A stretch of 64,000 nt of DNA, taken from assembly GCA_020628035.1 (NCBI GenBank), contig JAHDFS010000003.1:2616-66615 (forward strand), written 5' to 3'. Numbering within the stretch: position 1 is the first letter of the stretch; the number at the start of each line of letters is the position of its first letter. This DNA comes from Rhizobiaceae bacterium (GTDB lineage: Bacteria; Pseudomonadota; Alphaproteobacteria; Rhizobiales; Rhizobiaceae). Shown piece after piece: positions 1-64,000 of this stretch. A program made the position numbers and the translations under genes. Below the pieces are notes generated by a model. That model saw only the letters and a program-made list of their open reading frames with translations. It searched no databases and had not been told where the DNA came from.

Positions 1-542
1 CGTGTACCAAAGATAATCGTAAAGGCTGCCAATCCAACCGCCGCCCATAAAGCGGTGAGCGAAGATGCCGTTGCAGGATCTTGTCCACCAAAGCCATCAG
101 AAAACACTGAAAAGCTCAGCGTGAGCGACTGCAATTGAAGCGCGATATAAGGTGTGGAACCGATCACAGACAAAACCGTAATGATCACCGCGAGCGTAGT
201 GCTTTTGCCGTAGCGCGCTGAGATCAAATCCGCAATGGACGTAATGCGCTGGGTATTGCCAATGCGCACAAGTTTGCGTAGCAGCCACCACCAGCCGATA
301 AAGACGAGCGTTGGCCCCAGGTAAATCGTTATGAATTCCAGACCATTTCGAGCAGCGGAGCCAACGGCACCATAATAAGTCCAAGCTGTACAATAGACCG
401 AGATCGATAAAGTATAGGTTACAGGTGAGGAGAAGAAGCCAAGTTTCTTTCGCTTGGCGTTCTTCTCGGCCAAAAAGGCAACGCCAAACAATCCAGCCAC
501 GTAAATCAAACAAACAGTGAGAAGCAGATTAAATGAGAGCAT
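1..542 (-). CDS. SLC5 (Na+/solute symporter-like) domain sensor protein, CrbS/CbrA/PrlS-type hybrid kinase; N-terminal part only, runs off the window
   Basis: Not in the ORF track; I translated it manually from ATG at 542-540: MLSFNLLLTVCLIYVAGLFGVAFLAEK...YTLSISVYCTAWTYYGAVGSAARNGLEFITIYLGPTL...RITSIADLISARYGKS...GSTPYIALQLQS...FTIIFGT(R). The frame is open to the window edge. These motifs are typical of the SLC5 domain of CrbS-like kinases. The kinase domains would lie outside the window. Confidence 0.85.
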   Translation of the reverse strand, partial: MLSFNLLLTVCLIYVAGLFGVAFLAEKNAKRKKLGFFSSPVTYTLSISVYCTAWTYYGAVGSAARNGLEFITIYLGPTLVFIGWWWLLRKLVRIGNTQRITSIADLISARYGKSTTLAVIITVLSVIGSTPYIALQLQSLTLSFSVFSDGFGGQDPATASSLTALWAAVGLAAFTIIFGT

Positions 543-829
543 TAGTCTGCCTCATCCGGATTTGTATCAGTACCTCGCAGGAATCGGGCTAATCCATATG
601 CTGCAAGAATAAGTGCGGCCCAAATGCTGAATATATAAAAAGCAGTCCCGCCAATGCCCGAAGGGTTATCATTCGTGATTGTTGAGATGAGTGGTGTTGC
701 AAAAAACAAGACGCCGCATATGGGTAAAAGTGCAGCAAGGTCATTGCGTTTTTGGGCAAGCAAGGGCTTGTCTTCGGTTGTTTTGGAAGAGGTCAAGTTC
801 TCAACAGAAGGTTCTTCCAAATCTGACAT
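542..829 (-). CDS. small two-TM membrane protein, translationally coupled between the receiver and the SLC5 sensor
   Basis: 95 aa with two hydrophobic stretches (LAALLPICGVLFFATPLI; TAFYIFSIWAALILAAYGLARFL). TAATG stop/start overlaps at both ends (829 and 542). Confidence 0.75.
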   Translation of the reverse strand: MSDLEEPSVENLTSSKTTEDKPLLAQKRNDLAALLPICGVLFFATPLISTITNDNPSGIGGTAFYIFSIWAALILAAYGLARFLRGTDTNPDEAD

Positions 830-1194
830 TAGGCCACCAATTCACGGATGCTTGCGATGATTTCCTGATTGGAAAAAGGTTTGGTCATAAACAAACTGGC
901 ACCGGCGTCTTCGGCAGCCTTTCGATCTTTCTGTTGACCTTTTGCCGTGAGCATCAGGACGGGTGTTTGCGCAGTTTGTTGGTTCTGCCGGATATCGTGC
1001 AAAATCTCCATCCCACCAATATTGGGTAGCATGACATCTAAGATAACGAGGTCGGGCGTGAGTTCCGACACTTTATTTACAGCTCCGATCCCATCATTGT
1101 GGATTTCGACCTGCCAACTTTCCCGCCTTAGTAAAAAAGAAAGAGCTTCCACAATATGAGGCTCGTCCTCAATCAAGAGAACCTTTTTTGTCAT
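829..1194 (-). CDS. single-domain response regulator (receiver only)
   Basis: KKVLLIEDE...PDLVILDVMLP...PVLMLTAKG...FMTKPFS. Probable start is ATG 1194 after GGGAGGG (121 aa), not 1281. No output domain. Confidence 0.9.
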   Translation of the reverse strand: MTKKVLLIEDEPHIVEALSFLLRRESWQVEIHNDGIGAVNKVSELTPDLVILDVMLPNIGGMEILHDIRQNQQTAQTPVLMLTAKGQQKDRKAAEDAGASLFMTKPFSNQEIIASIRELVA

Positions 1195-1296
1195 CTTTCC
1201 CTCCCAGAAATGATGGGACCATACTAACTTTATTTTATCACCGTGCAAGTCTCGATAATGCCGCATGGCTTGCCAGCACAATGGATGATGGCCTTT

Positions 1297-2625
1297 CTAA
1301 TTGTCGAGGATCGAGTCCGATCGTCGCGCAGAACAATTCGTACGTGGGCAAATCTCGCAACTCATTCCAACTTTGATTGTCGGAAGAGCCCGCCGCTCAT
1401 GGGTGGGCAAAAAGCGTTGATAATCAGATGTGAACACCATGGCGCTTTTTACAGTTGGTGGAACGGTATAGTTATTTAAACCAGACCAAACCGCTTGCGA
1501 TACCGTTAGAAAGCTTTCACCGGTCGGTGTTTCGATGATGGCGCGAACGGGTTGCATGGGTTGACTGATAGCGCGATAGAGCGGCCAAAGCGGACACGCA
1601 CTACTTTTATGCGGGAGTGAAAGAGTTTTAAGCGGCTTACGAAAAAGCACTCCACCTGATCCATCACATTCAATCAGACCAAATTGCGGAAGTGTTTGCC
1701 CGTCATATTCAGATGGAAGATGTGCAAATCGGAAAAAGACATCATGGAGTTCGCAATCAAATTTTTGTGCAAGCAAAATGGGGTTATAGAGATAGTCCAC
1801 CGCGGCAACAATAAACTCATCAAGTGGCAAATGATCAGCAACACTGGCATATCGCCCGACCAATGCTTCCGCCAAGCGTTGCTCGCCCGATTCCTGAAAG
1901 TTCCACGCCTCCATCATTTTCTTTATTTGCGCTTTGGGATTAAGTTCTGGCTTTTCCAACTCATACAAATGATAGTCATGCATCTCCCAAAACTGATCGA
2001 GCTTGGATGGTGCGAGCATTGGAGATTGAGTTTCGGTGCTGGTGGTTTCATCAAAATAACTCAGCAATTTGGTGATTGTATCCGAAAGGCGCTCGCTTTC
2101 TGTTTTCATATTTTGAATAAACTTTTTGAACTGCGCGGCCGGAATCTCATCAGTCGTTGCCAAAATATCGGAGGTTGAATGTAGTACTGTTACATTCGAT
2201 AACATCAGGTGCATGGCTTCAGAGAAAAAGGGATCATGACCAAGGCGATCAGATAAAGCTTGCAGGCGCTGCTCTTGCTGTTGGATATTCTCATAAAGTT
2301 TGGCGCAAAGATTTGACCAACCGGGATATCGGCCAACAAATTCTTCCAAACGATTAAGTTCAACAGTCTTCTCGCTGATCATATTTGCAGCTTCCTGCAG
2401 CTGGGTAAGTACCAAATGGTCGGCACCTTCAGTGAGCTCTTTCGGGTCGACCTCAAGGCTTTCTGCAATGGACAGCAAAGTACGTCCGGCAATCGCACGG
2501 TGATTGTGCTCAATCAAATTCATATAGGACGTAGAGATGCCTGCTTTCTCTGCCAACATGGTTTGACTGAGCTTTTTGGCACGCCGTCTTTCACGAATGC
2601 GAGTCCCAATTAATGACCGAACCAT
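1297..2625 (-). CDS. ScfR/RamB/PccR-family short-chain fatty acyl-CoA regulator (XRE HTH plus C-terminal Cys cluster)
   Basis: N-terminal XRE HTH (IGTRIRERRRAKKLSQTMLAEKAGISTSYMNLIEHNHR), ACPLWPLY motif, C-terminal CEICPRTNCSARR. Confidence 0.88.
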   Translation of the reverse strand: MVRSLIGTRIRERRRAKKLSQTMLAEKAGISTSYMNLIEHNHRAIAGRTLLSIAESLEVDPKELTEGADHLVLTQLQEAANMISEKTVELNRLEEFVGRYPGWSNLCAKLYENIQQQEQRLQALSDRLGHDPFFSEAMHLMLSNVTVLHSTSDILATTDEIPAAQFKKFIQNMKTESERLSDTITKLLSYFDETTSTETQSPMLAPSKLDQFWEMHDYHLYELEKPELNPKAQIKKMMEAWNFQESGEQRLAEALVGRYASVADHLPLDEFIVAAVDYLYNPILLAQKFDCELHDVFFRFAHLPSEYDGQTLPQFGLIECDGSGGVLFRKPLKTLSLPHKSSACPLWPLYRAISQPMQPVRAIIETPTGESFLTVSQAVWSGLNNYTVPPTVKSAMVFTSDYQRFLPTHERRALPTIKVGMSCEICPRTNCSARRSDSILDN

Positions 2626-2662
2626 CCAATTTTTCCCAACGTTTTTCGTAACATATCAAAGT

Positions 2663-2682
2663 TTAGTAAAAAAATTTACAAA
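2663..2682. promoter_or_regulatory. putative ScfR/RamB-type operator TTAGTAAA-N4-TTTACAAA
   Basis: Near-palindromic 8-4-8 element between the divergent ScfR-family gene and the ABC operon. It resembles the TTTGCAAA-N4-TTTGCAAA site known for PccR. Confidence 0.55.
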
Positions 2683-2848
2683 ATTAAGTTTCTCTTATTG
2701 CTATTTTACACAAAAAAATCCTTTAAAGACAATAGTTTATTGATCTTTTCACAAAAATGACGCATTCTTGGACATGCGAAAATCATCGCATGACATGCCA
2801 ATGCCTTTGGAGGAAGGACTTGGCTCTAGTCTTTTTAGGAGGAATTTA

Positions 2849-4198
2849 ATGTCAATTATTAAACCAACACGACGTGGTCTATTAAGAACAAGTGCCGTTG
2901 CCGGCGCTGGTCTTGCTATGCCAACAATTTTTACAGGTTCTGCCAGCGCTTACATGAATGAGCCAACTGGTTCGTCTGTAACTTTGGGCTTCAACGTGCC
3001 ACAATCAGGTCCTTATGCTGATGAAGGTGCGGATGAGCTACGTGCTTATGAACTAGCTGTTGAACACCTAAATGGTGGCGGCGACGGCGGCATGATGAAC
3101 ACATTCTCATCAAAAGAGCTAAAAGGTAACGGTATCCTTGGCAAGAAAGTTGAGTATGTAACAGGTGATACTCAAACGAAAGCTGATGCGGCGCGTGCGT
3201 CTGCGAAATCAATGATCGAAAAAGATGGTGCGATCATGATTACTGGTGGTTCATCATCAGGTGTGGCTGTGGCTGTGCAGGCACTATGTCAGGAAGCTGG
3301 CATTATCTTCATGGCTGGTTTGACACACTCAAACGATACAACTGGTAAAGATAAGAAAGCCAACGGTTTCCGCCACTTCTTTAACTCTTACATGTCTGGT
3401 GCTGCTTTGGCGCCTGTGCTTGCAAATGCTTACGGTAAAGATCGTAAAGCTTATCACCTAACAGCTGACTATAACTGGGGTTACACAACAGAAGAAGCTG
3501 TTCGTGAATCAACAGAAGCTATGGGTTGGGAAACTGTGAACGCGGTGAAAACACCACTTACACAAACAGACTTCTCATCTTACATTGCACCAGTTCTTCA
3601 GTCAGACGCTGACGTTCTTGTTCTAAACCACTACGGTGGTAACATGATCAACTCACTCACCAACGCTGTTCAGTTCGGTCTACGTGACAAGCTTGTGAAC
3701 GGTAAGAACTTCGAAATCATCGTTCCGCTTTATTCTCGCCTTATGGCTCGCGGTGCTGGTGAAAACGTTAAAGGCATCTTCGGTTCAACAAACTGGCACT
3801 GGTCACTACAGGACGAAGGTTCAAAAGCCTTTGTTAAGTCCTTCGGTGAGAAGTATGGCTTCCCGCCATCACAGGCTGCGCACACAACATACTGTCAGAC
3901 ATTGCTATATGCTGATGCTGCTGAGCGTGCTGGTACATTTAACCCATGTGGTATCGTTGAAGCTCTTGAAGGCTTCGAGTTCGACGGTCTAGGTAACGGT
4001 AAAACACTTTACCGTGCTGAAGATCACCAGTGCTTCAAAGACGTGCTTGTTGTGAAGGGTAAAGAAAACCCAACATCTGAGTTCGATATCCTTGAAGTTG
4101 TGGAAGTAACACCTGTTGAGCAGGTCACTTACGATGCAAACATTCCACAAATGGGCGGACCAGAAGCAACATTGGGTGATTGTAACCCTGGCGCATAA
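2849..4198 (+). CDS. HAAT (LivJ/K-like) ABC transporter substrate-binding protein with Tat signal
   Basis: Start ATG 2849 after AGGAGG. Twin-arginine signal KPTRRGLLRTS. Periplasmic binding protein type-1 motifs (LGFNVPQSGPYA, GGSSSGVA, TADYNWG). Confidence 0.9.
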   Translation: MSIIKPTRRGLLRTSAVAGAGLAMPTIFTGSASAYMNEPTGSSVTLGFNVPQSGPYADEGADELRAYELAVEHLNGGGDGGMMNTFSSKELKGNGILGKKVEYVTGDTQTKADAARASAKSMIEKDGAIMITGGSSSGVAVAVQALCQEAGIIFMAGLTHSNDTTGKDKKANGFRHFFNSYMSGAALAPVLANAYGKDRKAYHLTADYNWGYTTEEAVRESTEAMGWETVNAVKTPLTQTDFSSYIAPVLQSDADVLVLNHYGGNMINSLTNAVQFGLRDKLVNGKNFEIIVPLYSRLMARGAGENVKGIFGSTNWHWSLQDEGSKAFVKSFGEKYGFPPSQAAHTTYCQTLLYADAAERAGTFNPCGIVEALEGFEFDGLGNGKTLYRAEDHQCFKDVLVVKGKENPTSEFDILEVVEVTPVEQVTYDANIPQMGGPEATLGDCNPGA

Positions 4199-4211
4199 TT
4201 TTGTGCCATAT

Positions 4212-4242
4212 GAAAAGGGGCAATTTGTGCCCCTTTTCTTTT
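4212..4242 (+). terminator. hairpin / intrinsic terminator after the SBP gene
   Basis: GAAAAGGGGCA-ATTTG-TGCCCCTTTTC followed by a T-run. Confidence 0.75.
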
Positions 4243-4286
4243 ACCTATAATATACATAAATCGATAATTACTTTTAAGGTGATGCA

Positions 4287-5318
4287 ATGGAAGCTATAGT
4301 CCTGCAGATACTTAATGGCTTGGATAAAGGGTCCGCTTATGCGTTGATCGCTCTAGGTCTGACATTGATCTTTGGTACACTCGGTGTCGTGAATTTTGCC
4401 CATGGTGCTCTCTTCATGATTGGCGCGTTTTGTGCCGTCACACTCAGCAAAATTTTAACCCTTAGCCACGTTGTTATCGATGCGACTAAGAAAGATTTCT
4501 TGGGGAACCCACTCAAAGTTGAGGTTCCTTACATCTATGATTTCGTCGGCGAAAATGCTGGTAATATCATCATAGATTGGGCCGTTCCCCTTTCCATATT
4601 ATTTGCGATCCCGATCATGGTTTTAATCGGCTTCATTATGGAGCGTGGCCTCATCAAACACTTCTATAAACGTCCGCATGCTGACCAAATCCTGGTGACT
4701 TTTGGTTTGGCGATTGTGATGCAAGAAGTGATCAAATATTTCTACGGTGCAAACCCAATTCCAACACCAGCGCCTGAAGCGTTCAAAGGATCGCTTGATT
4801 TTGGTGCCATGCTTGGATTTGAAGCCAATTCCATCATCTATCCTTATTGGCGTTTGGTTTATTTCTCCTTCGCTGCGGTGATTATCGGTGGTGTGTTTGC
4901 CTTCTTGCAATTCACAACTTTCGGGATGGTTGTTCGTGCCGGGATGGCAGACCGCGAAACTGTTGGTCTATTGGGCATTAACATCGACAAACGCTTCACA
5001 ATTATGTTTGGCTTGGCGGCAGCCGTCGCAGGTCTTGCCGGTGTGATGTACACACCCATTAACTCACCCAACTATCACATGGGCATGGACTTTCTTGTTC
5101 TAAGCTTCGTGGTTGTTGTGGTCGGTGGCATGGGCTCCCTCTCAGGTGCGGTGCTCGCTGGGTTCCTGCTTGGGATCTTGGAAAGTTTTGCGTCCATGAC
5201 CGCTGTGTTGGAAACCCTTCCGGGCATCAACCAAATTATCATTTACTTAGTTGCTATCATTGTGCTTCTCACACGACCTCGCGGTCTGATGGGTAAAGCT
5301 GGCGTGATGGAGGAATAA
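4287..5318 (+). CDS. branched-chain amino acid-type ABC permease (LivH-like)
   Basis: [31 protein letters not shown]; [11 protein letters not shown]; RPRGLMG. Confidence 0.92.
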
Positions 5319-5320
5319 TC

Positions 5321-6526
5321 ATGTTTGGACTTAGAAAATCAGATTCAGTTCTGCTTCTTATTGTAATTGCGCTCACAGTATTTGCGCCATTTATCCTCAA
5401 CCCATTTCCGGAAAATTCGGTCATGGCTCAGTTCAATGCGGGTTATCCCGATCTTATGCAACGCTTGGTGATCTTTGGCATCTTTGCCATTGGATTTAAC
5501 ATCTTGTTTGGTCTGACGGGTTATCTCAGCTTCGGACACGCAGCCTTCTTGGGTGTCGGTTCCTATGCGGGCGTCTGGATGATTAAGCTTCTAACGCTAA
5601 ACGTCATTCCTGCGATTGTTGTCTCTGTGATTGTTGCGGGTGCCTTCTCACTGCTCGTGGGGTGGATTTCATTAAGACGTTCTGGGATTTACTTCTCAAT
5701 TCTGACGCTTGCATTTGCGCAAATGTCATATGCTTTAGCTTACTCAGTGCTCACACCGATCACCGGTGGTGAAACGGGGCTTCAGCCAAAAGTAGCAGAT
5801 CCACGCATCTTAGATGCAGCCTTGGAAGAAGGTGTTACACCGCGCGCAAATCTCTTTGGTATGTTTATGAATGACAGCTATGAGATGGTCGTCGGTGGAT
5901 GGATATTCACCTTCAATGTTGGCTACTATATTGCCGCAATCTGCATGGTGTTTGCGTTCTATTTGTCCATCCGCATTTTCAGATCACCTTTTGGTCTTAT
6001 GTTGCGTGCGGTTAAATCAAACCAACAGCGTTTGAACTATACAGGCATTGAATCAAAACCATACACATTGGCAGCCTTTGTCATCTCAGGCATGTATGCC
6101 GGTCTTGCAGGTGGTTTGTTGGTTGCAATGGATACGCAAGCGGGTGCGGAGCGCATGTTCTGGACAGCTTCTGGTGAGGTTGTACTAATGACCATCCTTG
6201 GTGGTGCCGGGACGTTAATTGGCCCGGTTCTGGGTGCTGGTTTCATCAAATATTTTGAGAATATTGTGTCTAAGATCAATGCCAACATCCTTGAGACCTG
6301 GTTCTCGTTCATGCCCGACGGCATTAGCGATCTATTTGTCGGTCTTATTTATCCGTTCATCGGTAAAGGCTGGCACTTAACACTTGGTATCTTGTTCATG
6401 CTGGTTGTGATCTTCTTGCCAGGTGGACTGGTGCAGGGCGGGCAAAAAATTGCTGGCATGTTTAAAAACAAAAAAGACGGTTCAGATTCAGCAACAAGCA
6501 GCGCATCAGCTGCGCCAGCTGAATAA
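5321..6526 (+). CDS. branched-chain amino acid-type ABC permease (LivM-like)
   Basis: [17 protein letters not shown]; [13 protein letters not shown]; TGGETG; [15 protein letters not shown]. Confidence 0.92.
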
Positions 6527-6542
6527 CATTTAGGAGTTCATT

Positions 6543-7298
6543 ATGGGTATTTTAGAAGTCCAAAATGTGAATAAGAGCTTTGGTGGGTTGAAGGCTCTGA
6601 CGAATGTAAATCTTAATGTCGAAGAGGGTATGATCCACGCGATTATCGGGCCAAATGGTGCGGGCAAATCAACATTGCTCAACTGCTTTGTGGGCCGGTT
6701 GATCCCTGACACAGGCGCGGTGACCTTTGATGGTCAATCACTCTTGGGTAAAAAGCCGCACGAGATCAACCAAACAGGTGTGTCTCGTGTGTTCCAGACA
6801 CCGGAAATTTTCTCAGACCTTACAGTCCTAGAAAATGTCATGATCCCGTGTTTTGCCAAGCGTGATGGTTCTTATTCTTTGAACGCAATTAAGGCTGTTG
6901 GCAACGAGAAAGACATTCTCGAAAAAGCCGAGCAGATGCTGGTTGATGTGAACATGGCCGATAAACGCGATATGGTCGCGTCCTCTATGTCACGTGGTGA
7001 TAAACGTCGTTTGGAAATGGCCATGTGCTTGTCGCAAGATCCGAAGCTATTGCTCTTGGATGAGCCGACAGCAGGTATGGCGCGTGCTGACACCAATAAC
7101 ACGATTGACCTACTGGCTGAAATTCAGGAAAAACGACACATCACTATGGTCGTTATTGAACATGATATGCATGTTGTTTTCTCACTGGCACAGAAAATTT
7201 CAGTGTTGGCGCAGGGGACAGTGATTGTGGAAGATTTACCTGAAAAAATTAAAGGTCACCCAAAGGTTCAAGAAGCCTATTTGGGTGGTGCACATTAA
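6543..7298 (+). CDS. ABC ATP-binding protein (LivG-like)
   Basis: Walker [26 protein letters not shown]-terminal VQEAYLG. Confidence 0.93.
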   Translation: MGILEVQNVNKSFGGLKALTNVNLNVEEGMIHAIIGPNGAGKSTLLNCFVGRLIPDTGAVTFDGQSLLGKKPHEINQTGVSRVFQTPEIFSDLTVLENVMIPCFAKRDGSYSLNAIKAVGNEKDILEKAEQMLVDVNMADKRDMVASSMSRGDKRRLEMAMCLSQDPKLLLLDEPTAGMARADTNNTIDLLAEIQEKRHITMVVIEHDMHVVFSLAQKISVLAQGTVIVEDLPEKIKGHPKVQEAYLGGAH

Positions 7299-7322
7299 TT
7301 AAGAATAAGCTGAGTAGATATT

Positions 7323-8066
7323 ATGTCAGAAAATATGAATGCAAATCATGCAAAAAATGCCCCAGCTTATTTTTCAGCTTGGGATATTAAAGCCTATTAC
7401 GGTGAAAGTTACATCGTACAAGGGGTAAGCCTTAATATTCATGAAGGCGAAATCCTTGCGCTATTGGGTCGAAATGGTGCGGGTAAAACATCGACACTTC
7501 GCGCGTTGGCGCGTTTGTCAAATCCAATGGTCACACATGGTGAAATCTGGCTTGATCATCAACCACTTCACTTGATGAAAGCCCATGAAGCGTCACAAGC
7601 CGGTATTGGGCTCGTGCCAGAAGACCGCAGAATTATCCAAGGCCTAACGGTTGAGGAAAATCTGCAACTTGCGCAAATTGAAAAGCCTATTGGTTGGTCA
7701 ATCGAGCGCATTTATGAGCTCTTCCCACGTCTTGGCGAACGCGCAAAGCAAGAGGGCACAACGCTATCAGGTGGTGAACAGCAAATGCTGGCCATTGGTC
7801 GTGCCTTGGCCCGTGACATTAAATTGTTGTTGTTGGATGAGCCATATGAGGGGTTGGCGCCGGTGATTGTTCAGGAGATCGAAAAAACACTTCATCTCAT
7901 TCGCGAGCAAGGCATTACAACGGTCATTGTGGAACAAAACGCGGTTGCTGCGTTAAACCTTGCAGACCGTGCTGTCATCCTTGATACCGGCAAGGTGGTG
8001 TTTGACGGCACTGCGAAAGAGGTCCTCGACAACGAAGAACTTCGTCACGAATATCTGGCCATTTAG
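7323..8066 (+). CDS. ABC ATP-binding protein (LivF-like)
   Basis: GRNGAGKTS, LSGGEQQMLAIGRAL, LLLDEPYEGLAP, VEQN. Confidence 0.93.
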   Translation: MSENMNANHAKNAPAYFSAWDIKAYYGESYIVQGVSLNIHEGEILALLGRNGAGKTSTLRALARLSNPMVTHGEIWLDHQPLHLMKAHEASQAGIGLVPEDRRIIQGLTVEENLQLAQIEKPIGWSIERIYELFPRLGERAKQEGTTLSGGEQQMLAIGRALARDIKLLLLDEPYEGLAPVIVQEIEKTLHLIREQGITTVIVEQNAVAALNLADRAVILDTGKVVFDGTAKEVLDNEELRHEYLAI

Positions 8067-8075
8067 AGGCTATTC

Positions 8076-8105
8076 AAAGCCCCATCTTCAGCTGGTGGGG
8101 CTTTT
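8076..8105 (+). terminator. hairpin / intrinsic terminator between the ABC operon and acs
   Basis: AAAGCCCCA...TGGGGCTTTT inverted repeat. Confidence 0.65.
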
Positions 8106-8145
8106 ACAAATATATACATTTGACTAATAGTGCAGGGAGAACGCT

Positions 8146-10089
8146 ATGAGCGATCCAATTTTTCCACCCGCTGATGAATTTGCAAATTCGGCACATATTT
8201 CCAAAGCAAAATATGATGAAATGTATGCGTCATCCGTCGCTGATCCTGATAAATTCTGGGGCGAAGTCGGCAAACGTCTGGATTGGATTGAACCTTTCAC
8301 GATCGTAAAAAACACAAGCTTTGCCTATGACAATGTGTCGATCAAATGGTTTGAAGATGGTGTCCTCAATGTCTGCGCCAACTGCGTAGACCGTCACTTG
8401 GAAACACGCGGAGATCAGACTGCGATTATTTGGGAAGGTGATGATCCAACCGTCTCTGAGCACATTACTTATAACCAACTTCATGAACATGTTTCGCGCC
8501 TCGCAAATGGATATAAATCTTTGGGCGTTGGCAAAGGTGATCGCGTTATTTTATATATGCCGATGATCCCAGAAGCCGCCTATGCAATGCTTGCTTGTGC
8601 GCGTATCGGTGCGGTTCATTCCATCGTCTTTGGTGGTTTCTCTCCGGATGCGCTTGCAAGTCGCGTAACAGATTGTGGCGCTAAACTGCTTGTCACAGCA
8701 GATGAAGGCCCGCGTGGTGGTAAAAACATCCCGCTTAAGAAAAATGTCGATGCGGCATTGGAAATTTCAGGCGATGTGACAACGATTGTCGTCAAGCGGA
8801 CAGGCGGTGGCCCGGGTAACAAACCTGGCCGCGACCATGATTATGGTGAGCTTGTTGCAAGTGTATCAGCTGATTGCCCTGTGGAGCCAATGAATGCGGA
8901 AGATCCGCTATTTATTCTTTATACTTCTGGTTCAACAGGTAAGCCAAAAGGCGTGTTGCACACATCAGGGGGCTATCTCACTTATGCCGCCATGACACAT
9001 GAATATGTCTTTGATTATCATGATGGTGACATTTATTGGTGTACTGCTGACGTTGGTTGGGTCACAGGACACAGCTATATCGTCTACGGCCCGCTCGCCA
9101 ATGGTGCCATCACCCTTATGTTTGAAGGTGTGCCAACTTATCCAGATGCGTCGCGCTTCTGGCAGGTCTGCGAAAAACACAAAGTCAATCAATTCTACAC
9201 AGCGCCAACCGCGATCCGCGCATTGATGGCACAAGGCAAAGAACCGGTTGAAAAGTGCGATCTTTCAACGCTGAAAGTTTTGGGCACTGTGGGTGAACCG
9301 ATCAACCCAGAAGCTTGGAACTGGTATAACGAAGTTGTCGGCAAGGGTAATTGCCCAATCGTTGACACTTGGTGGCAGACAGAAACGGGCGGTCATATGA
9401 TTACACCGCTCCCGGGCGCAACAGCTGCAAAACCTGGTTCTGCAACCAAACCATTCTTTGGTGTGCAGCCTGTTCTGCTTGAACCAACAACAGGCGCTGA
9501 GATCGATGAAACCGCCGCAGAAGGCGTGCTTTGCATCAAAGACAGCTGGCCTGGGCAAATGCGGACTGTTTATGGTGATCATGAGCGTTTTGTTCAGACA
9601 TACTTCTCTGATTATAAAGGCTACTATTTCACAGGAGATGGCTGTCGTCGCGATGCAGACGGTTATTACTGGATCACAGGTCGCGTGGATGATGTGATCA
9701 ATGTATCCGGCCACAGAATGGGCACCGCTGAGGTTGAAAGCGCGCTTGTTGCCCATCCAAAAGTATCTGAATCAGCCGTTGTGGGTTACCCACATGATGT
9801 GAAAGGGCAGGGCATTTACTGTTATGTCACGCTGAATGCAGGCGAAGAACCAACCGATGATCTTCGTGTTGAATTGCGCAATTGGGTGCGTAAAGAAATT
9901 GGCCCAATTGCATCGCCCGACCTCATTCAATGGGCACCGGGTTTGCCAAAAACGCGTTCTGGTAAAATCATGCGCCGTATTCTTCGCAAGATCGCAGAGG
10001 ATGATTTTGGTGCATTGGGTGATACCTCAACGCTTGCTGATCCTTCCGTTGTCGACAATCTGATCGACAACCGGATGAACCGTTCATAA
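8146..10089 (+). CDS. acs: acetyl-coenzyme A synthetase
   Basis: [46 protein letters not shown]; 647 aa. Confidence 0.97.
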
Positions 10090-10117
10090 TAATAATAAGA
10101 AAAGGCGCCAACCAAGT

Positions 10118-10148
10118 GGGTCGGTCTGAAAAGATCGACCCTTTTTTT
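10118..10148 (+). terminator. intrinsic terminator between the convergent acs and SDR genes
   Basis: GGGTCGGTCT-GAAA-AGATCGACCC followed by T7. Confidence 0.8.
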
Positions 10149-10153
10149 GTTAG

Positions 10154-10939
10154 CTATCCAAGTCCGATAACTCCGCCATCAACGGCAATCGATTGACGGG
10201 TCAGCATACGCGAAGCATCTGATGCTAAAAACAAAACAATCCCGACCATGTCTTCAGACACCAGTTTTTCAGGGATTGCCTGTGTTTCAAGATGTTTAGA
10301 AACCTTCTCTTCCGTCGCCCATAGATCAAGCTGACGTTGGGTAAATACCCATCCCGGCAACACAGAATTTACGCGGATATTGTCCTTGCCAAGTGTGTCT
10401 GCAAGTGCACGTGTCAGGCCGGCAATCCCCGCCTTTGCTGTGATATAAACCGGATATTGATCACCGCCCAAATGATGCGCAATCGACGAGAAATTGATAA
10501 TCGACCCACCACCCAGTTTGGCCATGTCTTGAGCTACATGTTTTGCGGTGAAGAAATGCGGGCGTAGATTGACATTTATAAGATGGTCGAAATCACCGGT
10601 TTCGGTTTCTTCAAGTTTGTGGCGATTATCAGACGCAGCATTATTGACCAAGACCTGGATCGGACCATAGGCCTCTTTTGCTTGATCAAGCGCTGTTTCA
10701 AGCGCAGGAATATCTAAAATATCACATTGAATAAACAAAGGCCGTTCGTGGTATTTGGTTTCCATCTCATCACAAAATTCACTTGCGTCACTACGCTGAA
10801 TAAATGTGACATGTGCGCCTTGCATTAAAAAACTTTCCGTCAGCAAAGCACCGATGCCGGAACCGCCACCAGTGATAAAAACAGATTTGCCTTTCAGATC
10901 AGGAAAGATCGCGCTCGGCATTCGTGATGATTGAGACAT
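10154..10939 (-). CDS. SDR sugar dehydrogenase, D-xylose 1-dehydrogenase-like
   Basis: SAIFPDLKGKSVFITGGGSGIG, NNAASDNRH, NVNLRPHFF, YITAKAG, PGWVFTQRQ. Closely resembles the Caulobacter XylB-type pentose dehydrogenase subfamily. Substrate inferred from context. Confidence 0.75.
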   Translation of the reverse strand: MSQSSRMPSAIFPDLKGKSVFITGGGSGIGALLTESFLMQGAHVTFIQRSDASEFCDEMETKYHERPLFIQCDILDIPALETALDQAKEAYGPIQVLVNNAASDNRHKLEETETGDFDHLINVNLRPHFFTAKHVAQDMAKLGGGSIINFSSIAHHLGGDQYPVYITAKAGIAGLTRALADTLGKDNIRVNSVLPGWVFTQRQLDLWATEEKVSKHLETQAIPEKLVSEDMVGIVLFLASDASRMLTRQSIAVDGGVIGLG

Positions 10940-12576
10940 TAATCCTCCGCAGGGTACCAGTAATTTGCACTTGGGCTGTCACGTTGGATGATAACATGAT
11001 TATTGGCAAATACTTTATACGGATGGCTCCAATCTCCATTTGGCCATTGCACACGGATCGTTGCGCGTTCGGCAACACCTAATCCAAAGTGATTAAACCC
11101 AAGTTGTCCGGACGCATGACCGCCACCAATTTGCACAGTTTTATTCTGCGTTAGATTGCCGGTTTTAACCGAGATCTTCGCGCCAACCGCATCCTTGTTG
11201 ATATCGCCATTATCAAGTTCAATCTTGATCCAATTGCCCATCGGACGATGGCCCCAACTGGTTTTTGCGCCTTCATTGATGAAGAGGTTCACATTGGTTT
11301 TGCGATTGACAACGAGCATATCGAGCATGCCATCGGCATTGAAATCCTCAATCACAGCGCCTCGCCCTGCTGAATTTAGTGCAATGCCGGCCTCATCACC
11401 CTTTTCGGTGAATTTATTATCAATACCGCCGAGCAACATATTATCCGGATCATAACTTGCGAAATCCGTCATTGCTTCGACATTGCCTTTTGCGATGTAT
11501 AAATCTTTATGCGTGTCATTGTTAAAATCAATAAATTGCGAATGCCAACCAGTGGATGGTTTTAAGTCGTCGCCCGTATATGGACGATGCGCAGTTGCGC
11601 CGCTTTCATAGGCAATATCGCGATAGATCGGGCTTTCTTCATCACTTTCTTCATCCAAAGATTGGATTTTTGTATCGCCCATAGACGTGAGTGCATATTC
11701 TGGATAGCCATCACCATTGAGATCAGCTTCCGCGATGCCCATACCCCAGATTTGTAATGTTTCCCAACCGTCATTTTGCGTATAAGCGCGTGGCGTCTCA
11801 CCAGGTGTAATTTGCCAGAGTTGTTCTTGTCCGCCACGGTAATATTGACGGTCATTGGTAATGCGTAGATCTGGTTCACCAGATTTGTTCCAATCTGTAA
11901 ACAGCATGGATAAGGAGCAATAACCCGGTTCTAAAGCGAGGGGTTCTGAATAGGTGCCATCTGCATTGGGTCTAAGCAGCATATTGGGCGAGCAGGTTCC
12001 CCAAGGTGTTCCAGGCGCATCGCGATCAACATAATTGCCGATTGCCATGGTGGGTAAAGCATTATCGCCTTCCCAAATAGCGGCAAAACCCGTGCTCCAT
12101 TCACGACCGCCTTTAATGGCAAACTCTTTATTTGCTTTGGTAAAGCTGCAGTCTGGGCCACCTTTTAAAATCTGATTGGCACCCAAGCGCAATAAGACCA
12201 AATCCGTATACGCATCATTATCGATATTGATCGGATAGGCGCCAAGTACTTTTAAATTGCTTCGGCCAATATCGAGTGCCTTTTCGGCGAAAGATAAGTT
12301 GCCGCCCGCAGATGATGTATTGACGAAAAGTTTTGCTTTGCCTTTGCCGCCACTTAAGAAAAGATCAGGCATGCGATCACCATTGCAGTCAAAACTTGCT
12401 GCGCCGCCGCCGACAAAGTATTCCCACGGACCAGAATAAGTATGTGTGATCCCGGCTTGTTCAGATTGCTCAATCATATTGGGCACATCAAATGGAAATT
12501 CGCTTGATTGCGCGGCTGATAGTCCGATGGAAAAAACCAAAGTGATGGCAGAACTTATTTTAAGATTATTCTTCAT
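10939..12576 (-). CDS. secreted CRTAC1-family protein (FG-GAP/calcium-blade beta-propeller plus ASPIC/UnbV domain)
   Basis: Signal peptide. Six DxDxDG-type blades (DCNGDRMPDL, NIDNDAYTDL, DWNKSGEPDL, DLNGDGYPEY, DFNNDTHKDL, DFNADGMLDM). C-terminal GGGHASGQLGFNHFGLG...VQWPNG typical of ASPIC/UnbV. Confidence 0.85.
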   Translation of the reverse strand: MKNNLKISSAITLVFSIGLSAAQSSEFPFDVPNMIEQSEQAGITHTYSGPWEYFVGGGAASFDCNGDRMPDLFLSGGKGKAKLFVNTSSAGGNLSFAEKALDIGRSNLKVLGAYPINIDNDAYTDLVLLRLGANQILKGGPDCSFTKANKEFAIKGGREWSTGFAAIWEGDNALPTMAIGNYVDRDAPGTPWGTCSPNMLLRPNADGTYSEPLALEPGYCSLSMLFTDWNKSGEPDLRITNDRQYYRGGQEQLWQITPGETPRAYTQNDGWETLQIWGMGIAEADLNGDGYPEYALTSMGDTKIQSLDEESDEESPIYRDIAYESGATAHRPYTGDDLKPSTGWHSQFIDFNNDTHKDLYIAKGNVEAMTDFASYDPDNMLLGGIDNKFTEKGDEAGIALNSAGRGAVIEDFNADGMLDMLVVNRKTNVNLFINEGAKTSWGHRPMGNWIKIELDNGDINKDAVGAKISVKTGNLTQNKTVQIGGGHASGQLGFNHFGLGVAERATIRVQWPNGDWSHPYKVFANNHVIIQRDSPSANYWYPAED

Positions 12577-12584
12577 GCCAACAC

Positions 12585-13997
12585 CTATTTAATTTCAAGC
12601 GTGCGCAAAAACGCAATCAGTTGTTGTTGAAGCACCTCATCCAGCGCGAGATAGGCATCTCTTGATGCGCGCGCATCACCGCCATGGGCGCTTATTACTT
12701 CGGTGAGATCATACATATCATTACGGTGGCCATAGGGAGCGGTTGATGCAACACCCCAAAGTTCAGCGGTGATGAAAATATTGCGGTCCACAAAACGTTG
12801 CGACATCAATTCATTTCCAAAGGCGTCAACTTCACTATCGGTCATTGTGTGGCGTTTAAGATCACCGAATAAAGGTACCATTACTTGGCCATCATCATTG
12901 CGAGGCAGGGCTTCAGCCCATTCGAGCATGGCAAGGTCATAAGTTGCTGGTGCTTCCACCTGATAGGTTTGTAGCGTGCCGGCTACATCAAACAGACCAG
13001 GATCATCAAACTGCAATGAGTTTAAAGGTAACGCTGGCATGTGGCATTGCGCGCAGCCAATTTGATCAAATACTTGTTTGCCCTTTTCTGCGGCCGCTTG
13101 CCATTCTGCATTATCCGGCTTGGCAACAATTGGTGGGCGCAAAGTCGCTTGCCATGCGACAAGGGCGGACACATCGGCAGAGCTCAGCTCCTCTGTCATA
13201 CCATCCTCATCAAAATCACTTTCACCTGTCCATCTCGCGCCAAAACGTTCGGTCGCCTGCATGCCATGGTGATGGTTTGATGCGTTGACCGTAAATTGCC
13301 GCAAAGATGTCATCACACCTTTTTGGCTGAACGGGCGCACCACAAGGTCTGTGTCAATGCCATCAATTTCACCAAGCTGTAAAACCCCATCGGGCAGCGC
13401 TGTGATGAACCCATATGAAATGCCTTTTGAGGTGAGTTCAACGCGTGTTGGTTTCTGCTCAGAACGTGCAGTTTTCAAAGCATTGCGGCGAATGTCGTGC
13501 AAGTCAGTGGTGATCTCTCGTGCAAGCAGTTCAATCAGCCCAGCACCAAATAAATGATTGGTGCCGCGTTCATTTGAAAATTGCGGATTGATCGAATCAA
13601 AATCTGCATTGGTGAAACCTTCTGAGACGAACACATTGGTGACAAAATCACCAGCGCCGCCCAAAAGCGGTTCATTGTGACACGCACCGCAAGACGCTGC
13701 ATCTGGCCCTGAGGTTCTGGCAAAGGCAGTTTTTGATAGACGTCGTGCTTTGGTCGGTAAGATCGCAGCGGTTGCCATCGGACGGCCCGCGCCTTCTGAC
13801 TTTTTAAATTTGGCTTCGAATAATTCTTCGCCCGCTTGTACAAGCACATCTAATTCTTCGCGGCCCAAAAATCCGATCGGCATTTGTGTGATCCGGCCAA
13901 TCGCATCTGTTTTTTCTGCCCAAGGCAGTGTGTTATCTGCAAAGCTATGTGTTGCACTTAGACACACTAAGCCCACCAAAATAAGTGAAGTACGCAT
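12585..13997 (-). CDS. secreted di-haem cytochrome c oxidoreductase (DHOR/DUF1111-like, bCcP/MauG superfamily)
   Basis: Signal peptide. Two CxxCH motifs (SCGACH, GCAQCH). HLFGAGLIE, PFSQKG, GDLKRH, LWGVASTAPYGH and HGGDA...LIAFLRTL match the DHOR-type architecture. Confidence 0.82.
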   Translation of the reverse strand: MRTSLILVGLVCLSATHSFADNTLPWAEKTDAIGRITQMPIGFLGREELDVLVQAGEELFEAKFKKSEGAGRPMATAAILPTKARRLSKTAFARTSGPDAASCGACHNEPLLGGAGDFVTNVFVSEGFTNADFDSINPQFSNERGTNHLFGAGLIELLAREITTDLHDIRRNALKTARSEQKPTRVELTSKGISYGFITALPDGVLQLGEIDGIDTDLVVRPFSQKGVMTSLRQFTVNASNHHHGMQATERFGARWTGESDFDEDGMTEELSSADVSALVAWQATLRPPIVAKPDNAEWQAAAEKGKQVFDQIGCAQCHMPALPLNSLQFDDPGLFDVAGTLQTYQVEAPATYDLAMLEWAEALPRNDDGQVMVPLFGDLKRHTMTDSEVDAFGNELMSQRFVDRNIFITAELWGVASTAPYGHRNDMYDLTEVISAHGGDARASRDAYLALDEVLQQQLIAFLRTLEIK

Positions 13998-15232
13998 CAG
14001 TTAAATTTCCACTTTGTGCCGTTTTGTTCGGATATAATATTGCTATCAAGATCACTCAGACATGACTGCACATTGCCATTGAAAATGAGATGGCCCTCGT
14101 CGGTGTGAAAGCTGACCTCTGGCATTTTATTGCGCCTGACCTGCAAGGTATTTTGAATGCCCTCTAAGATCGATGTTTGCATAAGATCATAAAACAAAGT
14201 TCCATGACCGGTAATAGCAATTGGCATCGGCCCTAATAATGTGAGTAATCGGCCAAGCCCAATACCAAGCGCTTCGCCAGCTTTACGAAATGCATATTCA
14301 GATTGGTGATCACCATTGCGCGCACGAACGGCAATATTCTCAATTTCTTTGAGCGGAATAAATTTTGCGGGTACCACATCATCATCCACTTCAAATGCCG
14401 TGCGCAATATTCCGTAAAAGCCTGCGATAGATTCAATACATCCATGGGCGCCACAACGACATAAAGGCCCGTTGGGGTCATGCATCATATGTCCAAATGG
14501 CGGCGCGAACGAGCTGATTTTACCATTGGCTTCTTCCGTTGCGATACCAAGACCAATGGAGTGGCTGAGAGAAAGCGTTGCCAATTTGCGATTACTGAAC
14601 CCGCCCAGTTTTGCAGCGCGCTGTTCGGCAATTGACTGCGCAGCAAATTGCGTATCATTCGTCAGTCTGATTTGTGCTGGTAAGATTGGTCTGAGTAGAT
14701 CTTCAAAGTTCATTGTTTTATCTTCAAAGACAGGCGACCATAAAAGTTCTGGCTTGCCAGACGCCACCAATCCTTTGGTTGTGATAGAGACGGTCAATAT
14801 TTGTTCTGGCTGCAATTCGCTCCGTTCGATAAGGCGCTGGATATCGTTCTTAAGACGGTTTGAAAATGTATCAATATCCGTTTCCGCCGGAGGTCGTTTT
14901 TCCTCAAAGCGATCTTTCAATGTGCCCGCATAATCAACCAGCGAATATTGCACCATCTCTGAGGTGATCCGCACGATTGCGACAAAGGCACAATTTGGAT
15001 TTTGGCGAAATTTAACACGTGGTCGTCCACGACCCGCAGACGGGGCTTGTTCCTCACGTAGTAAGATGCCTTCTTTTTCAAGCTCGGTGGTAATCGTTGA
15101 GACGGTTGCTGAGCTTAAACTTGTCCATTGCGACAATTCCGTATGGGAGACCGAGCCGAGCCGACGCAGGGCCGATAAAATCAAGCCTCGGTTCTGCTTC
15201 CTTAAATTCTCAGTACTCGCCTTCATAAGCAT
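13997..15232 (-). CDS. xylR: ROK-family transcriptional repressor (XylR-like)
   Basis: N-terminal HTH (NRGLILSALRR...LSSATVSTITTEL...GRGRP). ROK Zn motif FGHM...CRCGAHGCIES. Divergent from xylFHG. Confidence 0.85.
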   Translation of the reverse strand: MLMKASTENLRKQNRGLILSALRRLGSVSHTELSQWTSLSSATVSTITTELEKEGILLREEQAPSAGRGRPRVKFRQNPNCAFVAIVRITSEMVQYSLVDYAGTLKDRFEEKRPPAETDIDTFSNRLKNDIQRLIERSELQPEQILTVSITTKGLVASGKPELLWSPVFEDKTMNFEDLLRPILPAQIRLTNDTQFAAQSIAEQRAAKLGGFSNRKLATLSLSHSIGLGIATEEANGKISSFAPPFGHMMHDPNGPLCRCGAHGCIESIAGFYGILRTAFEVDDDVVPAKFIPLKEIENIAVRARNGDHQSEYAFRKAGEALGIGLGRLLTLLGPMPIAITGHGTLFYDLMQTSILEGIQNTLQVRRNKMPEVSFHTDEGHLIFNGNVQSCLSDLDSNIISEQNGTKWKFN

Positions 15233-15291
15233 CGAAAGAATAACCCATTATAATCTAAAAGCTATTTAGAGCCAAAAAGAGAATTTGTCAA

Positions 15292-15312
15292 TTTTCTCGT
15301 GACTCGAAATAA
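15292..15312. promoter_or_regulatory. putative ROK operator 1 (TTTTCTCG-TGACT-CGAAATAA)
   Basis: 21-bp imperfect palindrome that shares its consensus with a second copy 55 bp away. Confidence 0.65.
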
Positions 15313-15317
15313 ATATG

Positions 15318-15347
15318 TTGACTCGCAGAAAAAAATTTGGCAAACAT
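15318..15347 (+). promoter_or_regulatory. putative sigma70 promoter for xylF (-35 TTGACT at 15318, -10 region near 15341)
   Basis: TTGACT followed 17 bp later by CAAACAT, bracketed by the two operators. Confidence 0.4.
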
Positions 15348-15367
15348 TTTTTCGACTGTCGAGAAAA
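15347..15367. promoter_or_regulatory. putative ROK operator 2 (TTTTTTCGAC-T-GTCGAGAAAA)
   Basis: 21-bp palindrome with one mismatch, upstream of xylF. Confidence 0.7.
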
Positions 15368-15452
15368 TTAATTTTCGATCGGTTCTAACGACGAAATGAG
15401 GGGCCAAGTATTTCGCGTCTCATCATACATTTATCATTTGGGAGGAATTCAA

Positions 15453-16490
15453 ATGAACAAATTCGCAACTATGTTGCTTGCCGGCGCAGCTCTATCTGTT
15501 GTTGCTTCTGGTGTCGCTGTCGCTAAAGACAAAGTAATCGGTGTTTCTTGGTCAAACTTCCAGGAAGAGCGCTGGAAAACTGACGAAGCTGCAATGAAAG
15601 CTGCTATCGAAGCAAATGGCGACAGATACATCTCAGCTGATGCGCAAGCTTCTGCTGCAAAACAATTGACAGACGTTGAGAGCTTGATCGCTCAAGGCGC
15701 AAACGCACTTATCATTCTAGCACAAGATTCAGGCGCAATTGGCCCAGCTGTTGATAGTGCTGCAAACGAAGGTATTCCGGTTGTTGGTTATGACCGTCTT
15801 ATCGAAGATGCACGTGCATTCTACCTAACATTCGACAACGTTGAAGTTGGCCGCATGCAGGCGCGCGCTGTTTTGGCTGCAAAGCCTGAAGGTCGTTATG
15901 CATTCATCAAAGGTTCTTCAGCTGATCCAAACGCTGACTTCCTATTCGGTGGTCAAATGGAAGTTCTTAAAGAAGCTATGGATGCAGGTAAAATCACCAA
16001 TGTTGGTGAAGCTTACACAGATGGTTGGAAGCCAGACAATGCTCAGAAAAACATGGAGCAAATCCTAACAGCTAACGACAATGGCGTTGATGCTGTTGTA
16101 GCATCAAATGATGGTACAGCTGGTGGTGTTGTTGCGGCTCTTGAAGCTCAAGGTCTTGCAGGTTCTGTGCCAGTATCTGGTCAGGATGGTGACCATGCTG
16201 CTCTAAACCGTGTTGCTCGCGGTACACAAACAGTGTCTGTTTGGAAAGATGCTCGAGAGCTTGGTAAGGCAGCTGGTAACATCGCTGCAATGCTTGCTGA
16301 CGGTAAAGCAATGGGCGACATTCCAGGTGCAGTCAGCTGGTCAGGTGGCGCAAATGGCGTTGAAATGACAGCTCAGTTCCTAGCGCCAATCCCAGTGACA
16401 AAAGACAACCTAAATGTTGTTATCGACGCTGGCTGGATCGCTAAAGACAAAGCTTGTGAAGGTGCAATGGCTGGCGTTTCTGGCTGTTAA
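15453..16490 (+). CDS. xylF: D-xylose ABC transporter substrate-binding protein
   Basis: Start after GGAGG. Signal peptide. IGVSWSNFQEERWKTDE, YDRLI, ASNDGTAGG, VSGQDGD, QTVSVWKD are XylF-type motifs. Confidence 0.88.
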   Translation: MNKFATMLLAGAALSVVASGVAVAKDKVIGVSWSNFQEERWKTDEAAMKAAIEANGDRYISADAQASAAKQLTDVESLIAQGANALIILAQDSGAIGPAVDSAANEGIPVVGYDRLIEDARAFYLTFDNVEVGRMQARAVLAAKPEGRYAFIKGSSADPNADFLFGGQMEVLKEAMDAGKITNVGEAYTDGWKPDNAQKNMEQILTANDNGVDAVVASNDGTAGGVVAALEAQGLAGSVPVSGQDGDHAALNRVARGTQTVSVWKDARELGKAAGNIAAMLADGKAMGDIPGAVSWSGGANGVEMTAQFLAPIPVTKDNLNVVIDAGWIAKDKACEGAMAGVSGC

Positions 16491-16508
16491 TCTTTATAAA
16501 ATCAAAAT

Positions 16509-16541
16509 ATTCACATCGCGCGATCATCGTGCGGTGTGAAT
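16509..16541 (+). terminator. stem-loop after xylF (mRNA-stabilising or attenuating hairpin)
   Basis: ATTCACATCGCGCGA-TCA-TCGTGCGGTGTGAAT (includes G-U pairs). Confidence 0.55.
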
Positions 16542-16617
16542 TCAATTTGAACTTTCCGCAACTTAGTTCGTGCAAATCGAAGCTGAGTTGTTGGCATGTT
16601 TTTCATTGGAGTTATCG

Positions 16618-17940
16618 GTGAGCAACAATAATAATATGCATCGCGCCAATAAAGTTGAAAACGAAAGCGGGTTTACGCGCTTCCTTCGTGCAACTGAATT
16701 AGACGTGCGTTTGCTTGGCATGATTGCAGCACTCATTTTAATTTGGGTGGGCTTTCATTTTTACGGACTGTTTGCAAACGGTTTCGGCGCGTTTCTAACG
16801 CCACGAAATTTGTGGAACTTATCTGTCCAAACATCGTCAATTGGCGTTATGGCATGTGGTATGGTGTTGGTCATCGTCACCCGGCATATCGATCTGTCGG
16901 TTGGTTCAATTCTTGGATTTTCTGCCATGTGTATGGCAATCCTGCAGGTCTGGATCCTGCCTGAAATATTGGGTCTGGGTCATCCACTCATTTGGATTAT
17001 CACAGCCATTGCAGGAATTTTGATCGGAACAATCATTGGCGCATTGCATGGCTATCTTATTGCCTATCTCGCAATTCCAGCCTTCATCGTCACATTGGGC
17101 GGTCTGCTGGTCTGGCGCGGAGCTGCATGGTTGCTTGCTAGTGGTGAAACAATTTCCCCAGTTGATCGCACATTTGCCAAACTTGGCGGCGGACCATTTG
17201 GTGCGATCGGTTCAACAGGCAGTTGGATCCTCGCCTTGCTCGCATGTGCGCTTGTTTTGTTTAGTTTCTGGCAAGCACGCAAAAAGCGTAAGCGGTTTAA
17301 TTTCCCATTGCGTCCGATGTGGGCAGAAACATTCTTGGGCGCTTTAGCATGCTTTGCGATTTTAGGGTTCGCCTGGATTGTAAACGCTTATCCTTGGCCA
17401 AAAGGTATCGTGCGTCGCTATGCGGCTGAAAACAATATCACAACACCGGTGGAAGAAATTTTCATTTCCCACGGTTTTGCGATCCCAGTATTGATCCTCA
17501 TTGCCGTGGGCGTTGCCATGACATTCTTAATGAGCCGTACTCGATTTGGCCGTTATGTCTTTGCCATTGGCGGCAATCCAGAAGCTGCGGAGCTTGCCGG
17601 TATTAAAACCAGATGGATCACCGTTAAGATCTTTGCACTTATGGGCGGTCTTTGCGGCCTATCAGCCATCATTGCCAGTGCGCGTCTTAACTCAGCGACC
17701 AATGCACTTGGTACATTAGATGAGCTTTACGTTATCGCGGCTGCCGTGATTGGCGGCACATCATTCGCTGGCGGTATCGGCACCATTTATGGGGCGATCT
17801 TAGGTGCCGTTGTCATGCAATCACTTCAAACAGGTATGATTTTGATCGGATTTGATACAGCCATTCAGCAAATGGTTGTTGGTGGAGTTCTCGTCTTCGC
17901 CGTCTGGATTGACACAATCTACCGCAGACGTGCGAAATAA
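16618..17940 (+). CDS. xylH: xylose/sugar ABC transporter permease
   Basis: Probable GTG start at 16618 after [46 protein letters not shown]. Confidence 0.88.
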
Positions 17941-17954
17941 GAGGAGTTGGGATA

Positions 17955-18755
17955 ATGACTGATAAAAATTCAAACACATCCTCAAAAACGCCACTTGTTG
18001 AGATGAAAAATATTTCAATCGGGTTTGGAGGTATCAAAGCGGTTGATCATGCTGATGTTGATCTATTCCCGGGCGAGGTCGTTGCGATCCTTGGTCACAA
18101 CGGTGCGGGTAAATCAACGCTGATCAAAATTCTGTCTGGCGCTTACAAGCGTGACGAGGGTCAGATTTTTGTAAATGGCGAAGAAGCCGTGATCAACAAT
18201 CCGCGCGATGCTAAGAAATATGGCATTGAAACCATCTATCAGACTTTGGCGGTTGCCGATAATGTGGATGCAGCGGCAAACCTTTATCTGGGGCGTGAGA
18301 TTCTCACCAATTTCGGAACCCTAGATGACGCAGCCATGGAAGCTGAAGCACGGAAAGTGATGGGTCGATTGAACCCGAACTTCCAACGCTTTAAAGAGCC
18401 TGTCAGCAAATTATCTGGTGGTCAGCGCCAATCGGTGGCAATTGCAAGAGCGATTTTGTTCAATGCCAAAATCCTAATCATGGATGAGCCGACAGCTGCG
18501 CTGGGTCCGCAAGAAACTGAGCAAGTTGGACAATTGATCCAGCAGCTGAAAAAGGATGGCATTGGCATCTTCCTCATCAGCCATGACATTCATGATGTAT
18601 TCGATCTCGCAGATCGCGTCGCTGTCATGAAAAACGGTCAGGTTGTTGGTTATGCAAGAACCGAAGATGTGACCAAAGATGAAGTGCTTGGTATGATCAT
18701 TTTGGGCAAATGTCCTGACGGTGCAATCCCCGGTCCAGGGGCTATGCAGGAATAG
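17955..18755 (+). CDS. xylG: sugar ABC transporter ATP-binding protein (single NBD)
   Basis: [37 protein letters not shown]. Confidence 0.88.
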
Positions 18756-18788
18756 ACTTCCCCCTCCCGGGATAGTTAGCTTAGACTT

Positions 18789-18830
18789 TGCAATTTGCGA
18801 CACATTATGTGTCGTAAATCGCAGAGTTTT
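18789..18830. promoter_or_regulatory. inverted repeat between xylG and the GcvT-family dehydrogenase (terminator and/or TF site)
   Basis: TGCAATTTGCGACACA-TTA-TGTGTCGTAAATCGCA followed by GAGTTTTT. Confidence 0.5.
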
Positions 18831-18920
18831 TGCGTTTTATGGGTTACAAATCTAACTAGTAATTGAAATTTGATCTGCTAGTTTGATCGGGCAATCGTTA
18901 ACTGTGTCGGGAATGTTATC

Positions 18921-21434
18921 ATGGAAAGTAAAGCACGTGTTGTCGTTATTGGTGGGGGAGTTGTTGGTGTCTCAACACTTTACCATTTGGCGAAAAAAGG
19001 TTGGTCTGATTGTGTTCTGATTGAACGAAAGGAACTAACGTCCGGTTCCACTTGGCATGCAGCTGGTTTGCTACCGCTGTTTAACATGAGCTATTCCGTT
19101 GGTCAGATCCATAAATATTCCGTGAAATTTTATCGTGAGCTGGAAGAAGAAACAGGTGTAAATGTTGGTTTCTCAAATGTCAGCAATATTCGCTTGGCTA
19201 AAACTAAAGATCGCTGGGACGAATATATGTATTATGCAGGCGTTGCTGAAACACTTGGCATCCCGGTTAATATTCTAACGCCTGAACAGGTCAAAGAAAT
19301 CTGGCCTTTATGTGAAACGGAAGGTTTGCTAGGTGCCATCCAGCATCCTGACGATGGTTATATTCAACCCGCTGACTTGACCCAAGCCTTGGCAAAAGGC
19401 GCACGCGATTTGGGCGCGACAATCCAAAGATACACAACTGTGACCGCGATTGAAAAACTGGAAAACGGTCAGTTTGTTGTTAAAACAGACAAGGGCGATA
19501 TTACCTGCGATCATGTTGTGTCGTGTACAGGTAACTTTGCCCGCAAAACAGGAGCTATGGTTGGCCTTGATGTGCCCGTGATCCCAGTTGAGCACCAATA
19601 TATTGTCACCGAACCGCATCCGGATATTGTCGCACGCAAAGAACAAGGCCTACCGGAAATGGGCGTACTTCGTGAATCAGATAGCTCCTGGTATATGCGC
19701 GAAGAAAATGGCGGCTTGCTGCTTGGGCCTTATGAAAAAGGTGCACCTTGCTGTTATGTCGATGGACCAAGCGATGAAAGCGAATATGAACTTTTCCAGG
19801 AAGATATCGATCGTTTGATGCCGCATATTGAAACAGCGATTGAACGCGTGCCAGCTTTCGGCGAAGTCGGCATAAAGAAAGTCTATAATGGCGCGATTGC
19901 GTATACGCCTGATGGTTCGCCCATTATTGGCCCGGCGCCAGGTTTGAAAAATTTCTGGCTCAATGAAGGTCATTCGTTCGGAATTACAGCTGCCGGTGGT
20001 GCAGGCTGGCAATTGGCAGAATGGATTGTCGATGGCGAACCAACCATTGATATGATGGGTGTCGATCCACGCCGCTTTGGTCCTTATGCGACAGAAGGTT
20101 ATCTGCGTGAGAAAAACGAAGAAGCTTATGCCAATGTGTTCACCACACACTATCCGGATGAAGAGCGCGCGGCAGCACGTCCGCTGAAAACCACACCAAT
20201 TTATGATCGCTTGAAAGATCGCGGTGCGGTCTTTGGGTCTGTTTATGGCTGGGAGCGCGCCAACTGGTTTGCGCCTGAAGGTTATGAAGTGTCCAAGGAA
20301 GAGTTGGATCTTGGCGCTGATGTCTTAACCGATCACAATTATGCGCCACCAACTGATGATGGTCGCATTGTTGAAAGATGGTCATTCCGCCGTTCAAACT
20401 ATTTTGAGCATGTCGGCAATGAAGTTAAAAATGTGAACGAAAATGTCGGCCTTTTAGACATGTCCGCGTTTGCCAAGATCGAAGTCAGCGGCAAAGGTGC
20501 GCGTGATTGGCTGAACTATATTTTTGCCAACGCGGTTCCCAAAACACGTGGGCGTGTGGCTCTATGTCATTTGCTGACAAAATATGGCGGTGTGCGCTCA
20601 GAATTCACAGTATTTGAATTCAAACCGGATCATTTTTACCTTGTCTCCGCGGGTGCTTATGAAGCGCATGATCACGATATTCTAGGCAAATTACTGCCGG
20701 AAGATGGATCTGTTCAGCTTAAACCGATCACTGAGAAATATGGTGTTCTGGTGCTGGCCGGTCCAAAGTCGCGCGATGTCTTGTCTAAGCTGACACGCAC
20801 CAGCTTATCTAACGATGATTTCAAATGGCTCACAGGTAAAAAAATCTCCGTGGGTCACGCCACAGCCAACGCATTGCGCGTAAACTTTGTTGGCGAACTC
20901 GGTTGGGAGCTGCACCATCCTATCGAGCAACAAAATGCGATCTTCGATGCGGTTATGGAAGCCGGTGAAGAATTCGGCATCAAGCCGTTTGGCATCAGAG
21001 CAATGACGGCAATGGCGGTTGAAAAAAGCTACCGCTTGATCCCACGCGAACTCTCAATTGAGTATAATGCGTTTGAATCTGGTCTCGATCGATTTGTGAA
21101 ATTGAGCAAGGAAGATTTCCTTGGCAAAGATGCGCTTGTGCAAGCCAAAGAAGATGGATTGAACTGGAATTTTGTCACGATGGAAGTTCATGATGTCACA
21201 GATGCAGATGCACGCGGCAACGAAGCGATCTATAAAGATGGCGAGTTGGTTGGTCGTGCAACACATGGCGCTTATGGATATAGAATTGGCAAATCTCTAG
21301 CGCTCGCAATGGTCAAACCAGATGTGTCTGCCATCGGAACCCAGCTTGAGATCAAGATCCTTGGCAAGCTTCATAAAGCAACAATTGTTGAGGAAAGCCC
21401 ATTTGATCCAGAAAATGTTGCCTTGCGCGCTTAG
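18921..21434 (+). CDS. dimethylglycine/sarcosine dehydrogenase-like FAD-dependent oxidoreductase with GcvT domain
   Basis: GGGVVG FAD motif, TSGSTWHAAG (covalent-FAD His), YTPDGSP, FVGELGWELH, folate-binding C-terminus; 837 aa. Confidence 0.88.
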   Translation: MESKARVVVIGGGVVGVSTLYHLAKKGWSDCVLIERKELTSGSTWHAAGLLPLFNMSYSVGQIHKYSVKFYRELEEETGVNVGFSNVSNIRLAKTKDRWDEYMYYAGVAETLGIPVNILTPEQVKEIWPLCETEGLLGAIQHPDDGYIQPADLTQALAKGARDLGATIQRYTTVTAIEKLENGQFVVKTDKGDITCDHVVSCTGNFARKTGAMVGLDVPVIPVEHQYIVTEPHPDIVARKEQGLPEMGVLRESDSSWYMREENGGLLLGPYEKGAPCCYVDGPSDESEYELFQEDIDRLMPHIETAIERVPAFGEVGIKKVYNGAIAYTPDGSPIIGPAPGLKNFWLNEGHSFGITAAGGAGWQLAEWIVDGEPTIDMMGVDPRRFGPYATEGYLREKNEEAYANVFTTHYPDEERAAARPLKTTPIYDRLKDRGAVFGSVYGWERANWFAPEGYEVSKEELDLGADVLTDHNYAPPTDDGRIVERWSFRRSNYFEHVGNEVKNVNENVGLLDMSAFAKIEVSGKGARDWLNYIFANAVPKTRGRVALCHLLTKYGGVRSEFTVFEFKPDHFYLVSAGAYEAHDHDILGKLLPEDGSVQLKPITEKYGVLVLAGPKSRDVLSKLTRTSLSNDDFKWLTGKKISVGHATANALRVNFVGELGWELHHPIEQQNAIFDAVMEAGEEFGIKPFGIRAMTAMAVEKSYRLIPRELSIEYNAFESGLDRFVKLSKEDFLGKDALVQAKEDGLNWNFVTMEVHDVTDADARGNEAIYKDGELVGRATHGAYGYRIGKSLALAMVKPDVSAIGTQLEIKILGKLHKATIVEESPFDPENVALRA

Positions 21435-21591
21435 CCAAGGCAATTTCTGCTAAAATCGTGGAAAGATGCAATTTCGCACAAGTGTGCGGAATATGTCTGG
21501 GGGCCAAGCGTGTGATATATTGTAATATATTACACTGACGTGTATCTATCGCTTTTAAGGTCAAACCCGCACGTTGCGTAAAGGGCATAGA

Positions 21592-23130
21592 TTGCAAGGC
21601 ATTGAAAAAACACTCCGGGATACTTTGGGCAAATTAGAAAGCCCAGATGAAGCCACGAGGATTAAGCTATATAAAGCCACAGAGACGATCCTTGAGAGAA
21701 GTTTAGCGCCTTATCTCGAGACGCAGCCTGATATGGTTGAGGCGCGACGCTCGCAATTGGTTGAAATCGTCACACGCCTTGAAAATGAATACAAAAATCC
21801 TACACCCGCGCCAGCACCTGATCCAATTTTAGATGTGCCAGAAGCTCCCCAACAGGTGTCTCCATCAAACGCAATAGGCAATCAAGTTAGTCAGCCATCT
21901 GCAATAGATGAAAATTCGCAAGTCCCCGACGTTTCAGTTGATTATCCGGTCCTTCAACCTCAAGAAACGCCGTCAATAAGTCAGGCGCCTAATGTTGATG
22001 CGCCAAATATTGATGGACAAAGTGTTGAAGCGCCAAGTGTTGAAGCGCCGCGCAAAAACCCATCTGAGCCGCCGCAAGTCGCAACGCCAGTAGCACCGAG
22101 TTCAGAACCCAAACAAGTGCCGCCATCTGTAGATCCGGTACTTGCGCAAATTGATCAGTCAGAGGTGAGTGCGCCTCAAGTTAAAGCACCGATAGATGAC
22201 GCGGTTGATTTAACATCTGCGCCTGAGATCAAACCAACGCAGCGCAGCACAAGAAATTCAAATGTTGCCTGGCCAGATGCGGCAACCCACCCAGATCATC
22301 CTGAAAAGCCTGATCGCACGACAGTATTTGGTTTTGACAAAAGCGGTCCAAAATCTGCCCCAGATTCAGGATCACAAAACGAAAAATCAAAGGCCGAACT
22401 TCGTGCTGAAAAACGCGCGAAACGCAAACGCGAGAATGAACAAAAACGGGCAAAGAAAAAAGACAATCGACGACGCGGCCGCAGCTTGATTGATACAATC
22501 GCAGGGTCAATCGTATCTGTAATCTTGATCATATTCCTGATCGGCGGCACATGGATATTAGTTGAGAGCGAGTATTTCGATATATTCTTGGAGTGGCGCA
22601 ATGGCGGGCCGCTCGAACCCACAGCCGAAGAGCAGGTGGCACAAGATGATTTTATTCCAAAAGTTTTAAATGAAACAGCAGAACAAGAAGGCGACTGGAT
22701 TGAAGTCTTTGGTCCGGGGGATGCCGATAAGGCGCGCGGCCGGGGTGAGGTTTTGGTTGAAACCATCGGCGATGACGATGCTGGTGGCGTTCGGATTACA
22801 TCGGTCAATGCCGGCGAATTTGGCGAAGCTCTTATCCCGCTCAATGGACGTATCCTTGCGCCAGCTGCCTCGCGTAAATTTGCGCTTGCTTTATCCGTCT
22901 CAGTCACAGAACCGACACAAGTTTATGTTCGATGCTTACTTAAGAGTGGCGTTGAAATTGGTCGTCGACGTTTCCAGCTAGGCGGTGGTCGCACCGATGT
23001 GCTGATTGATCTTGATATGACAAATGTGGGCGCGTTTGAAACACAGCCTTATCTTGCGATCAACAGCGATATCACAGGTGGGGGCAAATCTGTCGAACTC
23101 TATGATGTCCGCTTTCAGGTACAAAACTAA
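21592..23130 (+). CDS. hypothetical bitopic membrane protein with long Pro-rich linker and C-terminal beta-rich periplasmic domain
   Basis: Probable TTG start at 21592. Helical N-terminus, about 190-aa P/A/S/V-rich region, basic stretch (KRAKRKRENEQKRAKKKDNRRRGR), one TM (IAGSIVSVILIIFLIGGTWILV), globular C-terminus. Confidence 0.75.
   Translation: MQGIEKTLRDTLGKLESPDEATRIKLYKATETILERSLAPYLETQPDMVEARRSQLVEIVTRLENEYKNPTPAPAPDPILDVPEAPQQVSPSNAIGNQVSQPSAIDENSQVPDVSVDYPVLQPQETPSISQAPNVDAPNIDGQSVEAPSVEAPRKNPSEPPQVATPVAPSSEPKQVPPSVDPVLAQIDQSEVSAPQVKAPIDDAVDLTSAPEIKPTQRSTRNSNVAWPDAATHPDHPEKPDRTTVFGFDKSGPKSAPDSGSQNEKSKAELRAEKRAKRKRENEQKRAKKKDNRRRGRSLIDTIAGSIVSVILIIFLIGGTWILVESEYFDIFLEWRNGGPLEPTAEEQVAQDDFIPKVLNETAEQEGDWIEVFGPGDADKARGRGEVLVETIGDDDAGGVRITSVNAGEFGEALIPLNGRILAPAASRKFALALSVSVTEPTQVYVRCLLKSGVEIGRRRFQLGGGRTDVLIDLDMTNVGAFETQPYLAINSDITGGGKSVELYDVRFQVQN
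21991..22050 (+). repeat. four degenerate 15-bp in-frame tandem repeats (NVDAP NIDGQ SVEAP SVEAP)
   Basis: aatgttgatgcgcca / aatattgatggacaa / agtgttgaagcgcca / agtgttgaagcgccg. Confidence 0.7.
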
Positions 23131-23158
23131 TCGGCTCCACGCCGCAAAAGGATGAAGT

Positions 23159-24013
23159 ATGCGCATAGTCTATGTAAATGGTGAATACAAACCTGAAAAC
23201 GAAGCAATGGTTTCCGTTTTTGACAGAGGTTTTTTGTTTGCAGATGCCGTTTATGAGGGCATTGCCGTTATAGATGGTAAGCTGATCGATTTCCCGGCTC
23301 ACATTGCACGTTTAGAGCGCTCTTGTAAGGCGCTCGACATGCCGCTTAACTATGATTACGAACAACTTTTGGAGCTTAATCGTCAGGTGGTAGCGCGCAA
23401 TGATCTTAAAGAAGGTTTCTTATATTTCCAGATTTCGCGCGGCGCGGCAGATCGTGATTTTGCTTTTGATAATAGCGCGCTCACACAAAGCGTTGTGATT
23501 TTTTGTCAGCCAAAATCCATCATCAATAATCCTGTTGTTGAAACAGGCATGTCAGTGATCACAATTGATGATTTGCGTTGGGGACGGTGTGATATCAAAA
23601 CCGTTCAATTGCTGTATCCTTCCCTTGCAAAAATGGAAGCAAAGAAACAAGGTGCGGATGACGCATGGTTTGTCAGAGATGGTGTTGTTATGGAAGGCAC
23701 ATCAAACAATGCATTTATCATCACAAATGACGATGTGATTGTCACACGACCGACATCCAACCAAATTTTGCCAGGCATTACACGTGCGGCGATCTTACAA
23801 TATGCGGGCGAAAATGGTTTGAAGGTTGAAGAGCGTCAATTTACAAAAGATGAAGCTTATCAGGCGAAAGAGGCCTTTATATCCTCAGCAACAACTTTCA
23901 TGTTCCCTGTTATTAAAATTGATGGGAATCAAGTTGGCGATGGTAAAGTTGGTGAGCATGTTAAAAAACTGCGCGCGCTTTATATCAAAGAAAGCATTAA
24001 ACGCGCAGTTTAG
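23159..24013 (+). CDS. dat: D-amino-acid transaminase (PLP fold IV)
   Basis: DRGFLFADAVYE, RWGRCDIKTVQLL, EGTSNNAF, ILPGITR. Confidence 0.88.
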   Translation: MRIVYVNGEYKPENEAMVSVFDRGFLFADAVYEGIAVIDGKLIDFPAHIARLERSCKALDMPLNYDYEQLLELNRQVVARNDLKEGFLYFQISRGAADRDFAFDNSALTQSVVIFCQPKSIINNPVVETGMSVITIDDLRWGRCDIKTVQLLYPSLAKMEAKKQGADDAWFVRDGVVMEGTSNNAFIITNDDVIVTRPTSNQILPGITRAAILQYAGENGLKVEERQFTKDEAYQAKEAFISSATTFMFPVIKIDGNQVGDGKVGEHVKKLRALYIKESIKRAV

Positions 24014-24024
24014 CGTGAATAATC

Positions 24025-24813
24025 TTAGACTGATTTAATCGAGCCGCCATCGCAGCGGATCATGCTGCCGGTGATATAGCTGGCTTTTTCGCTGCACAAA
24101 AACGCCGCTGTGGAACCAAATTCTTTTGGATCACCATAACGACCGGCCGGGATCGCCGCGATTGAGTTTTTCGTAACTTGCTCAACTGGCAAACCACTTT
24201 TTTTCGCATTCGCTTCATCGAGCTGTTTGGTTCGGTCAGTGGCAATTCGGCCCGGCAGCAACATGTTAAAGGTCAAACCTTCTCCCGCCAATTCGTTGGA
24301 CATGGATTTTGACCACCCCACAAGCGCGGCGCGCAAGGTGTTAGACAGGCCTAAATTCGGGATAGGTTGTTCAACGCCGGAGGATGCAACAGTGAGCACG
24401 CGTCCCCAACCTTGCTCTTTCATATGAGGAACAAAGCGCGCTGTGATGTCCATCACACGCATGACCATGGTGTTAAAATGTGGGGCCAATCCCATTACAT
24501 CAGCATCCGACATCTTCCCAGGAGGTGGACCACCGGTATTATTAACGAGAATGTCGATCTTTCCGAGCTTTTCAAGTGCGGCTTTTTCAATCACATCTGC
24601 GCTGTTTGGGTCGGACAAATCCGCCGTTACGTAATCTGCCTTGCCTTCTGACTTATTGTTAATATCAGCGGCTACACTTTGCAGCACCTCGCTGCTGCGG
24701 CCCACTAGCAAAACATTTGCACCTTCTATTGCAAGTTCTTCGGCAATAGCGCGGCCCAGGCCTTTTGATGAGGCCAAAACAACCGCGTTTTTACCAGATA
24801 ATCCTAAATCCAT
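24025..24813 (-). CDS. SDR oxidoreductase (atypical 3-oxoacyl-ACP-reductase-like subfamily)
   Basis: MDLGLSGKNAVVLASSKGLG, NNTGGPPPG, LSNTLRAAL in place of YxxxK, PGRIATDR. Confidence 0.85.
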   Translation of the reverse strand: MDLGLSGKNAVVLASSKGLGRAIAEELAIEGANVLLVGRSSEVLQSVAADINNKSEGKADYVTADLSDPNSADVIEKAALEKLGKIDILVNNTGGPPPGKMSDADVMGLAPHFNTMVMRVMDITARFVPHMKEQGWGRVLTVASSGVEQPIPNLGLSNTLRAALVGWSKSMSNELAGEGLTFNMLLPGRIATDRTKQLDEANAKKSGLPVEQVTKNSIAAIPAGRYGDPKEFGSTAAFLCSEKASYITGSMIRCDGGSIKSV

Positions 24814-24967
24814 CAGTAACTCCTTATTCGGCCCGTATGTTAGAAAATTATGATTTGAAAGAACAGCACAAAAGCAACGAAAATTATGATCAGAGCATGG
24901 ACGTATCGGGCGTCATCCTTTATTCGGTGATACGCGCCCCTTGTTCAACAGATCGGAAAGAGCTTTC

Positions 24968-26014
24968 ATGGCACAGCCATCCATTACCATCCGCACACCT
25001 GATGATTGGCACCTACATCTTCGCGACGGAGATATGCTGAAATCGGTTCTGCCAGAAACATCTCGTCACTTTGCCCGCGCGATTATCATGCCTAATCTGG
25101 TGCCGCCGGTGGTGACAAAATCCGATGCTGAACAATATCGTGACCGCATCTTGGCCGTACGCCCCGAAGGGTCAGATTTCAAACCGCTCATGACTTTATA
25201 TCTCACTGAAGGCACAGACCCAGACGATCTGGAAGATGCTTATAAATCAGGTGTTGTGACAGCCGCAAAGCTCTATCCCGCTGGCGCAACGACGAATTCG
25301 GAAAATGGCGTTCGAAATTTTGAAAATATTATGCCCGTTCTCGAGCGCATGGCAGATATTGGCATGATGATGTGTGTGCATGGCGAAGTGACAGATGCAG
25401 ATATCGATATCTTCGACCGCGAAAAAGTGTTTATTGATCGTGTTTTGGATCCACTTCGCACGAAGCTGCCAGAGCTCAAAGTTACAATGGAGCACATTAC
25501 CACCAGCGATGCGGTGGATTATGTTGCATCTTCAAAGGGTCCATTGGCTGCCAGCATCACAACACATCATTTGATGATCAATCGTAATGCCATTCTCGCC
25601 GGTGGAATTCGCCCGCATTATTACTGCCTGCCTGTCGCTAAACGCGAAACTCATCGTCTCGCGTTGCGAAAAGCTGCAACATCAAATGATGAGCGGTATT
25701 TCTTGGGAACAGATTCTGCACCGCACTTGGATGAAAACAAAATCGATCCTTGTGGCTGTGCCGGTATCTTTACTGCGACCAATACCATGGCTTGTTTGGC
25801 ACAGGTGTTTGACGATGAGGGTGCGCTTGATCGCCTTGAAGCTTTTGCATGCTTAAATGGCCCCAAACATTATGGCTTGGCGGTCAACGAGGGATCTATG
25901 ACGCTTGTCAAACAGGACACACCCGTCGAGTTTCCAGATGTTATTAAGACTGGTGAAGGGGAGGTCACCGTGTTTGATCCGATGACCCCAATTTACTGGG
26001 ATGTGAAAGCTTAA
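24968..26014 (+). CDS. pyrC: dihydroorotase (type II, E. coli-like)
   Basis: [45 protein letters not shown]. Probable ATG start 24968. Confidence 0.95.
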
Positions 26015-26018
26015 GCGA

Positions 26019-27662
26019 TTAATTAGCTGATTTTCGGCTTTGAATGTAAGCGGCAATGGCAGCTGTTGAGCTGTCATGCCCGCTTGCATCTTCTTTGCCT
26101 TCCACCACAGGCAACAGACCTGTTGCCAATTCTTTACCCAGTTCAACACCCCATTGGTCATAAGCATTAATGCCAAAGATCTGCGCTTCAACAAAGACGC
26201 GATGCTCATAAAGCGCAATCAGGCGACCAAGCGCAAAGGGTGTGAGTTTATCATAGATAAAGGTGATTGAGGGGCGGTTGCCGGTAAAGACGCGATGCGG
26301 TGCAATCTTTGCCGCTGTCTCTTCATCTATGCCTTTAGATGTTAATTGCGCAAAGGCTTCGTCATAAGTGCGGCCTTTCATGAGGGCTTCAGATTGCGCC
26401 AAACAGTTTGCCACGAGCAAATCATGCTGATGGGATAGTTCTGTTTCATGACCATTCGCTGCAATCATAAATTCAGCTGGAATAACATCTGTTCCTTGGT
26501 GGATAAGCTGGTAAAAGGCGTGCTGACCGTTGGTTCCAGGTTCACCCCAAACAATTGGACCAGATGCTGTTTGAACGGCTTCGCCATCAACCGTCACACC
26601 CTTACCATTTGATTCCATATCAAGCTGTTGCAGATAAGCTGGGAAACGGGATAGACGCTGATCATAAGGCAAAATTGCGCGTGTTGAGCAGTCACACACC
26701 AAGCGATGCCACACACCCAACAGACCAAGCAAAAGCGGGATGTTCTGAGCAGGTTCTGCCGATTTAAAATGATTGTCCATAGATTGCGCACCATCTAGGA
26801 AAGCGCGGAAATTTTCTTTGCCGATTGCGATCATAATTGGCAAACCAATGGCGGACCAAAGCGAATAACGGCCGCCAACCCAATCCCAGAAGCCAAAGAC
26901 GCGCTCAGACGACATGCCAAATTTTTCAACCTTATCCAAGGCCGTTGATACGGCAGCAAAATGAGCGCTAACGGCGTCTTCACCCAATGCATCTGAGACC
27001 CAGCCTCGCGCTGTTTCAGCATTGGTCATGGTCTCAATCGTGGTAAACGTTTTAGAAGCAACAATGATTAAAGTGGTTTCTGGCGTAAGCTCTGCCAAAA
27101 TATCAGCGACATGGGCACCATCGACATTGGAAACAAAATGCGTTTTTGGGCCATCATGGTAAGGTGATAGTGCAATTGTTGCCATGACAGGGCCAAGATC
27201 CGAACCACCAATCCCGATATTGACAATGTCAGTGATCTTTTTACCCGTTGCACCTTTGATCTCGCCAGAGCGAATGCCATCAGAAAACGCGCCCATCGCA
27301 TCAAGCACTTCATGCACATCTTTAACAACATTTTCGCCGTCAAACATGATTTCTGCATCACGGCTTGCGCGTAATGCTGTATGCAAAACGGCACGATCTT
27401 CGGTGATATTGATTTTCTCGCCTGCAAACATTGCATCGCGTTTGGCAAAGACTTCTGACTTTTCAGCCAATTCTAACAGCTGGGCAAGACTGTCTTCATC
27501 AACGGAACATTTAGAATAATCCATCAAAAAATCGTCGAGCTGCGCTGAAAATGTTTCCGCGCGCTTGGGATCGTCTGCAAATGCCGCACGCATATCGCGT
27601 GGACCGGATTGGGCAAGTTTGGATTTAAGCTGTTCAATTATTTTAAGAGATTGATTGTTCAC
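26019..27662 (-). CDS. pgi: glucose-6-phosphate isomerase
   Basis: [51 protein letters not shown]. Confidence 0.97.
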
Positions 27663-27753
27663 GGCAGAGCTCCTTTGGTCAGCCCTTTTATGAAGACCAT
27701 TTACCGTAAAATCAACCGTTAGAAGGTGTAGATAGCAAAAAATTTAAATCGAT

Positions 27754-29457
27754 TTAAGTTTCTCTCAATGCACGACGTAAAACTTTTCCAACATTGCTTT
27801 TGGGCAGTTCATCTCGGAACACAATATGTTTTGGACGCTTGTAATTGGTCAGCTGGGTTTTGCAGTATTCACGAATTTCATCCTCGGTCAGATCGGGATT
27901 ACTCCGCACAACAAAAAGCTTAATGTCTTCATGTCCTTGAGTATTTTGGATGCCAATGGCAGCGCATTCCTGCACGCCATCCATTAGAGTAATCACATCT
28001 TCTAGCTCGTTGGGATAGACATTAAAGCCAGACACCAAGATCATATCTTTCACTCGATCAACAAGGGTGATGTAGCCCTCATTGCTCATTAGTCCAATGT
28101 CACCGGTTTTAAAATAGCCATCCTCAGTCATGACATTTTCGGTTTCTTCAGGATTATTCCAATAACCCTTCATAACCTGAGGGCCGCGTACGCAAATCTC
28201 GCCAATTTCCCCAAACGGCAATTCTTTATTGTCCTCACCGCGCACTTCCACAATCGTCGATGATACCGGAATTCCAATCGTGCCGTTAAAGTGCTCGTCA
28301 TCAAACAGATTGCCGCATACAACGGGTGAGGTTTCTGATAGGCCATAAGCTTCATGGATCACTGAACCTGTAATTGTTTCCCATCTATTGGCAACGGCGG
28401 TCTGCGTTTTCATTCCGCCACTGGCAGAGATCAAAAGTTCGGAAAAATCGAGCTTTCTGAAATCTGGATTATTCATCAATGCATTAAAGAGAGTATTGAG
28501 CCCGGCAAAAATATGAACGGGATGTTTTTCCAATTCTTTGACAAAACCCGGGATATCGCGCGGATTTGCGATCAATAAATTATGTGATCCAAGTCGCGTT
28601 GAGATCATCAAATTCACAGTGAGCGCAAAGATATGATAAAGCGGCAAAGCGCAAAGGAAAGTAATTTGATCAACGTCTTTCTTGGATTTGAGCGCACTTT
28701 CAACCCAGATCGCGGCTTGCTCGATATTTGAAAGCAAATTGCCATGGGTGATCATTGCAGCTTTGGGAACGCCTGTGGTTCCTCCGGTATATTGTAAAAG
28801 CGCTAAATCATCGTGGGTATTATCATATGGTGTGAAGCCTGATTTCGCGCCAAGGTTAAGCGCCGTGCGATAGGGGACATGATCCGGCAAAGACCATTTC
28901 GGCACCATCTTTTTCACGCGGCGAACAACTAAGTTCACCACTTGGCTTTTCAGCCCCAATGCATCGCCGATAAACATATCACCCATGGAAGTGACACAGA
29001 CATGTTTGAGGTTTGTCTCTTTGACAACCTGCTGCAGCGTATGGGCAAAATTCTCAAGCACGATGATCGCTTCGGCGCCTGAATCATTCAGCTGATTTTT
29101 CAACTCGCGGGGCGTGTAAAGCGGATTGATGCTGGTTAGCACATATCCAGCCCGCAGGATCGCAGCAATTACAATAGGAGACTGCAGAACATTCGGCAGC
29201 ATCACAGCAACGCGTGTTCCCGGTTTAAGGCCAAGTGATTGCAGCCATCCGGCAAAATTCTGTGATCCTTTATCCCAATCGCCATAGGTAATGGTTTTAC
29301 CCATGGATGTATGAGCGGGAAGCGCTGCATTTTGCTTCAAGCTTTTTTCAAAGAATGAACTGAGAGAAGGATGTTCTAAAGGAGGCAGTTCTGCCGGAAT
29401 ATCTGATGGATAAACAGGTACCCACGCCCGCGGTGCCGGCAATAAAATCTTACCCAT
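27754..29457 (-). CDS. fadD: long-chain-fatty-acid--CoA ligase
   Basis: YTGGTTGVPK, LPLYHIFAL, YGLSETSP, DRVKDMILVSGFNVYPNE, PKSNVGK. Start after GGAGGAG. Confidence 0.9.
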   Translation of the reverse strand: MGKILLPAPRAWVPVYPSDIPAELPPLEHPSLSSFFEKSLKQNAALPAHTSMGKTITYGDWDKGSQNFAGWLQSLGLKPGTRVAVMLPNVLQSPIVIAAILRAGYVLTSINPLYTPRELKNQLNDSGAEAIIVLENFAHTLQQVVKETNLKHVCVTSMGDMFIGDALGLKSQVVNLVVRRVKKMVPKWSLPDHVPYRTALNLGAKSGFTPYDNTHDDLALLQYTGGTTGVPKAAMITHGNLLSNIEQAAIWVESALKSKKDVDQITFLCALPLYHIFALTVNLMISTRLGSHNLLIANPRDIPGFVKELEKHPVHIFAGLNTLFNALMNNPDFRKLDFSELLISASGGMKTQTAVANRWETITGSVIHEAYGLSETSPVVCGNLFDDEHFNGTIGIPVSSTIVEVRGEDNKELPFGEIGEICVRGPQVMKGYWNNPEETENVMTEDGYFKTGDIGLMSNEGYITLVDRVKDMILVSGFNVYPNELEDVITLMDGVQECAAIGIQNTQGHEDIKLFVVRSNPDLTEDEIREYCKTQLTNYKRPKHIVFRDELPKSNVGKVLRRALRET

Positions 29458-29476
29458 GTCTCCTCCCAAAATAATC

Positions 29477-30352
29477 CTATTCTACAAAACTTGGTCCGTG
29501 TCCCAAAACCTTATCATCGATTTCACCGATCACATCCTCATCTTTACCTTCATAAGGAAGAGTGGAGAGAATATGGCGGATGATATTAATTCGTGCGCGG
29601 CGCTTGTCATTGGTCTTCACAACTGTCCACGGCGCATGCTCAGAATGCGTGGTCGCAAGCATGAGATCACGTTTTTTGGTGTAATCATCCCATTTATTCA
29701 AACTCGCAATATCCATCGGAGACAGTTTCCAAACCTTCAATGGATTGTGCCGGCGATCATGAAAGCGCTTGAGCTGCATTTCGCGCCCAATATTGAGCCA
29801 GAATTTGAAAAAATAAATGCCTTCATCAGCAATCATTTTTTCAAAGGCAGGAGTTTGCTCCAGAAAATTTGCATGCTGATCGGGTGTACAAAACCCCATT
29901 ACCGGTTCAACACCTGCACGGTTATACCAAGAACGGTCAAACAAAACCATTTCGCCCGTTGACGGGAAATGATCAACATAGCGCTGATAATACCATTCAC
30001 CGCGCTCGCGATCTGTTGGTTTTGGCAATGCGACAGTACGAACCGTTCTGTGGTTCATATATTGCTTAACCGCATTGATGGAACCACCTTTACCGGCTGC
30101 GTCGCGACCTTCAAACACCGAGATGATACGACTATCGCTTGACCCGAGCCATGATTGAACTTTGACCAGTTCCACCTGCAAGGCTTCAATGGTTTCTTCA
30201 TATTGCTTCCATTTTAGTTTTTTATCATAAGGGTAATCGCCTGACGAAAAGGCTTCATCCTCTATCCAATCTGGCAAGTCGGGATTGTCGATATCAAATG
30301 GTCGGGTTTCCCCACCGATTTCCAATTCTACTGCGCGCGATTCGTCACTCAT
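29477..30352 (-). CDS. ppk2: polyphosphate kinase 2
   Basis: [30 protein letters not shown]. Start could be 30352 or 30385. Confidence 0.93.
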
Positions 30353-30442
30353 ATCATCACTTATTCTGTTGGTTTCTATACGCAAATGAGCGCATATTTA
30401 GATCATTTTTGCAAGTGCTGGCTTACCAGATTGGTTTCAAGG

Positions 30443-31552
30443 CTAGCTTTCTGCGCGGAAATGCTTGGAGAGTTTAAGACCCTGAGCCTGGTAATTGGAT
30501 TTAAGATCCGCACCATAAAGCGCGCTTGGTTTTTCCAGCATATGCTCATAGACCAAACGACCAACGATCTGTCCGTGCTCTAAAATAAACGGTACTTCAT
30601 GACTGCGCACTTCTAGCACCGCGCGACTGCCTGCACCACCCGCCGATGAATGACCAAAGCCGGGGTCAAAAAAGCCAGCATAATGCACCCGAAACTCGCC
30701 GACGAGCGGATCAAAGGGTGTCATTTCCGCTGCATAAAGTGGCGGCACATGCACAGCCTCTTGCGAGACGAGAATGTAAAATTCATCTGGATCTAAAATG
30801 AGCTCTGGTCGACCACGATTATATAGTGGCTCCCAAAAGTCATAGACATCTTGTGAAGCTTTTTTATCAACATCGACGACGCTTGTATGATGTTTACCGC
30901 GATAGCCAACAAGCGCACCTTCACCGGATCCCACCAGATCAATCGACATGCCAATACCGCCATCAGAAATGGATGGATTATCCGCGTCGTTTAGAACCTC
31001 TTTGTCGTGAAGTGCTGACACCTCATCAGAGCTTAACAGTGAATTACCTTTACGGAACCTGATCTGCGAAAGACGAGACCCAGTGCGTGCAACAATAGGG
31101 AAGGTGCGGGGGCTGACCTCCATCCACAATGGCCCATTATAGCCAGCTACAATCTTATCAAATTCAGGGCCATAGTCAGTCATCACGCGGGTGAAAATAT
31201 CAAGTCGCCCGGTGGAGCTTTTCGGATTTGCAGATGCGGAGATTTCAGCAGGCAATTTCAAGCTTTCTAAAAGCGGAACGATATAAACACAACCTGTTTC
31301 TAAAACTGCACCTTCAGTTAGATCAATTTCATGCAATTTCAATCGCTGGAGTTTTTCATCAACTGTGCTGTTGGGACCGGGTAGGAAACTCGCTCGGACG
31401 CGATAAGCTTTTTGGCCAAGCCTTAAATCGAGGCTCGCAGGCTGAATTTGATCTTCATCCAACGCCTTTGCGCTTAAAAGTTTACCGCTATCAAGAAGCT
31501 CTGAAATGAGCCTATCTGATAAAATTCCGGTTTCACGAACGCCGTTCGTCAT
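30443..31552 (-). CDS. dcd: 2'-deoxycytidine 5'-triphosphate deaminase (alphaproteobacterial two-domain type)
   Basis: QIQPASLDLRLG, ANPKSSTGRLD, HYAGFFDPGFG, SNYQAQGLKLSKHF. Confidence 0.92.
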   Translation of the reverse strand: MTNGVRETGILSDRLISELLDSGKLLSAKALDEDQIQPASLDLRLGQKAYRVRASFLPGPNSTVDEKLQRLKLHEIDLTEGAVLETGCVYIVPLLESLKLPAEISASANPKSSTGRLDIFTRVMTDYGPEFDKIVAGYNGPLWMEVSPRTFPIVARTGSRLSQIRFRKGNSLLSSDEVSALHDKEVLNDADNPSISDGGIGMSIDLVGSGEGALVGYRGKHHTSVVDVDKKASQDVYDFWEPLYNRGRPELILDPDEFYILVSQEAVHVPPLYAAEMTPFDPLVGEFRVHYAGFFDPGFGHSSAGGAGSRAVLEVRSHEVPFILEHGQIVGRLVYEHMLEKPSALYGADLKSNYQAQGLKLSKHFRAES

Positions 31553-31640
31553 ATCATCACCTAGTCATAAGTCATTTTTCGTCGGCTATTTCTTACAGCT
31601 CAAGTGAATTGACGCAAGTTTAACGACGTGATAATTGGTC

Positions 31641-31705
31641 CTTATCCCGTGGTGATTTGGCCGACCGGCTTGCAGCCACATAAAATAACTCGCTAAAAGG
31701 TCGTG
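31641..31705 (+). ncRNA. SAM-II (SAM-alpha) riboswitch
   Basis: CCCGTGGTGATTTGGCCGACCGGCTTGCAGCCACATAAAATAACTCGCTAAAAGGTCG matches the SAM-alpha pseudoknot consensus (GTGGTGATTT...TTGCAGCCAC...GCTAAA) and lies upstream of metZ. Confidence 0.92.
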
Positions 31706-31725
31706 CGTTCGAGAATAAACGTGTG

Positions 31726-31758
31726 AACCGGCTGGCGTGTGCAAGCCGGTTTTTTATT
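31726..31758 (+). terminator. intrinsic terminator in the metZ leader (riboswitch expression platform)
   Basis: AACCGGCT...AGCCGGTT followed by TTTTATT, between the aptamer and the metZ start. Confidence 0.75.
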
Positions 31759-31796
31759 GTCAGCTTGACTGGCAAAAGTTCATTGTTGGAAAGAAA

Positions 31797-32981
31797 ATGA
31801 CTGAGAAGAAAAAACTGCGACCCGCAACGCAATTGGTGCATTCAGGCACAACGCGTTCCCAATTTGGTGAAACCTCTGAAGCCTTATATTTAACCCAAGG
31901 CTATATCTATGAAAGCTCAGAATCCGCCCAGGCACGTTTCTTGGGAGAGGAAGAAGGCTTCATCTATTCAAGATATGCAAATCCAACGGTGGACATGCTT
32001 GAAAAACGGATGTGCGAGTTGGAAGGCGCAGAAGATGCTCGCGCAACAGCTTCTGGCATGGCTGCAGTGACAGCGGCTCTTATGTGTCAGGTGCAAGCTG
32101 GTGATCATGTGGTTGCTGCACGTGCGCTTTTTGGTTCATGCCGCTGGGTGGTTGAAAAACTCATGCCGAAATACGGTATTGAAACCACATTGGTTGATGG
32201 CACAGATTTGAAAAATTGGGAACAGGCCATTCGTCCCAATACCAAAATGATGTTCCTTGAAAGCCCGACTAATCCAACGCTTGAGGTCATTGATATTGCA
32301 GGCGTTGCAACGCTTGCCAATCAAATCGGAGCCAAGCTCGTCGTCGATAATGTGTTCGCCACCCCACTTTATCAAAAGCCATTAGAGCTCGGTGCACATA
32401 TTGTTGTTTATTCAACAACAAAACATGTCGACGGTCAGGGACGATGTTTGGGCGGTATGATTTTGTCGGATAAAGAATGGATCGATGAGCACCTACATGA
32501 TTATTACAGACATACAGGTCCTTCAATGTCTCCATTTAATGCTTGGACGATGCTCAAAGGCATGGAAACCCTATCGTTGCGTGTTGATCAACAGACAAGA
32601 AGCGCGGGCGCCGTCGCTGATTATTTAGCGGAGCATAGTGCGGTGAGCCGTGTGATTTATCCAGGACGCGCTGACCACCCGCAAGCTGATATTGTTGCAA
32701 AACAAATGAAAGCAGGTTCAACACTTGTCGCGTTTGAACTAAAGCGGGGCCAGCAGGCTGCCTTTAAGTTCCAAAATGCGCTGGATGTGATCAGCATCTC
32801 CAACAATTTGGGCGATTCAAAAAGTTTGATCACCCATCCTGCAACCACAACGCATAAAAACCTTGCTGAAGAAGATCGTGCTGAACTGGGTATCAACGAA
32901 GGTACAGTTCGCATTTCTATCGGGATTGAAGATGTGGATGATATTTTAGAAGATCTCGAGCAAGCACTTCAGAATATCTGA
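31797..32981 (+). CDS. metZ: O-succinylhomoserine sulfhydrylase
   Basis: YSRYANPT, ASGMAA, FLESPTNP, VDNVFATP, YSTTKHVDGQGR, NNLGDSKS. Start ATG 31797. Confidence 0.95.
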   Translation: MTEKKKLRPATQLVHSGTTRSQFGETSEALYLTQGYIYESSESAQARFLGEEEGFIYSRYANPTVDMLEKRMCELEGAEDARATASGMAAVTAALMCQVQAGDHVVAARALFGSCRWVVEKLMPKYGIETTLVDGTDLKNWEQAIRPNTKMMFLESPTNPTLEVIDIAGVATLANQIGAKLVVDNVFATPLYQKPLELGAHIVVYSTTKHVDGQGRCLGGMILSDKEWIDEHLHDYYRHTGPSMSPFNAWTMLKGMETLSLRVDQQTRSAGAVADYLAEHSAVSRVIYPGRADHPQADIVAKQMKAGSTLVAFELKRGQQAAFKFQNALDVISISNNLGDSKSLITHPATTTHKNLAEEDRAELGINEGTVRISIGIEDVDDILEDLEQALQNI

Positions 32982-33008
32982 GTTTAAAATACAAATAATC
33001 GTGTTGGC

Positions 33009-33623
33009 CTATTGTTGCGGTTTAAACGCGCTCCAGGCCAACACAATTCTTGAAAAAGCCGTATAAATACAAATGGCTGCGAAAATATGAGCGACAATTG
33101 CAAAATAAGCTGGGAATAGGCAGAAAATCGCAAAGGCGGCAAATGTTTCGGTTGCTTCAGCCAAACCTGTGGTAAAATAGATCGATTTCTCACCGCGGAC
33201 ATCTGTTTGTAAACGGTATTTTTCCGCCAAAATTGAATAAGCCAAAAAGCTTGCGCCATTGACGTAAAAGGCAAAGAGCAATACGGCACCTGCAATTGCG
33301 TTATTTGCTGGGTCATAAATGATAAAGGCCAGCGGAATTGCGCCATAAAAGGCAAAATCCAGCACAATATCTAAAAATCCGCCAAAATCGGAAGTCTGTG
33401 TGTGTCTGGCAACTGCTCCATCTAAGCCATCACCCAAGCGACTAAGCAGCAGTAAAATGAGCCCCGGGATCATATATCCAACAGCAATTAGCCCAGCGGA
33501 AATCATCCCGACAACAAAAGAGGTGAGCGTCACTGCATTCGCAGATGCGCCTTTGGTCGCCAAATAAGCGCCCATTTTGTCCAAATGCGGGTCCAAATAC
33601 CGTCTAGCTGTGCCATCTAACAT
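33009..33623 (-). CDS. CDP-alcohol phosphatidyltransferase family protein (YnjF-like)
   Basis: DGLDGAVAR...GGFLDIVLD signature; GLAEATET. Confidence 0.85.
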   Translation of the reverse strand: MLDGTARRYLDPHLDKMGAYLATKGASANAVTLTSFVVGMISAGLIAVGYMIPGLILLLLSRLGDGLDGAVARHTQTSDFGGFLDIVLDFAFYGAIPLAFIIYDPANNAIAGAVLLFAFYVNGASFLAYSILAEKYRLQTDVRGEKSIYFTTGLAEATETFAAFAIFCLFPAYFAIVAHIFAAICIYTAFSRIVLAWSAFKPQQ

Positions 33624-33787
33624 ATAATTGCCTCAAGATTTGCGACTTCTATTATAGACCGAATGCGTCAAGAGCAAATGACCAATTCTCAAAACTACGT
33701 TATTATTGATTATTTCCACGCTTGACCTTAGTTTCTGGCTATAGAATAAGGCGCATGTCTTTTGGGTATTAATATTGACGTTCGTGA

Positions 33788-34198
33788 ATGCAAATGGATG
33801 AAATGATGTATAGAGCCACAACACATGAAATCGAAGTTGCGGTGGAGCCTTTTTATATAGAAGAGCAATCGGATCCTGAAGATTCGCGTTATGTCTGGGG
33901 CTATCAGATAACTGTTATAAATCATTCAAACCGGCGTGTTCAACTGATCAATCGCTACTGGAACATCACCGATGGCAATGGTTTAATCGATGAGATCTCT
34001 GGCAAGGGCGTTGTTGGCGAAGAGCCCTATATTGATCCAGATGGCAGCTATGAATATTCTTCAGGTTGCCCGCTAGATACACCTTCTGGTATTATGTTCG
34101 GAACATATCAATTTCGGACGGATGATGGTGATTTATTTGATGTTGCCATTCCAGCATTTTCGTTGGATCTGCCCGACCAAAAAAGAGTGCTTAATTGA
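33788..34198 (+). CDS. apaG: ApaG protein
   Basis: [55 protein letters not shown]. Confidence 0.93.
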
Positions 34199-35652
34199 AC
34201 AGCATAATCGACTTTAGACCAGTCGTATTGGTCACCGGAGTGCTGGTCATCACACTCGGTGCCTCCATGCTATTACCTGCCTTTGTGGATGCTGCTGTCG
34301 GCAATCCAGATTGGCAGGTTTTCGTCATTTCGTCAGGGCTAACTCTACTTGTTGGCTTGTTGATGTTTTTGTCGACACGCGGCATTCCAAAAGGTCTCTC
34401 CACCCGTCAGGCTTTGTTGATGACCGTGGTCGCTTGGACTGCGCTTGTCGCCTTTGGTGCTTTGCCATTTTTATGGTCGGGTGTGGTTGATAACTACACC
34501 GACGCGTTTTTTGAATCCATGTCGGGCCTCACAACAACAGGCGCGACGGTGATTACCGGGTTAGAAAGTGTTCCGCCGGGCATTTTGTTCTGGCGAGGGC
34601 TTTTGCAATGGCTTGGCGGTTTGGGTATCATCGTGATGGCGATTGCTGTACTTCCAATGCTGCAAATTGGTGGAATGCAGCTCTTTAAAGCCGAAGCTTT
34701 TGATACAGCTGAAAAAATATTGCCCAGAACGCGACAAATATCATCGTCAATCACTTTGGTCTTTATCGCAGTTACTGGCCTCTGCGCGATTTTATATGTG
34801 GTAGCCGGCATGGCTGTTGATGATGCGGTTATTCACGCAATGACCACCGTTGCCACTGGTGGCTTTTCAACCAAAGACGGATCCATCGGCCATTTCGATA
34901 GCGCAGCCATTGATACAGTTGCGATCATATTTATGATCCTGGGATCGATCCCGTTCATCCTTTATGTGCAAATGTTGCAAGGTCGCTATAAGCCACTCAT
35001 TCAGGACCTACAGGTTCGCGTGTTTTTAATGTTTGTGAGCTTTTGCATACTCATGGCGGTCATCATGGCCATTGTAAGCGGTTCCCATCAAGGGTTAGAA
35101 GCTTTTCGCTATGCCGCTTTTAATGTCGTTTCGATCATCACGGGCACCGGTTATGCCTCAACAGATTATGGCACTTGGGGACCGCAAGCGGTCACATTCT
35201 TTTTCCTCATCATGTTCGTTGGAGGATGCGCTGGATCGACCTCCTGTGGGATCAAGATTTTCAGATTTCAAGTCCTGTTTCAAGCGGTGAAAATGCATCT
35301 TAATCACGTCATGTATCCAAGTGGCGTGTTTAAACCAATGTTTAATAATCGCCCGATCCAAAAACATGTTATTTCATCGGTAATGGCCTTTTTCTTCTTA
35401 TTCATTGCCTCATTCATGGTGCTAGCTTTTGCACTCAAATTGACGGGGTTGGATACAACAACAGCGCTTTCAGGGGCTGGTTCCGCATTGGCAAATGTGG
35501 GACCTGGCTTGGGCGACATTATTGGTCCATCGGGGAATTATTCAGAATTAAGCGCCACAGCAAAATGGCTCTTGTCCGCAGGCATGCTGCTTGGGCGATT
35601 AGAATTGTTCACTTTGCTGGTAATATTTTTGCCAAGTTTTTGGCGAACATGA
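34195..35652 (+). CDS. trkH: Trk potassium uptake membrane protein
   Basis: [49 protein letters not shown]. Confidence 0.93.
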
Positions 35653-35713
35653 TATCACACGCGCTACAATTTGAATGTCGATTCGAATTATGGGCTGCAG
35701 ATAGGATATCACC

Positions 35714-37414
35714 ATGGACAAGCAAACAATTGCCAAACGTATTGATCAAGGTCGAGGCGTTGAAAAAGCAGATCTCGTTTTAAAAAACGGACAGTTTTAC
35801 GATCTGGTGACTGGCGAATTGGTTGCCGGAGACATCGCGATCTGCGGCGACATCATTGTCGGCACATGCGAGGAATATCATGGCGTGGTTGAAGTTGATA
35901 TTTCCGGCAAAATTGTTGTCCCTGGTTTTATCGACACACATCTGCATATTGAATCCTCTATGGTCACACCTTACGAATTTGACCGATGCGTGCTGCCCTA
36001 TGGTGTCACCACTGTGATCTGCGATCCGCATGAAATTGCCAATGTTGTTGGGATCAGCGGAATTGAATATTTCCTCAAATGCGCTGAAAACACCATTATG
36101 GATATTCGCGTTCAACTTTCCTCCTGTGTGCCGGCGACAGAAATGGAAACATCTGGGGCGCGATTGATCGCATCAGATTTAACCCCATATGCAGACCACC
36201 CTCAGGTCATTGGTCTGGCTGAATTTATGAACTATCCGGGCGTTCTTAACAAAGATGAAACTTGCCTTGATAAATTGGAAGCGTTTTCCGGTCGGCATAT
36301 TGATGGCCACGCCCCCTTGGTGCGCGGTTACGACATTAACGGCTATCTATCTGCGGGCATTTCAACTGATCACGAGACCACCACAGCGGATGAAGCTTTG
36401 GAAAAGCTTCGAAAAGGCATGCATATTCTGGTGCGTGAAGGATCAGTATCAAAAGATCTGCATGCGCTTGCGCCAATCATCACAGAGCGAAATTCTCCTT
36501 ATTTGGCGATTTGCACGGATGACAGAAATCCGCTTGATATCGCAGAACAAGGTCATCTTGATTATGTCATTCGAACCGCAATTGAACTGGGTTCTGATCA
36601 GTTCGCGATCTATCGCGCAGCGTCAATTTCAGCAGCAAAAGCGTTTGGATTAAAAGATCGAGGTTTGGTTGCGCCAGGCATGCGCGCTGATCTTGTGGTG
36701 CTCAATGATCTTAAAACCTGCGATATCGATCATGTTTATAGCGCAGGTCGTTTGGTGGAAGATAAACTGTTTGAAAAACGCAAACTTGTTGATCCCATCG
36801 GTCGCAATTCAGTTCAATCAAAAAAGCTAACTGCCAAATCTTTTGAAACCAGAACCAACAGCAATGAAGCGCATGTGATCGGCATTGTGCCGGGTAAGAT
36901 CATCACGCAGCATCTCACCTGCGAGATTATTGAGGGCAAAGCTGGGGATCAATCTGATCTTGAACGCGATCTGATTAAAATTGGCATCGTTGAACGCCAT
37001 GGCAAAAACGGCAATGTATCTGCCGGATTTGTCAATGGCTTTGGCTTGCAACGCGGCGCTATTGCGTCAACCGTGTGCCATGACCACCATAATATCGCAG
37101 TCGTTGGCGCCAATGATGATGATATGGCCGTTGCAGCCAATCGTTTGGTTGAACTTGAAGGTGGTTTTGTGGTCGTTGAAGACGGCGAAATTTTGGCCGA
37201 AGTTGCACTTCCCATTGCCGGATTAATGAGCCTTGAACCTTTTGAAAATGTCCGAGATCAACTCATCAAATTACGTGAGGCGGCAAAATCCTTAGGCGTT
37301 GTGCTTGAAGAGCCATTCCTGCAGCTCGCATTTTTGGCGCTGCCCGTCATTCCGCATTTGAAAATCACCGACCATGGATTGGTCGATGTTGATCGCTTCC
37401 AAATCCTATCCTAG
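35714..37414 (+). CDS. ade: adenine deaminase
   Basis: [36 protein letters not shown]. Confidence 0.93.
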
Positions 37415-37426
37415 GTAAGTCTTCGT

Positions 37427-40400
37427 CTATTCCGCAGGTGTGGTGGATGGGTTAGATAGTGAATTCCGTCGTTCGCGCATTTGTCCAAATATTGCAACCA
37501 GCGTGCGGCGGATATCATTGCCAACGCCAACCAATGCTGGGACGAGGAATAAGACCAAGAATGTTGAGAGCGCCAAGCCAAATACGATGGTGATTGCCAT
37601 TGGCAACAAGAATTGCGCTTGTCGGCTTGTTTCAAACAACAGCGGTAGCAATCCACCAATTGTGGTCAAAGACGTCAACATAACGGCCCGCAATCGATCC
37701 AAACTTGCGCCTATCGCAGCTTGGGCAAAATCATTGCCTTGTTTGATCCGTTCATTAAGCCGAGCGACCAGAATGATGGAGTCGTTGACCAGAATTCCGG
37801 ACAGGCCCAAAAGCCCGATGAAGGACAAAATGGTCAGCTTAAAGCCCATCAGCCAATGTCCGAACACAGCGCCTACAATGCCAAATGGGATGATGAGCAT
37901 CACCGCAATGGGGCTCCAATAACTGCCAAAGAACCAAGCAAGAATGATATAGATCACGGCAACCGCGATGATGGCACCAAGTTGAAGATCGGCAAAAGCA
38001 TTGCGTTGTTCCTCAGAGCGTCCACCGAAACTGTATGTCACATCATGTTTGGATGTGAGTGTTTCCAGTTCACCACCTGCAAGCAATGTTTCAATGACTT
38101 TATCCGTTGTCGATACTTCATCATCAATATCGCCAGAAACTGAGATCGTTGTTTTACCATCGCGCCTGCGGATCGATGCAAAGCCTTGTCGTTCACTTAA
38201 TGTGATGATCTCGGTCAATGGGACGAATTCACCGGAATTGCTTTTCACAGTAAGATTTCGCAGCGCCGCCATTCCATCTTCACGCTGAACAGCATCCACA
38301 CGCACGGTCACTTCATCATCGCCGCGCGCAAATCTAAATGGAATGCTGCCTTCAAAGGAATTCCTGATCTGACGGCCAACGCCATCGATTGTAAAGCCAA
38401 GCGCTGTGCCGAAAGGAGTAAGTTCCATGACAAGTTCTGGCTTACCATAGGGTAAGTTATCTTCAACACCGGATACGCCGGCAATTGTTGAGACAAGCTG
38501 CGCCACATCATTGGCTGCTGCTTTAAGCTGTTCAGAGCTGTCACCCTGCAGTCGAACCTCGATATCGCGACCAGGAGGACCACCTCGCGATTGCGCAATA
38601 GAAAAGCGGGTAATTCCGGCAATACGCGGTACACCGCTGCGCCAAGCACTGACGATATCATTCGTGCGCACAGATCTAAATTCAGATGCGGTGAGTTGAA
38701 CTTGAATACGCGCTTGAACGGCACCATTGCGGTTGGAAGCGCCATAGGTGGTAAAGATCGCGTTGACCAGTTTTTCGCTGTCGTCTGTTAATTTGTCATC
38801 TACCTCATGAAGCGCATTTTCATACGCTAGGATGGCTTTTTTGGCGGTGTCTTCCGGTAGACCGGCATTAAACACCACGATGCCCGTGATATTTTCAGCT
38901 TCCGGTGAGGGGAAGAAGACGAATTCCACCTTGCCACTGCGGATCAAACCAACAGCGAGAACCATGATCAATCCAACTGAGATCGCAATGGTCACATAGC
39001 GCCAATTATAGGAAAGCGTGACGATATAGCGAACCGGGTTGTCGCGAAACCAAGCAAATCCTTTATCAAAATTGCGGCGAAACCAACTGTCTTGGCTTTG
39101 CAATTCTGCCAGCTCTTCCGGAGATAATTTTGATGTTGCGCGCCAAATTTGAATCTCAGTAAAGGCTGCAATGATGATAGCTGCAATAAATGATCCGGCG
39201 ATATATTGCATGGGCGGTAAAGAAATTAGCGCACCAATGAAAGCACGAGTACCTTCAATCTCAAGCGTTGGATCTGTTGAAAGGTGATAAATGTTTGAAC
39301 CAATGACGAAGACTAAACCTAATATCAAAATCGTCACAACAGGTCTTAAAAGTTTGAGGTAAACATATTCAATAATGGTCGCAAGGCTAATCGCAACAAA
39401 GGCAGAAATTGCGGCACGCACATAATTTGGTTGATCAAACACCCACGCAAGTGGCGTTGTGCTTTCAGATGAACCATAGGTCAGACTAAGGCGGTTTAAG
39501 ACCGAAGCAGATGCTAATGTAAGAACCAGCGCGATGAAGAATTGTCGCCAATAAGACCAGCGTGCACCCCGATTTGCCTTAAGGGAATGCGCCAGGTGAC
39601 CCGGCAGAATGAAGAAACATTCAATTAAACTCGCGATCAAAACAGCTATCACAACATAGGGCAAAACACCCATAATTTGCCCGATCGTATCATTTATCAA
39701 TAGAATTGGGCTAAACGCTGCGAGCGTGGTCAACATGGCAGCCATAACCGGCGTCATCATCATGCCCACGCCATTTTCTGCCGCGGTGATATTATCGTCA
39801 CCCATTTCAAGGCGCGTATTGGTATGTTCACCCACCACAATGGCATCATCTACAATGATCCCGAGCATCATAATCAGCGCGAACAACGTGATCATGTTTA
39901 TCGTTTGTCCAATCACCAGCATAATGCCGACCGTTGCCAACAATGCGATGGGGATACCCGCAGCAACCCAAAATGCGATGCGTGCATTAAGAAAAATGAA
40001 CAGCATCAACACCACAATGATCAAACCGCCAAGCGCGTTTTTGACCAACAGCAATATGCGCTCCGATAGTGCTTCAGCAGAAACGCGATAAGTTGTTAGT
40101 TCGATATTATCTGGCAATTGAGGAGTTATTTCCTCAATATAGTCAAACAAAATCGCGGCCGTTTGCAGCGTGTCAGCGGTTGGAGCACGACGCACATCAA
40201 GCTCAATAGCGGCAAGATTTCCGCTTAATCCCTGGGTTTGGCTGTCATCGAATGTCTCATTGATTTTGGCAATGTCATTAAGCTTGATTTTCTCACCGGT
40301 TGGGAAGGATTTGACCTCAACATTGCCAATCGATTTCGTATCTCGTGCATTTGCCAGGGTGCGCAATTGGCGTTCAATATCGCCGGCAACATTTCCCGAC

Positions 40401-41071
40401 GGTAGATCGCGACTATTGCTGGCGATGATATTTGAAACCTCAGATACTGTCATCGACAGACGTCGCAGTTCGCGTTCTGGGATTGAAACAGCAATTTCTG
40501 GTGATCGCAGGCCGTTGAAATTGATCTTATCAATGCCGCGGTCGATCAAATCGTCTCTAATGCGCTTAGCCCAATCGCGTTTGGTTTGTTCCGACGCGGT
40601 CCCGCCAACAGAAAGGCGCGCAACGGCATCAAAAAATTGCGACCGACTAACAGTTGGCGTCTCAGCATCCTCGGGCAAATTGCCGATCGATTTAGCGGCA
40701 GCTTCCACATCAGCCAGCGCCTGCTGCATGTCTGTTCCCTCGGAAAATTCCAAGGTGATGGCACCATTTCCCTCAGACGCGGTGGACGTCATTTTATCAA
40801 CGCCATTAATAAAGCGTAACTCCGGTTCAGCCACCGCTAACACGTTGACCTCAACATCCTGCGCACTTGCACCCGGCCAAGAGATGATCACACCGATTGT
40901 GGGACGATCAACAGTGGGGAAAAATTGCGTATTGATTTTGGCAATGGCAAAGGCACCAAATATGATCATCAAGACCATGAGAAGATTGGCAGCATTTGGA
41001 TGGCGAATAAAGGTGCTGACCAGACCTGCCCAACCGCTTCTCACCTGTTCCATTCGGGACGTATCGTTCAT
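37427..41071 (-). CDS. RND efflux permease (AcrB/AcrF family) with extra transmembrane insertion
   Basis: AANLLM, LGIIVDDAIVVGE, GILVNDSI, RLRAVMLTSLTT. 1214 aa, with a hydrophobic insertion between the two halves. Confidence 0.9.
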   Translation of the reverse strand: MNDTSRMEQVRSGWAGLVSTFIRHPNAANLLMVLMIIFGAFAIAKINTQFFPTVDRPTIGVIISWPGASAQDVEVNVLAVAEPELRFINGVDKMTSTASEGNGAITLEFSEGTDMQQALADVEAAAKSIGNLPEDAETPTVSRSQFFDAVARLSVGGTASEQTKRDWAKRIRDDLIDRGIDKINFNGLRSPEIAVSIPERELRRLSMTVSEVSNIIASNSRDLPSGNVAGDIERQLRTLANARDTKSIGNVEVKSFPTGEKIKLNDIAKINETFDDSQTQGLSGNLAAIELDVRRAPTADTLQTAAILFDYIEEITPQLPDNIELTTYRVSAEALSERILLLVKNALGGLIIVVLMLFIFLNARIAFWVAAGIPIALLATVGIMLVIGQTINMITLFALIMMLGIIVDDAIVVGEHTNTRLEMGDDNITAAENGVGMMMTPVMAAMLTTLAAFSPILLINDTIGQIMGVLPYVVIAVLIASLIECFFILPGHLAHSLKANRGARWSYWRQFFIALVLTLASASVLNRLSLTYGSSESTTPLAWVFDQPNYVRAAISAFVAISLATIIEYVYLKLLRPVVTILILGLVFVIGSNIYHLSTDPTLEIEGTRAFIGALISLPPMQYIAGSFIAAIIIAAFTEIQIWRATSKLSPEELAELQSQDSWFRRNFDKGFAWFRDNPVRYIVTLSYNWRYVTIAISVGLIMVLAVGLIRSGKVEFVFFPSPEAENITGIVVFNAGLPEDTAKKAILAYENALHEVDDKLTDDSEKLVNAIFTTYGASNRNGAVQARIQVQLTASEFRSVRTNDIVSAWRSGVPRIAGITRFSIAQSRGGPPGRDIEVRLQGDSSEQLKAAANDVAQLVSTIAGVSGVEDNLPYGKPELVMELTPFGTALGFTIDGVGRQIRNSFEGSIPFRFARGDDEVTVRVDAVQREDGMAALRNLTVKSNSGEFVPLTEIITLSERQGFASIRRRDGKTTISVSGDIDDEVSTTDKVIETLLAGGELETLTSKHDVTYSFGGRSEEQRNAFADLQLGAIIAVAVIYIILAWFFGSYWSPIAVMLIIPFGIVGAVFGHWLMGFKLTILSFIGLLGLSGILVNDSIILVARLNERIKQGNDFAQAAIGASLDRLRAVMLTSLTTIGGLLPLLFETSRQAQFLLPMAITIVFGLALSTFLVLFLVPALVGVGNDIRRTLVAIFGQMRERRNSLSNPSTTPAE

Positions 41072-41074
41072 GAC

Positions 41075-42625
41075 TTAACCTCCTGAATTTGTGTTGGCAT
41101 TCGGGCGTCGTCTTTCGCCACCAGGGCGTCCTCCCTCACCGTTTGGCCGCTGCCCCCCAGCATTTTCTCTTGTATTTGCGCCTCCATTTGCCCCACCACG
41201 TCGCGGTTCGGCTTGTCCAGGCGCACGTACGCGCACCCCTTCAGTCGCTTCCGTCAAACGCGTGGTAAGAATTTTGTCACCGGTTTTTAAAGCCGCGTCA
41301 CCGTTTCCCTTTATGATCGCATTACTGCCGTCAAAGGCTAAGATCTCAATGTCTTTGCGGACCAGTTGGCCTTCCTGGATGATAAAGACATGCGACTGGT
41401 CATAAACGGATGTTTCCGGCACTTTAATCGCATCATTATAAGCGCGATCTGGCACCAGAATTTCAACAAAAGCGCCAGGGCGAATTTGCACGGCATGATC
41501 TTCAGGCTTAATTCGTGCAACAACCTCAACACCACCGCGCTCAGCTGCCACAGTTGCGCCAATGCGATCAATCTCACCTTTATAGGAATAGCTCACAGTG
41601 CCGATGGTCCAAATGATTTCAACTTCGCGACCAATGAGTGGGTCGCTATCGGTTGCCATACGGCCATATTGAGCATTGGTCAGCGTGAAACGGCTTTCCA
41701 ACTGTTGATTATCGTAGATGGAAACCAGCACATCATTGCTGCCGACCGATCGACCAGGCTCTGCATTTGCATTCGAAACAATACCGCCAAAAGGTGCATA
41801 GAGTTTGGTGTTTTCAAGCTGCCGTTCCGCTTCGCTTAACTTCCACTCCAAGCGCTCAATATTTGCCAATTGCTGCTCTTTTTGCGCTTCATTGATGATG
41901 ATGTTGTTGCGTCTTTGGCTCACAGACTGGCTGCGCTGAGAAACGACCAAGACACGATCATCAACTTGCTTGTTGGTTAGTGTGCCTGAAGCAGCCAAGG
42001 ATTGTGCGCGTTCTAAATCTGCTCGCGCCAATTCAAGCTGATCTTGCGCTGAAATTAGCTGATCATTTTCAGAGGCAAGGCGTGCATCAATTTCACGAAC
42101 GGTTGCTTGAACTTGCATGAGATTGGCTTTCGCCTCGCGGATGGCACCTTCATAATTAAAGGGGTCAATTGAAACAAGCAGATCACCTTTTTCAACCCTC
42201 ATGCCGGCGGTCAGGTTCTCATTCACCGCGATGATTTCGCCGCTAACAAGCGGGCGAAGTTCAACATCTCTGGCGGTTTCCACTTGACCATAAACTAAGA
42301 TGCTGGGCCGATGCGCCGTTTGTACAGCCTCTAAAGATTCAACCGTAAAAGTCGCTTGACGGAAAGGGCGTTTGGCGGGCTCCTCGCGAGAACTTACCAT
42401 TCGGTCCATGATCGTATAAGCGCCTGCTAAAACGCCAACCATCAGAACAAGTTGAAAGATTGATCGAGCAAACGCCACAAATCGGCGCCCCCAAGATCTT
42501 TGAGGTTTTTGATCTGATGCGGTTTGCGCATCAGCATCTATTTCATCTTTTAGCCGCGTTATGTTTGGTTGATCGAGTTCAACAACATTTTCGGGCACAT
42601 TTTCTGAATTGGATTTTTCTAGCAT
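41075..42625 (-). CDS. RND periplasmic adaptor (membrane fusion protein)
   Basis: N-terminal TM, RPLVSGEI lipoyl half, long coiled coil, YAPFGG, RPGAFVE; Gly/Arg/Asn-rich tail. Confidence 0.88.
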   Translation of the reverse strand: MLEKSNSENVPENVVELDQPNITRLKDEIDADAQTASDQKPQRSWGRRFVAFARSIFQLVLMVGVLAGAYTIMDRMVSSREEPAKRPFRQATFTVESLEAVQTAHRPSILVYGQVETARDVELRPLVSGEIIAVNENLTAGMRVEKGDLLVSIDPFNYEGAIREAKANLMQVQATVREIDARLASENDQLISAQDQLELARADLERAQSLAASGTLTNKQVDDRVLVVSQRSQSVSQRRNNIIINEAQKEQQLANIERLEWKLSEAERQLENTKLYAPFGGIVSNANAEPGRSVGSNDVLVSIYDNQQLESRFTLTNAQYGRMATDSDPLIGREVEIIWTIGTVSYSYKGEIDRIGATVAAERGGVEVVARIKPEDHAVQIRPGAFVEILVPDRAYNDAIKVPETSVYDQSHVFIIQEGQLVRKDIEILAFDGSNAIIKGNGDAALKTGDKILTTRLTEATEGVRVRAPGQAEPRRGGANGGANTRENAGGQRPNGEGGRPGGERRRPNANTNSGG

Positions 42626-42734
42626 TTTTCATACTCGCTTGGGCGAATTGATTATGCTCATTGATCACTAAAAATTGCAAATTAACGATTTGTAATTTTC
42701 TGGTAAGGTTAGAGCTTTCGCTCCCCGCTCAAAG

Positions 42735-43724
42735 TCATAAGTCAAATTCAGATTGCGTAAATATATGTTGCGTAGAACAAAATTCGCAGACAACCTCAAT
42801 TTTACCGTCCACAAATGTATCGTTCAACTCGCCCTTCTCCATACGAGATAAAACGCCAAACAGATGTTCACGCGAGCAAGAACATTCATCACGAACTTCA
42901 CCAGCTTCAAAAATCCGAACGCCGCGCTCATGGAACAAGCGGTAAAGCAAACGCTCACTACCAACCTGAGGGTCAGTCAATTCACTGGCGCTAACGGTTT
43001 CAACCAAGGCTTTGGCCTCTGTCCAAGCATCATCTTCATCAGCGGAATGCTCTTCCACGCCTTCAGGTAAATCACCACCGGGTAAATCACTTTGCGCCAT
43101 GCGCTCACTCGCATGGGGCAGGAATTGGATCAAAATGCCGCCGGCACGCCATTGATGTTCGGACTTGCCATCTTCATCTTTGGCAATTAGCTCAGCCACA
43201 CTCAGTTTAATGCTTGTAGGGATTTGTTCCGATTGCTTGAAATATGATTCAGCCATCTGGGAAAGGGTATCCCCTTTCATTTCAACAATGCCTTGATAGC
43301 GTTGTGTGTGAGAACCCTGGTCAATGGTGAAAGCAAGCACACCTTTGCCTAGCAATTGATGCGGCAAAGCATTGCCCTCGGCTATCGCTTGATCAAGTTT
43401 ATCCTGATTAAATTGGGCATAGCCACGCACAGAAGTCGGCGCTTGAAAATCAACCACAAGCAATTCAACCGGACCATCCCCTTTGGTTTGCAGGATCAAT
43501 CGTCCCTCAAACTTTAAAGATGTGCCCAGCAATACGGTTAGCACAATGCCTTCCGCCAAAAGCTGTGCCACAGGCTCTGGATATGTGTGCCGTGAGAGGA
43601 TTTGATCCAGCATTGGGCCAAGTTGAACCGCCCGGCCGCGAACGTCCAATCCTTCAACTTGGAAAGGAACGACGTAGTCATCACCAGAAAGCTTTATGTC
43701 ATGCGCGGTTTCAAATGCGTCCAT
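42735..43724 (-). CDS. hslO: Hsp33 redox-regulated chaperone
   Basis: YQGIV, YFKQSEQIPT, C-terminal CSC...CEFC Zn centre. Confidence 0.93.
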   Translation of the reverse strand: MDAFETAHDIKLSGDDYVVPFQVEGLDVRGRAVQLGPMLDQILSRHTYPEPVAQLLAEGIVLTVLLGTSLKFEGRLILQTKGDGPVELLVVDFQAPTSVRGYAQFNQDKLDQAIAEGNALPHQLLGKGVLAFTIDQGSHTQRYQGIVEMKGDTLSQMAESYFKQSEQIPTSIKLSVAELIAKDEDGKSEHQWRAGGILIQFLPHASERMAQSDLPGGDLPEGVEEHSADEDDAWTEAKALVETVSASELTDPQVGSERLLYRLFHERGVRIFEAGEVRDECSCSREHLFGVLSRMEKGELNDTFVDGKIEVVCEFCSTQHIFTQSEFDL

Positions 43725-43819
43725 AATTAATACTCAATATTTCAAGGGGTTTTATAATGCAGTTTTGCATTTGGTCCCGTTGAACACAAATTTCAATAGC
43801 CAGAACGAAAAGGGCCGTT

Positions 43820-44746
43820 TTAAAGCGCGCCGAGGCACCACTCAATAATAGCCTTTTGTGCGTGCATTCTGTTTTCAGCTTCATCAAACACGACGGATTG
43901 TGGTCCATCGATCACGTCATCCGTGACATCTTCACCACGTTTTGCCGGTAAACAGTGCATAAAGAGCGCGTCATCTTTTGCGTGTGCCATAAGTTTGGCA
44001 TTAACCTGAAACGGCTGGAACACATTGTGCCCGCGCGCTTTATGCTCTTGGTTCATCGACACCCATTTATCGGTAATCACACAATCTGTATCTTGAACTG
44101 TGGTCTCAGCATCATGACTAAGATTGATTGTTGCACCATTTTCGCGAGCCCAATCGACATAGCGTTGTTCAGGTTCTGAGCCCTCTGGTGTTCCGATATT
44201 CATGGAATAGCCGAACTGTGCAGCCCCCTCCATCAATGAGTGCGTGACATTGTTTCCATCCCCAACCCAAGACAAGGTCTTGCCTTCAATGGAGCCACGA
44301 TGCTCTTCGTAAGTTTGAACATCGGCCATGATCTGGCATGGATGCGTATCATCTGTTAGCGCGTTGATCACAGGAACTGTGGCATATTCTGCCATTTCCA
44401 AAAGACGCTCGTGCTCCATTGTGCGGATCATGATAATATCCACATAGCGAGATAATACACGTGCAGTATCAGCCACTGTTTCTGATGAGCCCAATTGCAT
44501 GTCAGATCCAGAAAGCAGCAATGTTTCGCCGCCTAACTGTCGCATGCCAACATCAAACGAAACGCGTGTGCGCGTTGATGGTTTTTCGAAAATCATCGCC
44601 AGAACTTTGCCTCGCAAAGGCTTATGCTCAATGCCCTGTTTCAAATTCAACTTCGTTGATTTGGCATGATCGATCATGCGTCGAAGTTCACCTTTGTTAA
44701 TGTCGGCAAGGTCTAAAAAGTGGTGATGTTGATCTTTTAAAGACAT
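43820..44746 (-). CDS. argF: ornithine carbamoyltransferase
   Basis: [36 protein letters not shown]. Confidence 0.96.
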
Positions 44747-44768
44747 GAGCTTTTCCTAAATAAAGCAG

Positions 44769-45947
44769 TTATTTTTTGACTGTATTAAGCGCATTTTTTA
44801 TGCGGGCCAGGCCGTCGCGCGCTTCATCTTTGGTCAATGTCAAAGGTGGCAGCAAACGGATCACATTATCGCCAGCAGGCACAGCTAAGAATTTTTCATC
44901 GCGCATCGCACCCAATAATTCCATGTTCGGTGTCTTACACTTAATGCCGATCATAAGGCCTTGGCCTCTGATTTCTTCGATAATGTCCGGATATGTATCA
45001 GTGAGTTCGGCCAAGCCCTGTCTGAGAAGCAGCGCAACGTCTTGCACATTTTCCAAGAAACCATCTTCAAGCACCACATCAAGAACTGCATTACCAACCG
45101 ACATGGCAAGCGGGTTGCCACCAAAGGTCGTGCCATGCGTGCCAGGAACCATGCTTTGCGCCGCTTCTTCGGTTGCCAGACATGCGCCGAGTGGGAAGCC
45201 GCCGCCAATGCCTTTTGCAACCGCCATGATATCTGGTGTTACGCCAGACCATTCATGCGCAAACAATTTGCCAGTTCGACCAACACCGCATTGGATTTCA
45301 TCGAAGATGAGCAGCGCACCAGTGTCATTACATGTCTCGCGAAGCGTTTTTAAAAACTCGGTTGAAACATAACGCAGGCCGCCTTCACCTTGGATCGGTT
45401 CAATTAAAAGCGCAGCTGTTTGATCGGTAATGACCTCTTTAAGCGCGTCGACATCATTGAGCTCAACCTGTATAAATCCGGGAGCTTTAGGTCCAAAACC
45501 TTCAATATATTTTTCTTGACCACCGGCAGCGATTGTTGCTGTCGAGCGACCATGAAACGCACCCTTAAAAGTGATGATTTCAAAACGCTCTGGTTCACCA
45601 TTGGCAAAGTGATAATGGCGCGCTGTTTTGATCGCGCATTCCATCGCTTCAACACCGGAATTGGTGAAAAATACTTTGTCGGCAAAGGTATTTGCGGTGA
45701 GGCGATCGGCGAGTTTACTTTGGCCTTCAACTTGAAAGAGGTTTGAAATGTGCCAAAGCTGCTCGGCTTGCTGCTTTAATGTCTCGACCAAATGTGGGTG
45801 GCAATGTCCCAAGGAATTCACAGCAATGCCTGCCGTGAAGTCGAGATATTTCTCACCTTGATCTGTTTCCAACCAAACACCCTCACCGGACGTGAATGTT
45901 GCGCCGGTTGTTGGAAGAATTGAATATAAAGACGTGGCTGCTGCCAT
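44769..45947 (-). CDS. argD: acetylornithine aminotransferase
   Basis: [49 protein letters not shown]. Confidence 0.93.
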
Positions 45948-46340
45948 GTCGCTCTCCTGTTAAAATCAATGTGAGTGCCAGCTGTATCCGCGGCGCGAGT
46001 ATTTGTTGTATAAAAGTGAAAAACCGCCCAGCTCGGACGGTTGCCTTCATTATCACTACTTTGAAACGAAAAGTCAATTCTGCATCAAGATGATACAAAT
46101 CCCATAAACGGGCTAACTAATTTTGATAAAAATTCACGAAAATATGCTTTAGTTGGGGAAAACTGAATTTTTGCGAATCAGAGTAATTTATCCCCCTTGT
46201 CACAGAGTCCTGCGATCACTAACTTAGATCTAGTTGGAAAAAATGCGACGGACCCAGCGACTTTTTAAGTAATTTAAAATGTACTCGTTTGAGTGCAGTG
46301 GTGGGGGATTCTGTCTTGGCAAATAGAAACGGAGATAAAA

Positions 46341-46883
46341 ATGAGTTGGACTGATGAACGCGTCGAACAGCTCAAGAAATTGTGGGCAGAAGGTTTAAGC
46401 GCTAGTCAAATTGCAGCTCAGCTTGGTGGTGTCAGCCGCAATGCCGTAATTGGTAAAGTTCACCGTCTTCATTTGCCAGGTCGTGCAAAATCAGGTGGGT
46501 CTCGTAACCCGCGAGCGAAACGTCCAACAGTTGCAACACAACGCACCGGTTTCACAGCACCACGCGCGGCCAGCACAGCTTCGCGTCCCGCACCTACCAG
46601 AACAGGTGGTGGCAGCGCTGCGGCAACCGTGATGAAGGCTGATGTGGACGCTATTGCAATTGAAGAACTGGACACGCGTCCTATTGAAGATGTGGTCGTG
46701 CCAATTTCCAAACAGCTTAAGCTGATTGAATTGACTGAAGCGACATGTAAGTGGCCAATTGGTGACCCTATGGTCGACGGGTTCCATTTTTGTGGAAATG
46801 ACTGCGATGAAGCATCTCCATATTGCACCTATCATTCGAAATTAGCTTACCAACCGACGGCCGAACGCCGTCGCGCCCGCTAA
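46341..46883 (+). CDS. gcrA: GcrA cell-cycle regulator
   Basis: MSWTDERVEQLKKLWAEGLSASQIA...SRNAVIGKVHRL; CKWPIGDP...FCG...YCTYH. Start after GGAG. Confidence 0.96.
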   Translation: MSWTDERVEQLKKLWAEGLSASQIAAQLGGVSRNAVIGKVHRLHLPGRAKSGGSRNPRAKRPTVATQRTGFTAPRAASTASRPAPTRTGGGSAAATVMKADVDAIAIEELDTRPIEDVVVPISKQLKLIELTEATCKWPIGDPMVDGFHFCGNDCDEASPYCTYHSKLAYQPTAERRRAR

Positions 46884-46912
46884 CAGCGATCTTGGTAAAA
46901 ACTTGACTTATG

Positions 46913-46947
46913 AACCCAGCTCTCAAATAAAGAGTTGGGTTTTTTAT
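46913..46947 (+). terminator. intrinsic terminator after gcrA
   Basis: AACCCAGCTCT...AGAGTTGGGTT followed by a T-run. Confidence 0.78.
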
Positions 46948-46948
46948 T

Positions 46949-47572
46949 GTGGGGGTTCTTTTGCAACAGCATTTATCAAAACTTTATCTCATTGCAGGTC
47001 TCTTTGGCGCAGGGATTGCGCTTAGTGCCTGTCAAACGCTTTCAAAAGAAGAATGTGTGGCAGCGGATTGGACCGTCATCGGTGAAACGGATGGTGCTGC
47101 GGGCCATGCCCCTCAGGACCGTTTTGCGCGCCATGTGAAGGCCTGTGCGAAAGCAGGCATTACACCAAACCAAACAGCATGGAACCAAGGTTATCAAGCT
47201 GGGCTTGTTCGATATTGCACGCCGGCAAATGGTTTGCGTGTTGGCGAAGCTGGAAATATTTATGCAAATGTCTGTCCACTTGATAAGTCGGCTGCGTTTT
47301 TGTCGGGCTATAACCTTGGAAAACGTGCGCACGGTATCCGTTCAGATATAAATAGCCGCAAAAGCGCCATTTCTAGGCGACAAGCAGAAGCTGCTGAGAA
47401 GATTAAGTTGATTGCAAATGCAACGCCAACTGAGCAAACAACCATTCAGCTTGAAATTGCTAATCTTAATCAGCAGAACTCTACCGACCAAGTCGAAATC
47501 GCTCGGTTGAGCGGCGAGTTGGCATTGGTAGAGCGTGATATCCAAAATTTCAGAGCTGGGCTGGTCAACTAA
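46949..47572 (+). CDS. DUF2799-type lipoprotein
   Basis: Lipobox LSAC; CQTLSKEECVAADW..IG..DG, YCTPANG, YANVCP; C-terminal coiled coil. Start uncertain. Confidence 0.8.
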   Translation: MGVLLQQHLSKLYLIAGLFGAGIALSACQTLSKEECVAADWTVIGETDGAAGHAPQDRFARHVKACAKAGITPNQTAWNQGYQAGLVRYCTPANGLRVGEAGNIYANVCPLDKSAAFLSGYNLGKRAHGIRSDINSRKSAISRRQAEAAEKIKLIANATPTEQTTIQLEIANLNQQNSTDQVEIARLSGELALVERDIQNFRAGLVN

Positions 47573-47616
47573 TTTAATCGCCAGTTTTAATGTGATAAAC
47601 TTAAAGCGCGCGGATA

Positions 47617-49512
47617 CTATTCTCTGCGCGCTGGCTCATGCGGAGTTTTTTCCCAAAGCTGTGAACTAAGTGGCAGTTGGGATAAAGCCCGCCATCCGGC
47701 AAATGACATGAGCAACCAGTAGAGCGGTGGCAAAAACAGCCATCTTGTTTTGATTTTCTTTCTCTGGCCGGAAATCAGTGCACTCATACCCACATAGACA
47801 AAAATAAAATAACCGCCGATTAAATTGAAGATATCGAGATAAACTAAAATTAATTCCAGCGTTGACGCGCCAAAAAAAGTTCCCAAAAGCGCCTTATAAA
47901 GCGTGTAAGCAATGAAGATAAATGCAAATGGGTGAGCAAGGGCAGCGATTAACATCCCGCCAATCATCACCTGCATAATGACAAAACCAATAAAACCTCG
48001 TCTTGCCAATAATCTTATGGGATGACGCATAAAGACGAGCCAGGTTTGCATCCAGCCTTTTAGCCATCGCGTGCGTTGTTTGATCCAGACTGCGACATTT
48101 GTTGGCGCCGTTTCAAGGGTTGGGCGCTTTAACACGCCCGTATTATAGCCATGTGAATATAAGCGAATACCCAAATCGGCATCCTCTGTGACATTGCACG
48201 GGTCCCAACCGCCAACTCTCTCAAGTGCGCTTTTTCTGAAGTGATTTGATGTTCCTCCAAGAGGAATTGGTAAACCAAAATGGGATAGAAGCGGAATAAG
48301 TCGGCGGAATAATCCTGAATATTCCAAACTAAATAGTCCTGGCAGCCATCCGACATCAGCATTTGTGATCACCAACGGTGCCTGCATGCATCCAATACAT
48401 TCATCACCTTGGTCAAACCAGCGATATGCTTCCATGAGTTGCTCAGGATGCGGACGATCCTCCGCGTCATATACCGCAATAAATTCCCCCTTAGCACCGG
48501 ACATTGCATATTGTAGCGCTTTGGGTTTTGTTCTTGGTTCCATATGAGGAACTTTGATAATTTCAAATTCTGGACCGGGATTGGCGTTAATTAATGCGTT
48601 AATTGTAGCCATATCATCAGCCTCGCATATCAATTTGATATCTAATTTGCTCTTGGGCCAATTTAAACGGCTCATTGCTTTTATCAGCTGTTCGGCTACT
48701 TGCTCTTCTTTATAAAGCGCAATCAATATGGTGTAATAAGGAAGATTTCTCGTCGGTTCCGGCAATTTTTGCAGATCTGCTTCGGGATGAGGATAAAAAC
48801 CGGCGGACAATTTTAACAAGTTAAATGACAGATAAATCAGCGCTAATGATGCATGAAGCGCTAAGAAAATTGAGCCGGGTTGAAAATAAACCAGCAGACA
48901 TGCTGCCAATGACAAAACACCTAGGAAATAGCTTTGCCAATTCGACAACAGGGATTTTGCGCTCATATCTGGCTGTGTGTCTTGCAATTGGCGAACAACA
49001 GTGCCCACACGCTCGATCTCATTAAGTTGCCAGACAGCCTCTCGTATTGTTTTAGATGCTGCGATCGCAAAGTTTTGCTGCAAATCCGGTTTTGATGAAA
49101 ACAAGTTCTTTAATTTTTGAAAATCTGCAACAGATGGACTTATGACCGTATAAACGCGGTTATCCATTTGAATGCGCAAAGGGCCATTGCGCGATAGTAA
49201 AACATCAATGGACGGTGATGAAATAATGCTGGAAGGATCAATCTCTGTGAAAAATTTAAGATCAAGCTGTTGAGCTATACAACGGAAATAATCATGGTCT
49301 GAAATATACCTGTTAGCGATGAGCTCAGTTTCAATATTGGTATCATTCTGATCCGCTAAATATGCAGCGTGATTTAGATGCTTTTTTGATAGTTGAGAAT
49401 TTGACAATAGCAGTTGATACACTGGATCAACATCATGCTTTGGGTCCCCAATAACGAAGCCTTCTGTGATTTTGTCTTTCTTATGGTTGTCGCTGCCGTT
49501 GGGAGATGACAT
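47617..49512 (-). CDS. family-2 processive glycosyltransferase with N-terminal cytoplasmic extension
   Basis: YTILIALYKE, PRTKPKAL, VYDAED, LGGTSNHF, WDPCNVTEDADLG, QRTRW, WEKTPH; several TMs. Confidence 0.88.
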   Translation of the reverse strand: MSSPNGSDNHKKDKITEGFVIGDPKHDVDPVYQLLLSNSQLSKKHLNHAAYLADQNDTNIETELIANRYISDHDYFRCIAQQLDLKFFTEIDPSSIISSPSIDVLLSRNGPLRIQMDNRVYTVISPSVADFQKLKNLFSSKPDLQQNFAIAASKTIREAVWQLNEIERVGTVVRQLQDTQPDMSAKSLLSNWQSYFLGVLSLAACLLVYFQPGSIFLALHASLALIYLSFNLLKLSAGFYPHPEADLQKLPEPTRNLPYYTILIALYKEEQVAEQLIKAMSRLNWPKSKLDIKLICEADDMATINALINANPGPEFEIIKVPHMEPRTKPKALQYAMSGAKGEFIAVYDAEDRPHPEQLMEAYRWFDQGDECIGCMQAPLVITNADVGWLPGLFSLEYSGLFRRLIPLLSHFGLPIPLGGTSNHFRKSALERVGGWDPCNVTEDADLGIRLYSHGYNTGVLKRPTLETAPTNVAVWIKQRTRWLKGWMQTWLVFMRHPIRLLARRGFIGFVIMQVMIGGMLIAALAHPFAFIFIAYTLYKALLGTFFGASTLELILVYLDIFNLIGGYFIFVYVGMSALISGQRKKIKTRWLFLPPLYWLLMSFAGWRALSQLPLSSQLWEKTPHEPARRE

Positions 49513-49555
49513 AAGTGATGCATGTTTCTAGAATATATACACGGAATTGTAGAAG

Positions 49556-50461
49556 ATGTTTAAGTATACATATATAAGTTTACTAAATAAGTCACTACTT
49601 AATACAATTATAGCGTTAGTTATTACTTTAATTTTTCCCGTTTATAGTATGGCGCAAGGATCGATTACTCCAAATTACTTTGATTCTCAGGAGCGGATTC
49701 CAATTGCCGATGTCCGCAATATTGATCGCTTAAGGTTCCTCACAACAGTAGATTTTCCGCCATTTAGCTTTTTGGACGAGAACGGCCGTTTAACTGGTTT
49801 TCATGTCGACTTGGCACGAAATATTTGTTCGATCTTAAAAATCATCGAGCAATGCCAAATTCAGGCATTGGAATGGAAGGAATTACCCGACGCGATTAAA
49901 AACCGCCAGGGTGATGCTATTATCGCTGGATTTGCCATCTCCGCCGAAACCCGCCAGGACTATTTGTTCAGCCGATCTTATCTTGAATTACCGGCTCGTT
50001 TTATTGCGCGTAATGCAGATGAAATTGATTTGTCAGTGTTAAGCGGTGTGAAGAAGCCCGACGGACCTGTATGGCAAAAAACAGAGCTCTTAAAAGTCGG
50101 CGTCATCCGAAATTCTGCACATGAGGCCATGCTAAAAGATTGGTTCCCCGTATCGGAAGCGGTCGCATTTGACGAGCGTGCGGAACTCTATAAAGCACTC
50201 AAAACCGGGGATGTTAATCTGTTGTTTGGTGACGGATTACAATTCTCGTTTTGGCTGTCTGGGGAAGATGCGGCTGGATGTTGCCAGTTTTTGGGCGGTC
50301 CATATTTGTCGCAATATTACCTTGGAGAGGGGTTGGCGATAGCCGTTGCAAAAGATAATCCCGATCTTCAAAAAACACTCAATTATGGTCTGTCACTGCT
50401 TGGAAAAAACGGCAATTTTGCTGAGCTCTATTTGCGATATTTTCCAAACGGGATTTATTGA
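49556..50461 (+). CDS. stand-alone polar amino-acid-type substrate-binding protein (SBP family 3)
   Basis: FLTTVDFPPFSF, GFHVDLAR, GDAIIAG, GEGLAIAV, ELYLRYFP. No permease adjacent. Start uncertain. Confidence 0.85.
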   Translation: MFKYTYISLLNKSLLNTIIALVITLIFPVYSMAQGSITPNYFDSQERIPIADVRNIDRLRFLTTVDFPPFSFLDENGRLTGFHVDLARNICSILKIIEQCQIQALEWKELPDAIKNRQGDAIIAGFAISAETRQDYLFSRSYLELPARFIARNADEIDLSVLSGVKKPDGPVWQKTELLKVGVIRNSAHEAMLKDWFPVSEAVAFDERAELYKALKTGDVNLLFGDGLQFSFWLSGEDAAGCCQFLGGPYLSQYYLGEGLAIAVAKDNPDLQKTLNYGLSLLGKNGNFAELYLRYFPNGIY

Positions 50462-50472
50462 GTTTTTAAAGA

Positions 50473-51288
50473 TCAGCTCTTGCCTTTAAATGGCAAAAGC
50501 AACGTCCATAAAAGATTAGAGCTTTGCGGTCCTCGAAACTCTTTGAGGCCGATCTCCATACCGTTATGTCCCAGTTTGGGTTGGTCGTTATAGGTTGCAA
50601 AAATGCGATCCCAGAACGAAAAATTAAACCCATAATTTGAATCTGTCTCTCGATGATCACTTGAATGATGAACCCGATGCATATCAGGTGTGACCAATAT
50701 TGGACGAATGATCTTGTCCAGCTTCAACGGTAATTTAACATTAGAATGATTGAACATCGCCATGCCGTTTAAGACAATCTCAAATATTAAAACGGCAATG
50801 GCTGGTGCGCCCAAAAGTGCAATAATCAATATTTTCCAAGCCATTGATAAAACAATTTCTAGCGGATGAAACCGCAATGCAGTTGTGACATCAAATCCAT
50901 TATCAGCATGATGCATACGGTGAATGCGCCACAAGATCGGCCATTTATGACTGACCAAATGTTCGAGCCATACAATAAAATCAAGAACCACAAATGCGAT
51001 GATACCCGCAACAATCGGTGGCACATTGATAATATTAAACAAACCTATATTGCGCTCTTCGAGCCAAAATGCAGCACCCACGGCAGCAGCTGGAAAAATC
51101 ACTCTAAGGCAAAGTGACGATATAATAACCATGGAAAGATTGGTGAACCAGCGTTGGGTCTTTAGCGCTCCACGCATTTCATCGCGCTCAAGCCTTGGAT
51201 GGAGCAACTCAAAAATCGCCATGGCACATAAAACACTGAGGAAAACAATGAGTCTTATCGCAGGTTCTGAAAGTCCAAATAAAGTCAA
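50473..51288 (-). CDS. sterol desaturase / fatty-acid hydroxylase family membrane di-iron enzyme
   Basis: His boxes HLVSH, HRMHH, FNH, HRVHH; RFHPLE; NYGFNFSFWDRIF. Confidence 0.88.
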   Translation of the reverse strand: MTLFGLSEPAIRLIVFLSVLCAMAIFELLHPRLERDEMRGALKTQRWFTNLSMVIISSLCLRVIFPAAAVGAAFWLEERNIGLFNIINVPPIVAGIIAFVVLDFIVWLEHLVSHKWPILWRIHRMHHADNGFDVTTALRFHPLEIVLSMAWKILIIALLGAPAIAVLIFEIVLNGMAMFNHSNVKLPLKLDKIIRPILVTPDMHRVHHSSDHRETDSNYGFNFSFWDRIFATYNDQPKLGHNGMEIGLKEFRGPQSSNLLWTLLLPFKGKS

Positions 51289-51388
51289 AAAGCCAATTCC
51301 TCATTAATGTGGTGAGGCCTTTATAGGACGAACGATCGCCAAAATCATATAAAAGAATTGTGATCGGCAGATCTAAAGCGTTTAAGAT

Positions 51389-51811
51389 CTAACGGTTACG
51401 CGCCCGCTTATAACGCGCCATTGCACTTCTTTCGATCGCAGCGCAGGTAAGTTTATCGAGATCAAAGCGATCACGCAGCAATTGCAACATACGAATTTCT
51501 TCGGGCTTAATATCATGATCAGCCGATGCAATTTCAACAGCGATGGAATAGGCCGTGTCGTGGAGGCGTTCAGGAATGGAATCTTTGATAATATCTAATA
51601 CAAGTGCCAATCCATCAGGTTCGGCCAACAAAGCGCTACATCTTCGCGCAGTCGAAAGAATGTCATCCTCGTTAAATTGCTCAAAAACTGGTAAAAAGCG
51701 GACCAATCTGCCGATACGTTCCAATTCTGTGTCATCCATCGCATTGTCGACAGCTGACATGGTAACCATGATGTAGATCAAGCCTTCGTGGAGATTTATT
51801 TCACTATTCAT
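51389..51811 (-). CDS. TerB-family protein
   Basis: LIYIMVTMSAVD...E...AVEIASAD...EEIRML...AAIER. Start probably ATG 51811. Confidence 0.82.
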   Translation of the reverse strand: MNSEINLHEGLIYIMVTMSAVDNAMDDTELERIGRLVRFLPVFEQFNEDDILSTARRCSALLAEPDGLALVLDIIKDSIPERLHDTAYSIAVEIASADHDIKPEEIRMLQLLRDRFDLDKLTCAAIERSAMARYKRARNR

Positions 51812-51909
51812 TGAAAATCCGATTTCTTCCAAAAACACTAATTAGTGTTGGGTTGATACATAATTCAAGCTTCGGCAAGCAGAATTAGAGCAAAAATCTT
51901 TCAAAAATC

Positions 51910-52578
51910 TTATTGGCTGGCCCAAATAATACGCGCAGTCCAGTCAATTTCAGTTTTAGCAAATTGTCGATTTGGGTGTTCAGGATTAAGCGACAATAGT
52001 TCGATACTTTGCGCGGTGTCTCGAGAAAGTATTTTCGCCATCACCTCACCATCTTTGGTGCGGACCACAATGCGATCACCTTTTCGTATTTGAGCATTGG
52101 GTTCAACGATCAGCACATCTCCATCACGATAGAGCGGCATCATAGATTCCCCTTGAACTTCAAGCGCATAAACATTGTTATTTGCATCCTGAGTGGGGAA
52201 ATCCACCTGCTCCCATCCCTGACCTGCGGGAAAACCTGCATCATCGAAATACCCACCTGCGCCAGCTTGGGCAAATCCCAGAAGGGGTATGCCGTTAGAT
52301 TGCGGTGGAAAATGACCAGAGGGCAGCCCGTCATATTGGGCGTCATCATGATCGCCAACCAAGCGCGCAAACTCATCAAAAGACGTGCCCGTTGCTTGCA
52401 TGATTTTTGCCAAAGATTCCGTCGATGGCCATCGCAATCGTCCATCAGCGCCCTGTCGTTTTGATTTGTTAAAAGAAGTTGGGTCAAGCCCTGCCAGTCT
52501 TGCAAGGCCAGATGGTGAAAGATTGTTGCGCGATGCTAATGCCTCAATCGCGCTCCAGATATGTGCGTGCGATAACAA
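51910..52578 (-). CDS. HTH plus S24 peptidase (LexA/CI-like) transcriptional regulator
   Basis: MLSHAHIWSAIEALA...SGLARLAGLDPTSFNKSKR...RWPSTES; AQAGAGG cleavage-like site; GESMMP (Ser) and VMAK (Lys) catalytic dyad. Confidence 0.9.
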   Translation of the reverse strand: MLSHAHIWSAIEALASRNNLSPSGLARLAGLDPTSFNKSKRQGADGRLRWPSTESLAKIMQATGTSFDEFARLVGDHDDAQYDGLPSGHFPPQSNGIPLLGFAQAGAGGYFDDAGFPAGQGWEQVDFPTQDANNNVYALEVQGESMMPLYRDGDVLIVEPNAQIRKGDRIVVRTKDGEVMAKILSRDTAQSIELLSLNPEHPNRQFAKTEIDWTARIIWASQ

Positions 52579-52655
52579 ACCTTTCGGGCTCCAATCTTAG
52601 AATGAAAGATACTCGCATTCAGAGTAACGTCCAATTCAAGTGGAGTAAAGAAAAT

Positions 52656-52689
52656 AGGAAAAATATCCCTTCCATTGGCATATTTTCCT
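52656..52689. promoter_or_regulatory. inverted operator-like pair upstream of the XRE-S24 regulator
   Basis: AGGAAAAATATCCCT and TGGCATATTTTCCT (reverse complement AGGAAAATATGCCA). Confidence 0.5.
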
Positions 52690-52876
52690 CACATTTCTCA
52701 CAAGTCCGAGTTTCAATGTGAATATTGTCGCCTGAAATTCAGATGATTTGAGGGAGAATTGTTGCCTTGGTTTGAAAGCAAATTCGCTACATCTTCCCGC
52801 AAGCTTCAATCATTATCTTAAAAAAACAAGCATTATCAAAGAAAAATATGGTTAATTTTTAGGAAAATTAAGAATA

Positions 52877-52893
52877 GTTAACGGCTTGTTTAC
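52877..52893. promoter_or_regulatory. CtrA-box-like site upstream of podJ
   Basis: GTTAA-CGGCTTG-TTTAC reads TAAA-N7-TTAAC on the minus strand. Further TTAA half sites lie nearby. Confidence 0.55.
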
Positions 52894-53032
52894 CATGTTT
52901 CGATGATGTTGCGCATAAGTGACCATACCAAGTGATTTGTTTTGGCATGCGTAAGTTTCAACGCTTCGCCAAGTTAAAATTTAAACAAATTGCCTGGGAC
53001 AAAGTTCATCAACAGGTGAAACGAGCAACAGT

Positions 53033-56000
53033 ATGACCGGATCCAGATCTAAAAACCATCACTCGATCACACAAGAATCGACGTTAGATACGCTTAGCCG
53101 AACTATCGAAGATCTTGAGGAAAAGATTCTGGGACAATCCCAGTCTTCTAACAATGACTATGTCCCGCGCGGATCATCTGCTTCGGGGGATTATTCGCTC
53201 ACCGATGAAATAAGAGCACGTCAACAAAGCCTGTCTAGCCGTCGAAGTCGACCACAAGGTGTCGCTCAGATGCCGTCTGGTAATGGGTCAAATACAAATC
53301 GACTACAGTTGAAAATGAACCGTCAAAAAGCTTCAGCACCTTCTCACGATCTGTCCAGCATAGTCACGCAACTTCGATCTGAATTAAAGCAAGACATGCA
53401 AATGACGCTCAAGCAAGAGCTCAGCCAATTGCAAAACGATATGATGGCGCTCAATTCAAACATTGGCGGGGCTAATGTGCCTGCCACGATTGGCGCTGAT
53501 CTAGAAGCGATTGCCCAAAGTTTAAAAGAGTTGGAAAGCGGTCGACCCATGGCAAGTGCAAATCTTGCAGGTGGCGAGCTCGACAGCCTTCGCCTTGAAG
53601 TGGATAGCTTGAGAAATCTTGTCGATACCGTCGCAAAAGAAGACACATTAATAGGTCTTGATAATCGCTGGAGCGATATCGAACGCACCCTGCAAGGCTT
53701 TAATCCACACGCCATTCAAGGTGAATTGTCAGATTTGGCGACGCGCCTTGATGACATAAGACATGTTTTAGCAGCCATGCCACAATCTGATGGTGCTCTG
53801 CGCCCGCTCGAGGAAAAGGTGGAGCTCATCGCGTCGGCAATTGCGCAATTAATGGAGCGTCCTGAAGCGACTGGTAATCACGAGCAATTTGCTGAATTTA
53901 CCAATCAAACAGATGCAAGACTGGCCCAACTTGCCGATCACGTGGAGCAATTGGCAAATGCAAGCGACCATGGCTTGGCGGATCGTTTGGAGGCCATGTC
54001 AGCAAGGCTTAATGACATTGCTAATAATACCAGTATTAGTGAACTAGAACAGCGATTGGCCAACCTACAAGCCACCCTCGACAATCAACCAAGTGGGCAC
54101 AGCTCTCAGCTTGATGAGCGCCTATTGGAAATAGCGAACAAAGTTGATGCGCTTGATAATCGGGCCGCCTCTGTTGAAACAGCTGGCATTGAAAGATTAG
54201 TTGGTCAACTTGCAGAAATAGCCAATAAGTTGGACGAACGTTCAACTCCAACAGACGTGCCAGGATTAGACCGTCTTGAAAGCCAATTATCTGGGATCGC
54301 AGAGCGGTTAGAAAATTCCACAGGTGGTGTGACACAGGTTAATACCGACGGTTTACAGCAACAAATCGCTCAACTTTCAGAACTTATGAGCGGTGCGAGT
54401 GTTGATCTGGTTGGCGATAAGCTATCCAATTTAGAAGAGCACTTGAACACAAATGATGAATTTGTGTTGGAAGCTGCGCGTCAAGCGGCAGAAGCGACTT
54501 TGGAAGCTTATCAGCGATCACCAAATTCAAGTGCTGATGCAGGTGGTATTGATGGTGCAAATCTTTCTGCATTGACATCAGATCTTAAACAACTTGAGCA
54601 TCTATATCGCGAATCTGAGACCCGAAACTCAAAATCCTTTGGTGCGTTACAAGACACATTGATCAAAATTGCGGATCGCTTAGAAGCGATGGAAAATAGC
54701 CCATCAATTGCGTCCGCGCCAAAAGTGGAAATGCCAAAAGCAGCCCCCATGGTTGAGCCCGCCGCGCAAGTAGATGATTATCTTGATGAGCCAGAAATGG
54801 CGCCAGAGGTCGAGGTTGAAAAACCAGCGCGCGGTGCAAGTTCATTGCTCGCAGGATTGACCGAACGTATCAAGCGCGATCGTTCAGGTGGTGAGGAAGA
54901 AGAAAGCCTGCTTGCAGCACCAGAACCTCGCGCCGAGCCATCTGCGCTTGACGAATTGGAAAGTGAATTTGCAGATGAGCCTTTGGAACCTGGTTCCGGT
55001 GCACCTGATATCAATTCCATCATGCAAAAGATGCGCGATGTTCAAAAACAACGCAGCAGCCAGGCAGAACAACAACCGTCACGATCTAAGCCTGCAGATT
55101 ATGTTGCTTCAGCTCGTAAAGCTGCGCTTGCAGCTGCTGCTGAAGTTGGCGCAATTGACAGCGAAGAAAAACCAAAAAAGGCCAAAAAACAACGTGGGGT
55201 CAAAGAATCCGGTGGTCCACTTGTCCGCAAGCCTATCTTAATTGCAGCCGGCGCAATATTGCTGGCAATTTTGGCTGTGCCTTTGGCTAAAAACTTCATT
55301 GGTGGATCATCTGACGCCCCAGCACCACAAGTCACAGAAGTTGCACCTGAGACAATTGCACCAAGAGAAATTCCGCTTGCAAGCGAAACGGAAACCGCAG
55401 CTGTCGATCCGCTGGCTCCAGATACTGCGGCCCCGATTGTTGCGAACCCGCAAGATAATGCGAGACCTTCTTCGAACGAAGTATCTCAATTCACTACCGG
55501 CAACTTAGATGCTCCAGCTACCGTTGGGGCGCCAGTTCGTGAAGCTGTCGATACGGCATCATTAAACGATCCGATGACCCCATCACAACCTGATGCAACC
55601 TTGGCTGCACCGGTAAATCCATATGCGGATGCGCAAGGTCTACCAGAATCTGTAGCGCCTGTTGCGCTAAAGCAAGCAGCGCTTGATGGTGATCCGGTTG
55701 CTTTATACGAAATTTCTGCACGATATACAGAAGGTCGCGGGACAGAAGTAAAGCTTGATGAAGCGGTAAAATGGTTGAAGCTTTCATCCGATCTAGATTT
55801 TGCACCCGCACAATATCGTTTGGGCAATTTTTACGAAAAAGGTACCGGTGTAGACCGAGATATCGAACGCGCCAGAACGCTTTATCAATCATCTGCAAAC
55901 AACGGCAATATCAATGCCATGCATAACCTTGGTGTGTTATTAGCATCGACTGGAAATGCAGAAGATTTCACCCAAGCAGCGGGCTGGTTCTTGCAAGCGG

Positions 56001-56485
56001 CCGAACGCGGTGTGCGCGATAGCCAAGTAAATATGGCTATTCTTTACGCCCGTGGCGAAGGTGTTCCGCGTAATCTTTCTGAAAGTTACAAATGGTTTGC
56101 AATCGCTGCCAACCAAGGTGATGCCGATGCTGCATCAAAACGCGACGAAGTCTTTAATGCGTTACCGCAAGCAGACACAGATATTGCCCGTGAATTGGTT
56201 GCCAATTGGAAGCCGACGCCACTGGATGTAAATGCCAATAATGTTCAAGTACCAGATTCTTGGGTCGGTGAAGCAACAAACACCGCTTCTGTTGACATGA
56301 AGAAGGCGATTATGAACATTCAAGCTATTTTAAATAATAATGGTTTTGATGCAGGTCAGCCTGACGGTATCATTGGTGCAAACACAACCAATGCCATTAA
56401 GGAATTCCAAGCTTCCATTGGCATGAAACCAGATGGTCAAATCACCGACAAATTGGTTCAGGAACTGCTTAAACGCAACGGCTAA
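53033..56485 (+). CDS. podJ: polar organelle development protein PodJ-like (coiled coils, TM, Sel1 repeats, peptidoglycan-binding domain)
   Basis: Long heptad region, ASARKAALAAA, one TM (PILIAAGAILLAILAV), Sel1 repeats (AQYRLGNFYEKGTG, AMHNLGVL, SYKWFAIAA), C-terminal IQAILNNNGFDAGQPDGIIGANTTNAIKEFQ. Confidence 0.88.
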   Translation: MTGSRSKNHHSITQESTLDTLSRTIEDLEEKILGQSQSSNNDYVPRGSSASGDYSLTDEIRARQQSLSSRRSRPQGVAQMPSGNGSNTNRLQLKMNRQKASAPSHDLSSIVTQLRSELKQDMQMTLKQELSQLQNDMMALNSNIGGANVPATIGADLEAIAQSLKELESGRPMASANLAGGELDSLRLEVDSLRNLVDTVAKEDTLIGLDNRWSDIERTLQGFNPHAIQGELSDLATRLDDIRHVLAAMPQSDGALRPLEEKVELIASAIAQLMERPEATGNHEQFAEFTNQTDARLAQLADHVEQLANASDHGLADRLEAMSARLNDIANNTSISELEQRLANLQATLDNQPSGHSSQLDERLLEIANKVDALDNRAASVETAGIERLVGQLAEIANKLDERSTPTDVPGLDRLESQLSGIAERLENSTGGVTQVNTDGLQQQIAQLSELMSGASVDLVGDKLSNLEEHLNTNDEFVLEAARQAAEATLEAYQRSPNSSADAGGIDGANLSALTSDLKQLEHLYRESETRNSKSFGALQDTLIKIADRLEAMENSPSIASAPKVEMPKAAPMVEPAAQVDDYLDEPEMAPEVEVEKPARGASSLLAGLTERIKRDRSGGEEEESLLAAPEPRAEPSALDELESEFADEPLEPGSGAPDINSIMQKMRDVQKQRSSQAEQQPSRSKPADYVASARKAALAAAAEVGAIDSEEKPKKAKKQRGVKESGGPLVRKPILIAAGAILLAILAVPLAKNFIGGSSDAPAPQVTEVAPETIAPREIPLASETETAAVDPLAPDTAAPIVANPQDNARPSSNEVSQFTTGNLDAPATVGAPVREAVDTASLNDPMTPSQPDATLAAPVNPYADAQGLPESVAPVALKQAALDGDPVALYEISARYTEGRGTEVKLDEAVKWLKLSSDLDFAPAQYRLGNFYEKGTGVDRDIERARTLYQSSANNGNINAMHNLGVLLASTGNAEDFTQAAGWFLQAAERGVRDSQVNMAILYARGEGVPRNLSESYKWFAIAANQGDADAASKRDEVFNALPQADTDIARELVANWKPTPLDVNANNVQVPDSWVGEATNTASVDMKKAIMNIQAILNNNGFDAGQPDGIIGANTTNAIKEFQASIGMKPDGQITDKLVQELLKRNG

Positions 56486-56497
56486 GGCTAAGCTGAC

Positions 56498-57217
56498 TTA
56501 GCCGCGCATTTTCGACCAAGAAATAGGATAGATCTGTTCTTTGCCCAGCACATGGGCATAGAGATTTTTCGTTTCAAACAAGCCTTTAAAGGCTTTGTGC
56601 TTCAACGATAGGCCACCAGTTGTTGTGCCAAACGATGGCATAATGAGCCTTTTCCCATCTGTGGCAAAACATGCTCTTCGCACGGATTTATTTCGTCGCG
56701 TAATCACGGCTGCCGGATGCAAATGTCCCGAGATCTCACCATCAGCATCATCCGTTGCAGGTTCATGACACAAGCGCAATGGTCCACACCATATTTCATC
56801 TGCACAATCGCCTTCGATGCTGGTATGCGGTTTTGGGTCATGATTGCCGGATATCCAAACCCAATTGCGACCTGCTTGCAAAAGTTTGATCATATCACGC
56901 GAAAGTTCCGGCAAAAATTCAGAACCCGCTTGATCGTGGAAACTATCGCCCAAACTGACCACAGTTTCAGGCTGATAATCGTCAATACAAAGTTTCAATC
57001 GAAGAAGCGTTTGAGATGTATCATAAGGTGGGTGCAACATGCCGCGACGGGCAAAGGCTGCACCTTTTTCTAAATGAAGATCAGATACAATGAGAATCTT
57101 GGATGAAGGAATAAATAAGATACCGCGATAATCACAGACCACCTCGACACCAAAAAGCTCGGTCTGTAAAGCGCCTTGTGGGTTTGTGTTCAATGACAGC
57201 GGGCTTGCGATATTCAT
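56498..57217 (-). CDS. pdeM: ligase-associated DNA damage response metallophosphoesterase/endonuclease
   Basis: VSDLHLEKG, PPYD, LGDSFHD, GNHD, HEP, SGHLHP, MPSFG. Confidence 0.9.
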   Translation of the reverse strand: MNIASPLSLNTNPQGALQTELFGVEVVCDYRGILFIPSSKILIVSDLHLEKGAAFARRGMLHPPYDTSQTLLRLKLCIDDYQPETVVSLGDSFHDQAGSEFLPELSRDMIKLLQAGRNWVWISGNHDPKPHTSIEGDCADEIWCGPLRLCHEPATDDADGEISGHLHPAAVITRRNKSVRRACFATDGKRLIMPSFGTTTGGLSLKHKAFKGLFETKNLYAHVLGKEQIYPISWSKMRG

Positions 57218-59718
57218 GTCAAATGACCTGTCGCTTCACTTAAAAACTCCTCGGCAGCTTCTGACAATATGCTTTCTTGTGCTTCGCCATTTACCGGCTC
57301 TCGGCCAATTTCAAGCATGATGGGCACGGCCAATGGGGAAATATGGTCAAGTTTTTGATGCACAATACGTCCTTTGATTCGCATCAGCATATCGCTTAAT
57401 CTGCGAATATCCAACAAGCCCGTTGCGGCATCCGCCCGCGTTGCCTGCATTAAGATGTGATCAGGTTCATGACTTCGAAGCACATCGTAAATCAAATCGG
57501 CAGACACTGTGACTTGTCGACCGGTCTTTTCTTTGCCAGGGTGACGCCGTTCAATCAGGCCTGAGATAATGGCACAATTTCTGAAGGTTCGTTTGAGTAA
57601 CCAGGATTCGTCGAGCCAGGCCTCCAAATCATCACCCAACATATCCTCATTGAAAAGATCAGCGAGCGAAATCAAACCATTTCTGAACCGCTCTCCCAAA
57701 TCATCAAGCGCCCAGATCGCAAGTGCGTAATCTGTCGCAACAAATCCCAATGGGCGCGCATGCATGCGTTCCAATCGACGCGTTAAAAGCATGCCAAGGG
57801 TTTGGTGTGCCAAACGCCCTTCAAACGAATAAATGATCATATAGTGTTTTTTGTTGCGCGGAAAAGTTTCCAGCAATAGCTCATTATGGCTTGGTAATTT
57901 TGAGACGCGTTTTTGAAGTTCCAGCCAATCGCGAACCTGACTAGGAAGCGCTTTCCATTTATCTGGATCAATCAGCATCTTCCGCACTTGTTCAGCCAGA
58001 TAAGTTGAAAGTGGGAATTTGCCACCTGCATAGGCCGGTATCTTCGGAGATTCATCAAATGTTTTGGACGCAAGACATTCGTTCTCGCGAATACCTTCAA
58101 ATCGCAAAACTTGCCCGCTAAAGAGGAATGTATCGCCAGGCGATAACATTTCTAAAAAATACTCTTCAATCGTGCCAAGTTTTGGGCCACCCCGACCAAT
58201 TGAGCCATTTGCTTTTCGTTTGGTCAGGCGAACATTTAAAACCGGCGCTTCAATGATCGTACCGATATTTAACCGGTATTGCTGGGCAATCTGTGGATTG
58301 GAAATCCGCCAGGTTCCGTCCTTAGTTTTGCGAATACGGGCGTAACGTTCATAGGTTTTAAGCGCATAGCCCCCAGTTGCAACAAATTCAACAATGCGGG
58401 CAAATTGCTCTTGAGATAAGTCCCGATAAGGTGCTGCGCTGATTATTTCTTGATAAAGTTCATGCTCGAAAAATGGTTTGGCACAGGCCATTCCCAAAAT
58501 GTGCTGAGCCAGCACATCAATCGCACCTTCCAAAAGTGGAGGCGTGTCTTGGGCACCTATGTAATTGGCATCAAGTGCAGCTTTGCATTCCATCACTTCA
58601 AAGCGATTTGCCGGCACAAGGATGGCTTTACTTGGCTCATCCATTCTGTGGTTTGAACGACCAATACGTTGGGCTAACCGGCTCGCACCTTTTGGCGCAC
58701 CGATATGAATGACCAAATCAACATCACCCCAGTCTATCCCTAGATCAAGCGTGGATGTTGCGACAACAGCACGCAAGGCATTCTTTGCCATAGCGGCTTC
58801 AACTTTGCGTCGCTTGCTGGCATCCAAGGATCCATGATGCAAAGCTATGGGCAGGTTTTCTTCGTTAATCGTCCAAAGTTCTTGAAAGAGCAATTCGGCC
58901 TGACTGCGCGTATTGACGAACAATAATGTCGTCTGATGCTCAGTGATCTGCTGATAAACATCACCCATTGCATAACGGGCGCTATGCCCCGACCATGGAA
59001 TACGTTCTTTGGTTTCCAAAATCGAGATATTGGGTTTGGCACCACCTTCAACAACAATTTTCTCAGCACGTTCTTTGCCGGTCCATTGGCCAACAAGCCA
59101 TTTTTGCAGATCGTCAGGGTTGGCAACAGTGGCCGAGAGCCCAATGGTTTGCAGTTTGGGTGCGTGATGTCTTAAACGCGATAATGCCAGTGCCAATAAA
59201 TGACCGCGCTTTGAGGTTACAAGCGAATGTAATTCATCAAAAATAATGTATTTAAGGTCTTTGAAAAAGAGTTCCGCCTGCCCATTAGCCAAAAGCAGCG
59301 AGATCTGTTCCGGTGTGGTGAGCAATATATCAGGCGGATCGAGTTTTTGCCGCTGTCGTTTATGTTGCGGGGTATCTCCGGTTCGGGTTTCGATTTTAAT
59401 CGGTAAACCCATTTCGGTTACAGGCGTTGTGAGATTTCGTTCAATATCAACGGCGAGCGCTTTGAGCGGAGAAACATAAAGTGTGTGTAAACGCGGTTTG
59501 ACCATGCCCGGCTTTGGTTTTTCGCGTGTTGCTAAATCTGTCAGTGATGGCAAAAATCCTGCCAGAGTTTTGCCAGCTCCTGTGGGTGCAATCAGCAGGC
59601 TTGAGTGACCCTGATGTGCCTTTTCCAAGAGCGCAAGCTGGTGAGGTCGCGGCGCCCAGCGATGGCTTTCGAACCAGTCGGTAAATATTTTCGGCAGTAA
59701 TTGGTGCTCGGACGCCAT
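57214..59718 (-). CDS. ligase-associated DNA damage response DEXH-box helicase (Lhr-core)
   Basis: APTGAGKT, SPLKAL, DELH, LSAT, HHGSL, LDLGIDW, QRIGR. 4-nt overlap with pdeM. Confidence 0.92.
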   Translation of the reverse strand: MASEHQLLPKIFTDWFESHRWAPRPHQLALLEKAHQGHSSLLIAPTGAGKTLAGFLPSLTDLATREKPKPGMVKPRLHTLYVSPLKALAVDIERNLTTPVTEMGLPIKIETRTGDTPQHKRQRQKLDPPDILLTTPEQISLLLANGQAELFFKDLKYIIFDELHSLVTSKRGHLLALALSRLRHHAPKLQTIGLSATVANPDDLQKWLVGQWTGKERAEKIVVEGGAKPNISILETKERIPWSGHSARYAMGDVYQQITEHQTTLLFVNTRSQAELLFQELWTINEENLPIALHHGSLDASKRRKVEAAMAKNALRAVVATSTLDLGIDWGDVDLVIHIGAPKGASRLAQRIGRSNHRMDEPSKAILVPANRFEVMECKAALDANYIGAQDTPPLLEGAIDVLAQHILGMACAKPFFEHELYQEIISAAPYRDLSQEQFARIVEFVATGGYALKTYERYARIRKTKDGTWRISNPQIAQQYRLNIGTIIEAPVLNVRLTKRKANGSIGRGGPKLGTIEEYFLEMLSPGDTFLFSGQVLRFEGIRENECLASKTFDESPKIPAYAGGKFPLSTYLAEQVRKMLIDPDKWKALPSQVRDWLELQKRVSKLPSHNELLLETFPRNKKHYMIIYSFEGRLAHQTLGMLLTRRLERMHARPLGFVATDYALAIWALDDLGERFRNGLISLADLFNEDMLGDDLEAWLDESWLLKRTFRNCAIISGLIERRHPGKEKTGRQVTVSADLIYDVLRSHEPDHILMQATRADAATGLLDIRRLSDMLMRIKGRIVHQKLDHISPLAVPIMLEIGREPVNGEAQESILSEAAEEFLSEATGHLT

Positions 59719-59884
59719 TGTAGAGAATCGCTTTTAATTTGATTAAAGCTAGGGGCCTTATTTATCTCATGCAAGCGTCCGGTGAAAACAAGCGTCTTAA
59801 TTACATCCAAAAGCGCATTTATCTTGCATACAATCGATGAGAAGATTATGTCCTCATCAAACACCAAATGGCGGGAGTGAAACT

Positions 59885-60154
59885 GTGTCAGGACAAATAA
59901 ATAGATTTTTAGGTGATACAATTGGTCGAACAATACTCAAATTGGTTGTTATTTCGTTTATTGTCGGTGTCGTAATGGCTGCATTTAACTGGTCGCCATT
60001 TGATGTATTTTACGTGGTGCGAGACTTTATTATCCGCATTTGGCAGCAAGGATTTGCAGCCCTGGGCAGAGTTGGCGAATATCTAGCATTGGGTGCTGCA
60101 ATTGTGGTTCCGGTCTTCTTATTGCTGCGAATTTTGAATTACCGACGCAATTAA
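59885..60154 (+). CDS. small membrane protein (DUF6460-like)
   Basis: GTG start after GGGAG; RFLGD...KLVVISFIVG...YLALGAAIVVPVFLLLR. Confidence 0.75.
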   Translation: MSGQINRFLGDTIGRTILKLVVISFIVGVVMAAFNWSPFDVFYVVRDFIIRIWQQGFAALGRVGEYLALGAAIVVPVFLLLRILNYRRN

Positions 60155-60164
60155 AGTCCATCAA

Positions 60165-61508
60165 TTGCAAACCTCATCAGATCAAACATCAAAAACAATC
60201 CGTGAATTTGATGTAACGCCTAAAAGTATTTTCGCAATTGCGGTACCTATGACCTTGGCGTTTTTAACAACGCCATTGCTCGGTATCACAGATACAGCTG
60301 TCGTCGGTCAATTTGCCAATGCTGCGCTGATTGGCGGATTAGCAATTGCCACGATTATCTTTGATCTTTTGTTTGGCACATTCAATTTTTTAAGGTCAGC
60401 CACAACTGGCCTTGTCGCTCAAGCTTATGGGCGGGAGGATGAACTTGAGCAAAAGGCGGTCTTTTGGCGATCCATGCTCATCGGCTTGGTGTCTGGGATT
60501 GTTATTTTGCTGCTAAACTCAATGATCATCTCGCTCGGTCTTTATTTAATGGATGCAAGCACAGAAGTTGCCAAGGCAGCGAGAGAATATTTTGCAATCC
60601 GCGTCTTTTCAGCGCCTGCAGCTTTGATGAATTATGCATTGCTAGGATATGTTTTGGGATTGGGTAAAGGTCGTCTTGGGCTCCTTCTTCAGATCCTCAT
60701 TAATGGCACCAATATTGTCTTATCATTTGCATTGGGTCTGGGGCTTGAATGGGGTCTGTCCGGTGTGGCCATTGCAACGGTCATTGCAGAAATATTGGGA
60801 CTTGCAATTGGATTATTCATAGTCCTGCGTGGTTTTAAAGGCTCGCCATCTGTCTCGCGCAGTCAAATTTTTCACCGTGCGTCGATCATGAAACTAATGG
60901 CGTTGAACGGTGATATTATGATCCGCAGTTTTGCGTTGGTTGGTGCCTTTGCGTGGTTAACGCGCATGGGTGGGCAATTTGGTGATGAAACGCTCGCCGC
61001 GAATGCAATTTTGATGAACTTCCTGATGCTTTCAGGTTATCTGCTCGATGGATTTGCCACGGCCGCAGAACAGTTGGCAGGTCGTGCCATTGGCGCAAAT
61101 TACCGACCAGCTTTTATCAAAACAGTGAAGCTAACGCTCTATTGGGGCTTCTTGCTTGCTGGCATTTTGATGATGATCTTCGTTGTCTTGGGGCCCTGGC
61201 TGATAAACCTGATCACCAACGAGCCGACCGTAAGGTCTATCGCAACTCAATATTATATTTGGGCAGCGCTGATTTCCATCACAGGCGTATTAGCGTTTCA
61301 AATGGATGGTATTTTTATTGGTGCCACGTGGTCATCGGATATGAGAAATATGATGCTACTCTCATTGGCAGGCTTTATTGCACTTTCGATTATTTTTACA
61401 AAATTTGGGGGCAATCACGGCCTTTGGATCAGCTTAAACGCCTTTATGCTGCTCCGCGGTGCGTCTTTGAGTTTCATTTTAACTCGAAAAATCCGTCGAA
61501 TTTTCTAA
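60165..61508 (+). CDS. MATE family efflux transporter (DinF-like)
   Basis: IAVPMTLAFLTTPLLGITDT, FNFLRSATTG, DIMIRS, LDGFATAAE, DGIFIGATW. Confidence 0.92.
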   Translation: MQTSSDQTSKTIREFDVTPKSIFAIAVPMTLAFLTTPLLGITDTAVVGQFANAALIGGLAIATIIFDLLFGTFNFLRSATTGLVAQAYGREDELEQKAVFWRSMLIGLVSGIVILLLNSMIISLGLYLMDASTEVAKAAREYFAIRVFSAPAALMNYALLGYVLGLGKGRLGLLLQILINGTNIVLSFALGLGLEWGLSGVAIATVIAEILGLAIGLFIVLRGFKGSPSVSRSQIFHRASIMKLMALNGDIMIRSFALVGAFAWLTRMGGQFGDETLAANAILMNFLMLSGYLLDGFATAAEQLAGRAIGANYRPAFIKTVKLTLYWGFLLAGILMMIFVVLGPWLINLITNEPTVRSIATQYYIWAALISITGVLAFQMDGIFIGATWSSDMRNMMLLSLAGFIALSIIFTKFGGNHGLWISLNAFMLLRGASLSFILTRKIRRIF

Positions 61509-61568
61509 GTTTTTTGATCAAAACCTACCGATAATATCTTTCCAATCCAAACCAATTTGGGCGTTACT

Positions 61569-61587
61569 CTAAAGGATTGTTAACCAT
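61569..61587 (+). promoter_or_regulatory. CtrA-box-like site upstream of the TolC-family gene
   Basis: CTAA-AGGATTG-TTAACCAT, i.e. TTAA-N7-TTAAC with one mismatch. Confidence 0.55.
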
Positions 61588-61625
61588 AACCGGTTAAAGT
61601 TCATCCTGTATTGTTGGAGTAAGTA

Positions 61626-63188
61626 ATGTTGTATCGGGGAGCGTATCTTTTAAAATCGTTCTCGCATCAGTTGTTGGATGCGAGGGTTTTTTGCGCTTTA
61701 TTGCTCTTGATCCCAACCCATTCCTTCGCGCGTGATGCGTTGTTTGCAGGGCTTAATCTGCGCGGGTCCAGTGAGGTCAATATTGTTGTTAAAGGGCCAG
61801 ATGTTGCAGAGCCAGCGGTTGATATCTCATTAGACGAAAAAATCTTGCCACCTTCAAAGGAAACCGTTGGTGCAATTCCGATGACGGTGAACCGGAAGGC
61901 CAAAACGAGACGATACATTTCGTCCAAAAAAACCAATAGATATGTGCCAAAACCGGAGCCTGAATTGGTCGCACAAGCAAGTTCAAGTGAACTGCGCGGC
62001 GTGCTCAAAGAAGCAGTTTCAAACAGTGATGGCGTTAAAATCGCCGTGAAACAAGTTCATATTTCCGACACGAAAATCTGGTCTGAAATTGCGAAATTCG
62101 TACCGACATTAAGTATGACATATGACAGGTCGCGATCAAGTGATGGGTTCGGTAATTTATCATCTGCCGAAACCAGTTCTGAACTAAGTTTTGCGCTGAA
62201 CCTGCCGATTTACTCTGGCGGTTCGAGGATCTATTCACTTCGCGCCGCGCGCCGCAACAGGCTGGCTGCCAAAAATGACGCGATTTCAGCACAAAACAGA
62301 GTGCTGCAAGATGTCTTGTCTGCATATTTGCAATATCACCAAACAGACGAAACAGTGAAACTGCTTGGTCAAAATGTTTCAAGTTTGAAAAAACTATTGG
62401 CGGCTGTCAGAGATCGTAAGAAACATGGCGTCGCAAGTCAGGCGGATGTTGCTTATGTCCAAGCCAATTTGGCCAGCATGCGTCAGCAATATGAAGCTTC
62501 CAGGGGATCGAAATCCCAACTTCAAGCGCAGATTGCCAGCCTCACAGGACGTCCGTTCAAAAATATTCCGAAGTTAATGCGCGTTACGAAACTCGTTTCA
62601 GATGACGAGGAGCATTTCGTTCAACAAGCATTGGTCTCAAATCCTGAGATTAAGGCTGCGCAACACCGTGCCGTGTCGCAGCGCCACACAAGCCGAGCTG
62701 CTTATGGCCAATATCTGCCGCAAGTTAATGCTTATGCGCAATATGACCGTGCGCTTAATTCTTACACACAATCGCAGCAAAGCACCGATTGGAAGGTTGG
62801 CGTTAAGCTGACCATGCCTTTAGTCGATCTCAGCACAGTCACAAGCATTGCTGAAAGTCGTCAGCGCGCCCAGCTTGCATCTTATCAAGCATCCGACACA
62901 ACACGTAATATCACCTTGTCTATTCGCACGCTTTATCGTCAATATGCTGCCGGTCAGAAGCAAATTAATTTGGCACAAGCGCGCGTCAAATATATGAAGC
63001 AGATCGAAGTTGCAGAGCGCGAGCGTTATAATCAAGGCGTTGGATCACTTGATCAATTGCTTGAGCAAAAACGTGCCTTGGCACAATCCAAGATCGATGC
63101 GATCAGCGTTAAGACAGATGCCTATTGGACAGCATATCAACTGCTCATTGCAGCCAATAAATTTGATTTGGACGAGCTCGGCCTCTAA
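61626..63188 (+). CDS. TolC-family outer membrane protein with N-terminal extension
   Basis: Two OEP repeats (FVPTLSM...LNLPIYSGG; ALVSNPEI...YLPQVN...VGVKLTMPL...G.GSLDQLL). Signal peptide. Start uncertain. Confidence 0.82.
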   Translation: MLYRGAYLLKSFSHQLLDARVFCALLLLIPTHSFARDALFAGLNLRGSSEVNIVVKGPDVAEPAVDISLDEKILPPSKETVGAIPMTVNRKAKTRRYISSKKTNRYVPKPEPELVAQASSSELRGVLKEAVSNSDGVKIAVKQVHISDTKIWSEIAKFVPTLSMTYDRSRSSDGFGNLSSAETSSELSFALNLPIYSGGSRIYSLRAARRNRLAAKNDAISAQNRVLQDVLSAYLQYHQTDETVKLLGQNVSSLKKLLAAVRDRKKHGVASQADVAYVQANLASMRQQYEASRGSKSQLQAQIASLTGRPFKNIPKLMRVTKLVSDDEEHFVQQALVSNPEIKAAQHRAVSQRHTSRAAYGQYLPQVNAYAQYDRALNSYTQSQQSTDWKVGVKLTMPLVDLSTVTSIAESRQRAQLASYQASDTTRNITLSIRTLYRQYAAGQKQINLAQARVKYMKQIEVAERERYNQGVGSLDQLLEQKRALAQSKIDAISVKTDAYWTAYQLLIAANKFDLDELGL

Positions 63189-63868
63189 TTCCCAATAAGT
63201 TGAAATACATCTTCGAGTGTCGAGCCGATGACGGTGGGCGACACGTGTAATTCTTCAAGCGGCATTCCGGCGCGATTAACCCACAAAGTTTGATAACCAA
63301 ACCAGGTTGCCCCACATGCATCCCAGCCGTTGGACGAGACAAATAATATTTCACTCACATCAACATTAAACGTATCTGGACCCAATTGATAAACTTCTGG
63401 CACGGTTTTGAACTTTCTGATCGCCTCAACCGTCAAGATATGGTCGAAATACCCTTGCATCTGCGCACTATCAATTGCGCTATCAATCATTTGGCGGGTG
63501 CCGTTGGATAAGATCCCAAGCCCTAACCCTTTGGTTTTAAGCTTTTTCAAAACCTCAAGATTCTCGCTAAATGCTGCCAAATGCGCATATTGCTGCATTA
63601 ATTTATCAAATTTCTCGTCGGTTAGATCGAGTTTTAACGCTGCGCAGGAAAAGCGAAGCGCGTCTTTAGTGATCTCCCAAAAGTCGATATATTGATTACA
63701 CAAGGTGCGAATACGCGTGTAATCAATTTGTCTGTCACGCCAAAGATTAGCTAAGGCTTTACCGTGACCGGGAAAGAGTTCTTCCGCCAAAGCTCCTACA
63801 GAATAGACATCAAATAGGGTGCCATAAGCGTCAAAAATGACGGCTTTGATTTCAGCATTTGTCTTCAT
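63185..63868 (-). CDS. L-2-haloacid dehalogenase (HAD type II)
   Basis: VIFDAYGTLFDV, WRDRQIDY, ILSNG, KFKTVPEVY, FVSSNGWDACGA, WVNR. Probable start ATG 63868. Confidence 0.88.
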   Translation of the reverse strand: MKTNAEIKAVIFDAYGTLFDVYSVGALAEELFPGHGKALANLWRDRQIDYTRIRTLCNQYIDFWEITKDALRFSCAALKLDLTDEKFDKLMQQYAHLAAFSENLEVLKKLKTKGLGLGILSNGTRQMIDSAIDSAQMQGYFDHILTVEAIRKFKTVPEVYQLGPDTFNVDVSEILFVSSNGWDACGATWFGYQTLWVNRAGMPLEELHVSPTVIGSTLEDVFQLIGN

Positions 63869-64000
63869 TGTCTTATCCCATAACTTGTTTGATTGCATTT
63901 TCACCGAAATATGGTGTCCTCTTAAGATAGGATAAAGAAAAAATATCATGAGAGAAAGAGTTCTGTTGACCAAATGGATAAACTAGTGATAGGAATTTGC

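Follow-up and report, generated by a model that had tools for sequence, protein, structure and literature searches.

Gene layout and operator region of the xylose locus

The window analyzed here, a stretch of 64,000 nucleotides, comes from a marine bacterium whose nearest relatives belong to Lentilitoribacter (Rhizobiaceae, Alphaproteobacteria; 96-97% identity). Four genes are tightly packed on the minus strand and diverge from xylFHG. The first gene (13997..15232) encodes a ROK-family regulator with a winged HTH and a ROK domain (Pfam and NCBIfam), which we call window type or ROK1. The second (12585..13997) encodes an exported di-haem c protein that matches the DHOR model PF06537 with 30 bits (cut-off 22), and the third (10939..12576) an exported calcium beta-propeller of the CRTAC1 type with the Pfam domains FG-GAP_3 and UnbV_ASPIC. 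For the fourth (10154..10939), an SDR, the best NCBIfam model was D-xylose 1-dehydrogenase (XylB, NF053674), with a score of 260 bits that is below the cut-off of 400. On the plus strand, xylF (15396..16490) encodes the substrate-binding protein of a D-xylose ABC transporter (TIGR02634; 429 bits, cut-off 390). It is followed by xylH (16570..17940) for the permease and xylG (17955..18755) for an ATPase of 266 aa with a single ABC domain, both assigned by Pfam and NCBIfam.

The coordinates of all seven open reading frames agreed with those in the initial annotation, and the junctions were read directly. ROK and DHOR share a TGATG overlap at 13997, DHOR and the propeller are separated by TAG, 8 nt and ATG (12577-12584), and the propeller and the SDR share a TAATG overlap at 10939. 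The four-gene unit divergent from xylFHG was thus recovered as it had been described. The signal peptides claimed earlier for the di-haem protein and the propeller are visible by eye at both N-termini as apparent Sec-type sequences. A candidate terminator hairpin with T-runs on both sides (10118..10141; terminator scan and sequence reading) sits between the SDR gene and the convergent acs gene, and is likely the end of the four-gene unit.

A palindrome scan detected a strong operator candidate of 21 bp, TTTTTTCGACTGTCGAGAAAA (15347..15367), 29 nt upstream of xylF. It differs from the cross-species consensus TTTTCTCGACAGTCGAGAAAA at one position. The window contains it once, against 0 copies expected by chance, and so does the genome when up to 3 mismatches are allowed. 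Two operator-like palindromes had been proposed in this region; one of them is this strong site, whereas the other (15292..15312, found by eye 55 bp away) is a weak copy with 5 mismatches. In one locus of the Lentilitoribacter clade (L006), a second site with 3 mismatches was found at 56 nt.

We then compared 80 loci, taken at species level, in which a DHOR homologue is encoded. When up to 4 mismatches were allowed, the operator was matched once per locus in 30 loci, each time with 3 mismatches or fewer. These were all 29 loci with the window-type ROK and one locus (L014) whose ROK ORF was left unclassified. Loci with the other ROK clade gave no match, except for one 4-mismatch match in L052. 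The palindrome follows the ROK clade from species to species, and the window-type ROK would have this one operator. A candidate sigma-70-type promoter of the ROK operon (TTGGCT, 17 nt, TATAAT; 15247..15275, minus strand) was proposed from a consensus match only, and such matches were not enriched over shuffles. Because the strong operator adjoins xylF, with about 115 nt between it and the start of ROK, we only infer that xylose controls the ROK-DHOR-CRTAC unit here, and xylose would be the inducer of the module.

Conserved neighborhoods and interchangeable partners

The propeller gene follows DHOR in 79 of the 80 loci. A ROK gene precedes DHOR in 73 loci, xylF is divergent in 71, and the complete set of six genes in the order xylGHF <> ROK-DHOR-CRTAC is present in 64. 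Homologous pairs therefore overwhelmingly adjoin ROK and xylFHG, in agreement with the association proposed earlier. This order was found in both Alpha- and Gammaproteobacteria. The median gap is 8 nt between ROK and DHOR and, by implication, -1 nt between DHOR and the propeller. Other orders are ROK <> DHOR-CRTAC-xylFHG (L101) and xylFHG-DHOR-CRTAC-xylB-xylA (L102), with the pair in some genomes lying inside xylFHG-xylBA operons. Within 10 kb, xylA was found in 24 and xylB in 16 of the 80 loci. The SDR gene adjoins the unit only in the Lentilitoribacter clade (L001-L006). Thus, of the unit as first described, ROK, DHOR and the propeller are conserved, whereas the SDR is a clade-specific fourth gene outside the conserved unit.

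The pair also lies away from xyl genes in six of the 80 loci (four Kiloniellaceae-group genomes, one Pelagibius and one Rhizobium sp.), and further non-xyl contexts are the pairs with a vanadium haloperoxidase (VHPO) in L096 and L097, as well as L103. In an even sample, DHOR was present in only about 1 in 7 xylF loci of the window type. These unrelated contexts, the majority of xylF loci without the pair and the non-independence of related genomes could mean that an autonomous two-gene module was merely inherited or transferred along with a ROK-xylFHG island, with no functional tie to xylose. We consider this very improbable, since at least five gene orders place the propeller beside xyl genes, including an insertion between xylG and xylB, and they involve three partner classes. 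Moreover, two different ROK clades fill the same upstream position, and the association is shared by two classes whose proteins are about 45-65% identical.

The propeller also occurs with other partner classes. In Rhodobacteraceae, the propeller is paired at the xyl locus with a MauG-like di-haem enzyme (PF03150; TIGR03981, 272 bits; CCP structures, E 3e-31). In L087-L094, xylGHF <> ROK-CRTAC is convergent with the MauG-like gene, which comes after xylB-xylA or an aldose epimerase gene. Ruegeria pomeroyi probably carries this form beside its verified xylFGH. In L095, the order is xylBA-xylFHG-CRTAC-VHPO; the VHPO partner has a Tat signal and matches the Zobellia iodoperoxidase 4cit (E 2e-68). 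What stays constant in the module is the propeller, and it has at least three interchangeable partner classes that use H2O2: DHOR, MauG-like enzymes and vanadium haloperoxidases. The common thread of the partners is H2O2 chemistry, which agrees badly with the idea of electrons passing from sugar to haem.

An anticipatory peroxide defense would suit interchangeable partners that are all H2O2 consumers. Xylose would signal nearby damaged algal or plant walls with oxidative bursts, the regulon would bring a periplasmic peroxidase, and the propeller would be its adaptor or electron-donor docking subunit. The carriers belong to marine, often alga-associated lineages such as Hoeflea, Amylibacter, Granulosicoccaceae and Lentilitoribacter, and the position of the Rhodobacteraceae peroxidase gene after xylB-xylA also fits. 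However, this explanation does not account for the propeller, rather than the peroxidase, being constant, nor for a pocket that is highly conserved across all partner types, and MauG-like enzymes are atypical as detoxifying peroxidases. Thus, it seems rather unlikely.

The di-haem protein, the propeller and their predicted complex

The di-haem protein carries the motifs CGACH (103-107) and CAQCH (315-319). Its match to the DHOR model is limited to the final 90 positions; it matches TIGR03981 with an E value of only 4e-5 and has weak matches to CCP and MbnH. Where MauG has its defining Tyr, the distal ligand of the second haem, the alignment shows His438. Within the bacterial CCP/MauG superfamily, the protein thus belongs to DHOR as a divergent member. 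For both di-haem partner types, the best NCBIfam matches are MauG-like families, and the MbnH and MauG models also match. Both types therefore resemble MauG-like maturases more closely than canonical detoxifying peroxidases.

The propeller consists of FG-GAP repeats, UnbV_ASPIC and a C-terminal YWYP tail. Its AF2 model (pLDDT 86) superposes on murine CRTAC1 (9etn) with a Z score of 37.1 and an rmsd of 2.7 over 452 residues. Conserved Arg, Asp, Glu, Asn, Lys, Trp, Tyr and Met side chains form a pocket, which would lie on the top face given the integrin-type topology and may bind a xylose-type sugar or a derivative. No redox cofactor site was visible in the propeller. Among the invariant residues are many Trp, Tyr, Cys, Met and Lys, with three Met. 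A single His, located in the UnbV domain, is invariant across the propellers of all partner types, which argues against a center of the copper-radical-oxidase type.

A DHOR-propeller complex was predicted with an ipSAE of 0.90 (runs 0.89, 0.90 and 0.90), whereas the best control gave 0.01. The partner pLDDT was at least 91, and the runs had at least 77% of their contacts in common. Of 80 solved complexes, 58 reached the mark used, as did 2 of 110 mismatched pairs. To our knowledge, no similar complex has been described; thus, the prediction is unlikely to be recall of a solved structure. The main contact is the YWYP tail, and residues 521-526 and 535-544 of the propeller take part in the tightest contacts. 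A C-terminus of the form YRVFAN...YWYP occurs only in propellers of DHOR-bearing genomes, including two with unlinked genes, and is absent from propellers with a MauG-like partner. The interface tail co-varies with DHOR presence. These results are in line with the two-subunit periplasmic module suggested earlier, and DHOR and the propeller are predicted to form a periplasmic heterodimer. Docking is predicted on the propeller bottom face and UnbV side, away from the conserved pocket (with the faces assigned from topology).

The main reading in the initial annotation was a periplasmic oxidation of pentoses or oligosaccharides with electrons passed to haem; the propeller would be the dehydrogenase, and the two c-haems would hand the electrons on to the respiratory chain. 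Quinohaemoprotein dehydrogenases are precedents; the periplasmic location, the xylose locus and the tight predicted complex fit, and the Arg, Lys, Asn, Asp and Trp of the pocket may be like those of anionic-cofactor pockets. However, the same propeller subfamily occurs with a vanadium haloperoxidase, an enzyme that cannot take up electrons, so the idea of electrons flowing from sugar to haem is not general. Furthermore, pqqC was not found in four of five carrier genomes, the haem protein belongs to a peroxide-activating superfamily rather than to the electron-carrier cytochromes, and the docking is predicted away from the pocket. This reading seems rather unlikely. The other suggestion in the initial annotation, that the pair removes peroxide made by sugar oxidation, agrees better with the comparative data.

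MauG with pre-methylamine dehydrogenase (TTQ biogenesis) and MbnH with MbnP are systems in which a di-haem CCP/MauG enzyme forms a specific complex with a dedicated partner, and the methylamine dehydrogenase complex with MauG includes a seven-bladed propeller subunit. The present pair likewise combines a periplasmic di-haem enzyme of this superfamily with a dedicated partner encoded beside it, in a complex that is here predicted. In contrast, the partner is an FG-GAP propeller of the CRTAC1 type, a divergent DHOR with His for Tyr takes the role of the haem protein, and the loci are xylose loci instead of amine or copper loci. By a MauG- or MbnH-like maturation, the di-haem enzyme would use H2O2 or O2 to modify a propeller residue post-translationally, giving a protein-derived cofactor or cross-link, and catalysis would then fall to the matured propeller, for example as a quinoprotein-type sugar oxidoreductase. 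This would account for a propeller without a cofactor-binding motif and for the pqqC result. The MauG-like family matches, the many invariant residues and the tight, partner-specific predicted interface with its co-varying Tyr-Trp tail also suit an enzyme with a dedicated substrate. However, the tail is missing with other partners and is thus not a common modified site, His438 replaces the MauG-defining Tyr, and the vanadium haloperoxidase is hard to fit unless hypohalite does the modifying. We regard maturation as fairly unlikely, though more probable than the other alternatives.

Related systems and a possible peroxide-linked step

Our literature search found no paper assigning a function to such a pair, as the initial annotation had supposed. 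Animal CRTAC1 (9etn) and the UnbV/E4 proteins of enediyne clusters are likewise secreted FG-GAP calcium propellers with UnbV_ASPIC, and we know of no biochemical function for them. Sequence similarity does not extend beyond the last blade and the UnbV domain, and the bacterial propeller has no EGF-like domain. The xylose-locus subfamily differs from both in its own pocket residues and, in the DHOR-partnered form, in the YWYP tail.

In non-anammox bacteria, homologues of hydrazine synthase (HZS) flank a CRTAC1-family FG-GAP gene, with CCP-like di-haem subunits around it and ABC substrate-binding genes nearby (PMC12758564); there, the haem proteins are HZS alpha and beta-gamma homologues in other taxa, and xylose genes were not reported. 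In the EfeO-DUF1111-EfeO-DUF1513 operon, a canonical DHOR/DUF1111 protein is co-encoded with an exported beta-propeller, and mutant fitness data link the operon to iron uptake (Price et al., bioRxiv 10.1101/072470). By analogy, the di-haem enzyme might oxidize a propeller-held metal, for example supplying or detoxifying Mn, Fe or Co alongside the metal-dependent xylose isomerase; the three invariant Met would be suitable. However, the iron-linked propeller is DUF1513 and imelysin/EfeO is present there, whereas a metal transporter or EfeO-like gene was absent from all loci examined here. The vanadium haloperoxidase does not fit, and the linkage is to xylose transport genes, with xylA just sometimes nearby. 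Even with MbnH-MbnP as a copper-linked precedent, metal handling is highly unlikely.

In fungi, a copper-radical alcohol oxidase and a haem peroxidase act in a co-regulated tandem with a tuned interplay (Bissaro et al. 2022, PMC9770985). A secreted seven-bladed propeller enzyme with a peroxidase resembles the present pair as a functional analogy only. There is no homology, since the oxidase of the fungi, of the kelch type, is a copper enzyme that carries a Tyr-Cys cofactor, and in a residue conservation comparison its copper ligand set was not conserved in our propeller.

The explanation that we tentatively favor, at somewhat short of even confidence, places a redox step coupled to peroxide in the periplasm, ahead of uptake by XylFHG. 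The propeller-DHOR heterodimer would be transcribed behind its local ROK regulator. The propeller core, with its putative sugar pocket, would act on a sugar substrate, and the bound, swappable partner would deal with peroxide or oxidizing equivalents. In the simplest form, an oxidase-peroxidase tandem, the haem partner would consume H2O2 made at the propeller. Several observations count against it: the lack of a visible propeller cofactor site, the pqqC result, the predicted docking away from the pocket, the maturase-like partners, the operator beside xylF, the non-xyl pairs and the presence of DHOR in only about 1 in 7 window-type xylF loci. The module is best explained as a conserved accessory of xylose-utilization loci in marine and aquatic Proteobacteria, and the pairing of its propeller with different peroxide-using enzymes at xylose genes suggests that xylose use may include a peroxide-linked step not described so far.

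Gene order of the unit and its conservation

All seven ORFs of the initial annotation were present in the window. On the minus strand, the gene for a ROK regulator (13997-15232; MarR/HTH_24 and ROK domains in Pfam) is followed by that for the exported di-haem c protein DHOR (12585-13997; 470 aa; two CxxCH motifs and a weak, above-threshold DHOR match). Next are the genes for the CRTAC1-type propeller (10939-12576; 545 aa; FG-GAP and UnbV_ASPIC) and for an SDR (10154-10939), the best model of which was D-xylose 1-dehydrogenase, with a score below the cut-off. The genes xylF, xylH and single-domain xylG are located on the plus strand, and XylF scored 429 bits with TIGR02634, above the equivalog cut-off of 390. 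Direct reading of the sequence gave the same junctions as described previously (TGATG, 8-nt gap and TAATG). Sec-type N-termini, as judged by eye, were found on both DHOR and the propeller, to which signal peptides had been assigned. In a terminator scan of the sequence, a hairpin flanked by T-runs was detected at the end of the four-gene unit, facing the convergent acs gene.

XylG (17955-18755) possesses one ABC domain in 266 aa and partly matched XylG models of about 500 aa, which have two domains. XylH is long (456 aa). The next gene after xylG, in the same orientation, is of the dimethylglycine-dehydrogenase type (18921-21434) and encodes DAO, FAO_M and GCV_T domains. This neighbor is retained across the Lentilitoribacter clade of the Rhizobiaceae (loci L001-L006), the genomes of which are the nearest relatives of the window. 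A 518-aa ORF at 21574-23130 had no match in the Pfam search.

We mapped the window proteins onto a set of 80 species-level loci, each containing a DHOR homologue (58-97% identity). The loci span the Alphaproteobacteria (Rhizobiaceae, Hoeflea, Rhodobacteraceae (Amylibacter) and other Hyphomicrobiales) and the Gammaproteobacteria (Granulosicoccaceae and Thiothrix/Thiolinea). The proposed co-occurrence of the pair with ROK and xyl genes was observed: the propeller gene comes after DHOR in 79 loci, a ROK gene precedes DHOR in 73, xylF is divergent in 71, and all six genes are present in 64. Where the counts for xylF, xylH, xylG and all six genes fall below 80, contig ends account for most of the difference. 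The median implied intergenic gaps were 8 nt for ROK-DHOR and -1 nt for DHOR-propeller. The four genes had been described as one tightly coupled unit; the packing in the window is indeed tight, but the SDR gene adjoins the others only in the Lentilitoribacter clade. The genes xylA and xylB were found within 10 kb in 24 and 16 of the 80 loci, respectively, and come after xylG in many related loci. These counts confirm that the substrate of the transporter is xylose.

Pure hitch-hiking of the pair is a rival explanation of this gene order. The position upstream of DHOR is filled by two ROK clades, in 29 and 41 loci, which are only about 30% identical to each other. Thus, the linkage is not simply that of one island inherited whole. 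Six of the 80 loci have full flanks and carry neither ROK nor xyl genes; a seventh locus lacking ROK, L066, is truncated at the end of its contig. No shared neighbor theme was found among these six non-xyl loci (four of the Kiloniellaceae group, one Pelagibius and one Rhizobium sp.) and the loci with a vanadium haloperoxidase (VHPO). A distant DHOR homologue of 35% identity in the genome G159 had no adjacent propeller gene. In one genus (loci L098, L099 and L100 of the genomes G100 and G008), DHOR directly adjoins xylF and there is no ROK gene. The propeller of this genus is encoded on another contig and keeps the YWYP tail, the C-terminus of DHOR-partnered propellers; one copy adjoins alpha-glucosidase and MalK-type ABC genes.

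The ROK regulator and its operator

The operator was found by counting palindromic half-sites over the intergenic regions of the loci, followed by a pattern search. A general inverted-repeat scan of the intergenic region reported none. The 21-bp consensus across species is TTTTCTCGACAGTCGAGAAAA. With up to four mismatches allowed, a match with at most three was found once per locus in 30 of the 80 loci. These comprise all 29 loci with a ROK regulator of the window's clade and L014, the ROK ORF of which is unclassified. Wherever the gene positions permit a call, the operator sits in the xylF-ROK intergenic region. It was absent from the loci with the other ROK clade, except for one four-mismatch match in L052. 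The window operator (15347-15367) has one mismatch; at three or fewer mismatches, no second copy occurs in either the 64-kb window or the 3.35-Mb genome. A weaker copy lies 55 bp from this strong copy, and L006 has the same two-site layout.

The window regulator possesses an N-terminal winged HTH, a ROK domain with a visible CRCGAHGC zinc motif, and a palindrome in its own divergent intergenic region. The same genome carries a xylB-xylA operon on another contig (G000:C60:19186-21941; loci L083 and L081), with its own divergent ROK gene (L083:178-1452, minus strand), the product of which is 30% identical to the window ROK. The window-type operator was not detected upstream of xylB-xylA in the pattern search. 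Xylose genes in this genome are thus served by two ROK regulators. Since the xylB-xylA operon is equipped with a separate ROK paralogue and has no such operator, the window ROK is not an obvious controller of catabolism and is a dedicated local regulator. It presumably responds to xylose and would control its own operon.

The two exported proteins and their predicted complex

The window DHOR scored 30 bits with PF06537 against a cut-off of 22, aligned only over positions 408-499 of the 499 in the model. In a precomputed table, most of its close homologues carry PF06537. The canonical DHOR of the locus L103 scored 168 bits, and BLASTP of the window DHOR against it gave 26% identity over 204 columns (E 3e-9), covering the second haem domain only. 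The haem motifs, CGACH (103-107) and CAQCH (315-319), are both invariant in 45 sequences. Weak matches of the C-terminal part were obtained with phmmer against the PDB (1eb7, E 2.5e-4) and in a profile search (1iqc, 1.5e-4; MbnH 6e1c, 4.6e-4). The top Foldseek rows for the DHOR model (pLDDT 69; poor around the haem sites) were all CCP, MauG, MbnH or HZS-gamma, with weak E values of at least 0.013. A MauG-type Tyr as distal ligand of a six-coordinate haem was also considered. In a weak alignment, which is indicative, the invariant His438 stands instead at the position of Met275, a ligand of the second haem in P. aeruginosa CCP, which we take to be the MauG Tyr position. A DHOR-superfamily domain is reported in the 1,3-xylanase Xyn65 of Gilvimarinus (PMC9638140).

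The propeller possesses PF13517 and PF07593 domains, and its DxNxDxxxD-type loops are invariant. The best match of its model (pLDDT 86) was murine CRTAC1 (9etn; Z 37.1, rmsd 2.7 over 452 residues), and the next rows had Z 27. Animal CRTAC1 has a C-terminal EGF-like domain, whereas the window propeller ends soon after UnbV, with no further Pfam match. A search of the ESM Atlas matched only the query protein's own family. Residues R238, N241, D242, R243, Y245, E251, Q252, W254, M299, D301, S341, T342, W344, K363, N365, M369, D376, R405 and R425 are invariant across all partner types. Judging from FG-GAP/integrin-type topology, these would lie mostly in loops of the top face, and their composition is compatible with either a sugar or some anionic ligand.

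Two known cofactor types were considered for the propeller. A copper site of the galactose-oxidase type has two His and two Tyr ligands and a Tyr-Cys cross-link. This ligand set is not conserved, and neither the sequence nor the fold searches matched kelch oxidases. A comparison of 20 propellers, covering three partner types, revealed no conserved cluster of His that could bind copper or iron; H496, located in the UnbV domain, is the only His that is invariant. As for a PQQ-dependent dehydrogenase, pqqC (TIGR02111) was present in G553 and missing in four of five carriers, namely the window genome (88% complete) and G302, G374 and G278 (each 100% complete). Scavenged PQQ may be used. Metal handling is a rival reading of the pair. 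In the EfeO system, canonical DUF1111 proteins occur with EfeO-like proteins in an iron-linked operon, and the propeller is a different one (10.1101/072470).

The pair had been proposed to be a two-subunit module, and prediction of the complex favors binding. The score was 0.90 in three runs, as compared with 0.01 for the best of three controls. The partner pLDDT did not fall below 91, and the runs had 77% or more of their contacts in common. In a benchmark, 58 of 80 solved complexes attained this mark, as did 2 of 110 mismatched pairs. In the predicted interface, a beta-hairpin insertion of DHOR (203-219) faces the UnbV domain and the C-terminal tail (521-544) of the propeller. A YRVFAN...YWYP C-terminus occurs only in propellers of genomes that carry DHOR, including those with unlinked genes, and is missing from propellers with other partners. 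This distribution is independent support for the predicted complex. DHOR is predicted to dock on the propeller face opposite the putative top face.

Partner exchange and a possible peroxide-linked step

Among 401 evenly sampled Pseudomonadota genomes, the DHOR subfamily was found in 6, the propeller subfamily in 16, and window-type xylF in about 37. Eight Rhodobacteraceae genomes have ROK-propeller genes divergent from xylGHF and lack DHOR. In seven of these, a gene for a MauG-like di-haem protein of 447-457 aa (PF03150; signal peptide; TIGR03981, 272 bits) is convergent to the propeller gene and comes after xylB-xylA or an aldose 1-epimerase gene. In L088 (5692-6834) and L090 (5172-6332), the aldose 1-epimerase directly upstream of the MauG-like gene has an N-terminal extension of about 50 residues. 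In three further genomes, a gene for a Tat-exported homologue of Zobellia vanadium iodoperoxidase (4cit, E 2e-68) directly adjoins the propeller gene, and the order in one of them is xylB-xylA-xylF-xylH-xylG-propeller-VHPO.

A family-balanced sample of the class gave four more arrangements: ROK divergent from DHOR-propeller-xylFHG; xylFHG-DHOR-propeller-xylB-xylA; propeller-xylB-xylA; and a cytochrome P460-canonical DHOR fusion followed by the propeller, with adjoining genes for a secretin and a giant lectin-domain protein. The last, L103 (G485:C1:186700-206600), has four genes on one strand at 7174-19846, encoding a 2477-aa ricin-type lectin protein, P460-DHOR, the propeller and a TPR-secretin; it is possibly a secreted or outer-membrane version of the haem-propeller pair. 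The propeller is the constant element of the module. These varied architectures indicate that its link to xylose genes arose or was retained in no fewer than five gene orders and with partners of three classes.

The model organism Ruegeria pomeroyi DSS-3 probably has the MauG-like form. A putative MauG is annotated at SPO0858 (PMC4809877) and a putative xylose repressor at SPO0860 (PMC3390766), and SPO0861-0863 (xylFGH) is an experimentally verified glucose/xylose transporter (PMC10130141); SPO0859 would be the propeller gene from its position only. For SPO0857-0860, no fitness values are given in the supplementary tables of that study (PMC10130141). Hydrazine-synthase homologues have been reported on both sides of a CRTAC1-family gene in non-anammox bacteria (PMC12758564). 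A literature search for CRTAC1, ASPIC, UnbV, DUF1111 and DHOR with xylose or bacteria yielded nothing on function. In agreement with the initial annotation, it found no function shown for bacterial CRTAC1-family proteins or this DHOR subfamily, nor any link of either to xylose.

The initial annotation had proposed, as its first example, that the pair oxidizes sugars and passes the electrons to haem. A vanadium haloperoxidase is incapable of serving as electron acceptor for a dehydrogenase. Since the propeller also pairs with VHPO, this dehydrogenase model is disfavored and a peroxide-linked reading is preferred. The DHOR, MauG-like and VHPO partners have the use of H2O2 in common and nothing else. 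We tentatively propose, at somewhat less than an even chance, a peroxide-coupled periplasmic step, in which the propeller would work on a xylose-type substrate and the partner bound to it would deal with peroxide. This choice is based on the H2O2-using partners and the pocket composition. Anticipatory peroxide defence by the pair is another rival. The strongest specific rival is a MauG-like maturation of the propeller by its partner, which would account for the missing cofactor motifs of the propeller; we regard it as unlikely. The propeller might also belong to a new class of periplasmic sugar oxidoreductases. Its cofactor would then be built from residues of the propeller itself, and a dedicated partner that uses peroxide (DHOR, a MauG-like enzyme or VHPO) would install or maintain it. 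We regard this idea as unlikely.

Xylose is a major algal sugar, and its catabolism is regarded as fully mapped by the isomerase, Weimberg and Dahms routes. To our knowledge, neither a propeller nor a haem enzyme in the periplasm is needed in any of these. Yet such a pair is built into the xylose loci of dozens of marine Alpha- and Gammaproteobacteria, in several independent ways, which points to a missing periplasmic step, probably peroxide-linked, in the xylose uptake of ocean bacteria. We know of no established biochemical activity for either the CRTAC1/UnbV fold or the DHOR family, and the module in the xylose locus is the first tractable genetic handle on both. If the oxidoreductase reading is true, the fold common to human CRTAC1 and the enediyne E4/UnbV proteins would gain its first biochemical function, and an unrecognized oxidative step in marine xylose use would come to light.
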